A DNA stretch of 64,000 nucleotides from positions 2,418,001 through 2,482,000 of the forward strand of contig OZ287069.1 of the NCBI GenBank assembly GCA_965645245.1. Reading direction: 5' to 3'. Shown here piece after piece: positions 1 to 64,000 of this stretch. The DNA comes from Massalongia carnosa (Eukaryota). Under the pieces are notes generated by a model. It saw nothing but the letters and a program-made list of their open reading frames with translations. It ran no database searches and had not been told where the DNA came from. How positions within the stretch are numbered: position 1 is the stretch's first letter; each line of letters opens with the position of its first letter. The translations under genes and the position numbers were made by a program.

Positions 1-1210
1 ACTTTGTCGAGGAAGGACAACCGGCTCCGTCTCGACATGCCACGTTGGTCGGTTCTTCCAGATGCCATTCAGACGCTCCTTCTCCTCTTTTCGGACGGGG
101 CAGAGGTGAGACCACGCCGGATGATTCCCGCCGCACACGGCGCACTTGCGTCGATCCGCAGGCGCTTTGCATGCTTGCGAGCGATGTCCTTGAGCGCAGC
201 CTGCGCATCGAAGGGCGTTCTTGCATGCGGTGCCCGTATGTCCGTACTTCTGGCAGTGAAAGCACTGTTTTAGACGACAGTTCTTATCGAAGTACTCACA
301 TATTCTATGCGAGTAATCCTGCAGAAGACCCTCTTTAATCAGTCTGTTTGCCGTCTCTGCGGTGGCTACTTCAACTATTAGCGAGGAGTGAATCTTGGCT
401 TCTGAAACTGCCCTTTTGGTCCATGCAATGCGGCAGATCTGCAGTCCCGGATGAAGCTGCTCATTCTGTTTCTCTAGACTCTTGATGGTAGCTTGTGCGT
501 TAACTGTGTCGACGCTGTCTACGCGCACCCCATGCGCTAACACAGCGAATGTGCGTCGCACTACATACGCTGAGTCCGCAAGCCCTTTATGTAGCTGTTG
601 ATCCATCTCCATTCTAGCCTTAGCTTCCATCTTGCACGCCAGCAGCTCCAAGTCGCCGCTTGGGAGACGTCGCACCGCCAGTACATCGCCGGTCTTCTCC
701 TCGATAGTCTTGATTCTGTCCATAAGTGCCTTGTTCGACAAGGCTTTGATTCCGACTTTCTCTGCGTCGTTCCTGAACTTGATCAGAACGGACTTTCTTC
801 TCTTTATCTCCTCCAGCTGTCGTTGCTGCTCCATTACGGAGTTGCGCGTCGCCGTCGTGTTGCTGTCGTTTCTGCTACTTCCCGCGGACGCTACCGCGGC
901 GTAGCTCTTGACTGCTGCCGTCGTCTTGGTCGTGTTCGCTTCTATGCGCGTTAATTGCTGTTGAATCAGCTGCATATCATTGCGTAGCTCGCTCTCCGGA
1001 AGCGCGAGAAAGTGAATCAACTCCTTTGCTTCTTGTAGCAGTGTCAAGATCTCTGATCCCTTAATTATCTCTCTGGATTTGTCGCGTAGCTGTTTTTCAA
1101 TGTCAGCTACATATTGCGCGTACTGCTCGGCTCGTAAGGTTTGCGCTGCTTTTCTTCTCTTGTAGCGCCCGCGCAGCGATGTCGCCACGCCGCCTACTCG
1201 GCGTCGACAT
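1..1210 (-). mobile_element. Tad1-clade LINE ORF1 (gag-like, three CCHC zinc knuckles), running off the left edge of the window
   Basis: Manual minus-strand translation gives KSYAAVAS..VRRLPSGDL..FAVLAHGV..SSLIVEV..CFHCQKYGHTGTAC..CAGCAQGHRSQAC..CAVCGGNHPAWSHLC. It is absent from the ORF track because no stop is reached before base 1. The ATG at 1210 is out of frame with the main ORF (probable 1-bp indel near 1150); the next in-frame ATG is at 975. Confidence 0.85.
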
Positions 1211-1532
1211 AACGTCGGTACGCGTTACAAGGGAAACGTGTTGAGAGAATAGATAGATGTGAGAGTCAAATCAATAATAGTAGCCTAGATTGTGCTTGTC
1301 GATTGTTATCGCGATGATGATCCGTTTACGATTAATGACATCTTATGAATGAAGAGTAGAAAGCTTGTGAATGAAGAACTTGATTTTTATATCTTAGAGT
1401 TCTATAATACAATGTGTGAGGGATAAAGTAGGAGGATGATGTGTTGACTTCTCCTTTTGAGAAAAACAAGCAGCATTCCTTTTATTTATCATCATGCACC
1501 TCATTGTCCTAGCAATATTTGCTCCAAGCCCA

Positions 1533-1783
1533 TATCCTAGTGAAATTTTGTCTAACACTTGGTGGCTTGATTGTAGTCTGATGAACTTTGATCTGTCATC
1601 GGCTTGTATCCTAGTGAACTTTTACCTATCACTTGGTGGCTTGATTGTAACCTGATGAACTTTGATCTATCATCGGCTTGTATCCTAGTGAACTTTTATC
1701 TATCACTTGGTGGCTTAATTGTAACCTGATGAACTTTGATCTATCATCGGCTTGTATCCTCGTGAACTTTTATCTATCACTTG
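1533..1783. repeat. 74-bp tandem repeat, ~3.4 copies
   Basis: TATCCTAG/TATCCTCG recurs at 1533, 1607, 1681 and 1755 with near-identical intervening sequence. Confidence 0.95.
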
Positions 1784-2650
1784 ACGACAAGGAAAAACAG
1801 AGTCTGAACAGGGATATACCGTTTTCATTTAACAGGCACAGGGCCTATTAAATGAAACAGGGTTCTTCCACTTTCACTACTTCCATGTTTTCCCTTCTGT
1901 GGCATTCAAAAAATCTCTTTTGGCAAGGAAGGACTACTTTTCCAAGATGGGTCTGTATCTCTTCCTGCTCCCTGAACCTAGTTGACATAGTGGTATCCTT
2001 TGGTCTTTAGAGGTTCATCATTCCTTCTAATCTCCAGGCATACACGCTATTCAAAGGTTTGTTGAGATTGCCTTGGGCCTTTGGCTAACGGCCTGTCTGG
2101 TGTCCAAGGTCTTTGTAGGTATTGTGCCTTTGAATTTCAATCACTATTGAATTTCGTGTAATGATGCATGTGCGTAGTTCACGATAGATAATCGTGGTGA
2201 GGTAACTTCTAAGTACGCAAAGAAATTTTAATTATTGCATCTAAGGGGGGTTTTTTTTTTTGGTGAACGATGATGCTTAGCTATTATGCACTGTAGTGCT
2301 GCGAATGAGCAATTCGATTCGTGACTGAATCGATAGCGCCCTTCCGGGCTCATAACCTGTTGAAATAGGTATATGACTATGGCTATATGGCTATGATAAA
2401 AATGGTATGTATGACCGTGATGTTAAGGATGAAGCGTGCTGTTCAGCATCTTTGTCCCATAACTGGTCACCCTCTGCTAAGCGAGGTGATAAGATTATCT
2501 GAGCCGATCTTATCTAATATCTAGGCTAAGCCTAATACGGCATCTACGGTTTCTGTAGGTGCTCTTATGTTCATTGAACTGGTAGGTGTTCACTGTACTG
2601 GTAGGAGTTGAATATTCAACAGGTATCAAGGGATATGATTTTTACACCTG

Positions 2651-2752
2651 AAAAAGGTTTTCCATGTAACATAACTTAGATAGCTTTGCCCGCATGGGCC
2701 GGCCTACGGCCGGTGACATATCGGAGTATGAATACATCATCATCATCATCAT
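2651..2752 (+). mobile_element. LINE-related 3' end (hairpin plus (CAT)n tail); 5' extent unclear
   Basis: AAAAGGTTTTCCATGTA...TTGCCCGCATGGGCCGGCCTACGGCCGG...(CAT)n is an inverted, diverged copy of the 3' UTR at 2765-2871. Confidence 0.75.
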
Positions 2753-2764
2753 AACCGTTATTAT

Positions 2765-4758
2765 GATGATGATGATGATGATGATGATAATTCTTATTCC
2801 GATGTGGTACTGGCCGAAGGCCGGCCCATGCGGGCAAGTCTATGGAATTATATAATACATGGAAAACCTTTTGAGGAAGAAAAACCAAGTCATCCGATAC
2901 TTCTACGAATACTCTCCGAGTCTCCGTCGAGAGATCTTCCTAAAGAACAGTTGACCGATGAAAAGTTAAAGAAAAGAATCGACGTATTTAATCGCCAATT
3001 GTCAATGATATAAATGCTGTGCTGCCAGTGAGAACTGGGTTAGTAAGCCGGTCTTCATTAACCAAGCGGTAACTAGTTTCATCGCTCTGGATGAGTCAGT
3101 AATGAGTCTATAATTATTTGTTCCTATGGAGCGTAACATTGAACGTCTGTTACTGTTGAGTTTGCAAAACATGATTACATGTTTCGCGGTTTGTTTTGGC
3201 CAGCCACATGGACACTTCGGTGTCAAGACGTCGGGAACGCGACGTCTAAATAGGAAGTCGGCTAGACCTATCTTTTCTGAGCGTATCTGAATTGATAGAG
3301 CGCTTTCTGCTTTGGCTAGAGTTTCGTGTAATTTGATGCGTGTTTTTGTGAGTGGGGCTGCTTGTGCTGGAGTAGGCGTAGATGTGAGGTTCTGATATGA
3401 TTTCCAAGAGGTCTGCCATGCGTCTGTATATCGTTGTTTTATTTTCGCGATTATTTTGCCTTGAACGGCACGCGCTTCTTGGATGTCTCGAGCTGTATTT
3501 AGGGGGGTTTCGGCCCATGGTGGGTTCGCTACCGGCATCAGGCTTTTTTGCTTGGCCCATGCATATTTCAGCGTTCCCGGAGTACTCGCAGGAGCTCGCT
3601 TTCGTCCAGGCCGTCCTCTGAGTTTGTTTGCAATGGAGTTGCATGCATTGATGATGAATTTCCTTTGACCTCCCTGACACAAGCGATGTCTAGCCTGAGC
3701 CTGAAGTTGATCTAGATGTATATCAATTGGGGCTATGTACGTTTCCGCTTCCAGTACCGGTATGGGAGTCGCCTTAAATGCCCCAGCTATAGTTCGTAAG
3801 CATTCATTCTGTATGACGGCTAGCTTGTTTGAGATACCGTTCGATTTTTTTATTTCCTTTGGCGTGTGCCATATGGTAGAACCATACGTCATGGCCGGAC
3901 GGACTACGGCGGTGTATACTTGGCGGGCTTTTGGAAAGGTGGCGCCCCATGTGGAGGTAGAGATTTTTGTCAGTGCCTTGGATTGTTTTGTCAATTTTCC
4001 TGGATCTTTCTGACGTGCGGACCCCATTTCAATTTTGTGTCGATTCGAAGTCCCAAGATTCTAATGTCCGTTTTTGGTTCTATGATGCTATTTTCTATTC
4101 TAACGATAGTATCTTCGGATTTCTTGACAAGTGTATCAGTTCGTACTTTTTCGGTGCAAAAACTGATCCGTGTCGAATAGCCTATTTTTCGCATTTCTTG
4201 TGAATTTCCTCCAGCGTTTTGCAGTTTTCTTTCGTGCTTTTCCCATATGCTAGTACGTTTATGTCGTCTACGAAACCTAAGGCGCTCGTGTTTGTTCCGG
4301 GTCTTTCACATATGTCTAACAGGTCTGCGTTATAGAATAGATAAAGGATAGGAGAAATAGGAGAGCCTTGTGGTATTCCAGTTCGTACTTCGAATATGCC
4401 GGTGACTCGGCTATGTATTGCTAGGGTGGTGCTTCTCTTTTAAAAAACTGTCTACCCAGTCAGTAATCCATTTTGGGATTTTTCGTTTGCGCAGGTTATG
4501 AATTAAACGTCGATGTGACACTGTATCATACGCTCCTGCTACGTCCATGCTTAACAGAGTAGCTATTTTGTCGTTGCCTTGCCCCTAAACTGTGTGAATT
4601 TGTTCAGTTAACAATTCCAGAGCAGTTTCGATTGATCTTCCTCTTCTCGCCCCCATTTGTGTGTCCGGTAGGAGTCTGTGGGTTCCGCTAGGTGAGTAAT
4701 TTTCTTGGACATGATAGATTCCATAACCTTGCCGAGCGTGATCAGAATTGCTATGGGG
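2765..4758 (-). mobile_element. 5'-truncated Tad1-like LINE with (CAT)n tail and 14-bp TSD
   Basis: ATAACCGTTATTAT at 2751-2764 and 4759-4772 flanks an RT-coding segment, a 3' UTR with GC hairpin, and a (GAT)n tail as read on the + strand. Confidence 0.92.
3002..4758 (-). pseudogene. non-LTR reverse transcriptase (ORF2) fragment with C-terminal zinc finger; stops and frameshifts
   Basis: Motifs PIAILITLGKVMES, QMGARRGRS, AYDTVSH, GIPQGSPISPILYLF, GFVDDINVL, LGLRIDTKLKWGPH, YTAVVRPAMTYGS and CPCGWPKQTAKHVIMFC, split across frames. Confidence 0.9.
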
Positions 4759-4814
4759 ATAACCGTTATTATATTTATATACCTTTTATTTTTATTTTTT
4801 TTATAATATCTTTA

Positions 4815-7427
4815 GGGAACGGATAACAGGACACCACTTTGGTTAGATAAACACCACCTCCGGTTAGGTAAACACCACCTCCGGTTAGGTAAACACCGCT
4901 AGCCCAGGTAAGGTAGATTCCTCGGCCCGCCCGCCTCTTCCACTTTTAGGTCTAGCGGTTGAAACTCCCACATTCTACCTGCACCTCATCCTTGCACTCA
5001 TATTTCACATTTGATCTGCAGGCACCCTGCCGCCGCCACGTCGTCATGCCGCTTCGACCTCCCGAAGATAGTCAATCCTTTGCCTCACTAGAAGACCTGT
5101 TGCTTAGAGTCAATGAGCATGCCGCCCCCGAAGGCTACGCCGTGGTGCTTCTTCGAACCAAGAAAACCAAGCTGGGAGTGAGAAATAAAGCTTGGTTAAA
5201 ATGCGACCGAGGTGGAAAAGTCAGAGAACCGCAGGGTCAGGATCGTCGGCACACCAGCAGTCGACTAATTGCTTGTCCATTTGCCCTGACAGCCAAAATG
5301 GACGACGAGGTGTGGTTTTGGAGGTGGTAAATGGGACACACAATCATCCGTCCAGTCTTGCTGGCTCTCATCCTGCCTTGAGAAAAATCGCTCTGACCGG
5401 TGTAAAGGATGACGTTACCAGACAGTTAACAGTACAAACGTCGGCGTCAAAGGTTTTGTCTAGTCTGCGTGTTCCCGATGTGAATGCAGATCTCAGTCCT
5501 CATGATCCCAATGCCGAGATCATTGTGAATCCGATGTTTAAACCTCGGGACATCTACAACTTAAAGGCGCAGATGAGACGTGATGTCTTGGGACCATTGA
5601 CTCCTATTCAGGCATTGATTCGTGAGTTTGACGAAAAGGATTGGGTGTACAACTTTCAACAAGACATTCAGCAGCAGATTACGCATCTCTTCTTCATCAA
5701 GGGCAGTTCCCAAACTCTTCTGATAGATAATCATGAAGTTCTCATTATGGATTGCACGTACAAGACCAATCGATACAAAATGCCTCTTCTCGTCATCAGC
5801 GGACAAACCGCGCTACATACTACCTTTTATGTCGCCTTTTGCTTTCTGATCACGGAGACAGCAGAGGACTACATCTGGGCTTTACAGCAATTGAAGGAGG
5901 TGTATTCTCGATTGGAACTTCCTGATTCGATTATTCTCGTGTCCGACATGGAGAAAGGATTAATGTTGGCATCTTCCATAGTCTTTCCAAATATCAATTA
6001 TTTGCTATGCATCTGGCACATCAATCAGAATGTGTTGACAAAGTGCAAAAAATCTTTCGACAATGAGGAATGGAAGATCTTTTTGTCAGATTGGAAATCA
6101 GTGATCTATGCAGCAACCGAGCCTCAATTTTGGAAGCTATGGGAGCAGTTTTCTGCTACCTATATGACTTCTCATGAAGATTGTATTCGATATTTGAAGT
6201 CCACCTACATTGATAATCATCGCGATCGCTTCATGGCATGCTACACCAACAAGGTGCTGCATTTTGAGACAACGGTAACGTCGCGAGGGAAAGGCGCACA
6301 TGCAGTATTAAAACGTCAATTAGGATCATCGACCGGAGATTTGAAGCTGGTAGTTGACGGCATTAATCTGCTACTAACAAATCAGTATCATGATCATCTG
6401 ATTGCTTTTGAAGAAGCCAGAACACGTTTTCCACTTCATCTTCGCAAAGTTATCTTTCAGCAACTGAGAGCATTTATCAGTCCCTATGCCCTGAAAAAGA
6501 TTCTACACCAATACGAGTTATTAACAGGAAGACCGACTGTTATTCCAGCTTGTACCAACGTCTTCACTACCATCACCGGCTTGCCTTGTAGTCATCTGAT
6601 TCAGCAACGATTATTCGAGAATGAAGGAAGTCTGAAATTGGAAGATGTGCACCCGCATTGGAAGTAGGTTATTGTCATCTGATCGATGGTCAGCGATCAG
6701 CTACTAACAACAGTTCAAGGTTGGAAAAGCGCGCCCCTCCGATTGCTTTGATTAATCCTCTTCTTCTAGTGAGGGTACCGGAGATAGCCCGACCTCGTGG
6801 TCGCCCTCAGGGAGCGGAAAACAGACGAGCGGAGGCATTTGACAATTCCACTCATCGATTACCATCTCAATTCGAACGGGTTGAAATGGAAACAGCTGAT
6901 GCAATAGCTCCGGTGGAACGAGCTATTCATCGAGCCAATACTACACCAGGCAGGGTAGGACGTCGGGGGCGAGGGCGAGGGCGAGGACGAGGGGGAGGGA
7001 GAGGAGGGGGAGGGGGGGTTGGTGAAAGAGCTGAGACAAACACAAGGACTGGCCGAGCTAGGGCTAGGGCTAGTCGAGGCAGAGCTGGTCGAGGAAGGGG
7101 AGACGGGATTGGCGGGGATGCAGCAGATGGAATTGGCGGGGATGCAGCGAATGCGGCTCCAATCAACTGATTTGCATTACTAAGCTTCAAATAAAGGGTG
7201 CGATTCATGAAGACAGTGCCAATCGACAAATCCAATGTCTAGTAATCGATGGTTGAAAGCTGAATTGAATTTTTTCTTGAGGTGTCAGTGTTGGGATGTG
7301 GACTGCTAGACCTAAAAGAGGAAGAAGGCGGACGGGGCCGAGGAATCTACCCTACCTGGGCTAGCGGTGTTTACCTAACCGGAGGTGGTGTCTATCTAAC
7401 CAAAGTGGTGTCCTGTTATCCGTTCCC
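4815..7427 (+). mobile_element. Mutator-like (MULE) DNA transposon, ~120-140-bp TIRs, 8-bp TSD
   Basis: GGGAACGGATAACAGGACACCACTTTGG... at 4815 is inverted at 7427. TATCTTTA is duplicated at 4807-4814 and 7428-7435. Confidence 0.95.
5046..7170 (+). pseudogene. MULE transposase (FAR1-like DNA-binding domain, DDE core, SWIM finger, AT-hook/RG-rich tail), frameshifted near 5315
   Basis: CDRGG..CPF..HNHP is split across two frames. IMDCTYKTNRYKMPLL, VSDMEKGL, LCIWHINQN, TSRGKGAH and GLPCSH are present; RPRGRP lies in a downstream frame (probable intron after 6663). Confidence 0.88.
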
Positions 7428-7492
7428 TATCTTTATTAAACGTCTTTCCTTTAATTAAAAAAGAAAATATCGAAAGGTATTAATTAGCTTAT

Positions 7493-7545
7493 GATTGATG
7501 ATTGATTCTTGTATCGATCTGACACCGGCCGAAGGCCGGCCCAAG
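7493..7545 (-). mobile_element. 53-bp LINE 3'-end micro-insertion with 14-bp TSD
   Basis: ATTAATTAGCTTAT at 7479-7492 and 7546-7559 flanks GATTGATGATTGAT...CCGGCCGAAGGCCGGCCCA, the same hairpin as at 2812-2828. Confidence 0.85.
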
Positions 7546-7609
7546 ATTAATTAGCTTATAATATTATAATAATATATTAGCAATTTTTATACAGTCGAAC
7601 CCCGCTATC

Positions 7610-7891
7610 TGTCACGATTCTACTCGGCACGACCTCGGCACTCGGATGAATTCGGCACCGCCTAGGGCAAACCGTAGATGGAACGCGCAGGAACTTTCGA
7701 TTTCGTTCCCGCACCTTCGATTTTGTTCCAGCAGTCACGAGAAGATTCCATCGCGACTATACCACATGGGTATTAGCGCAATAGTGGATATATAGGGGAA
7801 GGTTCGGGTTGTCAATTGTCTTTTTCCTTCCTCATCTTTATTGTATTCGTTTCTAGTGTCCCTATGACTTGTCTCTAGGTAGATCATAACA
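7610..7891. mobile_element. solo LTR (282 bp), 5-bp TSD
   Basis: TGTCACGATTCTAC...GTAGATCATAACA termini (TG..CA with a short inverted repeat). CTATC is duplicated at 7605-7609 and 7892-7896. Confidence 0.85.
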
Positions 7892-8082
7892 CTATCCGTA
7901 TAACGAAAACCTCGGCATAACGAAATTATTTTCGGATTTTTTGTAGTTATATGGTAAAAACCTCGTTATAACGAAAAACCCCTCCATTACGATATAACGA
8001 TATTTATTTTCATATTTTTGGTGACGTTCGTTATAGCGAGGTGGTAAAACCATCATATATTTGCTACGATTCTGCTGTAAAT

Positions 8083-9850
8083 ATGTCTCGAGAATGGCCT
8101 GCCTCCATGTCTTTGTCAACTTCCCCCCCTCGAAAAAAAACCCGTCATGGAATCACGAATATTCAGCGAAAAGCTCTTCGGGACTGGTACAATGATGATT
8201 CAAAAAATAAAGTGACTCAGAACGACTGTCGCATGTGGTGGAAAAGAGAGTATAATTATGTGCCTGGGAGTGCATCTATCAGCGAGATTCTTAGTTCCAA
8301 ATATGCTTACTTGGATGATAAAGAGGAGGCGAGTTCAATCAAACGGGAGGTTATTCCCAAATGGCCTGTGTTAGAAGATGCTTTGTTCGAATGGGAGCAG
8401 TGATATGAACAGGCCAGTCTCACTGTTAATGCTGACGTGCTACGGACCAAGGCCACCGAGTTGTGGAACAAACTGCCTCAGTATGAAGGTATTCCCACTC
8501 CGAAATGGAGCAATGGCTGGCTGGATCGGTTTAAAAGACGACGAGGACTCAAACAACGCATTCATCATGGCGAGGCTGGTTCAGCTGATCAAAGCGAAAA
8601 TGTATAGTAGATAATGACTGATCTTCGTAAATTAGTATCTGAATATGCTGCCAAAGACGTTTATAACATGGATGAAACAGGGCTTTTTTGGAAAATGGCA
8701 CCCGATCGATCTCTTGGTACTGAGAGGCACGCCGGTCAGAAGCAGGATAAGGTGTGTTTTTCACAGTAAGCTGCTTCAATTTGGCAGAGTTCTAATTATA
8801 ACAGGCTAGAATCACTGCCTGTCTCACATGTAATGCTGATGGGTCGGATAAACCTGATATCTGTTTTATTGGTAAGGCCAAAAGGCCAAATTGTTTTCGG
8901 GATGCCAAAATTCATGGACTGGAGAATGTGGGTGCTGTTTGGAGGTATAATCCCAAGGCCTGGAATAACAACATCATCATGAGAGAATATTTGCATTAGT
9001 TAAATGGTCATATAAATGGACGATCGATTTTGTTGTTGATGGATAATTTCAGTGCTCACGAATTGGCTGTGAAAATTTTGATGGATGAAGGTAAATAAAT
9101 CAATGTGTTAACGTTATAATTAATCATGACATCGTTTCTAAAATCGTCTATCCAGGTGTTTTGCAGAATATTCGCATTGCGTGGCTACCTGCAAATGCCA
9201 CCTCATTACATCAACCTTTGGATCAAGGCATCATACAAAACTGGAAGGTCTATGTACGAAAACAACTCGTCCAGTTTATGGTAAGTTCTTTCGATGCTGG
9301 AAAACATCCGACTGCCTCCATAAATGTTCTTCGTGTCATTCGATGGGGCATTTCAGCATGGGAAAACGACGTCAAACCTTCCACCATACAGAACTGCTGG
9401 GGGCGATCAGGAGTCATTGATTGGGGTTCAGCACCCTTCAATCAACCAAGAACCTCGAGATGGGTCGAGTCCGAGACTGTTTTGCAAGAGATTACACAGG
9501 ACATACGTCAGATGCAGGTCATGGGTAGAATAGAAGAGGCGATGAACATTCATCAATTTATAAACCCGCCCGAGGCTACAGGGGACACAAATGAAGATAT
9601 TATGAATGATATCGTTTCACGATATGCGGAGCAGGAAAGGCTCGCTGAGACGGATGAAGAGGTGGAAGTTACACCTGTTATAACGGTCTGTTAAGCACAG
9701 GAGGCTTGTAGGATCCTGAGACTGCATGAAGAACAGCAGTTGAAGGGCGATATGGGCATGCTTCGTCAATTACGAAGGCATGAACGGGGGCTGTTTGAAA
9801 GACGGCAAAACAGTCAAAAACAATCTACTTTAAGCACTTGGGTAGTTGCT
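8083..9850 (+). pseudogene. pogo/Tigger-type DDD transposase with two probable introns and several premature stops (3' end approximate)
   Basis: KWPVLEDALFEW, WSNGWLDRFKRR, VYNMDETGLFW, CNADGSDK, LLLMDNFSAH and QPLDQGII are present. In-frame stops occur at 8401, ~8605 (two) and ~8997; GT..AG introns at ~8752-8804 and ~9091-9155. Confidence 0.88.
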
Positions 9851-9954
9851 GGGGACAAGGGGGGGGGATTGGGAGTTTATAGGGGGGCAAAGTAGTAAAT
9901 TTACCATGATTTTCCCCATCTCCCCCGATATAAGAAAAACCCGCTATAACGAAA

Positions 9955-10512
9955 TTATTTTGGTAAAACGACGGCTCTTTTTGGGGATTCAGCTCGTTTT
10001 CTTTTTTGGTTTGGAGAAATATCTTGAAGCACCCTTCCCATATATTTTGCTCGCTCAAAGTCGATAAGCATCACCCGGCCCACTTCTCGATTCCATAGAA
10101 GGTTTGGTGGCCGTACATCCATCTGATCGATTCCTGCCCGTTGAACCTCGGCGGCAGTTCGCCAGGTTTCCCGCTGTAAGCCTTTCCATCCTTTCACACT
10201 CTCATCCTCGTCGGCAAGTTCACCACCCCAAGACATTAAAAGCATGTGCAGTATCCTGACGTCCACATCAAGATAGTACCACTCGGTGAGTTCAATATTT
10301 CCCAAGCACACTGGTATCACTCTACCTTGGAGCCTCGCAAGCCGCCGATAAATATTACCCTCATGCAGTAAATCAGGCACAAAAGCTTGTACTGTACCTT
10401 TGCCAACGAAAACATAGCCGTGTGAAGCCAATGTAATCCTGAAAAGGGCCCCCCGTGCCCCTTGAAGGCCAAGCGGCTCGCAATTGTGGTCGAGGTCCTC
10501 GGTGAGCTGCTG
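9955..10512 (-). pseudogene. kinase-like C-terminal fragment resembling the Spok-family kinase domain
   Basis: QLTEDLDHNCEPLGLQGARGALFRITLASHGYVFVGKGT..LLHEGNIYRRLARLQGRVIPVCLG..MLLMSWGG..QMDVRPPNLLWN..LIDFERA. No upstream domains are visible. The family assignment is from recalled motifs. Confidence 0.6.
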
Positions 10513-10864
10513 TAGCTATCTATTAGAATGTCCGCCAGGTGGGTAGGTAATTCGTGGGTTCCATGGTGTCGGCTAAATATATATGTAATTCCTATTTCTG
10601 ATTGGGCAACTCTCCCATTACTGCTGCCCGGCTGGCGCTCGATTTTGCTGGGAATTCGTTCTATAATGGCTTTGCTTTAACAGCAGTGAGAGGAAAACCT
10701 CACCTAGAAGTGAGGGAGTGTGGAAAAGATCTTTTGAAGCTAAACCCCGAATCAATGATGATGAGGAGGGAAAGAGTGTTAGAAGGTCATCTATTTACGG
10801 TTTCTTTCTCTCCTTATTGTCCAATTATTTGAACGTCGTTCCCTTGGCTCTCGGTCTTCATCGA

Positions 10865-12694
10865 CGAGGTGCTTAGGGACAGTCCCCCCCCGACCGTCCC
10901 CCCCCCTGTGTAAATCTTTGCTAGTAAACAGCCATTTCACTGCTTAGTTATCCAGGGTGCGTACAAGCTAGTAATGCAACTGCCAACAGCACATTAAACT
11001 CTTTTCGGTTCAAATCGTATGACGTGTTATTGCTACTAATAATTACCCTACTCGGTCTGATAAAGCATACCCTCACTTACCATTTGCCCTTGCCTATAAG
11101 ACAATCGGTGCAGAAAATATGTGAGAGGTGCGGAAAAAACAATTAGATCAGGACATTTTGTGCAATCAACAGCGAATACGCAATCCTAGATTGATCGATA
11201 GAAATGCTTTTACGCTACTCATTGGGAAAATTACGCATCATGCCATTGGCCTCGTTTCAAGAGAACTCGATGCCGCCAAATCATTAGCTGAACGAATCCT
11301 TTCTATTGTCCCTGATGGTGGAAGCTGTGTTTATGATTGTGAATTGCCTTTAAGGTACGGTCTCCCATGCAAATGCTGGTTGTATAAATGCATCATCGAC
11401 TCGGTCCCTATTCCCGTTTCCCTCATCCACCCCCGCTAGTTTTTTGATGGCCCACCTTATGCGGTCTCTTGGCAAATGACCTTCGATTTCGCTCGCGGCT
11501 CGGAGCCCGAGGTCGAAAAGATCGTCGATGAGGTCGAAGGGACGGGAGAGATTGAGGCGGATAAGGATGAGGTCGAGCTCGAAGAAGGCGTGTTGAGTGA
11601 GGATAGATTTCGCCGCGGCGGCCTTGATTTGCTACATTCTGTGGCATATCAATCTATTGACCTGCATCAATCAATAGAAGATTCTCATCGAAGGGAGGAG
11701 TACGCTCGCGAGCATGTTCACATCGTTGAAAAGTTCAATAAGAAATGGCAAAAGAAGGAGCTGGTGAGACCTCTCATCCCCACCACATTCCCCGACGAAA
11801 TTCGGCCCAAAGAAAACCTCATGTATAAGAAAGGAGGGTGTCGTCGACGTGCCTACACTAGTCGCGAGGCAGCTGAGGCTAGAGAAACTGAAACAGCGAC
11901 GTACTAGGCGAAGGGACTCTATTGAACAAGGGAGGAGGCTTAGATATAATAGATTGCGTGCTGGGTGCGACGATGAGGGTGAAGGTGAAATAGAAGGTAA
12001 AATTCACGATGTTGCAAAGCTATTGCGCTCGGGTCGGCTAATATTGGGTACAATAGGTTTAGGAGAAAACTTAGTTATGGAGAGAATCGAAAACGCGTCT
12101 ATCGTCTCCGACGACGATGACGAGGTGCAGTATATAAGCACTCAGCCCATTCTCGGTCGTTCTATGGATCCTATGCTTCCTTCGGATGACGATAATGATG
12201 TTATTCTTACATCAGAAGCCTCGTCGGATTCGCTCGAAGATATTGACGATGTGCTTGCCAAGCATAGTCAAAAAGCCTTACCTCAGGCAGCGCCGGCTCC
12301 ATCTCTTTATAGTCTTAGCCAAAACGTGCGCGCCAGTCAAATTCTCCCTACTTCCTCTGCAACAACGCGAAGGTCTCGGGGTGTGGCGAAGAAATCAAAG
12401 GCTCAGTTAGAGTTGGAATCTTAGCAAAGAGTCGAGAAATCAGTCAAACAGGCTAGGGCTCAAGCGAGAAAGGAAACGGCGATGAGAAAGGTGGCTAAAA
12501 CCATGAAGCCTAGAAAAGATGATGTATCGCAATTGGCTGACGAGTTTTTGGAGTTGAAGTCATCGCAATAGGTAGATTTGTAGGTGTTGAATACACTTAG
12601 TCAGTAACAGCAACATTATTAAGATGAGTAGTAAAATGGCTGTTTACTAGTAAAGATTTACACGGTCGGGGGGGGACTGTCCCTAAGCATCTCG
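10865..12694 (+). mobile_element. non-autonomous MULE deletion derivative with 9-bp TSD
   Basis: TIR CGAGGTGCTTAGGGACAGTCCCCCCC..GTGTAAATCTTTGCTAGTAAACAGCCATTT is inverted at ~12634-12694. CTTCATCGA is duplicated at 10856-10864 and 12695-12703. Confidence 0.92.
11128..12571 (+). pseudogene. C-terminal MULE transposase remnant (SWIM-like finger plus acidic tail), no DDE core
   Basis: CVYDCELPLRYGLPCKCWLY..SLIHPR*F matches the post-catalytic SWIM region of fungal MULEs; interrupted by stops and frameshifts. Confidence 0.7.
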
Positions 12695-13017
12695 CTTCAT
12701 CGACTAATCATCTTCAGCATTCATCGACTGTTCACCTTCGGCCTTCATCCTGTCTTCCCAGCATTACATTTCGCCCTACTCAAACGCTTGCTTCACCATC
12801 TCCAGGCTATCAGCGCCACCGATCGAGATCCTTCAGATGCACGTGTGATGAAGACTTATCTCAAACGACAACACCTACCAGTCACGTGACAGCACTACTA
12901 TGTAAGCTTTGAATCAAGTCTTTAAGGAAACGATAGCCGAGTTGATAAGTAACTAGCGCAGGACGGGGACTCGGAGATAAGGAGGGGTATTACGCAGTAG
13001 TTAGGGCTATTGCCAGG

Positions 13018-13260
13018 CACGCGAGTGACAAAATTAAATTTACACCGAAACTTTTTCCTCACCAAAATCACCGAATTTTCTGTCATAAACCGTAGCGTTT
13101 TTTTAGTTAATTTCATGGTTTTTTGAACTTCAATAATTAAATCAACAATCTGACATTCTGCCTTCATCATCAATCACTGCTTGCAAACTTTAGGCATTAA
13201 ATCACGATGATTTTGGTGGGGGGGAAATTTTGGTGTAAATTTAATTTTGTCACCTGCGTG
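13018..13260. mobile_element. 243-bp MITE with ~56-bp TIRs starting CACGC; related to the element at 48246-49585
   Basis: CACGCGAGTGACAAAATTAAATTTACACC.. at the left end and ..GGTGTAAATTTAATTTTGTCACCTGCGTG at the right; flanks CCAGG and CTAGG. Confidence 0.9.
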
Positions 13261-13417
13261 CTAGGATAATGGAGACAAAAGATGGATAAATGTATCTCTC
13301 AACCATGTTTTTATCCCTCTTTGAACCGTTAAACCCCATCCAAAGCCTTCTGGTAATCTTTACTCATCGACTTACATTCCAACGCAGTTCTAGAATCCCC
13401 AAAAAATATAATTCCAT

Positions 13418-16400
13418 CTAGGCAGGGGCCGTGGTATTCGCCGCCACACTCGCCGTATTGTTACTATTTACAACGACCGGCACGCCATTGGCGGCCACTG
13501 ATGAAGCGTCGTACTTGTAGACGAGCAACTTATCATACGCGCCGCAGAACTCGCGTCGATTCCCTGTGCATAGCATGTTGCACTGCTCTATAGCCACAGA
13601 CTTGACAGTGGCAGCTAATGTGGTGCCGCAGTAGCAAGACTGCCCATTCCCAAGGCCCGCGACGCCGTAACTCTTCGTGATGCAATACCCTACGCACGTC
13701 TCGACTGTCATCCCCGTAGAGTTCGTATAGGTCGCTCCGGTAAGGGCATGGGTTGTCGCGGTGTCGTTGTAGCATCCATTGAGCGGGTATGTACCAACTG
13801 CTTTGACCATAGTAGGTGGGATTGTGGCAGAGGTGGAGTTCCAAACGCTAAGGTATTTACCATCGGCGCTACCGCCGCAGATTTCGGAGGTGTTGCCGGC
13901 GCAGGAGGTGTTGCAGAATTGCGATAGAACGGGAGCGGAGTAGGACTGCAATCCGTTTCCGCAAGCACAAGTATCACCGCTTTCAGTTGCGGCAAGACCA
14001 AAATTACGGTCTATGCAGAGTTTCTGGCAGACGGCGTTCGTATTTCGAACTTTGTCGGTATTGTACGCGCCAATGAGGGCTCGTGGAGTCGTTTCGTTGT
14101 AACAGCCTAAGTAGACATACGAATTCACAGTTTGGCCAGGGGTGGGCACGGAAAATGTTGCTGATGCAGTGCTAGAATTGGTTGGAGAGGACGTGGCTTT
14201 CGAGATTGAGGCGACCTCACCAAGGGGGGGAGCTGATACTGAAGCGCTCGATGAGGAGGAAGACGAGGCCGATGTTAAGGTTATAGAGGAGAGTACGGAT
14301 GCTGACGTTGATTCGGTATTCGAGATTGTTGAAGAAGAAAAGTTTGAAGGATTAGAATCAATACTACTCACTTGAGATGATGTTATGGAGTTGCTTAAGC
14401 TCTGCGACGCCAGTAACTTTAATGATGAAGACGAAATAGAGGCTGTGCTAAGGAGAGTTGGCGATGCTGGCGAAACTTGACGTGAAATTGTCGACAATAT
14501 ACTATCCTGGCTCGACGATGTCGAGTTTGCAGTCTTGATCGAGCTTCTTAAATCTGAAGTTATGATTGAGGTTAACGATCCTGAGGTCACGGGGGTGATC
14601 AAGGACCCTGGGCCACTCAAGCTGGATGATACAGATCCCAGAGATGGCGAACTGGACACTATGGCAGAGCTGAATGATTCGGAGGTCGAGATCGATGGTA
14701 TCGCAAAGCCTGTAGAGCTTGAAACAACGCTCGAAGTCACTGAAGTCACTGTTCCAGAGATCACGCGAGAATCGGGGGAAAACAATGACGAAAGCTGAGA
14801 TGCGGTGCTAGAACTGGAGGCGGCACTACTGACACCAACAAAGCTAAATTTAGGTGGAGATATAGTGTAAAGAGTCAAGCGATTACCGGCGCCACAGATC
14901 TGCGAAGTATTTCCCGCACAGGTTAAGCCACATTGACTCTCAAGGGTAGCTTTCGTGGCGCCAGTAGCAAGTAAATTTCCACACCAGCACTCACTGTATT
15001 GAACATGTTAGCGCATGATCATTGATTATTTGGACGGGATTTTCTACCTGCGATATTCCAAACCTGCATAGGTATACTGAGAGCAAGCGAAGAGGCAAGT
15101 CTCGACTGTCATTTGCTGATTTGAGGCGGCCAAAGTGGACAACGCTCGAGAATTGGCTGGTTCAACGTAACATCCTGTGTAGGTAAAGTTGGAATTACCT
15201 GGGACTATGATCGGTCCCGTGGGAGAGGGCTTAGCGCTGGAAGTAGAACTTGTGGTTGTCCCAGAGGGGGCTCCACTCGCTGTATAAAAGCTAAGTCGGT
15301 TTGGACCACCACAATACTCCGACTTATTTCCGGAACAGGTCATGGAACAGCCATTGCTTGCAAGAACCGCTCCAGCAGCTAAAGTATTGCCACAGTAGCA
15401 TTCGTTCGAGTATTCAATTCCCATATAAGTATATGCTGCGCAAAAAGCAGCACATTTTTCGACAGTAATAGCATTATTCGCTATGGTAGTCCCCGAAAGA
15501 GCACGACCGGTGGTAGCCTCAGTATAGCAGCCAGAGTAGTTGAACACCCCAGCAGTCTGTACAGAAATGGGTCCCGATGGAGTAGGGAAAGGGGTAAGGC
15601 TGGTAGTAGCTGTGAACCCAATAGACGACGAGGAAGTAAGCGAGGGTGATGAAAAGGAGGAAGCTGAAGATGAGATTGAAGACGACGATCCTTGACCCGG
15701 GATCGTGTATAGGGTTAGTCGATTTCCATTTCCACAGATCTCGCTGGAGTTTCCCGGGCAGGTCATAGAGCAGTCGCTCTCAAGAGCTTTGACGCTGCCC
15801 ACACCGAGCGTATTTCCACAATAACATTCATTGCCATACTCAACCCCAAAATATTGGTAACTCGTACAGTTTCCGGCGCATCTCTCAATCGTCATATCTT
15901 GTGTAGTGATCGTCCTCGCGTTGAGAGCACGACCAGTACTCGCTTCAGTGTAACATGCTAAATAGCTGAAGCCACCAGCTGAGGGTACAACAATAGGTCC
16001 ACTGGTGGGTGGAGGGATTGAATTTCCAAGCCCATTTCCAAACAGACTGATGTATGCTCCGTTGTTGAAGTATCCGTTCCCACCACAGGTCTCGTTTTGG
16101 TTTCCGCTACAGGAAAAGTCACAGTCTACATCAGTAGTCTTCAAGATTGGGATGTTGTTTCCACACCAGCACTCGGTCTGATATTGGGTCCCAGCAAAAC
16201 TGTACTTTTGGGCAGCGCAAGCCGCAATACACTTGTCGTTCGTATTGTCCGCTGAGCCATATATTTGAAACTTCAATTGTCTTCCGGGATTGTTCTCCTT
16301 GTAACATCCCGCATACCGATAGATTGCGGAGCTATTCGCGTACAAAGGACCAACCTGCTCGGCCACAGCGTTGCAGGTGAAAGTGATGTTTTGCTTCCCA

Positions 16401-19400
16401 AAGCTTGGATCACCGACGTTCAGAACCCAACCAGCTATGCCGCCGTACGAGTCAACATTGACTTGCGACTTTGGAACAGAGCAGTAAATATTTGCAGTAG
16501 CCGATTCGCCCGCACCCAAGATAGTACCTTCGGCTAGGTCAACCTGGTTTTGTGCTCCAATAATTCCGGGTACTCCAAAGGGTGGTTTGGAAACAGTTAC
16601 TGAGAGCGACGCGGCCGACGAGTCTCCTATGTTAGTCAAACGCATCTTGAGAGTCTTCGTTTGCTGTTCGAGGACGTCTCCAAAAGTAAATGGGCTAGTT
16701 TTGGAGTAAGGGATCCATGTATCGGAGCCGTTCGCAGCTTGAAACTCAACTAGCGCCGCAGCGTAGGTACTAGCAGTACCAAAAACATCGATAATCTTTG
16801 TTCCACCATTAGAGCGAACATGAATATAAACTGCGAAATTCCCGCTCGTTGTAGGGTTGAAGTTTATAGCAACAGTAGCTTGGCCATTGCTAGGAATTGA
16901 CGAAGGCAAGTCCTTGAAGGTAAAAGGGCCAACTTTCGGGCTATCTTGGGTGCTTGTAGGTTGAGCAAATGCTCCCGTCTCTGAAACGATGGAATAGTCA
17001 AGCCCCAGGATCGTAAGTGTACCATCTCCTAGGTTAGATAAAATTATGGATTGAGTCACACCACCTTCTTGCTGGCCAGTAATTACCCCACTGAAAGAGA
17101 CAGTGTTGGGACTGACAGCTAAAAGAGGATCTAGCGAATCACCGACTCCTGTCAATGACACAGGCATGATAGTAGCATACCCTACTGCGTCATTGGTCAT
17201 ATTTAGAAGAATGTCACTTGAAAGCGGCCCGGGCGAAGCTGGATTGAAAGTAGCTTGAAAGCTTACATTGTTGCCAGCTGCAACAGAAAAAGGGAGAGTT
17301 GGATTCCCCGTAATTTGAAAGTTCGGATTGCCGTTTAAGGAAATTCCTGTAAGCTTAGTATTAACGTTGGCATTGCATTGAATCGTTTTAACCGCAGAGG
17401 TACTGTTGATCAGAACGCTGCCAAAATCGTTGGGCGAATCGCAGGTCAAAGGGAGATTGACCGGGGATCCAAAGCAATACAGTGCCCCTAAGGTGGTGCC
17501 AATATAAGCCCGTCCATCGCCAAATACGGGGCGGGTGAATTTCGTGACGCCTGCAATATTTGCCTGTTTAATCAATTCAAGAGCCCCATTTTGCGGCACC
17601 GCCTTATAAACCCGAAGATTGGACCCTTCAACGTCTGAAACCCAAAGAAGTCCAGTCCCGGCTTGGCCATTGAATGATGTTGTAGTACCATGGCCGACTC
17701 CGAGCACAAAGGCGTTTTTTTGTGCTGTATCAGCTACCTTAGTGAAGACTGGTGTGAGCGTTAGTCTAACATAACCTCAGGATCTAATTCTCAAAATACC
17801 TGGATCTCCGTTGCCATTGCAAGAAAACTTGAAAACGTGGGTCGGATACTGGATAGAAGGGGTTAATATATTGTCTAACGGCAATAGTAGTTTATTTATT
17901 TTATGTCGAAGATCCTAAAGGACGTTAAGGCCATCAGAGAACACGACGTACCTGAATAACATTAATGTAAATATATCCACCCTCAAGAGGGTAAACCCCG
18001 GCACCAGCATAAACCGAGTTTTCGTTTTGGGTCACTTGAGGCACCGCATCCAGTTTATTTGCCCCTTGTTGGTACCCGCCAAGATTGTCGAGATTCAACC
18101 AATAGGTTTTTCCAGACTTCCCAGTAACGACACCCAGACGTTTTACATTAGGACAGGTGAAAACATCGGTTTGCAGTAGTTCTAAAGGCGAAGTTCCAAG
18201 GTCTAAGCAACAAATTAGTGTATTCAGTGGAAAAGGTATATGAGCTCCTCTTACCTTTGTCAGCGCCGTCGAGCTGAGTTTTCTCCCATGGCATAAAGAA
18301 ATCTACTACAGTTAAGCTTCCATCATCATTGATCTTCATATTGACCGCTGCCTCCTCAAGCGCAGTGGGTGGTTGCCTTCCCGGTACGGGTGTGCCTGAG
18401 AGTTGCGATGCATATCCGTTACCAGTAGCAAAATACATGCTTCCCTTGTTATCAGATGCAAGGCCCCCACCAGACATCCATACACCACCCCCCGGCACGG
18501 TGTTGGGTTCAGGTCCTCCCTCAGTGGCAAAATGTTCTACCAAAGCACCACTCGTCTTATCCCAGCCCATGATCCAGCCAGTGAAGTTATACTGCACGCA
18601 ATGAGAAGCGAAACCGGCGTACACGTATTGCCCGGACAGAAGCAAGGCAGGTCGCTGGTGTGCATTCCCACTTTGAAACATTCGGTTTGGATTATTTCGG
18701 CCGATAGTGCCCTCAAAGGTTTTTGGGAATCCACCTTTCTCCGCTAGTGTATTAACATCAATGGCATGATACCAGTATCGCCCATTTGCGCGACCCTTGA
18801 CTGCATCTGACTGATCAAGGTAAGTTTTCGCTGTCAGATACCAAGTATCGGTTGAAGGGTCGATAACGCCAGTCGCCTGGATATCAAGTTAACGATCTTT
18901 TCGAAGACTAGTAGGCGAACAGCTCACAGTCACTCCAACATGTGGGTTTATATCTACACACCCATCGAGATCAGTTGTCAAGAATGGAATGTGCATATTT
19001 CTCGACGCAACGATAGAACCAGTTTTTGCATTTAGTTTGTAAACATTGTTCTGGGTGGTTGCCACAAAGACATATTGAATGCCGTCATTTAGCGTATATA
19101 CCAGTGGTTGGGAAAATATCTGCTCGGGTTTCCCCCCATAGTTGCCTGGCAGCGAGGCCTTCCATAACTGACCGAATTGAGCACTCCCAACTACGGAAGG
19201 ATCCATATTGTGGGTGCTAAACCATTTTTTAGTTGAACAAAATACATAGAAACTGGAGGGTAAATGTCTGGCCTAATTTACCTTGAATAGCCAGTACGAC
19301 TATTATCTCCGCCCCATGTAATTGTATCCGTTGGGGCCAGCTTTCCAGCCAGCACATTCACGACTGCCCAGAGCAGAGGGAACATGGCGGGAAGCGAAAC

Positions 19401-19406
19401 CCTCAT
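13418..19406 (-). CDS. large secreted multi-exon protein: PQQ-like beta-propeller, Ig/ASH-like domains, six WSC domains, Ser/Thr-rich linkers
   Basis: Signal-like start MRVSLPAMFPLLWAVVNVLAG then TDTITWGGDNSRTGY. The exon ORFs at 18889-19206, 18148-18681, 15044-17707 and 13418-14878 are joined by GT..AG introns. Six repeats of Y.GCY....C...C...G.E....C.CG...C...C.G...CG. Confidence 0.88.
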
Positions 19407-21877
19407 ACTGAAGGTTATATTTGAAGAGGAAGAATGAATGAAAGCGTGTCAATAAGAATGGAATCAAAGTTGAAGGAATATATTTTATGTTCCTAGAACA
19501 GGGCGAATATAAATGTAGATACAGGGAAAGAAGCCATCCCCCTTTCCGGCCAACAAAAGATGCGTACAAACCATGTGGCAATGGCTGGGCCCAAATGGGG
19601 CTGCTAGATTGTTGCACATTTGAAGTCACGAAGGTCAACCCGAAATGGGCAACATAAGTCTAGAGATATCTAGCGTTCACATTAGGCCCTAACCATCAGG
19701 TATGGATGTGTCCCTATCTGTTAGCTGGATTGTTACCCAAACAAGATAGAAACATCATGGGAGGCTGCTAACGCATCAACAACACAGAAGAAAACAACAA
19801 CAGAGGATCAGAGAATCCCTCATGGCTGAACGGCGGATGAATCTTGTGCACTCTGTGCTCCGTAAAGAGTAAGGAATAACCATTTGAACATGGACGGAGG
19901 AAGTGAACAAAGCACTCTTGACCTATCATAGAGCTGAGATACGTTGGGGCCCATGCAACTATGATTGCCGCGCCTATCAGTGATCTCCCAAATAGAATTC
20001 GCCCAGCTATGTCCAGGTATGTCCGGGTATGTCTTTGAGAGGGAGAAACCTCCAGGCTCGCTCTGGTCACGTTCAGCCTCATGGTACTCTGTACTCGTGT
20101 CCACTGTCAGCCTGCTTGGATGGTAAGCCAGAGATTTACGTGCAGAAAAGCTAAGGTAAGGTACGAGTATGATACGCGACAAGGATTTTGATCTAACTAA
20201 GCACCTAACTAAGGAATGACAGACACCACACGCGGCCCGCAACCAAAAGCAGTCAGAGAATTTCTAAATAGAAGAATTCACCACCACCTCATCAAAAGAC
20301 ATTGTATCAGTAAGGGATTGATCGTTGCGTAAATCGGATACGACAAAGACTCTGGCTTCCCATATAGGAAACCTTGCAAACCCATAACCATGTCCCTGCA
20401 TGATCGAACTGCAGGAGGTCTCCCTTACCTGCAGCAAGAATGCCCCAAAATATATCACACAGACTCCTTCCTCATGACCAAATATTTTGATCTGGTCCGA
20501 GTCCTGCATTCCGAATCCATCTTTCTTGCACTAGGAACCACGGTTCAGGCGTCAGCTGTAGTTTCTCTCTTTGGACTCGACAGCCGAGTAGGAGAGTTTG
20601 TCACCCCCATTTATTCAGCCGGATCCAGTCTACGAATGTATTTAGGGTCTTGTGAAACCGTATCAAGGATATCTTATGTGCATGACTGACGTCTCTAGTC
20701 TAAATGGTGCCGAGGCTGCTCACCTCCCATTTCTCATGGAGCGGTCACGCCGTCTTCATTCCGTAGTGTTGAATCCGTCTTTGATACTTTATTCAGAACC
20801 CTTTTACTCAAGCCACAAGCCTCTTTGTTGAACGCTCTCTTTTCGATTTTCTTAGTGGCTTTCTTCAATAGCTTATAGGCTCTTGGTAACAAGAATGATC
20901 AGATACGTTGTGGTTTTCCGAATTGGACACGTTATTCATAGGAACCAGCCTTCAGGTTGTTTTTGGCTCCCTCGTTGAGCTCAGGGTTCTCGGGGTGCCA
21001 TTGTCTCGGTTTCCCATAGAAAGCATTCAGATCGTCCGTGTTTGGTATTTCTTTCCCCAGACTTTCCGATGTACTCTCTACTCAGAAGCATTCCTAATGC
21101 CATGTATGCGATCAAAGATAGATGGTAAGGTCATGTTTTAAACTTCTAAACTAAGTCTGTTTCTCTCGTAAGATACAGTCATAGCTGTGGTAGCTGCTGC
21201 AATATTTTGGGCGGGGTAGGTTCAAGCGTCTCGTTATCTGTGTATGGGAAGCTATCGTATGCAACAGCATAAACTTTATTCAAGTGATGATTAGCATAAG
21301 TCCAAGTATTGACGAATAGATGTCTTACCTCAAAGTCAGACGAAGGCGGGGATTCGTTTTCCTTCTCAGAGTCTCGTGACTGACGTTTAACTTTCTTATC
21401 TGATGGCATAGTGCTCTGAAAGAATTTGTCCGCTCACTCATAAGTCACTTTATTAGTCGACAACTTAGAGATAAGTCCGAACTGCTGGCAGGATATGATG
21501 ATTCGAAAGACCGAGGGCTAAAATCATCGCCTCATCCAATCCAGCAGGCGCGTCGAAGGTTACTGCCCACAGCGTTGTTTGTCTCTGAACACACTAATCA
21601 TTCTTTGTCTTCTGTGTGACATGTAATGAAAAAGCATCTGAAAGGATTCAGGCTTTGAAAGAGTGCGCACGCTCAATTAGGAATTCAGAAGTTCACCTAA
21701 CTTGGAAGAGTGCAAGTAGTAAAGTGGGGCAGCCCGATTAACACTTCGCTGGCCCGGCATCCTAACGATACCACCATAAACCTTAGATGGGTTTAGCTTA
21801 TTATCAGCCTTAGAAGCAGCAACAGCGCAAGTAGACTTTGCATTGACACCAGCAATATCTTTGATCAAACCACCACC

Positions 21878-22772
21878 ATGCTTTCCAACCCGCCTCTCCA
21901 CCTGCGCTCAGCGCTTTCAAGCCTGAAGCCCCAATCATCTCATCTCATCCAATGTAGCATTGCTCCTCTTTCCAGAGACCCTCGTCAATGCTACCAACTA
22001 ACGCCCCACCGACCTATTTCTTCCACCAACCCCAAAACCATCTCATCAACCCTCCCTCCGTTTCATAACCGCCCAACCCGCCTTTTCACCCGCTCGGGCT
22101 CAACAACCTCTAGTCCCCCGGTCACCATCACCACTGTATCTCCAACAACAAAACAACCACCACATCATCAACAGCCGCAACTAACCTCTCTGCCCCCAAA
22201 CCCCACCACCCTCCCCTGGAACGAATACCTCCAGCTCCGACGCACCCGCCGCTACTACAACCTGGTCGCCTCTGTCGTCACCGCGCTCTGCACCACCGCG
22301 GGCGGTATCTCTATCATTAGCCAACAGAACATCGAGGCCCTGGGCGGCAGCATCTTCGGCCTTGACCCATTCATCGTGCTCGGACTGGCCACCGCGGGAT
22401 CGGGCGCCGTGGGATGGCTGTTGGGGCCGTTTATTGGGAATGCAGTGTTTAGCATCGTGTACCGGAGACTGAGCACGCAGATTGCTTTTGTGCGTTTGCT
22501 CCCCCCCCCGCTCCCTTCCCGAAACTGTCATACTCCCGTTTCTTTCGCTTTAGCTTCCCCCTCCCCTAGAGTTTCACTAATCATACTTATTTCCGTAGAA
22601 AGACAAAGACTTCTACCACCGCATCCAGCGGTACCGCGTCGACCCCTCTAGCCAGTCATACTCAAACCCCGTGCCCGACTATTACGGGGAGAAGATTGGG
22701 AGCGTGGGCGAGTTCCGGAACTGGATGAAGGATCAGAGGGCGTACAATCGGAAGCGGCAGAATTTCTTATGA
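21878..22772 (+). CDS. PAM17: mitochondrial presequence translocase-associated motor subunit Pam17 (one intron, ~22490-22598)
   Basis: LPWNEYLQLRRTRR, FGLDPFIVLG..GWLLGPFIGN; exon 2 reads KDKDFYHRIQRYRVDPSSQSYSNPVPDYYGEKIGSV..WMKDQRAYNRK. Confidence 0.92.
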
Positions 22773-23525
22773 ACGGGCTGTAAGGTTCCGGTTGAGCGGG
22801 GATGGGTGCGGGTTTGGTCCCGGGATTCCAAATGAACTTGAAAGAAGAGAGGTGGGGAGGCCTGTGAGCTAGATAGGCGGAGATCAATCAGGCTGTGTAA
22901 TCCTCCCAGACTCTAGCCCAAACTTGCCTTAAATACTGAGTGGCTAGCGGACACATATATATTCTAGGCGCATTTGGGATAACAACTCAGTTTTAATACC
23001 AATGTAAAATCACCCTTTCACAAGCTCAATTAATCCATCCACATATATTACTCTTCATGCAACCTCGATATTTTATTTGTTCAAAGATAAACAGCATGTA
23101 GCATTAACTATACCACAATAGACATATTCGAGAAAAGCTATAAACCCTCTAATGTCCGGCTCCATTATGAAAGCAGCAGTGGACCAAGCAAAATGCCGCC
23201 CAACCATTTCCCCCCTTCTCGCCCCTCAAACGCACTCCATGCTAGCTAAACGAAATGCTTGAAGAACGATGTAGACAAAAGTGATGCATCCACATAAAAT
23301 AATGCGATATATAGAAAATCGGAAGAGATGAAAACAAGGATGAAACCAAAGCCGCCATAAAAAGATGATGGGTTAACAAAAACCACCATCTCCAGTGGAT
23401 CTATAGTGTTCTATCAGCAAGCCTTCCCCACAAGCAGACTGGGGGTGGAAGCGGCTCACAAGCCTGGGGCGCAAAGCTCATCACGAAGTCCTCTGCCCCG
23501 CGAAGCTTCTACCGGCTCCTCTCAT

Positions 23526-25491
23526 TCATTCAACCTTGCTCAGCCGCCCAATTTTGCCCCCAAGACCATCCTTACCCGCCAGCTTGTCGACTTCGCCGGC
23601 GATATCGAATGGGGAAATTTTACCTCCAGCATCTTCTTTCATGGTAGCCCCCAACGGCTGCGCACACGGATCCGGCGCGAATTGCACTACACATCCGCGA
23701 AAGGCGCGGTATGCGGTAATTATCCTGTGGGCTTGGCCGGCATAAGTGGTAGACGTGAAGCGGAGCGATAGTACATCATTGTCGCGCAGTTCCATGAACT
23801 CAATCCGGTTCGATTTCATGACAGAGCAAACCCGAAGTTGACGGCGGAGCTCAGAAGGTGACACGCGGCGGGGGTACTTGCTTACTTCCAAGCAGCGAGT
23901 TCGTGCTCCGTCGAAGACGACTTTTTGGCTCAATTGCCTATCCGGCCATGTAGGGGTTTTGAGGAGTGATACACGGGCGGTCTGGTTGTTTAGAGTGATC
24001 GGGTGATTTTCGGCATGAGCAACGAGAGCCGATGCACTCCGCTCGTGTAAGAAAGTTACTAGGGCAGTTTTTCCACCGGTGATAGTTGAGGTATTTAGTA
24101 GCTTGGCGTCCACCACAACCCCGCCCTTTACTTGGTCGAGAATTGCCGTCATCGTAGCTTCTTGGGGCAAGTCAGAGATCAATAGAGTTCGAAAGGTGTT
24201 CCAGGATCCAGGCGCAGGGTTGTATTGAAGTCCATGCTTGAAATAGTCAGGATATTTCCGCTCGTTGGAATGAGAACCAGATTGTCTCCTATGTGCATTA
24301 ATTACATCTTGTCGTTCCGTTTCAGAATCGTACAGTTGAACGGGGGTATGAATCGTGCCTGAAAGAATATCTCTTGGTAGTTCGCGCGTCATATCATCTT
24401 TGGCAATATACCCAGTAGTGTGAATTGACACCTTTTTGGGGACTTGAACGAAATCGTTGGAATATATTGGAGTTGTAAAGGCCCGTGGCGGTAGTGCAAC
24501 CCCATCTTGAACAGGCGGAACTAGCGTCTGGTTTGGTGCCTCAACATGCCCTGCGTTTGCATGAAAGAGACGGGAAGAGGCAGAGTTTACTGCTGTCAAA
24601 TCGCCGTCTGAGCCTAATTCAGTGTCCGAAAAACCGACATTCTTGGAGCTGCTGGCGTCTGCATTAGCAGCTTTGGGTGCCTTTTCTTTCTGCAGAGAAT
24701 TTAGTCCGTATGGTCAAAAATATAAGGGAGAACCTTACCATCATAATAATCTTATCATCACCGTTCGAGCCCTTGAGAGGACTAGTACGATCACGAACGA
24801 AATGAAAAATATATGAAGAGTCGGAGAGACTGTCGGACTCCTGTTGCGAAAAGTCATGTGCTAGTGCTTTGAGCTCGCCAGCGCAGTTGGCGACGTCAAT
24901 AGAACCCGATTGGCTACACGTGCTCTTGAGGTCATCGCTAATATTGAACTTTGAAAGGGATTCCTTATTACAAAGCAGAGGTGCCTGGGCTTCACCAAGA
25001 TCTAACAAATCCCCCAAAACCCCATCTCCGCCTCGAGCAGCGGTGGCAATGAGAGGCGATGATTTGTCGACGTGGGAAGTAATCGAGGTCGTAAGGTCCA
25101 CGATCCGCTTCAAAGCGCGCTCTAACATGTACCTAGCGCAGTCCTTTTCAGTCTTAACTTGGTAAAGCCTCCTTTCAAAATCAGTATATTCTTTCGTCGG
25201 AGCATTCCCGGTAGGTGCTTGGCTTCCTGCCGTGAAATTTAGCTGTAGAAGATGGCGAACAGTGACTTCGGCTTCGGCCTTTTCCTTTTCTACCTTCATC
25301 AGCTGCGTATCCAGCACGGCGATTCGATTTCGTAGGTTTGCAGTGTCTATAGAAGCGTCTGCGCATCTTTGACAATATTGGTCTTGATTTGTGGGGCATG
25401 GGTGGGATTGAACCGGGTAAAGAAATGATGGAGCAAGAGGAATGCTCCCGTAGAATGGCAAATAAGTGGTGTTACTGAAAGGGAAAGCCAT
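23526..25491 (-). CDS. conserved fungal hypothetical protein with N-terminal coiled coil and C-terminal RRM-like domains (intron 24690-24738)
   Basis: Two long ORFs joined by a GTAAGG..CTGCAG intron. RTLLISDLP..VKGGVVVDAKLL..TALVTF, TRCLEV and VQFAPDPC are RRM-like motifs. Confidence 0.7.
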
Positions 25492-27428
25492 GACTAAGAG
25501 ATTTCGTGGCTTCTCTTGGAGTTCAATAAGGCACCAAAGAAGTTCGACGATTGGAAATTAAATTAGGCTAAATCGTCCAGAGATGCAGAAGTCAGACAAA
25601 ATTGGAATGCACCTCATGCGTTTGATAGTAAGACAATCTGCTCGATTACTGAGCGGAAATAGATGTAGGAGCTATAGGAATAGAAAGAAAAATCAAAAAC
25701 ATCGGCAAAAGGTGAGGCAGTGTTGAGTCGATTTGGGGGTTATAAACAGCTCCTTTTGAGTAAAGGTAACGGATATAGGAGCTCAGGCTGAGAATGAGTT
25801 TAAATCTTAGCACTGCTGATTTCAAGGTGAACGTTGTTACTTACTGTTTATAGGGACCTATCAGGGTTTAAGGGAGGTCCTGATGAACCGAGAGAAGCCC
25901 TTTATGACGTTGAGTACGAGAGCAAGGTGAACAGGAGAGGGCGGGAGGAATAAACCACCTCAAACCACAGTAGGCAAAGTGACTCAAGAGTTGATCAAGT
26001 AGATGACTAGGCCAAAGATATGATAACGAGGAGGAGAATGAGTAGAATTTTATTTCATGCAGCAATTCGTACCTTCCTCGCCAGAGTAATGATTGTAGTA
26101 GTCCCCTGTCTTTGATTTTTGTAGTAGGTTATTGAGGTTGGCTATTCCATGGCCTATAATAAATATGGCCGCTAATTATCTGACTGTTACTTGAGAAGTA
26201 GATTTGTATGTTGCAACAACAGTCAAGAATCAACAAGGGAGAGATTATCTGACTTGCTCAGATGTGCGGAAGGCTTCGCTAGATGCTGCGCCCAGATTAG
26301 GAAGTCACCATGAGGAAGGCATGCTACGGACCCAACGAGACTTACTTTGATGAACTGTTAGAAGCATATCTATCATAACGATGGAACGCTTTTGTTCCAC
26401 CTATCCAAAACACCCCGCCACCCCCTATCAAGAGAATTTTTTAGATCAAGTTTAATCCCCTAAAAGGCGTCTTTCCTACATCAACATGTATAAAACCACT
26501 TTTTGAAAAAGAAGAAATGAACGGATTTTGTTTGTAGACATAATTAATTCAAACCTCGAACCCAGAACCAATCTTGTGAAACATGCAGAAACATCTTAGC
26601 GCTTGACTTCTCTAGTATTGGAGCAGCTCGCCGGTTTATATGTATAAGAAATCCATGTATTATGTACTCGTACACTGCCTTTCAGGAGTTAAGTTGCATT
26701 ATTTCAAGTTAGGAACACAAGCTAGAACAACGCATAGGGAACGCCCTTTCCTGAAGCACTCACACCAGCCAAAGAAAGAAGTAGCGGCCAAGATGTCGAT
26801 ATCTCGACTACTGAAACCACCCTCTAATTTTTGGGCACCCCTAGTGATGCGGATACTGTTGGTCATTGGGCAGACTTGTATGCCTATCTTACATGGATCG
26901 ATTTTCAACGAGGCATATTGGGGCACCACCTCCACGCATTATTACCTTTCTATTCTCCATCACAAATCCACTAACGGGACTAGAACTGACATGCAACCAC
27001 GCAAATAGCACACGCTGAATTATCAGGCGTTTGGGTGGATGTGGAATTAATCGGTAATTTTTTTCGAATTAATCAAGGGATGCTGAGGATATTAGGGAAT
27101 TGCGATCGTGCAGAGCCGCGTCCACTCATCCTCTTTCTGAGTAGGTGTCTCTTTTTTAACTTAGTTCGTCATCATCATAAAACGTGGAGTATGATTGGTG
27201 GGGATCCTGACAATAGTCTATTGAGGGGTAACTATTACTCTTGCTCCCGTGCGGAGTACTAGTACATCGTCACAGTTAATGCACATTGCTAGACCGCCAT
27301 GGGTGCAGAAGAGTTGCTTTTGATCGACCCTCGCATACCAATACTCTTTTTGTCACCCTCTTCCACGATCGTTTTCCAGTTCGTTGCACATCACCCACCT
27401 TTCGCTATAGTTCTATAGCGCAGGTAGA

Positions 27429-29255
27429 ATGAAGAATGCCGTGCATCATGTCGGCTTGGACAGCACTCATGCTCCTTCGGATGACGAGAAGACGATTGTG
27501 GGTGTAGGGGGTCGAAATCAGCTTCCACCAGATCCAGATGCAGGACTCAGTGACGAAGAGAAAGCCCGGATTGTATGACCCGAGAAGAGGCTCGGATAAC
27601 AAAAAACCACGCTGATAAAACATCGCATCTAGGATAGGCGACTCTTGTGGAAGCTGGACCTCCGCCTGATACCGTGGCTATGTCTTCTCTACCTGATTAG
27701 TTTTCTGGACAGAACGAATATCGGAAATGCGAAGCTGGATGGCTTGCAAGAGAGTTTGCACATCACCGGCGGCCAGTACAATGCCGCGCTCTCCATCTTC
27801 TTCGTTTCCTACGCCCTAGCGGAGCCATTGACGAATGTCCTACTGAAGCGCCTTCGCCCCAGCATCTTCTTACCCAGCATCATGCTTGCCTGGGGGATAT
27901 GCATGACGACCATGGGGCTCGTCCATAATTGGTCGGGATTGATGGCTGCTCGATTCTTTTTGGGATTGGCCGAGGCCGGCTTGTTTCCGGGCATCAACTA
28001 TTATTTATCATGTTGGTATAAGAGAAGCGAGTTCGGCATCCGAGCAGCCATTTTCTTCTCAGCTGCCGCTGTATCTGGATCGTTTGGCGGCCTACTGGCC
28101 GCAGCAATCACAAAAATGAGCGGGATTGGCGGCAAGAAAGGCTGGGCTTGGATCTTCATCTTAGAAGGATTGGGTAGGTTGATTCAAGTCTAATCACGCA
28201 CTGCTAATTGGCGGCAAGCGACCATGTTGGTTGGTATCGCATCATTCTGGATGGTCTATGACTTCCCAGACGAGGCGACCTTCCTCTCAGATGCTGATCG
28301 CCAACGGGTGATTTGGCGTTTGAAAGCGGATCAGCAATCTTCCGCGGAGCATGAAGATTTCAGAAGTTCATATTTCTGGGCGTCCGTCAAGGACTGGAAA
28401 ACTTACACGAGCGCTATCATATACATGGGCTGTGAGTTGAGTATGCCTTGGTTTCTTCTTAACTTACTAACATTCCTCCCAGGTGATGGACCTCTCTATG
28501 CTTTTTCCCTTTTTCTCCCCACAATTGTGAATGCTATGGGGTATAAATCAACTCATGCCCAACTTCTTTCTGTTCCTCCCTACGCAGTTGCGGCAGTGAT
28601 GACTATCACTATTGGATTCATCGCCGACCGCACCCAACAACGTGGCCTCTGCAATATGGGCATCTCCATCATCGGTATCCTTGGCTTTGGTGAGTCGAAA
28701 TGACGATCCCTCGCTCTATATGTAAATGCTTCCAGCAGCAGCGGCTGATAGCTATTTTCAAAGCAATGCTGCTTGGGGGTTCCACTCCTCATATTCAATA
28801 TGCTGGTACCTTTCTCGGGGCTATCGGCATTTACCCATGTATCGCAAATACCATCACCTGGGTAGCGAACAACACCGAAGGCGTTTATAAAAGAGGTGTC
28901 ACGCTGGGATTCGTCATTGGCTGGGGAAATCTCAACGGGGTTGTGAGCAGCAACATATACCGCGTCGTTGACAAGCCACGCTATAAACCTGGACATGGGG
29001 TCGTCATGGCTTATCTAATTACATTCCTTCTAGGTGGGAGCGCTCTGCAGTATGTCCTCCTTAGGGCGGAGAATGCGAAGAGGCTCGCTGGGAAGAGAAA
29101 TGTTTGGGTGGAGGGGAAAAGCCGGAAGGAAATTGAGGCGTTGGGCGATAAAAGGTTCGTGTTGCATTTTGTCCGCTTTACTAATGGTGGAATTTGATGC
29201 AGTATTTGCTGACCAAATTTGCTGCTCTAGGCCCGATTTCATATATACACTATAG
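27429..29255 (+). CDS. MFS transporter, anion:cation symporter (Dal5/Tna1-like) family, multi-exon
   Basis: WKLDLRLIPWLCLLYLISFLDRTNIGNAKL, ARFFLGLAEAGLFPG, WAWIFILEGL, AQLLSVPPYA, NNTEGVYKR, RPDFIYTL*. Confidence 0.92.
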
Positions 29256-30196
29256 CGGACTAGCCTAGCTTGTATAATTGGATTGTTGAGAGTGCTATGT
29301 TTCCACCTTGAATGAATGTTGGATAACTCAATCAACACTACCTGCCTTTCGGTTTTTCGCTCCAAGAATTCTATGCACGCAGCCACAGGTTTCAACGCGA
29401 TGCCAAAAATCGTTCCTGACTTAATCAGGACTCCCCAGAACCGTCACAAACTTCAACGTCTCCTGAAAAACCACCAAACAACCATCTCATCCCAACCCCC
29501 ACTCACTTCACCTCCACTGCTTAAACCGCTTTTTTTACATCCTCACTCCTAGCCATTCAATGCCCCCCTCCCTCCAACGGAACCGGTAACTTTCAGTTTC
29601 AGACACTATTTTCTCCCCCAGTTTAGAGGGAATGAATGCAGCAGAAGCGTAGGTTTCTTCTGTGTATGGATTTTTGGTGCCACACATCATCACGTCATGG
29701 GAGACGTATCTTGAGGACTAGTATTTAGGGGGAGAATTGGTTCTGTGGTTGAGAGGGTTGGTTGATTGGGAGGTAAGTACGTAGATAAGTAAAGGTTCAA
29801 ACAAAAGATGATGAATCCATGGACATGAATGATACCGAGTTCCTTTTCCCTCTCTTTTGTTCTTCTTCTTCTTCTTCTCCCTCTCTCGGAATGCAAAAAA
29901 GGAAGACGGAAAGACGGAAAGACAAAATGATACGAATCCCAATCGAGGGAAAGGATTCTCCGCAAAGTTCTGGGACATCGATACATAGACAGGAAAACCG
30001 GGGTATAGGCGGGCATTTCATTGCCGATTATGCATCGTACACGGGGTCAGAGAACTAGTTATACAAAACTTCCTATTCCCTCCGCTTCGCCTTCCTTTAA
30101 GGCTTGGGGGATGTCGTGAGAGTGAAACTTAAATTAAACCCCCCCTAAAAAAACCCCGAAAAATTAAACGTATCACGAGAAGCCTCAGCTCGATGG

Positions 30197-32338
30197 CTAG
30201 AACACTATTTTCCTTCTTCCTTCCTTTCGCCCTGAGATCCCGTTACCACCACCACCAAATTCCTCCTCCTTTGTCTTCCCTGGCCCCCTCCCAAGAACCC
30301 GCCTCACACTTGCTCCCCCAAATCCCAACGACCACGTCATTTCCTCCGGTTGCTGAGCTATCGCAAGTCTCACTGTTCGCCCTACAAACGTCTCCGAGTC
30401 GTCCGTCACGGTGGAATTCACCGCACGCACGTGCCTCCTGTAAAGCTCATACGTAGCTCCTCCCCCGGATGAGCTAGCTTCGGCACCTTTAAAGGAGAAA
30501 TCTTGCTCGGTTACTCCGTAGCTGTAGGAGCGGTTTCCTGCAGATAAGAACCCCGCGCTACCGGTTTGCGTGGTTGATAAAAAGGCACCGACGAATTTGG
30601 GGAGGGGAGTGTGGACAAGTTCCGTGTTCGTGGGCGGAGGATTTCCAGAGATATCATTGAGAGTATTGGGAGGCAAAATGTCGAGGGGTTGGATTCCAGA
30701 AGGAAAGACGGCAGAACCAATGACATTATATGTGAGGCTTCGAAAGATGGCAGCGGCGATACCCACTCCTCCGATCTCATTGATGAAAAAGGAAGAATTC
30801 ACTTCCAAGGGGTATTCATAAATGTTGAGGTAGCCGCTCGAGGACTCGTCCGACCCTGTGGTGTTTTGGCGCGTCGATTGATCTAAGCCTTGCTTTCGAA
30901 ATGAGCCGGAACTCCGGTACGAGAGGTGCTGCGTCCAACGAGCATTGTGGGAGCCATTAAAATTGATGACAGTGGAGGAAATGGAGAGGTCGCGCGTGAC
31001 TGTGGTGGCAAACGTTAGGGTTTCGTTTGCTCCAGTCGCATTCGTTGTTAGGGACGATGAGATGGATATTTTTGGTGGAGCTATATTGAACTCTGGGGGA
31101 GATCCTATTGTTACAACTCCCACTACGTCCAAGAACAAGAAGATCTTCCCAGAAACAACCCAGTACGATCCGACGGTCTGAGACAGCGTGGCGTGGCCAG
31201 CTCCGTCATCATCAAGGCCAACAACTCTGATTTCAAAGGAATGAGAAGCACCATCGCAAAGCAGGGGCAGCCAAGGCGTAACATCGATCTCATGCTCCCG
31301 TAAATCGAAAGCGTCAATCCCCGCAATCGGCCGCCAAAGTCCAGGGGAGATTCCCCCAGTAAAAATAACGGGAAAGGGCCACGAAACACCAGCCAAACGG
31401 CCGTCTATCAACAGCTGAACCTCACGGAAAGGCGAATAACCATACAATGTGCCAGTCGTCGCTTCAAACGTGCCTTTTTCAGATGAGAAAACGTTAGAAT
31501 ACCAGAATTCTTCGGCAGACTGGCCACACGTAGAGAGGGAAATTACTGCTCTCTTCACGTTCCTAGGTAGCTCGTAAGCTACGGAAGCATTTTGCGAAGG
31601 CAACGAAAAGGCACTACCCATTCCAGCGGATGATTGTCTGGCTGAAATTGGCAGTATAACGTCTGCAGGGGCTTCAGCGTCTGGGGTCGTGAAAAAAGTC
31701 GCAGTTAGCGAAGCGTTAAAAGTTCCAGTGTAGATTTCGTTAACTAAGTTTCCGAGGTCAAAGATGATCTTTTGCTCCGTCTTCCACAGAGCGGTGTACT
31801 GGTTCATTTCTTTGATGTAGGTCCAAACAATTCCATTTCTGGTTGGCTCAGCAGTGGATGTTCGGAATACTTCGATATCGCCAAGATACATAAGTCCAAG
31901 GCGGTCAAATTGACGCCCTTTTGATGTGACAGTCAAGTTCATCGTCACCCGGTTAAAATTACATGGTGGGGGTTGGTAGGATCCTGGTCACCAGAGCGCT
32001 TTAGCCAAACTCGGGGAGTATTTATAAGAAGCTCGCATACCAACAAAAGGAACTCCATAGCTGAAAGCAAATACATGATCCATCAGTAATTCTGTATGAA
32101 CGCATCCATGCTTGTCGCCTGTCCCTGTTGGAGTAAAGACTGGCTCATGGACTTGAAAATTCACCAGCGGTGATATTGCCGGGGCCTGACGTGCTTCCAA
32201 GGCAATGTCAGGGTCTTGACATAAAACTGCATTCTGCTTCACGAAGGTAATAACGCACAAGAGCAGGAGATATTGGCCGTTGATAAAACTCCTTGCTAGA
32301 TCCATGATAGGAGGGAGCCCATGTATTAAGCCTACCAT
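30197..32338 (-). CDS. peptide-N4-(N-acetyl-beta-glucosaminyl)asparagine amidase A (PNGase A family), one intron near 31983-32038
   Basis: Signal-like N-terminus; HVFAFSYGVPF, GRQFDRLGLMYLGDIEVFRTSTAEP, EEFWYSN, PFREVQLLIDG..WPFPVIFTGG..LWRPI. Confidence 0.9.
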
Positions 32339-33600
32339 CTCCAGTAGTCTGCAATGCCGATGGTACTCTCTTCGCAGTATTCACGAGGCATGAAGCCAAC
32401 GCAAAAAGCCAAAAAGTCTGTAGAAAATATCCCCCCATGTTGCCAGAGATACAAGACGAACTGTTATGCAAGATTTTCCTCGTGGGAACGCTCGGGATAA
32501 CCAGATGTATGAGGTCCTATTACTTAGTCCCTTTTCCAACTCTTAGAACCTCGGAGAAAAAGGAACGCTTGAAACGGAACCGTATCTGTATGGGGTATGA
32601 TCAAGTCACGTGCATTATCGTTTCTGCTTAGCTTAGGTAATCGTTCGGTTCAAATACTGAAGTACCTTGTTATCTACTTACTCATCCACTTTACCTATCT
32701 TATCTGTTCTATCTACTCTAGAGTATCGCCATACTTGATTATATGTTTACCACCTACATAATCTACCCACCATGTGCTGCACCTTTTGCTCTATTTACCA
32801 GTCTATCACTCGGTTTGTTTACTACTCGAAACCATATTCCATGTGCTGTTTCGCTTTCCGCTGTCGCCAGTGACTAATGATCCCACTAAGAAACAGATGA
32901 TTTGATTATTTAACATGTAGTCGGATGGTTGTTGGGAAATGGGCCACTGTACGGAGTGCTCCGTAGATGAAGGTGGTTTTGGAAGCCGACTAATGACATG
33001 ACAGAGCGCCCTTGCGGAGCAGAGCGGAGTGGCGGAGCAGGTCCAGGGTAAGACTAAAGTCGCGGGAGATTTAAACCAGACATACACTCTTACCCCAAAG
33101 AAGAACGTATTCTTTTGCTGCCAAATTCGCCTTTTCCCGTTAAGCCGTTTCAGGTTTGTGGCACGGATTAGATTGAGGCATATCTTGTCCTCACTCTTTC
33201 TACGCTTCGTTTTCCTCTTTTGGCTAAGCGGCTGACTGACATATATGAGCGGAACGGCACGTCGACGGTAGCGTACGATGGGTTGTTCCTAAAACTTAAT
33301 CTTTGACTAGGACTCGAAAGTATATAAGTTTCACACGGGCGACGCCGGTTTCATGTTTTGGTTCTTGAATAGCCTGGTCTAAAGGTTAGATGTACCTATG
33401 CTGTCCAACTCCTTTGTAGCAAAAGTTTGCCTGGTCTCTGTTCTTCAGGCGGAATAGGTAATGCACTTCTTCTGGCATACTTAAAGCCGCGGCCACCTCA
33501 TGGAAGTAGTACAATGGCCGATATATGTCTCGAGTTCTTATTCATTTCTTGTTTCTCGTTTTTGCTCAAGAGCCCCAAAACTTACACTCACATACCTAGC

Positions 33601-34353
33601 ATGCACTTTCTTAACATTCTGATGGCTGTAGCCTTCTCCACGGCTTTCACTAATGCCCTTCCACAAGGCCTGAACGACTTTGACGGATCTGGAGGAATGC
33701 CCACAGGGACGGATTCTTCAAATGGGTCAGAAGATTCGGGCAATAATAAAGTGGCGATAGACCCATCCACATTGAGCAACTCTGGTAATTGGAATATACG
33801 TTGGCAGGGACGTGTCTAATGATTAACCCTATTCTAGACACTCTAGATAATACAGGCGACACGTCTAATTCCAACCTCTTTGACAGCGCCATGTTGTCGA
33901 ATGCCAAATTTAAGCCTGAAGCTAGATGCTTAAGTGGTGGCTATTCAACTAGCTTACTTGAATCTGATGCCTCAAATCCATTATGTGCGTTTCCCGGTGG
34001 TGGTGTTCACTCCGTCAAACAAGATCATTGACCCATTCCAGCCTATCTCGACTTCTCCACCACGGATCCGAAGGATGGCGGCGCAACTTCTCATGACCTG
34101 GTCAGCCGGCAAATTCATATCTCTGACCCGAGGGCTAGTGATATTCTCCCGGGTGTTATCAATAGCCTCAAAGGTTCGCCAGCCGGTGACTTTGTTGTAT
34201 GGTTACTAGCGCAGACATAGCTTGAAGGAGCATGATGGAGGATAGATCGCTCGAAGAAAGCGGGAGAAATCCTCCTCGTTCGTTTGACGATGAGGGCTTT
34301 TTTACTTTGTACCTGACAGATAGTTCCGGAGCGCTTGTGGTGGTACTCTATAG
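33601..34353 (+). CDS. small putatively secreted orphan protein, probably 3-4 exons (3' end uncertain)
   Basis: Signal peptide MHFLNILMAVAFSTAFTNALP. Plausible GT..AG introns near 33785-33837 and 33985-34041 keep the frame open. Confidence 0.5.
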
Positions 34354-37300
34354 CGCTAGCCCGGGCGTTAGGTTTAACCCCTGACACTAGTTCAACATCG
34401 TTGGCTACAATTCGAAATACTCCGTACATGATATGTTTTGTTCCACCCGTCACTTCAACATGCGATTTATCAAGCTTAAACCATACCGACCCATTCTCTT
34501 GTCCCAAGGACAAAATCCTCAGGACAAAGCGACAGAGTTCATGCAAGGAGAATCGACTTTCTGCACTAGTCCATACGGGGCCTAACCTTTACCTAGAGTT
34601 ACGGGTTTGCACGTGACTTGTAGCTTTATGTACATACCTACCTGAAGGCGGCAACCTTTACGTGTGCTTGGGTTTTTCGATCTGCGAGAATACTCAAGGT
34701 GATTGCACATGCATTGAGGAATTGCTAGGTGAGGGAGGGTAACCGCTTTCTTTTTTAAATTAAGTATCTTGGTTATTCTTCCCACCGTGAATGTAAAATC
34801 TGACCTAACCATTCCACGTCATTGATTTCAATCCCAACGACGAGCCTTAAGCAAGCTCACATTTTGTCGCTTCCGTCAGGCCTGTTTGTATTTTGGAGTT
34901 AGCAAATCTCATGGGTTCTGAGGGCGACGATAAGTGGTAGATATGACGAGGTACGCACTGCAATTGACTTCTTCTGGGAAGTTCTTCATTTTCCGATTCT
35001 ATTTTTTTGGTATTCTCTATTATCACTGATTTTGGTGGAGAAACTAATATGGTTTGGAGAAGCAAAGAGCGTTCAAAAACTTGCTTCCATAATGGCAATT
35101 GGAGCATCTCCATTTCAGTTTTTACCTTAAAAAATGTCATCATCCACGGCCGGATCAACGTCTTGCCTGTATTGTGTTTTGTTGGGAGCGTCGTTGGTTG
35201 GATGATCGGAGGAAAAGGGCCGTGATCGAAATGATATTGGGACTCCATCATCATTCACTTTTTCGATAAGTACTTTCATAGCTAGGCTAATTGCAACACC
35301 ATCTGTTTGTACCTCAACACTTGGATTCAGCTGGGCCTAGGGGGGGTGAATACGTGAATACAACAGTCTTGTCCAATCTCATGCAAATGAGATCGTATAC
35401 TGACACAGAGCTCACTGGGCTCGGGCACTCAGCTTGCAGATGTCACATTAAAATTGGACGATAAGCTCTTGTGTAGTGTTATAACCAACCAAAGAAAATA
35501 ACGTCATAGAGGGAAATTCTGTTACGCTTTATTTGGCTTCCACCACATCCTGAGTTCTACCGAAGAACTAGCCCATCCATCCGCCAACCTTGAGGAAACA
35601 ATCTAGCAGGAGAGTAGATGGTACGAGAGTCTAGTTCCGTTTCTGCAGTCTTTCATCCCGCGTCCTCTTCTACTATGTTCTCCTTGGTCCACAAACATGG
35701 TATATGTTCAGCTCGGCAAATACCATTTCATCCTCCTTTCATAAACCCCCCTCTTCTGGTTTTGGTTTGAAATTTATGTTTCCTGATCCATTTTTCTTTA
35801 CGTTTCACGTCATCCTTTTTTTTTTTGGAACCTCCCCACGTCTTCTCCCCCTATACTTCTCTTCCGCTGTAGCTTTCTTCGTCACCTGAAGTACATACAC
35901 ATCGCAGAAGGGAGATAGGTATAGGACTTCGGGGAAGGGAGGGGGGGGGGGAAGGTAGAGAGGACGAGGACGGGAAACTTTGGGGATGTCTGGAGATGGG
36001 TAGAGATGCAGGGTGTTATGAAGATATGTAGATTAGATAGATAAATAGATAGAGATGCAGGAAGTCTAAACCCCCAATAAAAAACCAAAAAAGGGGGAGA
36101 TGAACGGCGACGACGTACGAGATACAACAGGGGGACTTCACTAACTACCAAAAAACTCCAGGAGAGCACGAGGGAGAGGATGCAAAACACGAGATCAAAT
36201 ATCCGTTACTTCATCGATCCATCGATCTATTTCCCCCCCATCTCCCGAAAGAAGGGAAGGAAAACAAATACCCCCCACCACTTCCCCTCGCAACTTATCT
36301 ATCTATACCTAGCTCTCTCTTTCTATCTGTCCGTCGTCCAACTTCTGCAGTGTATGTAACTTCCATATACATACATCCATTCATCCATTTATCTTTCCTC
36401 TGCTCGGGTTTCTTTTTCTTCTCCGTATGTGGTAGGAATGGAAATGGAGATGGGAAGGGGAGAATGAAAGATTTCATGAGGGAGGATATGTGGGGGATGT
36501 ATGTACATATGTAATGCGGATAGGTGGATGGATACTTACTCATTACTCACATGCCTACCCAGATGTATATATCAGCAGTCCACATAACTATCTACCTATC
36601 TACCTACCTGTGTATCAATATCCCAATACACCAATATAGAACCTTTCCATTACATCCCATCATCATAGCAAGCAAGCAGATCCCTAGCAACTCCCCCCCT
36701 TCCCACAGCTCACATCCTGTATCCCCTATCCATAATCCTAAGCCCCCGCTCTTCCGTTACCCTTGAATGGTTGGCTAGCTAGCTAAATTCCATAACCATC
36801 CATTCGCCCCTGCTCTGGAGGGCTGGACTTTCCACCTGGGCTTCGCTTCGTCAAAACATGGTAAAGTGTATATAACTTCGAGCCAATTATAAGGGTTGGA
36901 GGACGGAATAGGAAAATTCGTGTCAAAAAGGGGTCGGAACCGTCTGAAACAAGGTGTTCTCATCATTTCGGATTTATGCTTTGCAATTCTGACACTCATC
37001 ATCTCCACTTTGTAAACGGTGCGGTGAGTGCTCGTGTTGACATAGGATGCGTCAGTAATGCCAGGACCGGTAAAACTAGTGACACGCAGGTGATCTAGAT
37101 CGGAGTAATCGGACGTCTCGGAGCGTGGGACTTGGGTGTTCTCTAGCTTGTCAATAGCGAGTGCTTCAGGCTTGCAAGACTTGGCCTCATTTCTTTGTTT
37201 TCATCTCTGACCATAACTCTCCTCATCCCCCTCCTCCGCATAGTATTCTTCTTCTGTAATCGTTTATGAACCGTTCAAGGTGTATAGTGATCTGCGAGCT

Positions 37301-38619
37301 GTGTTCATAGTTATCCTCTTCGTTCCTTGCTTGCAAGAATGTACTTCTCGGAAATCAACTTCCTTGGCTTCGAAGGGGATCGATGAAGCAATTTGGATAA
37401 CTCGAAGGGGGTTGGTTTCGATTTGCTTCTTTTCACATACCCTAGCACCTTGTCATAATCCTCTTTAATTTTTAGACCACGCAAGTAGGAATTACTGTAG
37501 TCCTCGAACCTCGGCATCGGTCATTTGGTTTTCGACATGATTATTGGCTGGGCAAGGTTGGCGAAGGCAAAGGTAACGACTGAGAGTTGCGTCTTGTGCG
37601 TGTCAAGCAGTTTCACCTTTCATGGGCTCTGATTGATAATGAGGTTGATCCTTGAGGCAAAGAAAACTGTGTGACAATGATTGCAAGAAACTCGGAAGCT
37701 TAAGACTTGATGTGGCAGCTCAAAGGGTCAAAGTATCGTTGAACTTTGATAAGCGTTCCTCAGGCAGCCTTTTAGCTCGAAACATCGAAGACCCGGCGAA
37801 AAAGTAAGATAGTAGAGGAACATCTACTAGGCATAGCATCTCTATGCTTCTTAAGCGCAAAAATGCGCGATCTAGAGGGCACCTATGTAGGCCCATTGAA
37901 TACCTGTATGAACCTTCAACTAGCGGCCGGATAGTTATTTTCTTTTTACCCACCCTCACTTTTCTCCCACGTCTTGATTCAGGGATAGTTAAAGCACCCC
38001 GTTAAAGGAGGAGGGAAGGAGTGATGGTAAAAAATCATGGTTTGGGTTTGTGAACCAGATGAGAAGAGGTCAAGGGATGATATTGAAGTACTTGTTAAAT
38101 CGCTGGAACCGCTACGATTCCAGTTATAATTTTGAAAGGAGGATCATAAACACAAGAAACAAAAAAAAAATTTAATTACTGAATATCTCAGCACTCGGAC
38201 TTGGAGAAAATACTGAACTGAAAACAGCCATAAAAAAACTTTGGGTAAGTTCATATGAGAACTTGAGGAAAGGGAACAGTGAGAACGAAGTAGGAAGGGA
38301 GGAGCGAAGGTACGTTGGAGGTTGGGCAAAACATGAGAAAATGAAAGAAAGGAAGGAAGCTCTATGAAGGAATAGATCGAAGAGAGCCTCTCTTCAGCTC
38401 AATGCGTCTATCTGGTAATTGAAAATTAAATTACAGGGGTGGTTTTGGTTATCTATAAGTCGGTATTATCAACGAACTTGGAAAGCACCTCACCGAAACT
38501 CTGGACGATTCATCATCTCGCCCTTCTCCTATTCAATCCAATCCAATTCCGTTTCATCTTATCAGAATCTTAGGAGAAAGCCATTGAGATGACATGGTAA
38601 CCGGCGCACCGCAATCACT

Positions 38620-39891
38620 TTAAATAACGAACCAAGCGACTGTTCCAGCGACAAAAGCTACAGCACCAATCACGCCACTCTTGAGGGATGACGCCGCACC
38701 TCGGTAGGGGACAATGGGCGAACTCGTGGGGGGGGAGGACGCTACGCCCGTACCGCTCGGTGGGCCTGGCACGCCTGTGGCGGTGGATGTGCCGACTGGG
38801 ACGGTAGAGTTGGCAGATGAGGCATCAGCAATGAGGACGCTGGGAAGGTTTAGTAATGATTTTGGTTTATTATTTTCCTCGCAGGAAAGTAGAATTTTTC
38901 AATTAATGGAAGAATTTACCTATCAATCACATGTACGACACCGTTGGCAACTAAGAGATCCGGTACGAGAACCTTGGCGTTGTTCACAAACACGTTACCG
39001 CCGGAGACGGTGATCTTAACGCTGGCACCCCCAAGAGTCTTGAACGTTTCGCCATTTTTAAGTTTTGAGCTATAGCCCACCGGGCCCTTCACGACTAGCG
39101 CAATAGTCAGCAGGTACGCAGCGGGCTAAAAGAAAGTACCCACCATGATTCCCTAAGATGGTTGTAAGCTGCTGCACCGTGAGTTTGGCGGCAGCAGGCC
39201 CGAGTTTCTCAAATGCTGCGTTGTTAGGCGTAAAAACGGTGAGATCCGCAATAGTGTCAATGGTGTTGACCAGGTTCGTTACTTTTAAAGCGCCCACAAG
39301 ATCTGTCAATTTGGCAACCCGGGCGGTAGTAGAAATATTCCTTGGGACGTTGAGGACTTGGTCTATGATATGAACCAACCCGTTATCAAATTTGATATCC
39401 TGAAGATGTTAGCTTCTTTAAGATCCATAGGGGAATAATGCACCTACGCCCTTCACTACATGCGACACCATCAAGCCCGAGACAATATCGAGTTGGTTAT
39501 CATTGCGAAAAGCTTCCACTACCTGGCCACCGGTCACGTTCGTCAATGCTTGAGCGGTGAGGCCAGTGGGCAGAAAGACTGGAGTGGTCTTGAATTCGGA
39601 CGTTGCCAGCTTGCCAGTCACAACATGATAGGATAAGATTGCCTCGATGAGTTTCGGTTCGGCGGCTAGAGACTTGCCCAATGGACTTGCGAGGAGCTTC
39701 GCGATGGCATCGTTCGATGGAGCGAGAATCGTGATGTCGGGAGTCGTCTTCAACGCTTCCACCAAATTGGGATACTGCGAGACGAGAGCAGTCAAGTTGG
39801 ACAGTTCTGGCGCCCCCGAAAGAACCGAGGTGATGCTCTGTGCAGAGGCAAAGGCAGCCCAGGCAATGAATGAAAAGAGCTTGAAATACAT
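38620..39891 (-). CDS. fasciclin (two FAS1 domains) cell-surface protein, probably GPI-anchored
   Basis: Signal peptide; ITILAPSNDA..ILSYHVV, NGLVHIIDQVL, LTVFTPNNAAF, NGVVHVID; Ser/Thr/Pro linker and hydrophobic C-terminus GAVAFVAGTVAWFVI*. Confidence 0.9.
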
Positions 39892-41337
39892 GATGTGAAG
39901 CGATGAGTTGAAAACGAAAGAGACTAAGAAATGGGAGAGGAGGGGTTTTTTGGGAGGTTTTGAAGGAACTCTACGGAAAATGGTCGTCCAAACCGAAGAA
40001 CCAGGGCTAGGGGGATTGGGGATGGAATGGGCTTTGTGTGAGGACCTTCATCTCGGAGTGTGGAGGCTGTGTGAAGCGGAAGAGGTTCTGCAGCCAATCG
40101 TATTGATGAAATTATACCTAATGTAAGTACTGTATACCTAGGGATCTAGATACCCATTACTGACTGATATCTTACAAGATATCTTACAGAGTACATCGAA
40201 ACGGAACAACGGGATGATTCAACGTAAGAGAGAGAAGCATAAGCGGTAATGTAAATGACGCAATACGGGCCGTGGAGCATGACCCATCCCGGCCCATACG
40301 ATACCTAAAGGATCTATCCAGTCTTCCTCATAACCTCACAGTACAAAGGATACCTCGAGCGCCTTTGTATGTATTCATGTACCTTGGTCAGTACAGAGCA
40401 CGGATAGGTATTACTAACCACTTCGGATTTCGAAATCTCCATCTAGACCCAAGCAGTCTCAAGGCCGTCAGGCTGGGATTTCAGCTTTCAAAACACCCTT
40501 TCTCACCAGGGCCAGACGAACTAAGCGGGACAGAAGGTGCATGACGGCATCTTCAAACAAGTTTGAGAGGGTTCACAGGGTACGGGTTTGAGGTACGCGG
40601 CTGAAGCGAGCGAAGGCTCCGCGAGTGCATAAATCTTTTGTTTCCCTCCATTTTCCGTTGGGATCGCGGCTCAGCTTCCTCTGGTGGCTTTGCGAGGCCT
40701 GTCCACATTGATTTCGGGGGGAATAGTTAGAGTCACATCGGCTGAACGATTCGGTGATGAAAGGCGCCAGGTACTCCGTGTATGAGGCAGGTTTTACTCC
40801 GTCCATATTAGATGTTAGCAGTCTACAAGCGACTCCACTTACTCTGTACTCTGTAGATAGCCCAGGTAACACGCCCGGTTGCTAGTGGGCATCCACCATC
40901 AAAGTTCCCCAAGTGGACCCAAGAGATGTGTGGTCAGGCTGTGTACTGCTTTCTGTCGGGAGAGGTCTGACGGGGTCTGTCGGACAAAGCGGAGCAGATG
41001 AGAGGGCTGAGCAGACTAGAGGGACGAGAGAGCGATCAGAGTGATGTCTGTTTGTCTCTCTCATGAGCCAGTCCTAGCATCTCCGATCGAGGGGAGAAGT
41101 CGTTCCAAGGTGACGCTAACGGCGAACGATGGTGACATCCCGCCGCCTTGCCGTATCGGGATTAGACGACGCGTGGCGGAGTTCGGCTTAACTACTTCCA
41201 CCTGTGCACTAACCGTGCGACCGAGGTAAATCCGATGGACCGCACCCGGAGCTACGCTCCAGGTGCGGCTCACCTCCATGACGCTATCATCTCCATGACG
41301 CATTTTTATCATCAACCATTTATTATTCAACCACATC

Positions 41338-43241
41338 ATGTCTGATTCGTACAAGAAACGAGAGGCTAACATTGCAAAGGCCTTAGATGCATTTGCGAAG
41401 AACACATACAAATCAGCCGCATGTGACGAAGCGAGACAGTGAATAGATTTCTACCATTGCGCCACCTGTCCTTCCCGACCAAAAGGCACAATACTTAGTC
41501 CGCAGACCAAGCTCTATTCTACTATAACTGGGACTCCTGCTATGTTCGCTGTAGGTCCTGCCGTCCGCACCACGCTTGGTCGGACCGTTACACCGCAGCC
41601 TGTGCCAAAGAATTCGATATTTCACCTCCTCTATTTCAAAGAAGACTACATGGATATAGCAAGCGAAAAGCAGTCAATATGAGGCTGTCTGCTGCACAAG
41701 AACTAGCCCTGAAGGAGTATATTGAATTTCTTGATGATATTGAATTATCAATGAGATTGCCATTGATTCGCGGTGCAGCTAATTATTTGTTGCAATTGCA
41801 ACATCCTTCCTCGTCTTCATCTTCTCTCACCCGCGTAGGAAAATGCTGGACCGGACGATTCTTGAAAAGAAATCCCCAATTTTTCATGCAAAAAGGCAAG
41901 CCATTAGCAGCCGAAAGGAAAAACGCTCACAATGTTACGGATATTCAAACTTATTTCTCTTCATTTCAATCGACTGTAGCCCTTCTTGGTATAACTCCAG
42001 ATGATATATGGAATATGGATGAGACAGGCTTTCGAGTTGGCTGTGGGGTAACCCATTTGGTGGTGACACTATCATCACATAAACTAATTATGATCGCTCA
42101 TCCAGACAATCGAGGCTATATAACTTCGGTCGAATGCATCAATGGAGTTGGCGGAAGCGTCCCATCCTTTTTGATTTTGAAAGGGGTCAACATACTTCAC
42201 AAATGGGCCTTAGAGAATGATTTGAAAGATGATATCGTGTTGACTACAAGCGATAGCGGCTATTCGAATGATTGTCTAGCATTAGAGTGGCTAAAGCATT
42301 TTAATGCTCATTCAATAAAGGTTCAAAAAGGAGCGTTTAGGCTTCTTTTGTTGGATGGATATGGATCTCATCTAACGTATGAATTTTGGGAATATTCGAA
42401 AGAAAATAAGATCTGTTTATTCAGATTACCCCCCCATTCAACCCATTTGACGCAGCCATTGGACGTTGGTGTTTTTCAGCCAATGAAACATTATCATGCT
42501 GAAGCGGTTGACAACGCCATTCGGTTGGGTGACGTTGACTTCAATCGTCTGGATTTTCTGGCCGCATTCAATCAATTTCGTACAAAGGCATTCAAATCAT
42601 CTACTATCAAATCAGCCTGGGAAAAAACTAGGTTGATACCTTACAATCCGGAGGTAGTCTTGACCAAAATTCGTGCTTTAAATCCGGCATTACCACCACT
42701 ACCAATATCATCTTCGGAGACAATAATCCTACCTCATACCCCCAAAAAGCCCAAAACCGTTGCTAAGGAAGGGGAAAACATTATTCTGCGAATGAATAAT
42801 AATGAAGAAATTACTCCAGAAAGAATGCGACGTTTTATCAAAGGGTCGGTTGCAAACGCTAATTTACTAGAATTGACGCAACGCGACTTGCAAGCCACAC
42901 ACACAGCTGCATTAGCTAAAAGGGCCCGAAAAAAGCTTGCTGGCACCGTTGTTCAGAAGGGAGGAATCGTTACCGTTCGAGATGTGAGGCAAAATCACCT
43001 ACATCGTACCCAAGAAGAGGTGGAAAGGGAGGAGGGTCGTCAAAAGCGTGCTGAGACGGCTAGACAAAAGAAAATATTTATCTATGGAAAAGCGATAGCT
43101 AAACGGTTTGGCTTGGTGGGTAAAAAGGCCGAAAGCTGGATAGATGAACGTCAGCCTTTGATTTTGAATAGCTTCATTTTGAAAGGGTCAATCAATGGAT
43201 ATAATGTAAATAGTTTGAGAAATGCGTCATGGAGAGGATAG
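41338..43241 (+). pseudogene. Fot1-type DDD transposase interrupted in its N-terminal HTH by a solo LTR; remainder is an open 520-aa ORF
   Basis: WNMDETGFR, LLLDGYGSH and QPLDVG are intact. Removing 41422-41597 restores MSDSYKKRE..KSAAACAKEFDISPPLFQRRLHG..NMRLSAAQE in frame. Confidence 0.9.
41422..41592. mobile_element. solo LTR (171 bp), 5-bp TSD
   Basis: TGTGACG...CGTTACA termini; CCGCA is duplicated at 41417-41421 and 41593-41597. Confidence 0.88.
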
Positions 43242-43326
43242 CGTCATGGAGGTGAGCCGCACCTGGAGCGTAGCTCCGGGTGCGGTCCATCGGATTTACC
43301 TCGGTCGCATGGTTAGTTATAACTAA

Positions 43327-43367
43327 TGATTCCCGTGATTCCCGTGATTCCCGTGATTCCGTGATTC
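43327..43367. repeat. 9-bp tandem repeat (TGATTCCCG), ~4.5 copies
   Basis: Read directly from the sequence. Confidence 0.9.
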
Positions 43368-43701
43368 TTACCATTCAACGGCCAAGCGAGCCAAGGAAAA
43401 TCAGGAATAAATGACATCATTCATCTCAATCCCCACAAGTCGACGAACGTCACTTCATTCCCTAAAACATCGGAGGATCCGATTTACCTGTTGGTTTTAT
43501 TTCTTAATGACTTGAAAACTCATCGAAAAACAGCCCAGAAGACCTTTAAGTAGCTTTCTCTCCATGGTAAATGATCATGGCATCTACATAGGACTTGCCT
43601 CCATGTTGCCGTCAGGCCCCACTGTATAACGCACGACAATTGCCGTGTTATTTTGATGAGGTTGCCACCTTCCTTGACATGGTAGAAAATGGTTTAGCAA
43701 C

Positions 43702-43746
43702 GACTTGGCAGACTTGGCCGACTTGGCAGACTTGGCAGACTTGGCA
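43702..43746. repeat. 9-bp tandem repeat (GACTTGGCA), 5 copies
   Basis: Read directly from the sequence. Confidence 0.9.
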
Positions 43747-44424
43747 GTCAGACAAGAATGGTTGAAATGATGGAGCATGCGATCCAGCCTGACGCTATCG
43801 ACCATTTCTTTCACTTTACTGTTTTTGTGCTCCTTCCTCAATTGTATACGGAGCCCATGTTTATGTTCATGAATGCGTCCTTCGACTCATCACATCATCG
43901 TTAAGAGTGGCCGCCGATGGAGAAACCAAGTCTCGAGACTTCTTAGACCTTACATCTCTAAGGAAACTGCCTTAAAACAGTTACTGTTCGTTGAAGATGG
44001 TCGGACTATTTCCCAGAGATCAACACAACTATTGGCTCTGGATCTTGTTTTCTTGTATAAATATGTATATATAGTAATCTTCATACTGAACAGCACGTGA
44101 CCCTCTGTTGACTAAGGGATATTGCCACCCTGCTCGCTCACTAACGCCCGTTTCGTTTATCTGCTCCCTCTCTGCTCCCCGCTCGTGCTCCCTACTTACT
44201 CTCACAGTTTTGTCTCAATAATTCTAAGCGACGGATAGGTGCGATTGCTTAGTAAGCTTAGCTTTAGTTTTTAGTTAGTGCCCCCAATAAAGAAAGACTC
44301 CATCCCTCCTTCTTCCTAGTCAGGTCTATCCGTAAATTTGTTTGGGTTTGGAGATCTTCTAGTGAAGCTGTCCCAGAGAGTTATCATTTGAAGATAAAGA
44401 AAATCGGTCTAACCTTTGTCCTCA

Positions 44425-45794
44425 GAAGCGATGGACATCCCGTTACACAATGGGTATGTCAGCCCTCTGGTCAAGGTCAATCGCTCTCCAGAACCTCTTA
44501 TTTTACTGCCTCGCCATTTTCGAAACTGCCGTCGCGACGAAAGATCACACCACCAGAAGATGTCCGGCATGCACCTCTTCTGAAGCATAATCTCTTACCA
44601 ACTACCAGTCCTCCTGTCTTGTCGAATCATTCAGCAACCCCTTCTGAAAGCCCACTCGAGATGTTGACGCCTTCAGACCTTACAATATACGAGGCAAGAC
44701 TTAAAGAGAGTGTCCTCGCCAACAAGAAACGCAGAGAACAGAAGTTTATACCTTTGCGTAGTGTGGATCGAGTACATATGCCAGCAAGTTATTTTCAAAA
44801 GCTGGATGAAGCTCTTGGTTATGATGAATTTGATCTTCGGTATACTCTTTAGATCTTGATATGCAAATTATGATAGCTAACATGATTTGTTTCAGCTCGC
44901 CATCTATCTCCTTCAACTCTCGAAGTTGCACTGGGATTATTCAATGGATGCCCTCACCTATTCACGAGATTCTTGCGTCTCCCTTTATTAGAAGCGATAC
45001 TATTGCTACGCAGGATCTTCGGTCTGAAATAGCGAGGCAAATCAATGTTGTTGGGAATCAAAGAGTGGGAGCTTTTACAGGGGCTTACAAGGGTAGTAAG
45101 AAGGAACCAGACGTGCTGTTCAAGTCCAAAGGACAAGATCATAAAGTTCTATATACCGCGGTGGTTGAGATTGGTTTCGCAGAAACATATGAAGAACTTA
45201 TTGACGACGCTAAATTATGGATAGAAGGAAACAGGGATATAAGGACTGTGATCCTAATCAAAGTGGAGGAGAATCCTCGATATCATTCTCCTACCAGCAA
45301 ATTGGAAGATGATGAGGTTGAGGACCTTGGGTTCCCTGATTTCAAAGATCTTGATACTTCTATGGTCATTTCTAAAGATCCGAACGACAGCTTTGGCCCG
45401 CTTCAGATAAACAATTTGATTTGGGTTAATAAGATGAGTGTATTTCTCGAGATATGGAAGAGAGATGCAGTGAATAGAGAGGCGAAGCAGCAAGGAACTT
45501 GATCAGTAAGCTGTATTTCTTTTCTTCTACTCAGGTACAATATATGCTAACTCGGCTTTGTTCTAGTATTTTGTTCCAAATAATGCAACTTCGGAACTTG
45601 ACCTCAAGTTAAGCGACTTCTACCCTCTCGATGCTACAGACGGGGGAAACACAAGATTTCCATTAACCTTCGATCAGTTAAGGCTTCATTTGCAAACATC
45701 TCGTGAGGAGCTAGCAGTAGAGCGTTGTCGTGATGTGCTTCTAAATCTTGCCAGGCGTAATAACAACATTAACGATAGAGATTACACTCCTTAG
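44425..45794 (+). pseudogene. PD-(D/E)xK restriction-endonuclease-like (Uma2-like) protein gene, spliced, with a premature TGA at 45500
   Basis: [48 protein letters not shown]. Introns at ~44840-44895 and ~45506-45567; the last exon [14 protein letters not shown] ends at TAG 45794. The start is uncertain (in-frame ATG at 44661). Confidence 0.6.
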
Positions 45795-46189
45795 CAAAAT
45801 AGAACAACAAGAATGATTTCGAGCTCATTGTTTATCTGACGTATAATTGTTAAACTCATAGTATGCTATAACTATTTAGTGTATCTACCTACAGGAACTG
45901 CTACATCTCACACCATTACGTTTCTTAAGCGCCGGCAAGGGCCTGACAGAAGGCCTTTGCGTCCTTCAGCAGCCTAGAGCGTACCCGCAAATTTGATTCT
46001 GATCTAGTGTGTTGGAAATCCTGAAGTAGAGCGAGATCGTGGGTTGGCGTCGTAAATCTAGCCTGTGAGGGAACCCTAAGAAATCGACGGCAGACATCTA
46101 GTAAGGTTGATGAAGCCGGGCAACAGTATCTACGATGGTTATAAAATAAATGTAAGCAGGTAGAGCCGGGTATGAGAATTCCAATTCAG

Positions 46190-46325
46190 GCTCCCCGTGC
46201 TGCGCCCCTGCGCCTCCCCGGTGCTCCCCCGGTGCTCCCTTAATGCTCCCTCAGCGCCCCCCCCTGTTCCCTCGCTGCTCTCCCCTGCTCCCTCGCTGCT
46301 CCCTCTAAAGCGGCTATGCTCCCTT
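46190..46325. repeat. degenerate (T)GCTCCC minisatellite, ~11-12-bp period; shorter copy at 44160-44193
   Basis: Read directly from the sequence. Confidence 0.8.
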
Positions 46326-48245
46326 TCCAGAACGGAAACGGCAATTTCAAATCCAAAGTTCGGGGTGTATATAAAATATATATTGCAAATAATCTGTTTT
46401 TTTACTCCTGTATGTATGAGCAAGAAAACTGATCTGGCTTCACTTGTTCAGTGAGAATATCTTCGATTAATGCTCTCTGGGTCACCGCTATCAGCACGTT
46501 CATGTCAGCAGAGAAGGGTTAAACCCATGTCCGCTATCATACCAACAAAGTGATAGCTGCTCGGTATCAGCTGTCGTTAAGGATGGGCAGAGGTGCCAGC
46601 TCTTCATTGAGACTAGCCTGGGGTTTCGTGCTTGTTATCATTCCCACTAACCTGCATTTCCCACACTGTGATATTCAAACTAATTTCACGGCGCAAAGAA
46701 CTGGGCTTTTCTTATAGAAACCTCCAAAATCCACGTCAGTCATGGCTCATAATGATATGGGAACTATCGCGATTGGTAAAAGAGCTTCAAAGTACCTAGC
46801 ATGACTGTGCGAGAGCTGCGGAGTCTTACAAGAATCAAGTTTGCTTACAAGCTTAGAGCACTGCATCCAGACTTGTTCTATGGTGTATTCAAATATCCTG
46901 TGCTTGAATGCACATTTATGGCCATGACGGAACGCTTGGGGGCTACTCATAGCTCCAGCACAGATACATTGCTGCTCTAAAAGCAGCCCTAAATAACGTA
47001 TGTATCCCAGTGTGTCTTCTCAAACCTCCTAATGAAAATATCCAGTGGAGAAAACCCAACCAGCACCAATCGGGCTATCTCCTGAGGCTGGACTTCCAGT
47101 TCCCATTGTATTCCCAGGATATTCTAGAGAAGAAATCTCCCGTACCATGTGACATGGACGGTTCAAGGTTTGTATTGCCTCATTTCAATACATCTCTTTT
47201 CCGTCGCAACCTCTTTCAAGTGGACAAATTCATCGCCCAGTTCCAGTCCATCAATCAGACCCAACCAGAGCAGATTACTCGAGCCATGTTAGATGAGGCA
47301 TTAAGACGCCTTATTGACGCTTTTTATCCACAAAGGATCGCAATTCAAACGAGAGTTACTCGATCAGGTCGGCTCCTCCCCTAAGCTATGCCCTCCGTGC
47401 CCCACCCGCTAAAGCTTAACAGATATTCACTAGCACCCCTGACCCCAGCGGCCCTCGAAAACCCAGTAACCGCCAAAGCCGCATACTTAAAGCCAAGCAT
47501 CGCCAAGCTCTAAAACGCGAAGCTTCCAAAGCCGCCGTCATCCATCCCTCACCAATGCCCGACGACACGCCCACCCCCGAGGCAGCAGAACACGACATTT
47601 TCTCCGCTCTCGAGGCCTGCCTCGGCGAAGCTCAAGCCCGGCTGCATACCACCTTGCCAACCTAGCGTTAGAGATGCAGAGATCAATACGTTATTTGCCA
47701 TAGCAAGTAATGCCCAACCAGTCTCCTTCTACCTCCGCCCCCGCCATACACAACTCAAGGAACCTCAAGCATCGTCTACATCATTCACTCATCTCGAATC
47801 CGAAAAGAATCTCTCGCACGGAGGATACCTTTGGTCGTTTATCTCACTTGTCACATCATATCCTATCGTATCATCCATCTCATGTTGGTTCCCAATTGTC
47901 CAGAGATGGGCATCAGGTGCCAGGCTGGCGCTACCCTTGGGGAACGGCAAGGAGCACAGGGAGAATCGTAGAGATTGTAATTACGGAAAAAATACCCTGG
48001 GTGTAATTTCGAAATTTTGCGGGCCTAAGCAGTTGTTGGCGGGGAAAGAAGTAATACACAGTTTTCTATAATTGGCTTGGGGGGGGGGGGAAGTGTTGAT
48101 TTTATTTTTCTTTTCTTTCTTTTCCAGTGCTAAAATGCCATTATGGCAACACAGCGCATGCCGGCAGGCAACTCTTGTTGTGTTTATTGTACATACACAC
48201 ACACACCTTGAGTATTCACCGAGGAAAAGGTAATCCAAAGAACCC

Positions 48246-49585
48246 CACGCGGGTGACAAAAAAAATTTTACTCACAAACTTTGACGTCACCAAACCATCA
48301 AATTTTGACCCCTTTTCAACCACCACATTTTATACACCATCATTTAGTCATGAATAGAGCTACCACACCTGTTTTGGACTCGCATGAGGCTCAGACCCAT
48401 CATCCCACCCCCACACGGGCCAAAATTCAGGGTGCAGTGGAGTTTTGCGATGCGATGAAGATTCGTTATTTCAAAGAAGATGTTTTTCATGTTTTCGGCA
48501 CTTCAAAACAAACTGGCTGGAAAATGTTGACAAGAGAAAATTCCAGTCGTATTTGACACAATGCCGACATTCCTGAAACACGTGGACGTCATTCAATTGT
48601 GATCTCGAGACACATGCGAGAGATGGAGCGTATTTTGAAGACAGAAGGCATGGAGGCTCGCGGGTTAACCTGGGTTCAATTGGGCTACGAGGTGGGACTG
48701 GAGTGCAGTGGTCGTACAATTCAGAGAGTTATGGGTACGATGAATTATCATAAATGCATTGCATGTAGAAAAGACTGGATCAGCGAATCGACGATTAAAC
48801 GTCGTTTTGAATGAGTCATCGTCATGAAAGAAAGATATCCTGATGATGAAGACTGATTTTCTGTACGATTCAGCGATGAAATGCATTATAGCTATGAATT
48901 TCAGAAGAAAATTTGCATCATTCGCAAGCCGGGTCAACGATACTGTCAAGATTGTCTTCAAGAAACGAACGAATCAACTGAAAAAGACTTGAATAAAAAG
49001 CATGCTTGGGCTGCTGTGGGCCACAATTTCAAGTCAGACATTCGTTTATACGACGTTCCGGGCAACACTAATAAAAAGATGAGTCAAAGGGTCTATATTG
49101 ATCAGATTTTGAAGCCCGTCGTCAGGCCGTGGCTTGACAGAGGTGATGATTTCTGTCTGAAAGAAGATGGTGATTCAGGGCACGACACTAGTAAAAACAA
49201 TATCGTACGCAAATGGAAGGAAGAAAATGGGTTGAAAAGCTATTTCAACTGTGCTTCGTCTCCTGATCTCTCACCTATTGAAAATTGCTGGCAGCCACCC
49301 AAGCAGTATATTCGCAAATTCTCTCATTGGGATGAGGCCACCACGGTAGGACTGATTCATGAGGGGTGGGCCACGGTTTCGCAAAATTTCATCAATAGCA
49401 AGGTGGCTGAGATGCCGAAACGGCTGCAAGCGGTGATAGATGGTGACGGTGCGATGACGGGTTATTGATAGTAGTAGGAGTAGCAATAATAATAGTGTGG
49501 TGCCACGATGCAAATAGGGGTCAAAATTTGATGGTTTGGTGGGGTCAAAATTTGTGAGAGTAAAACTTTTTTTGTCACTCGCGTG
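48246..49585 (+). mobile_element. Tc1/IS630-type DNA transposon with ~68-bp CACGCG-starting TIRs and non-TA flanks
   Basis: TIRs at 48246-48312 and 49517-49585; flanks AACCC| and |ACCCC. Confidence 0.92.
48350..49468 (+). pseudogene. Tc1/IS630-family DD37E transposase with three in-frame stops
   Basis: VRFSDEMH, LKEDGDSGH and SPDLSPIENCW, with 37 residues between the second D and the E; MPKRLQAVIDGDGAMTGY*. TGA stops near 48554, 48812 and 48854. Confidence 0.88.
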
Positions 49586-49920
49586 ACCCCTTCCATAGAT
49601 GAGAGCCCTGTAAACTTAATGGCAGCTTATCGATGTCGCTCGGGCTGCAGAGCGCAGTTTGATTGACGAAGCTACATATACGGATTCTTGCTGGCTAGTA
49701 AAATAGACCATGAACGAGAGAAAGAGAGAGAGAAGGCGACAGCTGCGGAAATCCAAGGGGTTCTTGTTTACTTGGAAAACTTTATAAACGTAGTAGGTGC
49801 TCACACAGATATATCCCGTTTCGCCCCTTTGCCAATAGACCCGCATATCTAGGTAACAAACATACTGATCACAACCCACCTCGTGAACCCCAATCTCCTC
49901 CCCTCTCCCCTCCTTGAAAA

Positions 49921-52900
49921 TCACATCAAACTGCTTCTACCCCCAATCTCGCTCCCCCCCTGTCCGCTCGGCATCTCCCCGTTCCTGCCCACGACGAATT
50001 CCCGATAAATACGGGCCAATCTACTCCGCTCGTCCACGCTAATGGAACTTCTTGTCGAAGCCAGAGAGGCTTTGATATGCTTCCATTGAACGATCACGGC
50101 GGGGTTCGCGTCACCGTCGTTGTCATCGATTCTATCCCCTCCCCGCTTTCTGTCTCCTTCAGGGCCTCTGGTGGCTTGGTGGAGGAGGGAATCTTCACCG
50201 CGACGTGCGTGCCGTTCTCGACGCTCGATTCTCTTGATTGCCTCGAGTTTGGCGGAAACCGAAGGTTGCTGGTGGGTAGGTGGTTGTGGACGGGGTATAG
50301 TGGATCCTGGGCTCTCTTCGCCGCCAAAGCGGAATTGAAGGGGTTCTTTTTGGGGCAAGTTTCGATGATCGAGTTTGTTCTCGATTTGGTTAGCCTTCTT
50401 CAAACCGGGTTTGTTCGAGTTCTTGTCATCCAGCAGGTCATGGATAGCTTTGAGATGGGCATTGTAGATGACCGCTTGCAGATCCGCCCCCGAATAGCCT
50501 TCGGTACACCGCGCGACTTCAAGAAGACTCTCCCGCGGATCTATAGCTCGAAGGAGATCAGGACTAAGATAAAGTTTCTTGCTCAGAGCTTGAAGAATAT
50601 CATGCCGATCGTCCAAATTGGGTAGATCACAGATCAATGATTTGTCTAGCCGGCCAGGTCTTAGCAGGGCAGGGTCAATGAGGTCAGGTCTCGAAGTAGC
50701 TGCAAGTACGTATACGCCCGACAGACCTTCTGCGCCATCCATCTGCGTCAAAAGTTGATTGACCACGCGGTCGGTGACACCAGTGGAATCATGCCCTCTT
50801 TTGGGCGCTATGCTGTCGAATTCATCAAAAAACAGCACACATGGCCTGGCGGCCTCTGCTCGTTGAAACAGATCCCTCACGCTCTTTTCGCTAGCTCCAA
50901 TGTACTTATTCAGGATCTCAGGGCCTTTTACACTGATGAAGTTAAGGCCACATTCTCCCGCTACTGCACTTGCCAACAGTGTTTTCCCGCACCCGGGGTA
51001 TCCATACAATAGTAGACCCGACCTGAGCCGTAGTGGGCACTGCGCGAAGATAGGAGCATATGCAGTTGGGTATTGCAGAGTCTCCAGAAGAGTCTTGCGA
51101 GTCTCAGAAAGGCCACCTATGGAATCGAACCTGGTCGTAGATGATTGCAATGTCACATTTCTCAAAGAAGCAGGGGTAAATCCTTTGAGCGCGCGTTGAA
51201 AGTCTTCTTTCCCTAGTCGAATGTGTGTCTCTTCATCCGAGTTTGGTAAGAGATCAACTAATCTTATTAAAGCCTCACTCCTTGCGCGGGAGACAAGAAG
51301 CACTAAATCTCCTGGCATATAGCCGTCAGTTTGTCCGGCGAGGTCAAGGAAGTCAAGGTTTGTATCAGTTTCAAATGTTCCAAATGCGGAAGAAGACTTG
51401 GGTGAATTTTTTGAAATAGATTCACCCATCCACGCGGCTTCGTCCTCGTGACTATCAGCTGGAATCCTGCCAAATGTGCCGACGCCATTGGATCCAGAAA
51501 TCTCATCCTGTCTGCCACGAACAAGCCCTTCAAGAAAATGGCGCCTACTATCCTTGTCAGGTGCCTTCAACTCAATAATCTCTCGCACTACGTGCCCCCT
51601 AGTAAGAACACTATTGAGGCCTTCTTTGCTCTGCGCTGTTGCAAGCAGCACAATACCTGAGTTTATACCACCATACTGATGCACCTTCGCGCAGAAGAGT
51701 TCGCTAATTTGTCGACTGCGGTCGTTATTTCCACCAACTTGCAATTCTGTTTCAGCAGGGCAAAGCTTATCAAAGTCATCCAGTATGACAACAGCACGCC
51801 CACCAAGCTGGGTCCCCCATGAAGCTGTCATTAGTAATCTATCAAGTGTCTCCTTGATACTTGAAACGCGTATATCGTCACTGACTAGTTTTGTGCATGA
51901 TAAGAAGGCAGCATGGAATAACGAGGTGGAGCGTAGCTTTTGCCCAAGTAAACGTGCCAGGGAGGTTTTACCAGATCCAAGTCCACCAGTCAAAAGTACA
52001 GAAGAGGAATGTAAAAGGATAGAAAACAACTGATCAATGAGTTTGGTGATACCAATCATTTGCGAAGCGTCAACTGACAGAAAATCATTTCTAGTCACCC
52101 CTGCTTCGAAGCTATGTAGTGGGTCTGTAATATCTTCTTGTACTTCAATGGATAAATCAATCTCATTCCCAAGGACCCAGCCCAAAGCATCGTTATCGCT
52201 ATTTCCAGCGCTCACAGGTGGAGGATCAAGTCGTATCAGGACTCCTTCCCAAGGATCTTTGGACACGTCTTTTTTCGGGTTCCTCAATACAAGACGATCA
52301 GTTATTGGACCATCTAAAACACATGTAAGGCTATGGCCTTTGGCGGCATAGTGACTTTTGATCATGCCAGCCATTGCTTGATGCTTATTTTTCGACTCTC
52401 CTCCAAACCTTAAGCCATCACCCCATTTGAGCCCACTAGCGTTGAACGGGAATAATTTCAGGGACCTTATTTCAGTCTTTGATAACCGCGGTGGTGCTGT
52501 TTCTATTCGGATAAGACCACCCACGATCCCTCTACATCCCAACGCAAAACTCAGGGTAGAAGAAAGTGAAATATGGCGTACATCAGGCGCATCGTCCCAA
52601 ACCGCTAATTCTGCCACTACCTTGACAGCAGGTTTGACAGTTCCACTTGCTTCTGAATCTCTAACCTTTTGCTGCTGCTGTGGATCCGCAGGCGAGCCAA
52701 GCGCGGGTGGCCGCACAACCGATACCTGAACCCATTTGAGTCCTCTCAACGGTTTATTCAATAAAATCTCTGGGTCTAGCCACACTTTAAGTCCAACATC
52801 CCGAGATGAAGGAGTGACATCATCGAAGAACTCATGAGAGGAAATTCTATCAACAGCGCGGAAAAAGAGAACCTCGCGGACAGATGAGCGCTTCTGTTCG

Positions 52901-53847
52901 CTACGCTGGTGGCTTATCCCTGGAGCACTTCTGCCTTCTAAGCTTCGTCGACTAGTACTAGCGATGCTTCGACTTTGGGTTCGACCCATCGGCGTCAACC
53001 GAGGTCGCATCTTTGGCGCGACGATGACTTCAGCCTCAGGGGCAATTTTGGCAAAAGGGGCTGAAGCCGGCAGCGCCGGAGCAAGCGAGATTACAGAGAT
53101 ATTTGCTGTTGAGGTTGGGGAAAGATGAAGGGTTAGGGGATGAACATAAGTGCCATCTGAAGTTTGAGGGTCGATAAACGAGGGATTAGGCAGAGCTCGG
53201 ATTTGTGAAAGTAGGTTGAGTTCCAGGAAAGTTGCGTGCAGCTCGATAACTAGATGAAAGTAAGGATTGAACATTTGAAGGGAACTTCAGGACCTTTACT
53301 CTCCCAATCAGCGGGTGTAAGCGGTTCTATATTGATCGTGTGGGCCACCGGAGGATCCAGGTGTAGCAGTATCCCAACCTTGATACCATTTGAGCTAGCT
53401 CGCAGAAGCATACAGACCCGTGCTAACCTTCTGACCTTCTATCAGACCCAGCGTCCGTCCAAAAGTTGTATCAAGTTCTACCACGGGGGATTCTGTCCTG
53501 TTTTCGGAAACGCTCTTTCTGCTATGGTTGTCCAAGGTAGATACCAATTTTTGTTGGCTTGGCATACCAGTCCATCCGACGAATATGGAAGAATAGGCCC
53601 CGTTCTTGACATCTCTTGATGTAGAGGTCGGTGGATTTGTCTTCTTATACTGCAGCTCAACGATGACATTTTGAACGGCCTACAAAACCAATGAGATATA
53701 TGTAGAGCTTAAGGCCGAGCGGCATGTGGAGAACCTTACTGTCTGTGTATTGAGCAACACGGCAACCAAAGACCGTGGTAAGTTTATCAGGCAGTTTTTT
53801 AATTGAATTAGTCCAACTTCTGCTTGACTTGGTGCCCTTGAACCCAT
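49921..53847 (-). CDS. PEX1: peroxisome biogenesis AAA ATPase Pex1, multi-exon
   Basis: N-terminal LKNCLINLP, AQNVIVELQY and EPLTPADWE motifs; D1 GGLGSGKT; D2 SGLLLYGYPGCGKT..FFDEFDSIAPKRGHDSTGVTDRVVNQLLTQMDGAEGL; C-terminal EIGGRSSLM. Confidence 0.95.
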
Positions 53848-54098
53848 ATTTCTAAAGGACTATTTCAGGAAGTATGGCTGCAACACTTGACCAGCCATCA
53901 GAAAGGGTAAGTCTCATTCCTCAAATACCTCTTTATATTTAAAGCAGTTTGTGAAGTTAACATAGGAATTCGGATGGTAAATGTAATCTTAGTCATTGCC
54001 GAGGTTGCGGCTTCTCGGGCCGTTGGTTATTTACCTGCTCCGATGGTACGGACATGACGCCGATATAGTTCCCGGTCTCAATTGCTCAAAGCTAAACT

Positions 54099-54126
54099 AC
54101 GCGTGAACGCGTTCACTATGGCGCGT
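54099..54126. promoter_or_regulatory. MluI cell-cycle boxes (MCB) in the PEX1/MCM7 divergent promoter
   Basis: ACGCGT at 54099-54104 and 54107-54112 plus GCGCGT at 54121-54126, ~120-150 bp upstream of the MCM7 ATG. Confidence 0.7.
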
Positions 54127-54245
54127 CGTGTTGACTTCCGAAGCATTTTACTCTGTACTTCTAGCTCAACTCATTCTTTGCTATAATTTCCCTTGTGCTT
54201 AGTCGAGGTTCTGTTCAACTAACTTTTTTGTCATTCGGTTATATC

Positions 54246-56909
54246 ATGGCTCTACTCACTTTTAAGGCAATGGCAGATTACGCCGCACAGCAGAGTATGC
54301 AGGCAAAGTTCTAACGTTGAGTATTGAGACTCGCTAAACTAAAGCCATCATCTAGGCGCATTCGAAGACTTCCTGACAAGCTATGAGTCCACTGTCTCCG
54401 ATCTAGACGCAGTTGCGACAGACGCGCTGGAGGGTCTGAACATCGACGAAGATGGTCTGAGCGACGAATATGTCATTGTGGATGACGGGCAGAATGGAAA
54501 GGGGTTTCTTCAAAAGCCCGATCAATATGGTGACCCAAAGAAAAAATACATGCACATGCTACAGAAGGTGGCGGATCGGCAAATATCGGAAGTGACGATA
54601 GAACTAGACGACCTTAAGCATGTTCGTCTATCCCTCAGAGGAAGAAAGTAGACCGTATTATGATTAATAACTTCATTCTAGTATGAGCAGCATTTCGCAG
54701 AAGATATGAGACTTCAATTAGTTGAGTCGATCGAGCGAAATGCTAAGCATTACATCGATATTTTCTCCCAAGCCGTTGACAAAGTGATGCCAAAAGAAAC
54801 TAAGGAAATTTCGTGAGACTTGAAGGATAGGGTTTCCAAGCATCTGCTAACAATCCTTAGGTTCAAAGATGATGTGTTGGACATCATCATGTCCCAACGG
54901 GAGAAACGAAATGAGACAATGACCCTTGCGGCGGATAGTGAAATCGATCTTTCTCAGCCAGAATCTCTTTTCCCTGCCGAGCTCACACGACGTTATACCC
55001 TTACCTTCAAGCCAGTCACACCGTCAAATTCGACTGGTGACCGCAACCAAAAAGCGCTGGCTGTTCGAAATGTACGAGGCGAGCATTTGGGGCATTTGAT
55101 TACGGTGCGCGGCATCACAACCCGAGTTTCCGATGTCAAGCCATCCGTCCAGGTAAATGCGTACACCTGTGATCGCTGCGGATGCGAGATATTTCAGCCT
55201 GTCACGGCGAAGCAGTTTACCCCTATGGTTGAATGCCCTTCGGAAGAATGCAAAAGCAACAATTCAAAGGGCCAATTATTCTTGTCAACCCGAGCGTCGA
55301 AATTCTTACCGTTCCAAGAGGTCAAGATTCAAGAAATGGCTGACCAGGTTCCGGTTGGCCATATCCCCCGAACTTTGACCATACACTGCCATGGAACTTT
55401 AACAAGACAGATCAATCCCGGTGATGTCGTTGATGTGGCAGGCATCTTTCTACCCACTCCATATACAGGTTTCAAAGCCATACGGGCAGGCCTGCTGACA
55501 GATACCTATCTTGAAGCCCAGCATGTTAATCAACATAAGAAAGCCTATGACGACTTGGTCTTTGATGCAAAAACGTTCAGGAGGATAGAACAATACAAAA
55601 ATTCAGGACATATGTACGAATATTTGTCGAGATCAATCGCTCCTGAGATCTATGGTCATTTGGATGTAAAGAAAGCACTTCTTCTCCTTCTAATTGGCGG
55701 TGTCACGAAAGAGATGGGCGATGGCATGCGAATACGAGGAGACATTAATATCTGCCTAATGGGCGATCCCGGTGTTGCTAAGTCGCAGCTTCTTAAGTAC
55801 ATTACGAAAGTGGCACCTCGGGGTGTCTACACTACGGGACGTGGCAGCAGCGGTGTAGGGCTAACGGCGGCTGTCATGCGTGACCCTGTCACCGATGAAA
55901 TGGTCTTAGAAGGAGGAGCTCTAGTTCTAGCAGATAATGGCATTTGTTGCATCGATGAGTTTGACAAGATGGACGATGGTGACCGGACAGCTATTCACGA
56001 AGTCATGGAACAGCAGACCATCTCCATTTCGAAAGCTGGCATCACCACTTCTCTCAACGCTCGTACATCAATTCTTGCGGCCGCCAATCCGCTTTACGGC
56101 CGATACAACCCACGCATATCTCCTGTCGAAAATATTAATCTTCCCGCCGCGTTGCTGTCCCGGTTTGATATTTTGTTTCTGATGCTTGACCAGCCTAGCC
56201 GTGAATCCGACGAGGAGCTCGCTCAGCATGTTACTTACGTTCACATGAACAACAAGCATCCCGAAACCGAGGGAGTTGTCTTCACACCACACGAGGTGCG
56301 CCAGTATATCGCACAAGCTCGTAGTTGGAGGCCCACGGTTCCCCAAGACGTCTCTGAGTATATGGTAGGTGCCTATGTGCGAATGCGCCAGCAACAAAAG
56401 AAAGACGAAGGAGGAAAGAAGCAGTTTACTCACACGTCAGCCCGAACGCTTTTAGGAATCCTGCGTCTCTCACAGGCATTAGCTCGGCTACGCTTTTCCC
56501 CTCAGGTAGTCACCGACGACGTGGACGAGGCTTTACGATTAATTGAGGTTAGCAAAGCAAGTTTATACACTGAATCTCGTGGTGAAGCCGATCAAAGTCC
56601 CAGCAGCAAAATCTACAATCTCATCCGGGCGATGAACGAAAGTGGAGCTGCGGCTGTTGGAGATGGGAGCAGAGGCGAGATGAGCATCAAAAAGGTTCGA
56701 GAGCGGATCATTGCTAAGGGATTCACGGAGGACCAGTTTAGTTCCGCGTTGGATGAATACTCTTTGTTAGACGTGAGTTCCATTGTCTTTGGAATTATCA
56801 GAATATTACTAATGCAGGTTATGGGTAGATTTGGCAAATTGCGGCCGAAGGGACCCGGCTTGTTTTCATTGAGTCTGGGGACATGGACGTTGATATGGAG
56901 GATGAATGA
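54246..56909 (+). CDS. MCM7: DNA replication licensing factor Mcm7, multi-exon
   Basis: [22 protein letters not shown] zinc finger, [45 protein letters not shown]; last exon [15 protein letters not shown]. Confidence 0.96.
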
Positions 56910-57471
56910 GTTTAAACAGGCCATATTCCGCGTGGCGTCCTGGGTTTCATGATGGCTTGGAACTGTGTACTGGAATATATCCCGGCGTATTTGCAGCGAG
57001 AATCGTCCCGTTCATTTAATGAGTTCTGAAAATTTCACCCTTTCAAGAGTTTCCTTGCCTTGTGAGGGGAAAGGGGGTGCTGAAAGGACCTTTGAAGCTT
57101 GCATCATTACCTCAGACTGCCCGGCTAAGCCTCTTCGGGTTAATAGGCTGACTACGTAGCACATCTGTAGCAAGTCTTGAGCTAAAACTCGTAGTTATGT
57201 TAGTCAGCTGAGACGCTAATCCGAAGGAGTTTAGCGAAGTAGGCTAACCTGGAGGGGCTTAGACGGCTCGTAGAGTCTAAGGTACTAAAGTAATATGACG
57301 TTACGTTCGATTGACAGAACAATGACCTCTTAAGGCAGAAGGCAGTTATATTGAATCGCTTGGATCATTTCATGTTTACTTACCCTCTCAAGTAGCCCAA
57401 CCACATCGAAACTTTCCCGAGAAAACCGGCGTACATTTCCCCCACAAAGCAATAGGATAGCCTCAAGCAAC

Positions 57472-58690
57472 ATGCGGGACACTGGCTTTCACCCATTCAA
57501 AGGCAAAGTCAGCAAGCGTTTATCGGGTACGGTACGAGTCTCCGAGTCAGTTGATACTCCCATGAGCACCGATATTACTGCGGCGCCTGGTTTCGGGCAC
57601 ATTCTTCAGTTCTAACTTACTTGGTGTGAAGATGAGCCCTGATGATGCGTACTTGAGCTGTATGTCATGGCCTTGGACATCCAATGGCGGTGGGCTGACT
57701 CTTGGCAGATCATGATATACGATGTTAGCGCGCCGAGCCCATATAAATTACACACCAGCGGGCTGAGACTGAGGATTTGTAGTAACGAAGGAGGACGTGG
57801 ATACGCTCAAGGATGACTGGTTGACGGACAATGTACCTGCATAAAATCAATCCACCTATTTTAGTCAAGCTGACCTTGATGTTTAGAGTATAGCATTTTG
57901 GGAGGAGTAAGTAAAATGAACAGTTCCTAGGAAGCCCAGGGCTCGGGAAACCACAGCATCCATTGAGACCCATAAAACCCATCGAAATAAAAAACTTATA
58001 TGATTCATAGATACCTTGAACGCGAGCACCTTAGCCGCTACAAGGGCGCCCACATCGTTCTCCTCCGCCCTTCTATGTCCTTCATGCTAATTCAAACCCC
58101 CAATCCCCTAACCTTGCGTGATGCCCTCCCGGACTTTTCCCAAACAACGCATATCTTCCTCCCCATCAACGACTGCCGCAATGTCGAAATTGCCGAAGGC
58201 GGCACCCACTGGTCGTTGCTTGTTGTCAGCGCCGTCGACGGCGTCGCATTCCACTACGACTCCCTCAGCCCGGCCAACCGGCCTGAGGCCAACATGGCCT
58301 CCCACAAGATTGGCCAGATGCTCGGAAAACAGTTGGAGTTTATAGATCTGCCGGATTCCCCACAGCAGGAGAACTCAAGCGATTGCGGCGTGTTCGTGTG
58401 CATTCAGATGCGTCACTTACTGCTGAAGCGGCTGCTGCGGGCTGACGTGCAGCATAAGATTAATATGAGTATGGGGGGGAGGGGCGTGGATGCGGTAGCG
58501 GGAAGGAAGGAGATTTTACGGATCATCGAGGCTTTCAGGAAAGAGGGGGAGAGACGAAGATCGTGAGACATTGCCTATTCCATATTGTCGGGCCAGCCGA
58601 GGGCGGATGCTGATGAAAATACCTAGGAGAAGCACGAGTCCGTTTAAGAACGGAAACACCGGGTCCAGAAGCCCTCCGAGGATCGAGTGA
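57472..58690 (+). CDS. NEDD8-specific Ulp1-family protease (DEN1/SENP8-like), seven exons including micro-exons
   Basis: The spliced product reads PDDAYLSYHDIRLTKEDVDTLKDDWLTDNSIAFWEEYLE..LLRPSMSF..FLPIND..GGTHWSLL..HYDSL..PQQENSSDCGVFVC. Confidence 0.9.
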
Positions 58691-59374
58691 TACCCGAGCT
58701 TCATGCCCCGCGCCGTTTCATTTTAATTTTCTGCTTGTATAGCTTCGGCGTTCCGTGTCCTTGTCTTCATCGTCTTGCTTTCTCACAGAATTTTGCCCGG
58801 TGGCTTTCAAAACAATAGGGTTTTTGTATGCAGCCCCGCTCATAGAGCTTCACCCCCTAAAAAGAAGCCTTGCTTAGAAAGCCGAGGTTTTCTCATTCAG
58901 GACATACACGTCCACATTCATGAAATTCACTTGAGATAATTTCACGCCAGAAATAGCCCTCGCTCCAAAGCTCATAAAATAATTCACATTTGCATTGAAT
59001 CCCATTCTCCCCTCACTAAAAAAAACTCCCAGAAAATTAACTTCAATTCTCTATAACTAACTAGTTTCCTTTCAATGACCATTAATCACACCTCATTTCA
59101 AACGGTTCCTCTCTCTATATATTTCTCTCTCCCTTTCTTCAAGTCCCAATTTCTTACTCCCGTTTTCCAAGATTTTCTAGCAGACAGAAAAGGTCCAAAC
59201 GGAAAATGAAAGAAATTCAGGCAAGAAAACAAAGAATAAGAGAGGGGGAATGGTCGGATGGACTTGCATGCATCATGACAAGGCAGGGAGGGAGGCTATC
59301 ATGCTGACTACCTGTCTCGCTCGTTCGCTAGCAAGCTGTTAGGCTAGGCTAGGTACCTAGAAAGAGAAAGAAAA

Positions 59375-59400
59375 AGAGAGAGAGAGAGAGAGAGACAGAG
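59375..59400. repeat. (AG)n microsatellite
   Basis: Read directly from the sequence. Confidence 0.85.
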
Positions 59401-59879
59401 AAGCAGATAAAGAGGAAGAGAAAGTAAAGATAAAATGGATATCTAGATAAGTGGGTAATCAGGGAAGGTAAATGGGAGCGGGAGGGGAACGAGGGGAAAC
59501 GAATGGATGATAGGATAGAAGAGAAGGATTGGGAGTGGGGGGATTACAACGAGGTTGTTTACAGCAGCGGAAATGGAAATGAGGCGAAGGGTGGGGGAAT
59601 GTATATATATTTTTAGAACTTGTGAGTTCTTGGGGTTTTCGTTCCTAGGTTTCGGGGATCTGGGTCTTTACTTTAGCTAAGAAGTTGGGTAAGTGATGAA
59701 ATATTCTGCGAGCAGGTTCTTTGTTAGTCACGATCGCTTTGTTTTTTTTTTGGTATTTTGGGCTCGCCCTTTTTTCCCTCTTCAATTTGTCGGACCCAGG
59801 ATCCCTTCTCTTATAGCCCCTTTGAAAGATATCCTGCAAACCCAAGCCCTTCTCTAAGCTAGAAGCAACCTATCCTATC

Positions 59880-60521
59880 CTACCTAACCCATCCTCTCCC
59901 TACCCATCTTATTCCATCGCTAATAGTAAACGTCGCCATGCCAAACTCATTTTCCATCATGAAGTCATAGACCGCGGTCAGCGCCTGCCCAACCACCCTC
60001 CACGTCAACTCGCCCCTGTCGGAGGGAGATGGTCATGCCCGCTTCATGCTGCTCCGGTCCATAATGTTAAAGTCCGTTGGGGACGAGGCCGTCACCCACG
60101 GACGCAATGTAATGCAATACAGCGCCGGAGGCTTCATTCAGCGCGAGGGCGAGCTCCGTGGGGCCGCGGCTGACGAGCTGTGTGACTATTTCGATAACAA
60201 CGAAAGTTACGGATTGACACACATTGAAGGCGGGTATTGGTGAACGCCCGGGGACTGAGGGGCGGGGATGTTGCGGTGTTACTAGCAAGAGATAAGCCAA
60301 GGAGTTTGCTGGTAGGCAAGGAGAGAGGAAGTAGGGGATGTAGTAGACTAACAGGTCTATACGATCTCGGGGTGAGGCAAAGTAACTTTAGGGAGGAGGA
60401 ATTGAAGTTTGTTTTGGGCGAAAAGGTAGGCGGGGTCTGTTAACGACAAAGGGAGGGTATTCGGAAATGGGACCATGTAGACGGCAAGGCGCATAAGGGA
60501 AAAGGTAGCCAATGCTCGCAT
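59880..60521 (-). pseudogene. decayed small secreted-type protein gene
   Basis: Hydrophobic N-terminus and a probable intron at ~60283-60353. The coding-like segment LHYIASVGDGLVP..ELTWRVVGQALTAVYDFMMENEFGMATFTISDGIRWVGRG is broken by TAG/TAA stops and a frameshift. Confidence 0.45.
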
Positions 60522-61819
60522 TTTTCATTTAAGTTTAGCGAGACGATCGGTTCGAGTTAAGAGAGATGAAAAGAGTAAGATGATGCTTTGTATACCTTAA
60601 AACAAGGGGTAATACAGCGCTGCGTTGACAAACTAGGAATAGGAAGTACTTTCGACCAAAAAAATGATACTCAACTTTGAGTTCTTTCCAAGGGCCAGAC
60701 AAGTCAAGTCTTCGTACAGTTTTTGACATCATACGTCCGGCTCCTTGCATACCTTGGGGTCCAATATACGAGATACACACTTTGTTTCGACCGAGGTACT
60801 CATCTTAGAGAGTAGCATAAACTTTAACGTCGAAAATCTCCGCTATTTTTGAGTTTCACATGTTTCACTGCTTTGGAAGGGCACACTGTATCGATAAGAA
60901 GCAAAATCGGTGTCGGTTGACAGCGATTCGCATCCTGCAAGATACGAGTATTGCGGGCGATTGCGGGTAAAACATACTGTTTGGTCATACGGATATACCT
61001 GGTAAGTCCTGTGCGACATCGTAGGAAACATTAGGCCCCAGAGTGATCTGGAAGCTTATCTATTAAGATATACATACTAACATCGTTAGTTTCGGATTGA
61101 CCTATCGATAACTATGTGTAGGACAAAGCGCTTCAGAACACCGCCACATGTTCGACCAATAGTGTTGTATAGCAGAATATTAGTTTCTTTTGCTTTGTTG
61201 ACCATTGAGCGAAAAGTGAGTAATGCCCATGGCATCAGCATTTGAAAGTAGACCAGGCGTTTGCAGCTTATGGAAAGATTAGGTAGCAACCGGCGACCAC
61301 CCAATGCCATTTAAACAAGAACCACTTCACCAGCGTGAGTATTTTCAGTTGTAAACCCACGGAAACAAAAGAAAAAGAAGGCTTATATGTTCATATGTAC
61401 TTTGTAAGCGTGGAACGTAAGAGCCAGATTAGGCTAAGGAAAAGGGGCCGGAAACGAGAGTTTGCCCATTTTCTCTGTATCTTCTAGTGTCAGAACTTCT
61501 GTCTAGGCGCTGTAAGTGGCGCTCTTTATGGTGAGAGCTACTAACTATGTTCTCAAAACCTTACCGTATTCGCGCCAATTACTTTTAATCCCATCTTCTT
61601 CCTCTCCATGGCTAAAGGAATCTGTTAGCAAACGCACAAATTTCCCAAAGGCTTATATATGAAGCCTCTGAAACACTTGCTTACCAAAGATTGTCCTACG
61701 TATGCCCAAATGTTTCTTTGCAAATAGGAAAGAGAACTTAAGGGAAGAGAGTTAAAGAGAAACTCGAGCAGCCGCTTTCTTTTGGGGGTCGCATCGGCTC
61801 TGACAGCAAGACCTAAGCA

Positions 61820-63670
61820 TCACCAGTCTCCCCCTTCAAGGACGGCAGCACTTGCATCCCACGATTCGTTTTCTGGTGCGGGCATTAAGGTGCTAGGCGC
61901 CGGAATGATAAATGGCCAGCGCAGAGACTGAATTTCCTGGCGTTGCCATGGCGGATTGGCGCTTATAGGCTTGAGTAGCTCCTTTACAATCCCTTCTCGA
62001 TGGGCGGGGCGAGAAGGTGCATTCATGTTCCTAGTGCTAAACTGGCGGGTTTGGGGGTTTGCAAGCTTGACTTGTTCCTGGAAGGTTGATCGCCTAGGCA
62101 GGCGCTGAATTACATTGGATTTAGGTAGAACCTGCTTTTGACGAAAATTAGAAAGTTCGGCGTCCTGTGCTTTCTTTGATGTTGATAGCGCTGTGGCTAC
62201 AGACGTCGGTTCTTTGTGTTCTGGATATTTTCGTGATCCTTTCCTACTGTCTGTCTCCGCTGGCCAGAACTTCGTCGTATTTCCTAGTGCCTCGCTGACC
62301 CTGTTTATCTCGACGGTGAGTTTCTGACATATGGCTGAACTGGCACGGTGCCCAGCGCCGCATAGAGCACACTTTGTTACTAGGCTTGAGCATCCAGGCG
62401 TGGGGTGGGGACCTGCACATAGTCCACACCGTGTGGGTAAGGTGCATTGGGTTCCACGATGTCCATAAGACTGGCAATTATCACATTGAACCGGGCTGCA
62501 ACCTCCTGCATATCTCCGACAATTGAACACTCTCCCTTCCCACAAAAGGCCTTGAGAGATCGCTGCATTCGCCTGCTCAACAGTCCTAAATTTGACCATC
62601 AAGGCAGCGGTTTGCTTACTATATGCATCCTTACTAATCCAGCGAACATGCCTTATATCTTTAGGGCTTCGAAGTATAGACATGCGTGGCTTGTTTTCAA
62701 CCACTATTTCCTGGAGCGTTTTGAGCTCGTCTACTTTATTTTCAATGGACATGGTCGCAGGCCTGACATTCTGCATTTCAACAGCGTAACCGTCAATGCG
62801 AGTCTTCCGCATCAATTTGTCAACTAACGTTGTTGGTTCACCAAAGACAGGGATTGAGTAGACGGCGTCGACTGTTGGTGACCCATTGTCTGCGCGTTCT
62901 GAGCCGCAGCGCGTTGTTGCTTGTGTAGCGGCGCTATTGTCTCTGCCCTGCTCCATATCCGGATCATTGGCTTTGGGCAGGTTTGATTCTTGGGATTCGT
63001 GTGATGGACTTGAGCTTGATGTCACAACAGGTGCCGTTACTGCCCCTTGAGTTACCCCAGGTTGCAGAGCTAGGGATTTACAGAGTGCCGTTGGTAGATT
63101 TATAGTATCATTAAGCTCATCCAAGTCTGTATCCAGATCGATATCTTGGGGCATGGTTGATACCTCGAGCTCTTGCTGCTGGAATGCAACTGGCTCGGAA
63201 CTCGACCTATCAACAAGAGCCTCCTCGTCAAGAAACGGTTTCTTCACAACAGCAGAAATTTCCTTGTCCTGAGCCATTTCCTGACTAGACTCAAATTCTT
63301 CCAGGAGAGCGAACCGAGCTGACAGATGAACCCGAGCCCTGATATCCAGCCCCTTCAACTCTGCTTCCGTAAGCGCAGCCAGCAATCTCTCACTAAGGTT
63401 CATGTACTGTTGCGAAAGCACGTTATAGTAATAATTCGGCACAGCCCCGGCTGGGCTATCCTTCACATGACGATTGATCTTCGTGAAATTACATCTTAGA
63501 AGGCGGATAAGTTCAAGCAGATCTTGCGGTATGAAGTTCTCCAGCCGTGGCCATTCAAGCCCAGACATTTTTAGTGAATATTCTGGGCAAACAGAATTGA
63601 ATATGAGCTGATTCTTGAAAAAGTCCTGAGTGTCAGCGTACAGCATAGATGTTAGCCCAACAATCCACAT
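61820..63670 (-). CDS. intact protein containing a LINE ORF1 (gag-like) RRM plus triple CCHC module; true start probably in an upstream exon
   Basis: 616-codon uninterrupted ORF with ALMVKFRTVEQANAAISQGLLW..CDNCQSYGHRGTQC..CGLCAGPHPTPGC..CALCGAGHRASSAIC. A GTATGT..CTAAC..CTGAC..CAG intron lies at 63672-63626. Confidence 0.75.
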   Translation of the reverse strand: MWIVGLTSMLYADTQDFFKNQLIFNSVCPEYSLKMSGLEWPRLENFIPQDLLELIRLLRCNFTKINRHVKDSPAGAVPNYYYNVLSQQYMNLSERLLAALTEAELKGLDIRARVHLSARFALLEEFESSQEMAQDKEISAVVKKPFLDEEALVDRSSSEPVAFQQQELEVSTMPQDIDLDTDLDELNDTINLPTALCKSLALQPGVTQGAVTAPVVTSSSSPSHESQESNLPKANDPDMEQGRDNSAATQATTRCGSERADNGSPTVDAVYSIPVFGEPTTLVDKLMRKTRIDGYAVEMQNVRPATMSIENKVDELKTLQEIVVENKPRMSILRSPKDIRHVRWISKDAYSKQTAALMVKFRTVEQANAAISQGLLWEGRVFNCRRYAGGCSPVQCDNCQSYGHRGTQCTLPTRCGLCAGPHPTPGCSSLVTKCALCGAGHRASSAICQKLTVEINRVSEALGNTTKFWPAETDSRKGSRKYPEHKEPTSVATALSTSKKAQDAELSNFRQKQVLPKSNVIQRLPRRSTFQEQVKLANPQTRQFSTRNMNAPSRPAHREGIVKELLKPISANPPWQRQEIQSLRWPFIIPAPSTLMPAPENESWDASAAVLEGGDW

Positions 63671-64000
63671 ACGTGCACACGGAGGCGGAGATCCTCTACG
63701 CTGAAAGATTCAGCTGAATTTCAAAGATACTGTGATTGGGGAAATAAGGGCATAACGTTGTGGATATCCCTTGTGGTTACTCCCTTGGAACCGACTTAAC
63801 CTCTTGTCTCCTCAACCTCAAAGACCCTTCGGCTAAACCGAGTTATTCTGAGCAAACATGGTATGCTAAAGACACTTGAGATGTTGGAAGAATGATGAGC
63901 TGGAGAGGGGAGCAAGAAGTGGGTGGGGAGGTAAATTTTTTGATGTGCAGCAAACGCGGGGGGGCGATAAATATGTCAGCCATAGTTTAACCACCCCTCA

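Follow-up and report, generated by a model that had tools for sequence, protein, structure and literature searches.

A dead copy of a fungal Tc1-type transposon from a widespread lineage with 5-bp target-site duplications in place of TA

The impala and mimp elements of fungi reportedly duplicate TA at their insertion sites, as is said to have been found by Langin et al. in 1995 and by Dufresne et al. in 2007. Duplications other than TA are known within or beside the IS630/Tc1/mariner group, where Tc4 and Tc5 duplicate TNA, TBE elements ANT and Zator 3 bp; these are precedents for a changed duplication, but they involve 3 bp and other branches, against the 5 bp described below. TA duplication serves as a diagnostic for the IS630/Tc1/mariner group and as a rule in the tools by which TIR elements and MITEs are classified, and it is stated for the superfamily in the TRT paper (PMC5630946), in PMC7325037 and in PMC13728883. 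TRT, together with Mosquito/MS and L18, has DD37E spacing in common with the lineage treated here but occurs in other hosts, namely animals and protists. Impala, a Tc1-family element of Fusarium oxysporum, is listed as DD37E (PMC7325037), and mimp is given ends of about 27 nt (PMC3599309) with the end consensus CAGTGGG.GCAA[TA]AA (PMC6131394). Duplications of 5 bp are associated with Transib, which the 2005 paper PMC1131882 names as the only eukaryotic DNA-transposon superfamily to produce them, and which a fungal survey (PMC5751038) gives as missing from fungi. The 'Smini' repeats of Sordaria also carry 5-bp duplications and are solo LTRs in their authors' view.

The window, the whole 64-kb stretch of DNA that was analysed, contains at 48246-49585 a dead copy, 1340 bp long, of a fungal Tc1-type transposon whose lineage is widespread (Table 1). 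On the plus strand CACGCGGGTGACAAAA is read from 48246, and on the minus strand CACGCGAGTGACAAAA terminates at 49585. With up to two mismatches, the 16-nt terminus has four matches in the window, where 0.06 would be expected, and four or more matches were reached in none of 100 shuffles; the remaining two matches are the borders of a smaller insertion at 13018-13260. A repeat search returned a 31-nt inverted repeat at 90% and an offset 59-nt pair for the coding element, and when the outermost 70 nt of the two ends were aligned with gaps, 63 of 72 columns were identical and there was a single 2-nt indel, from which the lengths of the two ends were set at about 67 and 69 nt. Each end runs from a CACGCG(G/A)GTGAC terminus through an A-run to two CAAAYTTTGAC(CCC) motifs with a spacing of 24 nt, and these motif pairs are putative transposase-binding sites. 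Sleeping Beauty likewise has two motifs per end. The junctions read gaAACCC-CACGCG on the left and CGCGTG-ACCCCtt on the right (hyphens mark borders, here and below), and TA is absent from the bases adjoining either end, so that the CACGCG termini, the lack of TA and the AACCC and ACCCC flanks were found just as the original prediction for this DNA had described them. Read as 5 bp the flanks differ by one mismatch, and read as 4 bp they give a perfect ACCC.

Table 1. Positions in the window of the two insertions and of their parts
Feature	Positions	Strand	Remark
Left duplication copy CCAGG (miniature element)	13013..13017	+	Equals the family target consensus CCWGG
Non-coding MITE-like derivative, 243 bp, sister subfamily	13018..13260	+	
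Right duplication copy CTAGG (miniature element)	13261..13265	+	One C-to-T change from the left copy
Left target-site duplication copy AACCC (coding element)	48241..48245	+	One base off the right copy; 5-bp length taken from relatives
Left terminal inverted repeat, about 67 nt	48246..48312	+	Terminus CACGCGG, A-run, two CAAAYTTTGAC motifs
Transposase pseudogene, 372 codons and stop	48350..49468	+	Three in-frame TGA; DD37E
Right terminal inverted repeat, about 69 nt	49517..49585	-	Two exact GGGGTCAAAATTTG copies at 49517-30 and 49541-54
Right target-site duplication copy ACCCC (coding element)	49586..49590	+	

The window stretch is present, whole or in part, in five public runs, one of which is labelled as a lichen metagenome, and the contigs of four of them (X1, X2, X3 and X5) were compared over 47000-50800. 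In X1, X2 and X3 a contig of the left flank enters the element by 27-29 nt and another contig begins 57 nt before its right end; since flank contigs thereby cross both ends, the insertion at this locus is occupied in all three. An empty, pre-insertion site was seen in none of X1, X2 and X3, which is why the duplication is read from the flanks, and X5 had no bridging contig. Contig pieces lying on the element numbered 38 in X1, 474 in X2, 103 in X3 and 31 in X5, and their summed depth, which is not a copy number, far exceeds the depth of the flanks; the element family is multi-copy in the host. These copies also served to fix the left terminus at 48246, because they diverge exactly there: unlike sequence begins just before that position in four contigs of X1, eight of X2 and six of X3, and the consensus of the loose ends, at low agreement, finishes in CA, GG and GG, respectively, not in TA.

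Compared with the other copies in runs X1-X5, the window copy has A for G at 18-26 and T for C at 10-16 places per run, the opposing counts being 4-7 for C>T and 5-9 for G>A. Among the 26 sites listed (40 of 76 rows), the base before which the inferred C-to-T change took place was C in 15, T in 9, G in 2 and A in none. The pattern is one of RIP-like hypermutation outside the classical CpA context, and the neighbouring bases may themselves have been mutated.

The transposase occupies a single frame of 372 codons (48350-49465), with in-frame TGA at 48554-56, 48812-14 and 48854-56 and with a terminal TGA that is followed by TAG TAG TAG. The motifs FSDE, EDGDSGH and SPDLSPIENCW are found in it, and the catalytic codons are D176 (48875-77), D273 (49166-68) and E311 (49280-82). 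In a 30-sequence alignment of the window copy and 29 relatives, each of the three residues is conserved at 90% or more and the second D is separated from the E by 37 residues, and the Tc1/IS630 signature with DD37E spacing that had been proposed earlier is thus right. The Pfam domain DDE_3 was recognised in the window protein at 29.9 bits, above its cut-off of 28.6, and HTH_Tnp_Tc3_2 reached 25.1 bits in this copy, under its cut-off of 31.5; the corresponding entry PF01498 is recorded in many intact relatives (e.g., P0002 and P0004). When a profile of 30 relatives was compared with solved structures, the sole match was the catalytic domain of the Sleeping Beauty transposase SB100X (5cr4_A, E=4e-16). 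Further transposase copies within the 64-kb window were sought by tblastn and none was found.

At the positions of the three in-frame stops, the close copies P0076 (83% identity) and P0013 (93%) have R, W and W, P0013 spanning only the last of these. Recoding of TGA as tryptophan was considered, as two of the three stops fall on a conserved W, and was rejected, as the remaining stop is R in close copies and the frame itself ends in TGA TAG TAG TAG. The R, W and W of the relatives, along with the TGA at the end of the frame, identify the stops as transitions, from CGA and TGG to TGA, that mark the copy as dead.

On sequence grounds the transposase is placed in the Tc1 branch of IS630/Tc1/mariner, where DDE_3, DD37E, a putative N-terminal Tc3-type helix-turn-helix and impala-like ends all point. 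Among named elements the nearest counterpart is impala with its miniature form mimp, and the likeness to them includes a fungal host, Tc1-family membership, a length of about 1.3 kb, one transposase gene, DD37E and the presence of miniature derivatives, and the mimp end consensus resembles both CACGCGGGTGACAAAA of the window element and CACGCGGGTGCAATAAC of the related locus L021. The impala protein was absent from both listings of homologues, that of the window protein and that of a distant member, and the link to impala consists of the likeness in end motifs and the shared DD37E spacing. In contrast to impala and mimp, the window lineage duplicates 5 bp, and its ends measure about 65-70 nt versus about 27 nt in mimp. 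With Tc1 and Sleeping Beauty the lineage shares a homologous catalytic domain (the SB100X match above), probably the Tc3-type helix-turn-helix, and termini that begin with CA, but these systems combine DD34E with TA, whereas here DD37E is combined with 5 bp at a different target. As in the Tc1 family, the inverted repeats start with CA and there is one transposase gene in about 1.3 kb; insertion at TA with TA duplication was not found, TA standing on both sides at 0 of 23 sites. Judged by the homology of its transposase, the lineage belongs inside IS630/Tc1/mariner, and it departs from the classical TA diagnostic.

Searched against a large protein collection, the window protein had 230 relatives at E<=1e-3, and those with names come without exception from ascomycetes (Bimuria, Clathrospora, Pyrenophora including P. 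tritici-repentis, Macroventuria, Rutstroemia, Acephala, Geopyxis and Parathielavia), and the use of a distant member as query added Exophiala, Gaeumannomyces, Hirsutella, Drechslerella, Xylaria and others. When metagenome contigs were scanned with the alignment, 79 related loci at 36-65% identity were returned, 24 of which have a stop-free match in one frame. To find the ends of these loci, the sequence upstream of each was compared by BLAST with the sequence downstream, and strict anchoring, meant as an unbiased test, required that both ends carry C[AT]CGCGG and that they match at 17 or more of 25 end bases. This gave 28 end pairs, from which three duplicates of the same site, a weaker alternative end and a case at a contig edge were dropped to leave 23 unique sites; a further 16 unique sites with variant termini were judged by eye, and 32 loci were without two recognisable ends, being at contig edges or truncated. 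Locus L053 at first seemed to be a relative flanked by TA on both sides, but this is doubtful, because further out its left end has CACGTGCTCGG in common with L057, and the right end is degenerate. The exact 16-nt terminus was also encountered in at least 120 stretches of prokaryote genomes, with a single match in each, no paired end and no transposase by tblastn, and these matches were put down to chance.

Perfect 5-bp direct repeats flank the element at 14 of the 23 strict sites, where 0.045 would be expected from non-self pairings. Repeats of 1, 2, 3 and 4 bp were present at 7, 4, 2 and 0 of the same sites, with 7.3, 2.8, 0.5 and 0.23 expected, and repeats of 6 to 10 bp at none, with 0 expected. 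The fourteen duplications are ACCCC, GCTGG, CCTAC, CCGTG, GTGGT, CGAGG, CCGAG, CCTCG, CTACC, CTTAT, CGGGG, AGAGC, CCACC and CGTAA. Seven of the 16 sites with variant ends also have perfect 5-bp repeats, namely CGTGG (L001), CCTGC (L002 and L021), CCAGT (L013), CCATC (L052), CGAGT (L056) and CCTCC (L072); one more (L012) matches at four of five positions, one (L039) is ambiguous, as it can be read with a 5-bp GTACG duplication or with TA and ends 3 nt longer, one (L068) has a 7-bp repeat, and six have no repeat. The duplicated 5 bp belong to the target and not to the element, because the duplication differs in each of three copies of one family (CCATC, CGAGT and CCTCC). The tabulation of flanks that had been proposed for copies of the element was thus carried out on its metagenome relatives, and its outcome supports the suggestion of an ITm lineage in which target choice and cut stagger have changed.

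That the element might after all be an ordinary TA-duplicating Tc1 or impala-type transposon, with decayed flanks or with true ends lying further out at TA, is hardly credible. Such a reading has the rule stated for the superfamily (PMC7325037 and PMC5630946) on its side, as well as the TA option at L039 and an enrichment of T and A at positions -8 and -7, which lie outside the duplication; it is opposed by the strict sites, with TA on both sides at 0 of 23 and perfect 5-bp repeats of differing sequence at 14, by the exact divergence of the host copies at 48246, and by the direction of decay, as C-to-T change creates TA and does not remove it. A duplication of 4 bp, which the exact ACCC at 48242-45 and 49586-89 would allow, is very improbable, since 4-bp repeats were found at 0 of 23 relatives against 14 of 23 for 5 bp, since the miniature element is mismatched at 4 bp and matches at four of five positions at 5 bp, and since the coding copy is accounted for by a one-base change or by a C lost from the C-run of the left junction. 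The original prediction had left the choice between an exact 4-bp and a one-mismatch 5-bp duplication open; it is the 5-bp alternative that stands, and the 4-bp alternative does not.

The nine strict sites without a 5-bp repeat match at 0, 0, 1, 1, 1, 1, 2, 3 and 3 of five positions, and recombination, decay or chimeric metagenome assembly may account for them. They could instead be taken to mean that the duplication is variable in length, mostly 5 bp with a sizeable share of 3, 6 or 7 bp or none, owing to a loose geometry of target capture like that of RAG-mediated transposition. Besides these 9 of 23 sites, such variability would fit L009, where the repeat is offset by one base, L018, where CCC alone is shared, and a 7-bp repeat at L068, but repeats of 3 bp occur at just 2 of 23 sites and those of 6 to 10 bp at none, so that no alternative length is preferred, and decay together with assembly chimeras is the simpler explanation; variable length is accordingly regarded as unlikely, and a fixed 5-bp duplication as the preferred reading. 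At three sites with no matching duplication (L017, L022 and L077) the consensus CCTGG stands at the left end next to an unrelated right flank, a pattern suggestive of recombination among copies or of chimeric assembly, and not of a missing duplication.

The sites themselves share a sequence preference. In 20 rebuilt sites the duplication has 70% G+C, versus 44.5% in the 20 flanking bases, C occupies its first position in 16 of 20, and the second and third downstream bases are T in 14 and A in 16 of 20. The recognisable ends, read outward, amount to 63 unique ones, with probably a few spurious internal matches among them, and have the consensus T(-8) in 33, A(-7) in 35, S(-6) in 45, C(-5) in 31, C(-4) in 33, W(-3) in 40, G(-2) in 28 and G(-1) in 27, with binomial p values from 1e-3 to 2e-7 for the consensus positions. 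The insertion target is a loose 11-bp palindrome, TAS-CCWGG-STA, and the two window copies are therefore read as 5-bp duplications with one mismatch each. The left copy at the miniature element, CCAGG, equals the consensus, and the coding-copy site fits it poorly. With respect to the orientation of the gene, the 20 rebuilt sites are asymmetric, with C at position 1 in 16 of 20 and G at position 5 in just 7 of 20, and in this small sample the downstream STA is stronger than the upstream TAS, which a symmetric complex would not predict.

The miniature element at 13018-13260 has ends that pair with one another at 50 of 62 positions, and its end is identical to that of the coding copy at 48 of 67, low enough for it to be assigned to a sister subfamily. 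Its surroundings read ttgCCAGG-...-CTAGGat, with CAGG and CTAG at 4 bp and four of five matching bases at 5 bp. This insertion had also been predicted to lack TA, which is true of the bases that adjoin its ends but not of the right flank CTAGG as a whole, where bases 2-3 are TA. Both window insertions are old enough to have acquired one mismatch per duplication (AACCC/ACCCC and CCAGG/CTAGG).

Relationships among the relatives were reconstructed in a 57-row maximum-likelihood tree (quick search, SH-aLRT support only, midpoint root), which excludes 12 duplicates of the same sites and 11 rows that were frameshifted or short. Sites with 5-bp duplications are found in every major clade and on either side of the midpoint root, and the window copy is sister, with a support of 86, to a 13-row clade that contains six of them. 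The 5-bp duplication is a trait of the whole ascomycete lineage and not of the window copy alone. Some members appear to have been active recently, because locus L006 combines an intact 365-aa ORF with 66-nt ends that are 100% identical and a perfect ACCCC duplication, and recent activity elsewhere in the lineage is likely.

The reading in which we have high confidence is that the window element is a decayed, mutation-disabled copy of a cut-and-paste transposon of the Tc1 branch, whose lineage inserts with a 5-bp duplication at TAS-CCWGG-STA and not at TA. By analogy with Tc1/mariner and other DDE transposases, the enzyme would bind the ends of about 68 nt, probably through the two CAAAYTTTGAC-type motifs in each, and would cut at the CACGCGG termini to excise the element. 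A symmetric multimer would then join both 3' ends to the two target strands at phosphates separated by 5 bp, a distance that is 2 bp in other Tc1/mariner elements, and gap repair would yield the 5-bp duplication. Such a shift of stagger from 2 to 5 bp would imply an altered spacing of the active sites on the target or an altered bend of the target. If impala, also listed as DD37E, does duplicate TA as reported, the DD37E spacing by itself cannot account for the 5-bp stagger.

The lineage resembles Transib and RAG in its 5-bp duplications, GC-rich targets and CAC ends (PMC1131882), but the Transib transposase is unrelated to that of the lineage, in which Pfam finds only DDE_3 and, below its cut-off, the Tc3-type helix-turn-helix, and nothing like a RAG1 core. 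The resemblance is a case of convergence, because the window protein is Tc1-like; the original prediction had noted that such termini and GC-rich duplications are typical of the unrelated Transib group. Within the literature searched, the lineage joins Transib as a second group of eukaryotic cut-and-paste elements that duplicate 5 bp. The papers searched, as distinct from Repbase, Dfam and the additional files of phylogeny papers, which may list these families, describe no Tc1-type element with such a duplication, and the 9-mer motif matched only primers and the like.

A broader reading, for which we see about even odds, is that an old Tc1-family lineage extends across the Pezizomycotina, was reset to 5 bp at TAS-CCWGG-STA, retains intact and probably active members, and went unnoticed since its members were annotated by transposase homology alone. 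Tool rules based on TA would mis-sort or drop both the coding elements of the lineage and their miniature derivatives. Close relatives with a common catalytic fold and a stagger of 2 bp in one and 5 bp in the other form a natural pair for comparison, which could reveal the features of DDE transposases that determine the stagger and the choice of target, and an intact member could serve as a Tc1-type vector with a different integration profile.

The window also holds a pogo/Fot1-like element at 41208-43317, with 98-nt inverted ends at 98% identity, which can be read as TA-ACCGTGCG...CGCATGGT-TA. This fits the TA duplication earlier attributed to a Fot1 element at 41212, and the usual TA duplication here provides an in-window contrast to the 5-bp elements.

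A few of the metagenome loci have features of their own. L068 (668-2024) and L069 (226-1585) represent a distant subfamily at 36-38% identity, with DD37E and with ends that begin CAAGGCCTGGCCAAAAAAAGTGG; L068 is flanked by the 7-bp direct repeat CCCAGGT, and L069 has no repeat. In L074 (2303-2393) a second, solitary right end of a related family (...GCAACCCGCGTG) lies 90 bases downstream of the right end of the element and is followed by CGTAC, which is one base off the CGTAA duplication of the L074 element. In the subterminal region of L051 a 12-nt unit (CAACAACGCCTA) is repeated in tandem about four times on the left, and the right end has about 1.5 copies of it.

Follow-up and report, generated by a model that had tools for sequence, protein, structure and literature searches.

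The window analysed here, a 64,000-nt stretch of Massalongia carnosa DNA (contig OZ287069.1), carries on its minus strand a gene in which what appears to be the C-terminal half of a LINE ORF1 is joined to a small helical hairpin, and its features are best explained as those of an old, domesticated fusion gene, the product of which probably acts as a host RNA-binding adaptor. Domestication, which is supported although not proven, is indicated by a family of homologues under constraint with a shared start and a recurrent terminal tryptophan (Trp), by uneven conservation along the protein, by the joint divergence of its two domains, by one unbroken contig over the locus, and by the absence from the sequence searched of an ORF2, a LINE tail or a target-site duplication. 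An earlier note on this DNA, prepared from its letters alone, had proposed an exapted host protein, and to that extent its proposal was partly supported while falling short of proof. Conservation at the protein level, taken alone, is also seen in an active transposon lineage.

Gene model and domain anatomy

The relevant open frame extends over 629 codons from stop to stop (61820–63709, on the minus strand, as are all features of the gene given below). The earlier note had described an intact 616-aa ORF; the frame itself proved to be real, but the start and the length did not stand. The ATG at 63670 from which that length was counted falls inside the donor of a 47-nt spliceosomal intron signature (63626–63672), which in the direction of the gene consists of a GTATGT donor, two candidate CTRAC branch points and a CAG acceptor, and the next in-frame ATG, at 63646, is likewise intronic. 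Because both upstream in-frame ATGs are intronic, and because six of the first eight homologues begin at the position equivalent to 63568, the protein most likely starts there and comprises 582 aa plus stop (61820–63568, an open frame of 583 codons for which no internal intron is needed), with the predicted intron in the 5' UTR. In the seventh of these homologues the same column also contains a Met, although its N-terminus was called further upstream; the call for the eighth is 30 residues shorter. The 616-aa gene model was rejected on these grounds; a coding role for the 47-nt intron was likewise dismissed, since the spliced upstream frame reaches a stop without an ATG.

The spliceosomal intron previously read at the 5' end is thus present as a predicted sequence signature, for which the chance of occurrence within the 232 nt preceding the start was 0.006; applied to the whole window, the same signature rule found 11 instances where 5.2 were expected, only about twice the background. 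A second signature (61612–61684, with its acceptor at 61622 or 61612), 136 nt past the stop, may represent an intron of the 3' UTR, may belong to a downstream gene, or may have arisen by chance.

As judged by sequence comparison, residues 261–440 derive from the C-terminal half of a type I LINE ORF1, the coiled coil being absent. The comparator was the LINE-type ORF1 at 1–1224 of the window (minus strand), which is not part of the gene, possesses a heptad-rich N-terminus, an RRM and three knuckles, and runs off the window's left end. Residues 308–461 of the stop-to-stop ORF aligned with it at 31% identity over 157 columns (E 6e-19), and a profile constructed from 12 family proteins matched it with a probability of 99.5 (E 3.5e-22, 149 columns) from within the RRM, through all three knuckles, to residue 397 of its 408, thereby confirming an alignment originally made by eye. 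Type I ORF1 proteins of the I, Jockey, R1, Tad1, plant L1 and L2 clades are described as having an RRM upstream of CCHC knuckles (PMC4120745), and the likeness of the fusion protein to them comprises both an RRM followed directly by three CCHC knuckles and sequence homology extending through the C-terminal motif.

The RRM (residues 261–360; 62489–62788), which aligns with the window ORF1, was predicted with pLDDT values of about 80–91. All of the top matches in a fold search conducted with this model were RRMs, that of human L1 ORF1p (2w7a; Z 7.2, rmsd 3.2, 89 aligned) tying with U2AF65 for first place, a middling score by which the predicted model demonstrates an RRM fold and not ancestry. 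The three CCHC-type zinc knuckles (residues 362–414; 62327–62485), confirmed as they had been read in the earlier note, have the forms C-x2-C-x4-H-x4-C (62444–62485), C-x2-C-x3-H-x4-C (62390–62428) and C-x2-C-x3-H-x6-C (62327–62371), and are succeeded by a post-knuckle helix with an FWP motif (62249–62323) that matches the C-terminal end of LINE ORF1. Look-alikes of the module in the atlas were unnamed, zf-CCHC and PRE_C2HC clusters at 0.90–0.93, and serve as a lead only.

The N-terminal part, which had been taken for unrelated helical and acidic low-complexity sequence, was found to be helical and acidic as claimed, but it does not consist of low-complexity sequence only: residues 1–65 (63374–63568) form a predicted helical hairpin that is the best-conserved region of the family, its mean identity to the query (70% over 10 close homologues) being the highest of all regions. 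In the predicted model (mean pLDDT 80) the hairpin helices occupy residues 17–37 and 45–63, and are followed by a third helix (residues 66–90; 63299–63373; 41% mean identity) that is kept only in the close group. Among the 19 proteins searched, four distant members contain two hairpin copies, the extra copies, which were outside the profile, being detected with E values of 5e-5 to 8e-10. Sequence searches with the hairpin returned no Pfam family at the cut-off, no relative among solved structures (best E 0.91) and no usable match in the atlas. Fold searches gave generic helical matches only (best Z 6.3, rmsd 2.5, 63 aligned; best E 0.66 in the other search), and decide neither for a new fold nor against one. 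A homodimer prediction for the hairpin, run without an alignment, scored 0.02 and speaks neither for nor against a dimer.

The hairpin and the ORF1-derived module are separated by an acidic linker (residues 91–260; 62789–63298), and the module is followed by a basic tail (residues 441–582; 61823–62248), both of which are predicted to be disordered, with pLDDT values mostly below 50 in the linker and below 50 in the tail, and mean identities of only 14% and 18%, respectively. The linker contains 31 D/E and 13 K/R residues; among the 15 proteins in which charge was measured, the linker is always net acidic and the tail is net basic in 12. The tail terminates in a tandem-Trp motif, W-x11-W-stop (61823–61861), that recurs among the C-termini of the family: the last residue is a Trp in 14 of 17 family proteins, for a mean Trp frequency of 1.3% and in a tail that itself barely aligns. 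A second Trp is located 8–11 residues before the terminal one in 10 of the 17, the spacing being 10–11 in nine of them and 11 in the query. Hydropathy indicated no signal peptide or membrane helix in the five proteins tested, and basic NLS-like clusters are present in 6 of 16 proteins, the query having none.

Family conservation and joint divergence

The first search yielded nine proteins including the query (591–711 aa, 32–42% identical in best local alignments), and a scan of 1.84 billion representatives with a profile built on the first 90 residues gave 15 hits, 12 of which, again including the query, are real; the remaining three (P0020, P0022 and P0023) were set aside as spurious or driven by repeats. 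One further member was obtained from an additional search. The word-index search missed known members when run a second time, and its counts are thus lower bounds. The ORF1 module was found behind the hairpin in 10 of the 12 real profile hits. Both hairpin and module are present in 16 proteins overall, query included, and the hairpin stands without the module in two proteins, P0017 (298 aa) and P0021 (76 aa). Only two members carry names, those of Lobaria immixta (MCJ1271661.1) and Pseudocyphellaria aurata (MCJ1471031.1), both lichen fungi of the Lobariaceae (Peltigerales). A Pfam scan of 15 family proteins detected no RT or endonuclease domain, and the 90% clusters looked up contain between one and four sequences each. 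No homologue loci were found in metagenome contigs (searched twice), viral contigs or prokaryote genomes.

The family is real and apparently undescribed. The literature covered contained no description of it; this included the main text of two lichen genome preprints, which was searched by word and whose supplements may include these genes as orthogroups, with most subscription papers lying outside the scope of the search.

Beyond the hairpin, mean identities to the query across the 10 close homologues were 38% for the RRM, 50% for the knuckles and 38% for the post-knuckle region. The ORF1 module is of the same length in 13 of the 16 proteins that bear it and all three knuckles are kept in 15, the exception being P0014, which is without knuckles; the terminal Trp is absent from three members. 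An allele from another sample exhibited six residue differences, none of which affects the hairpin or the zinc ligands. Pairwise identities in the hairpin and in the module rise and fall together (rho 0.82, Mantel p 0.0005; 14 proteins, 91 pairs), which is the pattern expected if the two parts were fused long ago and have been passed on together; a mobile element transmitted by common descent would produce it as well.

Members of the family are 24–32% identical to the window ORF1 and 30–86% identical to each other. Since all of them lie in this range and none is closer, there is no sign that the family tracks the resident ORF1. In the corresponding tree the window ORF1, the sole true LINE ORF1 available as an outgroup, is placed on a long branch and the base is not resolved; none of 36 candidates provided a shorter ORF1-like protein as an alternative outgroup.

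These relationships bear directly on a second role suggested in the earlier note, that of a restriction factor against Tad1 LINEs. In a strong form of this idea, a domesticated protein would co-assemble with Tad1-like ORF1 in the RNP and thereby block the LINEs in a dominant-negative manner. The host does have LINEs with the same type of ORF1, and the mammalian L1TD1, in the accounts consulted, is suggested to have started out in defence (PMC4161310) and binds L1 ORF1p (PMC11925450). However, L1TD1 retains a coiled coil (second exon; PMC4161310), and in the cells tested it is described as promoting rather than blocking retrotransposition (PMC11925450). By way of contrast, the fusion protein is homologous to ORF1 only from the RRM onwards and has nothing equivalent to the heptad-rich N-terminus of the resident protein (6.0 as opposed to 3.75 by a crude heptad score), so that it cannot join ORF1 oligomers by means of a coiled coil. 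With the coiled coil gone and the module only about 30% identical to the sole resident ORF1 available, we regard restriction by co-assembly as quite unlikely, and a restriction role as such is no more than a suggestion.

Copy number and the search for signs of mobility

A single contig of 42,881 nt in run X1 spans 57200–64000 without differences (83 simple-repeat letters being skipped). The summed depth over 59619–64000 was equal to that contig's own depth, with nothing else of weight at 80% likeness, a comparison that rules out only copies with a likeness of about 80% or higher and in which the depth of a contig does not equate to a number of copies. Repeats are visible in this run, because the repeated piece at 57199–57275 draws 20–26 contigs. 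Runs X2 and X3 agree broadly with X1 but with more breaks; the three informative runs represent at most two samples from one study, which is possibly the source of the assembly. The fusion gene is apparently single-copy, as the check on copy number set out in the earlier note had anticipated.

The sequence beyond the stop of the gene proved equally free of the other hallmarks sought. No ORF longer than 122 aa lies between 58566 and 61820, the first A-run of at least 6 occurs only at 2 kb downstream, and tblastx conducted with the LINE remnant of the window matched the ORF1 module alone, with no RT match downstream, results which uphold the statement that neither an ORF2 nor a LINE tail follows. 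The 75 downstream frames gave no Pfam hits; because a short RT remnant deployed as a positive control also gave none, the downstream searches as a whole exclude only an intact or recent ORF2. Tandem repeats were absent from 59904–63758. The two flanks share no exact repeat of at least 10 nt that could represent a target-site duplication, the upstream flank being only 432 nt long, such that a 5' copy may lie beyond it.

It is at this point that the main rival explanation has to be considered, namely that the locus is a surviving copy of an ORF1-only non-autonomous retroelement, a fungal half-LINE, of which the hairpin would be the lineage's own ORF1 N-terminus. An ORF1 without an ORF2 is indeed what the fusion gene presents, a feature it shares with the mammalian HAL1 (half-L1) elements, which are described as encoding ORF1p alone and as having arisen several times (PMC5753468); ORF1 proteins are, moreover, reported to be modular and to exchange N-terminal domains (PMC4120745), and other mobile-element ORFs of the window are also open. 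HAL1s are, however, repeated retroposed elements (PMC5753468), whereas the fusion gene has yielded no copies, no tail and, within the available flanks, no target-site duplication. The unbroken contig over the locus and clusters of one to four members likewise count against a half-LINE, and the hairpin-only proteins P0017 and P0021 fit a host domain. Retrotransposition would remove an intron on the sense strand, and the gene carries the signature of one. Taken together, these observations render a half-LINE improbable.

Very unlikely in our estimation is either a decayed full LINE with an eroded ORF2 or a functionless neutral fusion. The 3 kb downstream of the fusion gene are without an identified gene and would leave room for an eroded ORF2, but the LINE remnant matched the ORF1 module only. 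The fusion ORF cannot be neutral, because it is intact in homologues that are about 35–38% identical overall and that share its start and terminal Trp.

The intactness of the fusion ORF proves little on its own, because other transposon ORFs of the window are open and show no RIP signature. Both the comparator ORF1 and a transposase-like ORF at 41499–43241 are free of stops, contrary to the earlier view that a lack of stops marks the fusion ORF out from the transposable elements, and since the window transposons are without a RIP signature (TpA/ApT 0.51–0.81), RIP indices are non-discriminating. The RT remnant at 3002–4600 is assigned to another element because it lies upstream of the comparator ORF1 and terminates in a (CAT)n tract; linkage of the comparator to an ORF2 of its own is not visible here, since that ORF runs off the left end of the window. 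The neighbours of the fusion gene, as identified with Pfam, are MCM7 (54817–56952) and an Ulp1-family protease (57991–58566); the genes of the window and its splice signals mark it as fungal. No tRNA or Rfam families were found in the window, the ORFs of which also include one that is PEX1-like.

Proposed role and comparison with known ORF1-derived genes

With respect to origin, we propose a one-time fusion, in lichen-forming ascomycetes at least, between the C-terminal half of a type I (Tad1-like) LINE ORF1 and a small helical hairpin, the resultant gene having presumably been retained by the host since its capture. The RRM and knuckles of type I ORF1 are described as single-stranded RNA binders (PMC4120745), an activity that they would retain in the fusion protein. 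Other proteins may dock at the hairpin and at the terminal Trp motif, both carried on flexible linkers, thereby allowing the adaptor to bring its bound RNA to a host RNA-control machine responsible for silencing, decay or storage. An adaptor is suggested by the order of the parts, in which a small conserved domain and a long acidic linker precede the RNA-binding module, with a basic tail and the terminal Trp motif behind it, and the role in RNA metabolism raised in the earlier note fits the anatomy. As for the RNA that such an adaptor would control, we give general control of host mRNA a prospect not far short of even, rate control of LINE RNA only slightly lower, and leave a small share to other roles.

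A more specific arrangement, which we consider doubtful, is that of a transposon-derived guide for RNA silencing, in which the module would recognise LINE RNA and the Trp pair would hook Argonaute or another decay factor with a Trp pocket. The Argonaute-binding sites of TNRC6/GW182 are described as having at least two Trp residues, ten or more residues apart, in a flexible region (PMC9262622); the tails of nine of the 17 family proteins display this tandem-Trp spacing, a pattern that is necessary and not specific, and CNOT9, according to a title cited in the same source, also has Trp pockets. RNAi is reported to act on Tad in Neurospora (PMC2734521), and transposon contents of up to 71% are given for Peltigerales genomes (bioRxiv 10.64898/2026.02.14.705750). 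If such a guide did exist, the host would have turned the packaging specificity of a LINE into a protein-based sensor that feeds RNAi in a transposon-rich lichen lineage.

To our knowledge, accepted domestications of LINE ORF1 are few, and nearly all of them are both vertebrate and of type II (L1TD1, Lyosin). When compared with a type I LINE ORF1 itself, the fusion gene differs in that no ORF2 was found, in that the N-terminal half has been swapped for an unrelated hairpin and acidic linker, in having a long tail with a terminal Trp motif, and in being present in apparently one copy. L1TD1 of placental mammals offers a closer parallel to its overall construction, since it is described as ORF1-derived, without homology to ORF2, with a long acidic low-complexity linker and with apparent losses of parts in some members (PMC4161310, PMC11925450). 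However, L1TD1 originated from a type II ORF1 (coiled coil, RRM, CTD), contains two ORF1 copies and kept its coiled coil (PMC4161310), whereas the fusion gene stems from a type I ORF1, has knuckles in place of a coiled coil, and includes a domain that is not ORF1-derived; the two are of independent origin.

Lyosin and other vertebrate L1 ORF1 fusion isoforms are similar in that a piece of ORF1 is joined to another domain and has been long kept, although as described they are alternative exons of known host genes (PMC12129022), whereas the fungal fusion is one uninterrupted frame with an uncharacterised partner domain; it belongs neither with L1TD1 nor with Lyosin as a family member. The EKA family of powdery mildews (AVRk1/AVRa10-like) is, like the fusion gene, ascomycete, without a signal peptide and derived from a LINE ORF1, in its case CgT1-like, but is reported to comprise more than 1350 homologues per genome that arose from 3'-truncated ORF1 copies (PMC4641428; bioRxiv 10.64898/2026.06.05.730400). 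By way of contrast, the fusion gene retains the 3' half of ORF1, which encodes the RRM and knuckles, the 5' half is gone, and the gene is apparently single-copy. EKA, a many-copy family of truncated elements, was the printed fungal case found, and a conserved, apparently single-copy fungal gene derived from a type I ORF1 would accordingly be a separate instance of domestication, and one in which the ORF1 is of another architecture. A LINE-derived gene for RNA control in the transposon-rich Peltigerales would, if true, be of real interest, and the hairpin, for its part, defines an unnamed protein domain.

Module-free and divergent members of the hairpin family

Two of the searched proteins, P0017 and P0021 (grouped with P0029 and P0030), were found to carry the hairpin domain with the ORF1 module absent. 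The first aligned at 34% to the N-terminal 290 residues of protein P0018 and also terminated in FW; P0021 consisted of the hairpin standing alone (76 aa); such proteins could represent the state of the gene before capture of the module, its later loss, or errors of gene calling. Among the members that retained module sequence, the close relative P0014 kept both the RRM and the terminal motif with all three knuckles cleanly missing, the result of either a true loss or a miscalled intron. The distant member P0019 had a Trp-rich, disordered tail of 499 aa, built from many WQNE-type repeats and retaining the FW ending.

Flanking genes and the downstream interval

The approximately 3 kb downstream of the main gene (58566-61820) contained no identified gene, and 75 frames scanned against Pfam across this interval, a scan that likewise returned nothing for a short RT control, gave zero matches. 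Intron signatures were present on both strands (61002-61089, plus; 61684-61612, minus), and a small spliced gene may be located here.

Further away, a minus-strand AAA ATPase of 1121 aa (49921-53286) looks like PEX1 when judged by eye; together with MCM7 and the Ulp1-family protease gene, it provides anchors for synteny comparison. A short segment between the latter two genes (57118-57275) was matched at 85-90% likeness by 20-38 contigs per run, with a depth of at least 30-fold. Searches of this segment for tRNA and Rfam matches returned none, and it is either a repeat present in high copy number or a piece of organelle origin.

Other mobile-element sequence

A MULE transposase ORF (5189-6667) was identified by Pfam, and an open ORF of 580 aa (41499-43241) looks like a pogo/Fot1 transposase by its motifs; the RIP signature sought in these two ORFs was absent from both. 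Positions 1-4600 held two LINE pieces, both on the minus strand and arranged head to tail: the 3' end of a broken RT, which carries a (CAT)n tract (2735-2788), and then a 74-bp repeat (3.4 copies, 1533-1783) ahead of the intact ORF1 of the second piece.
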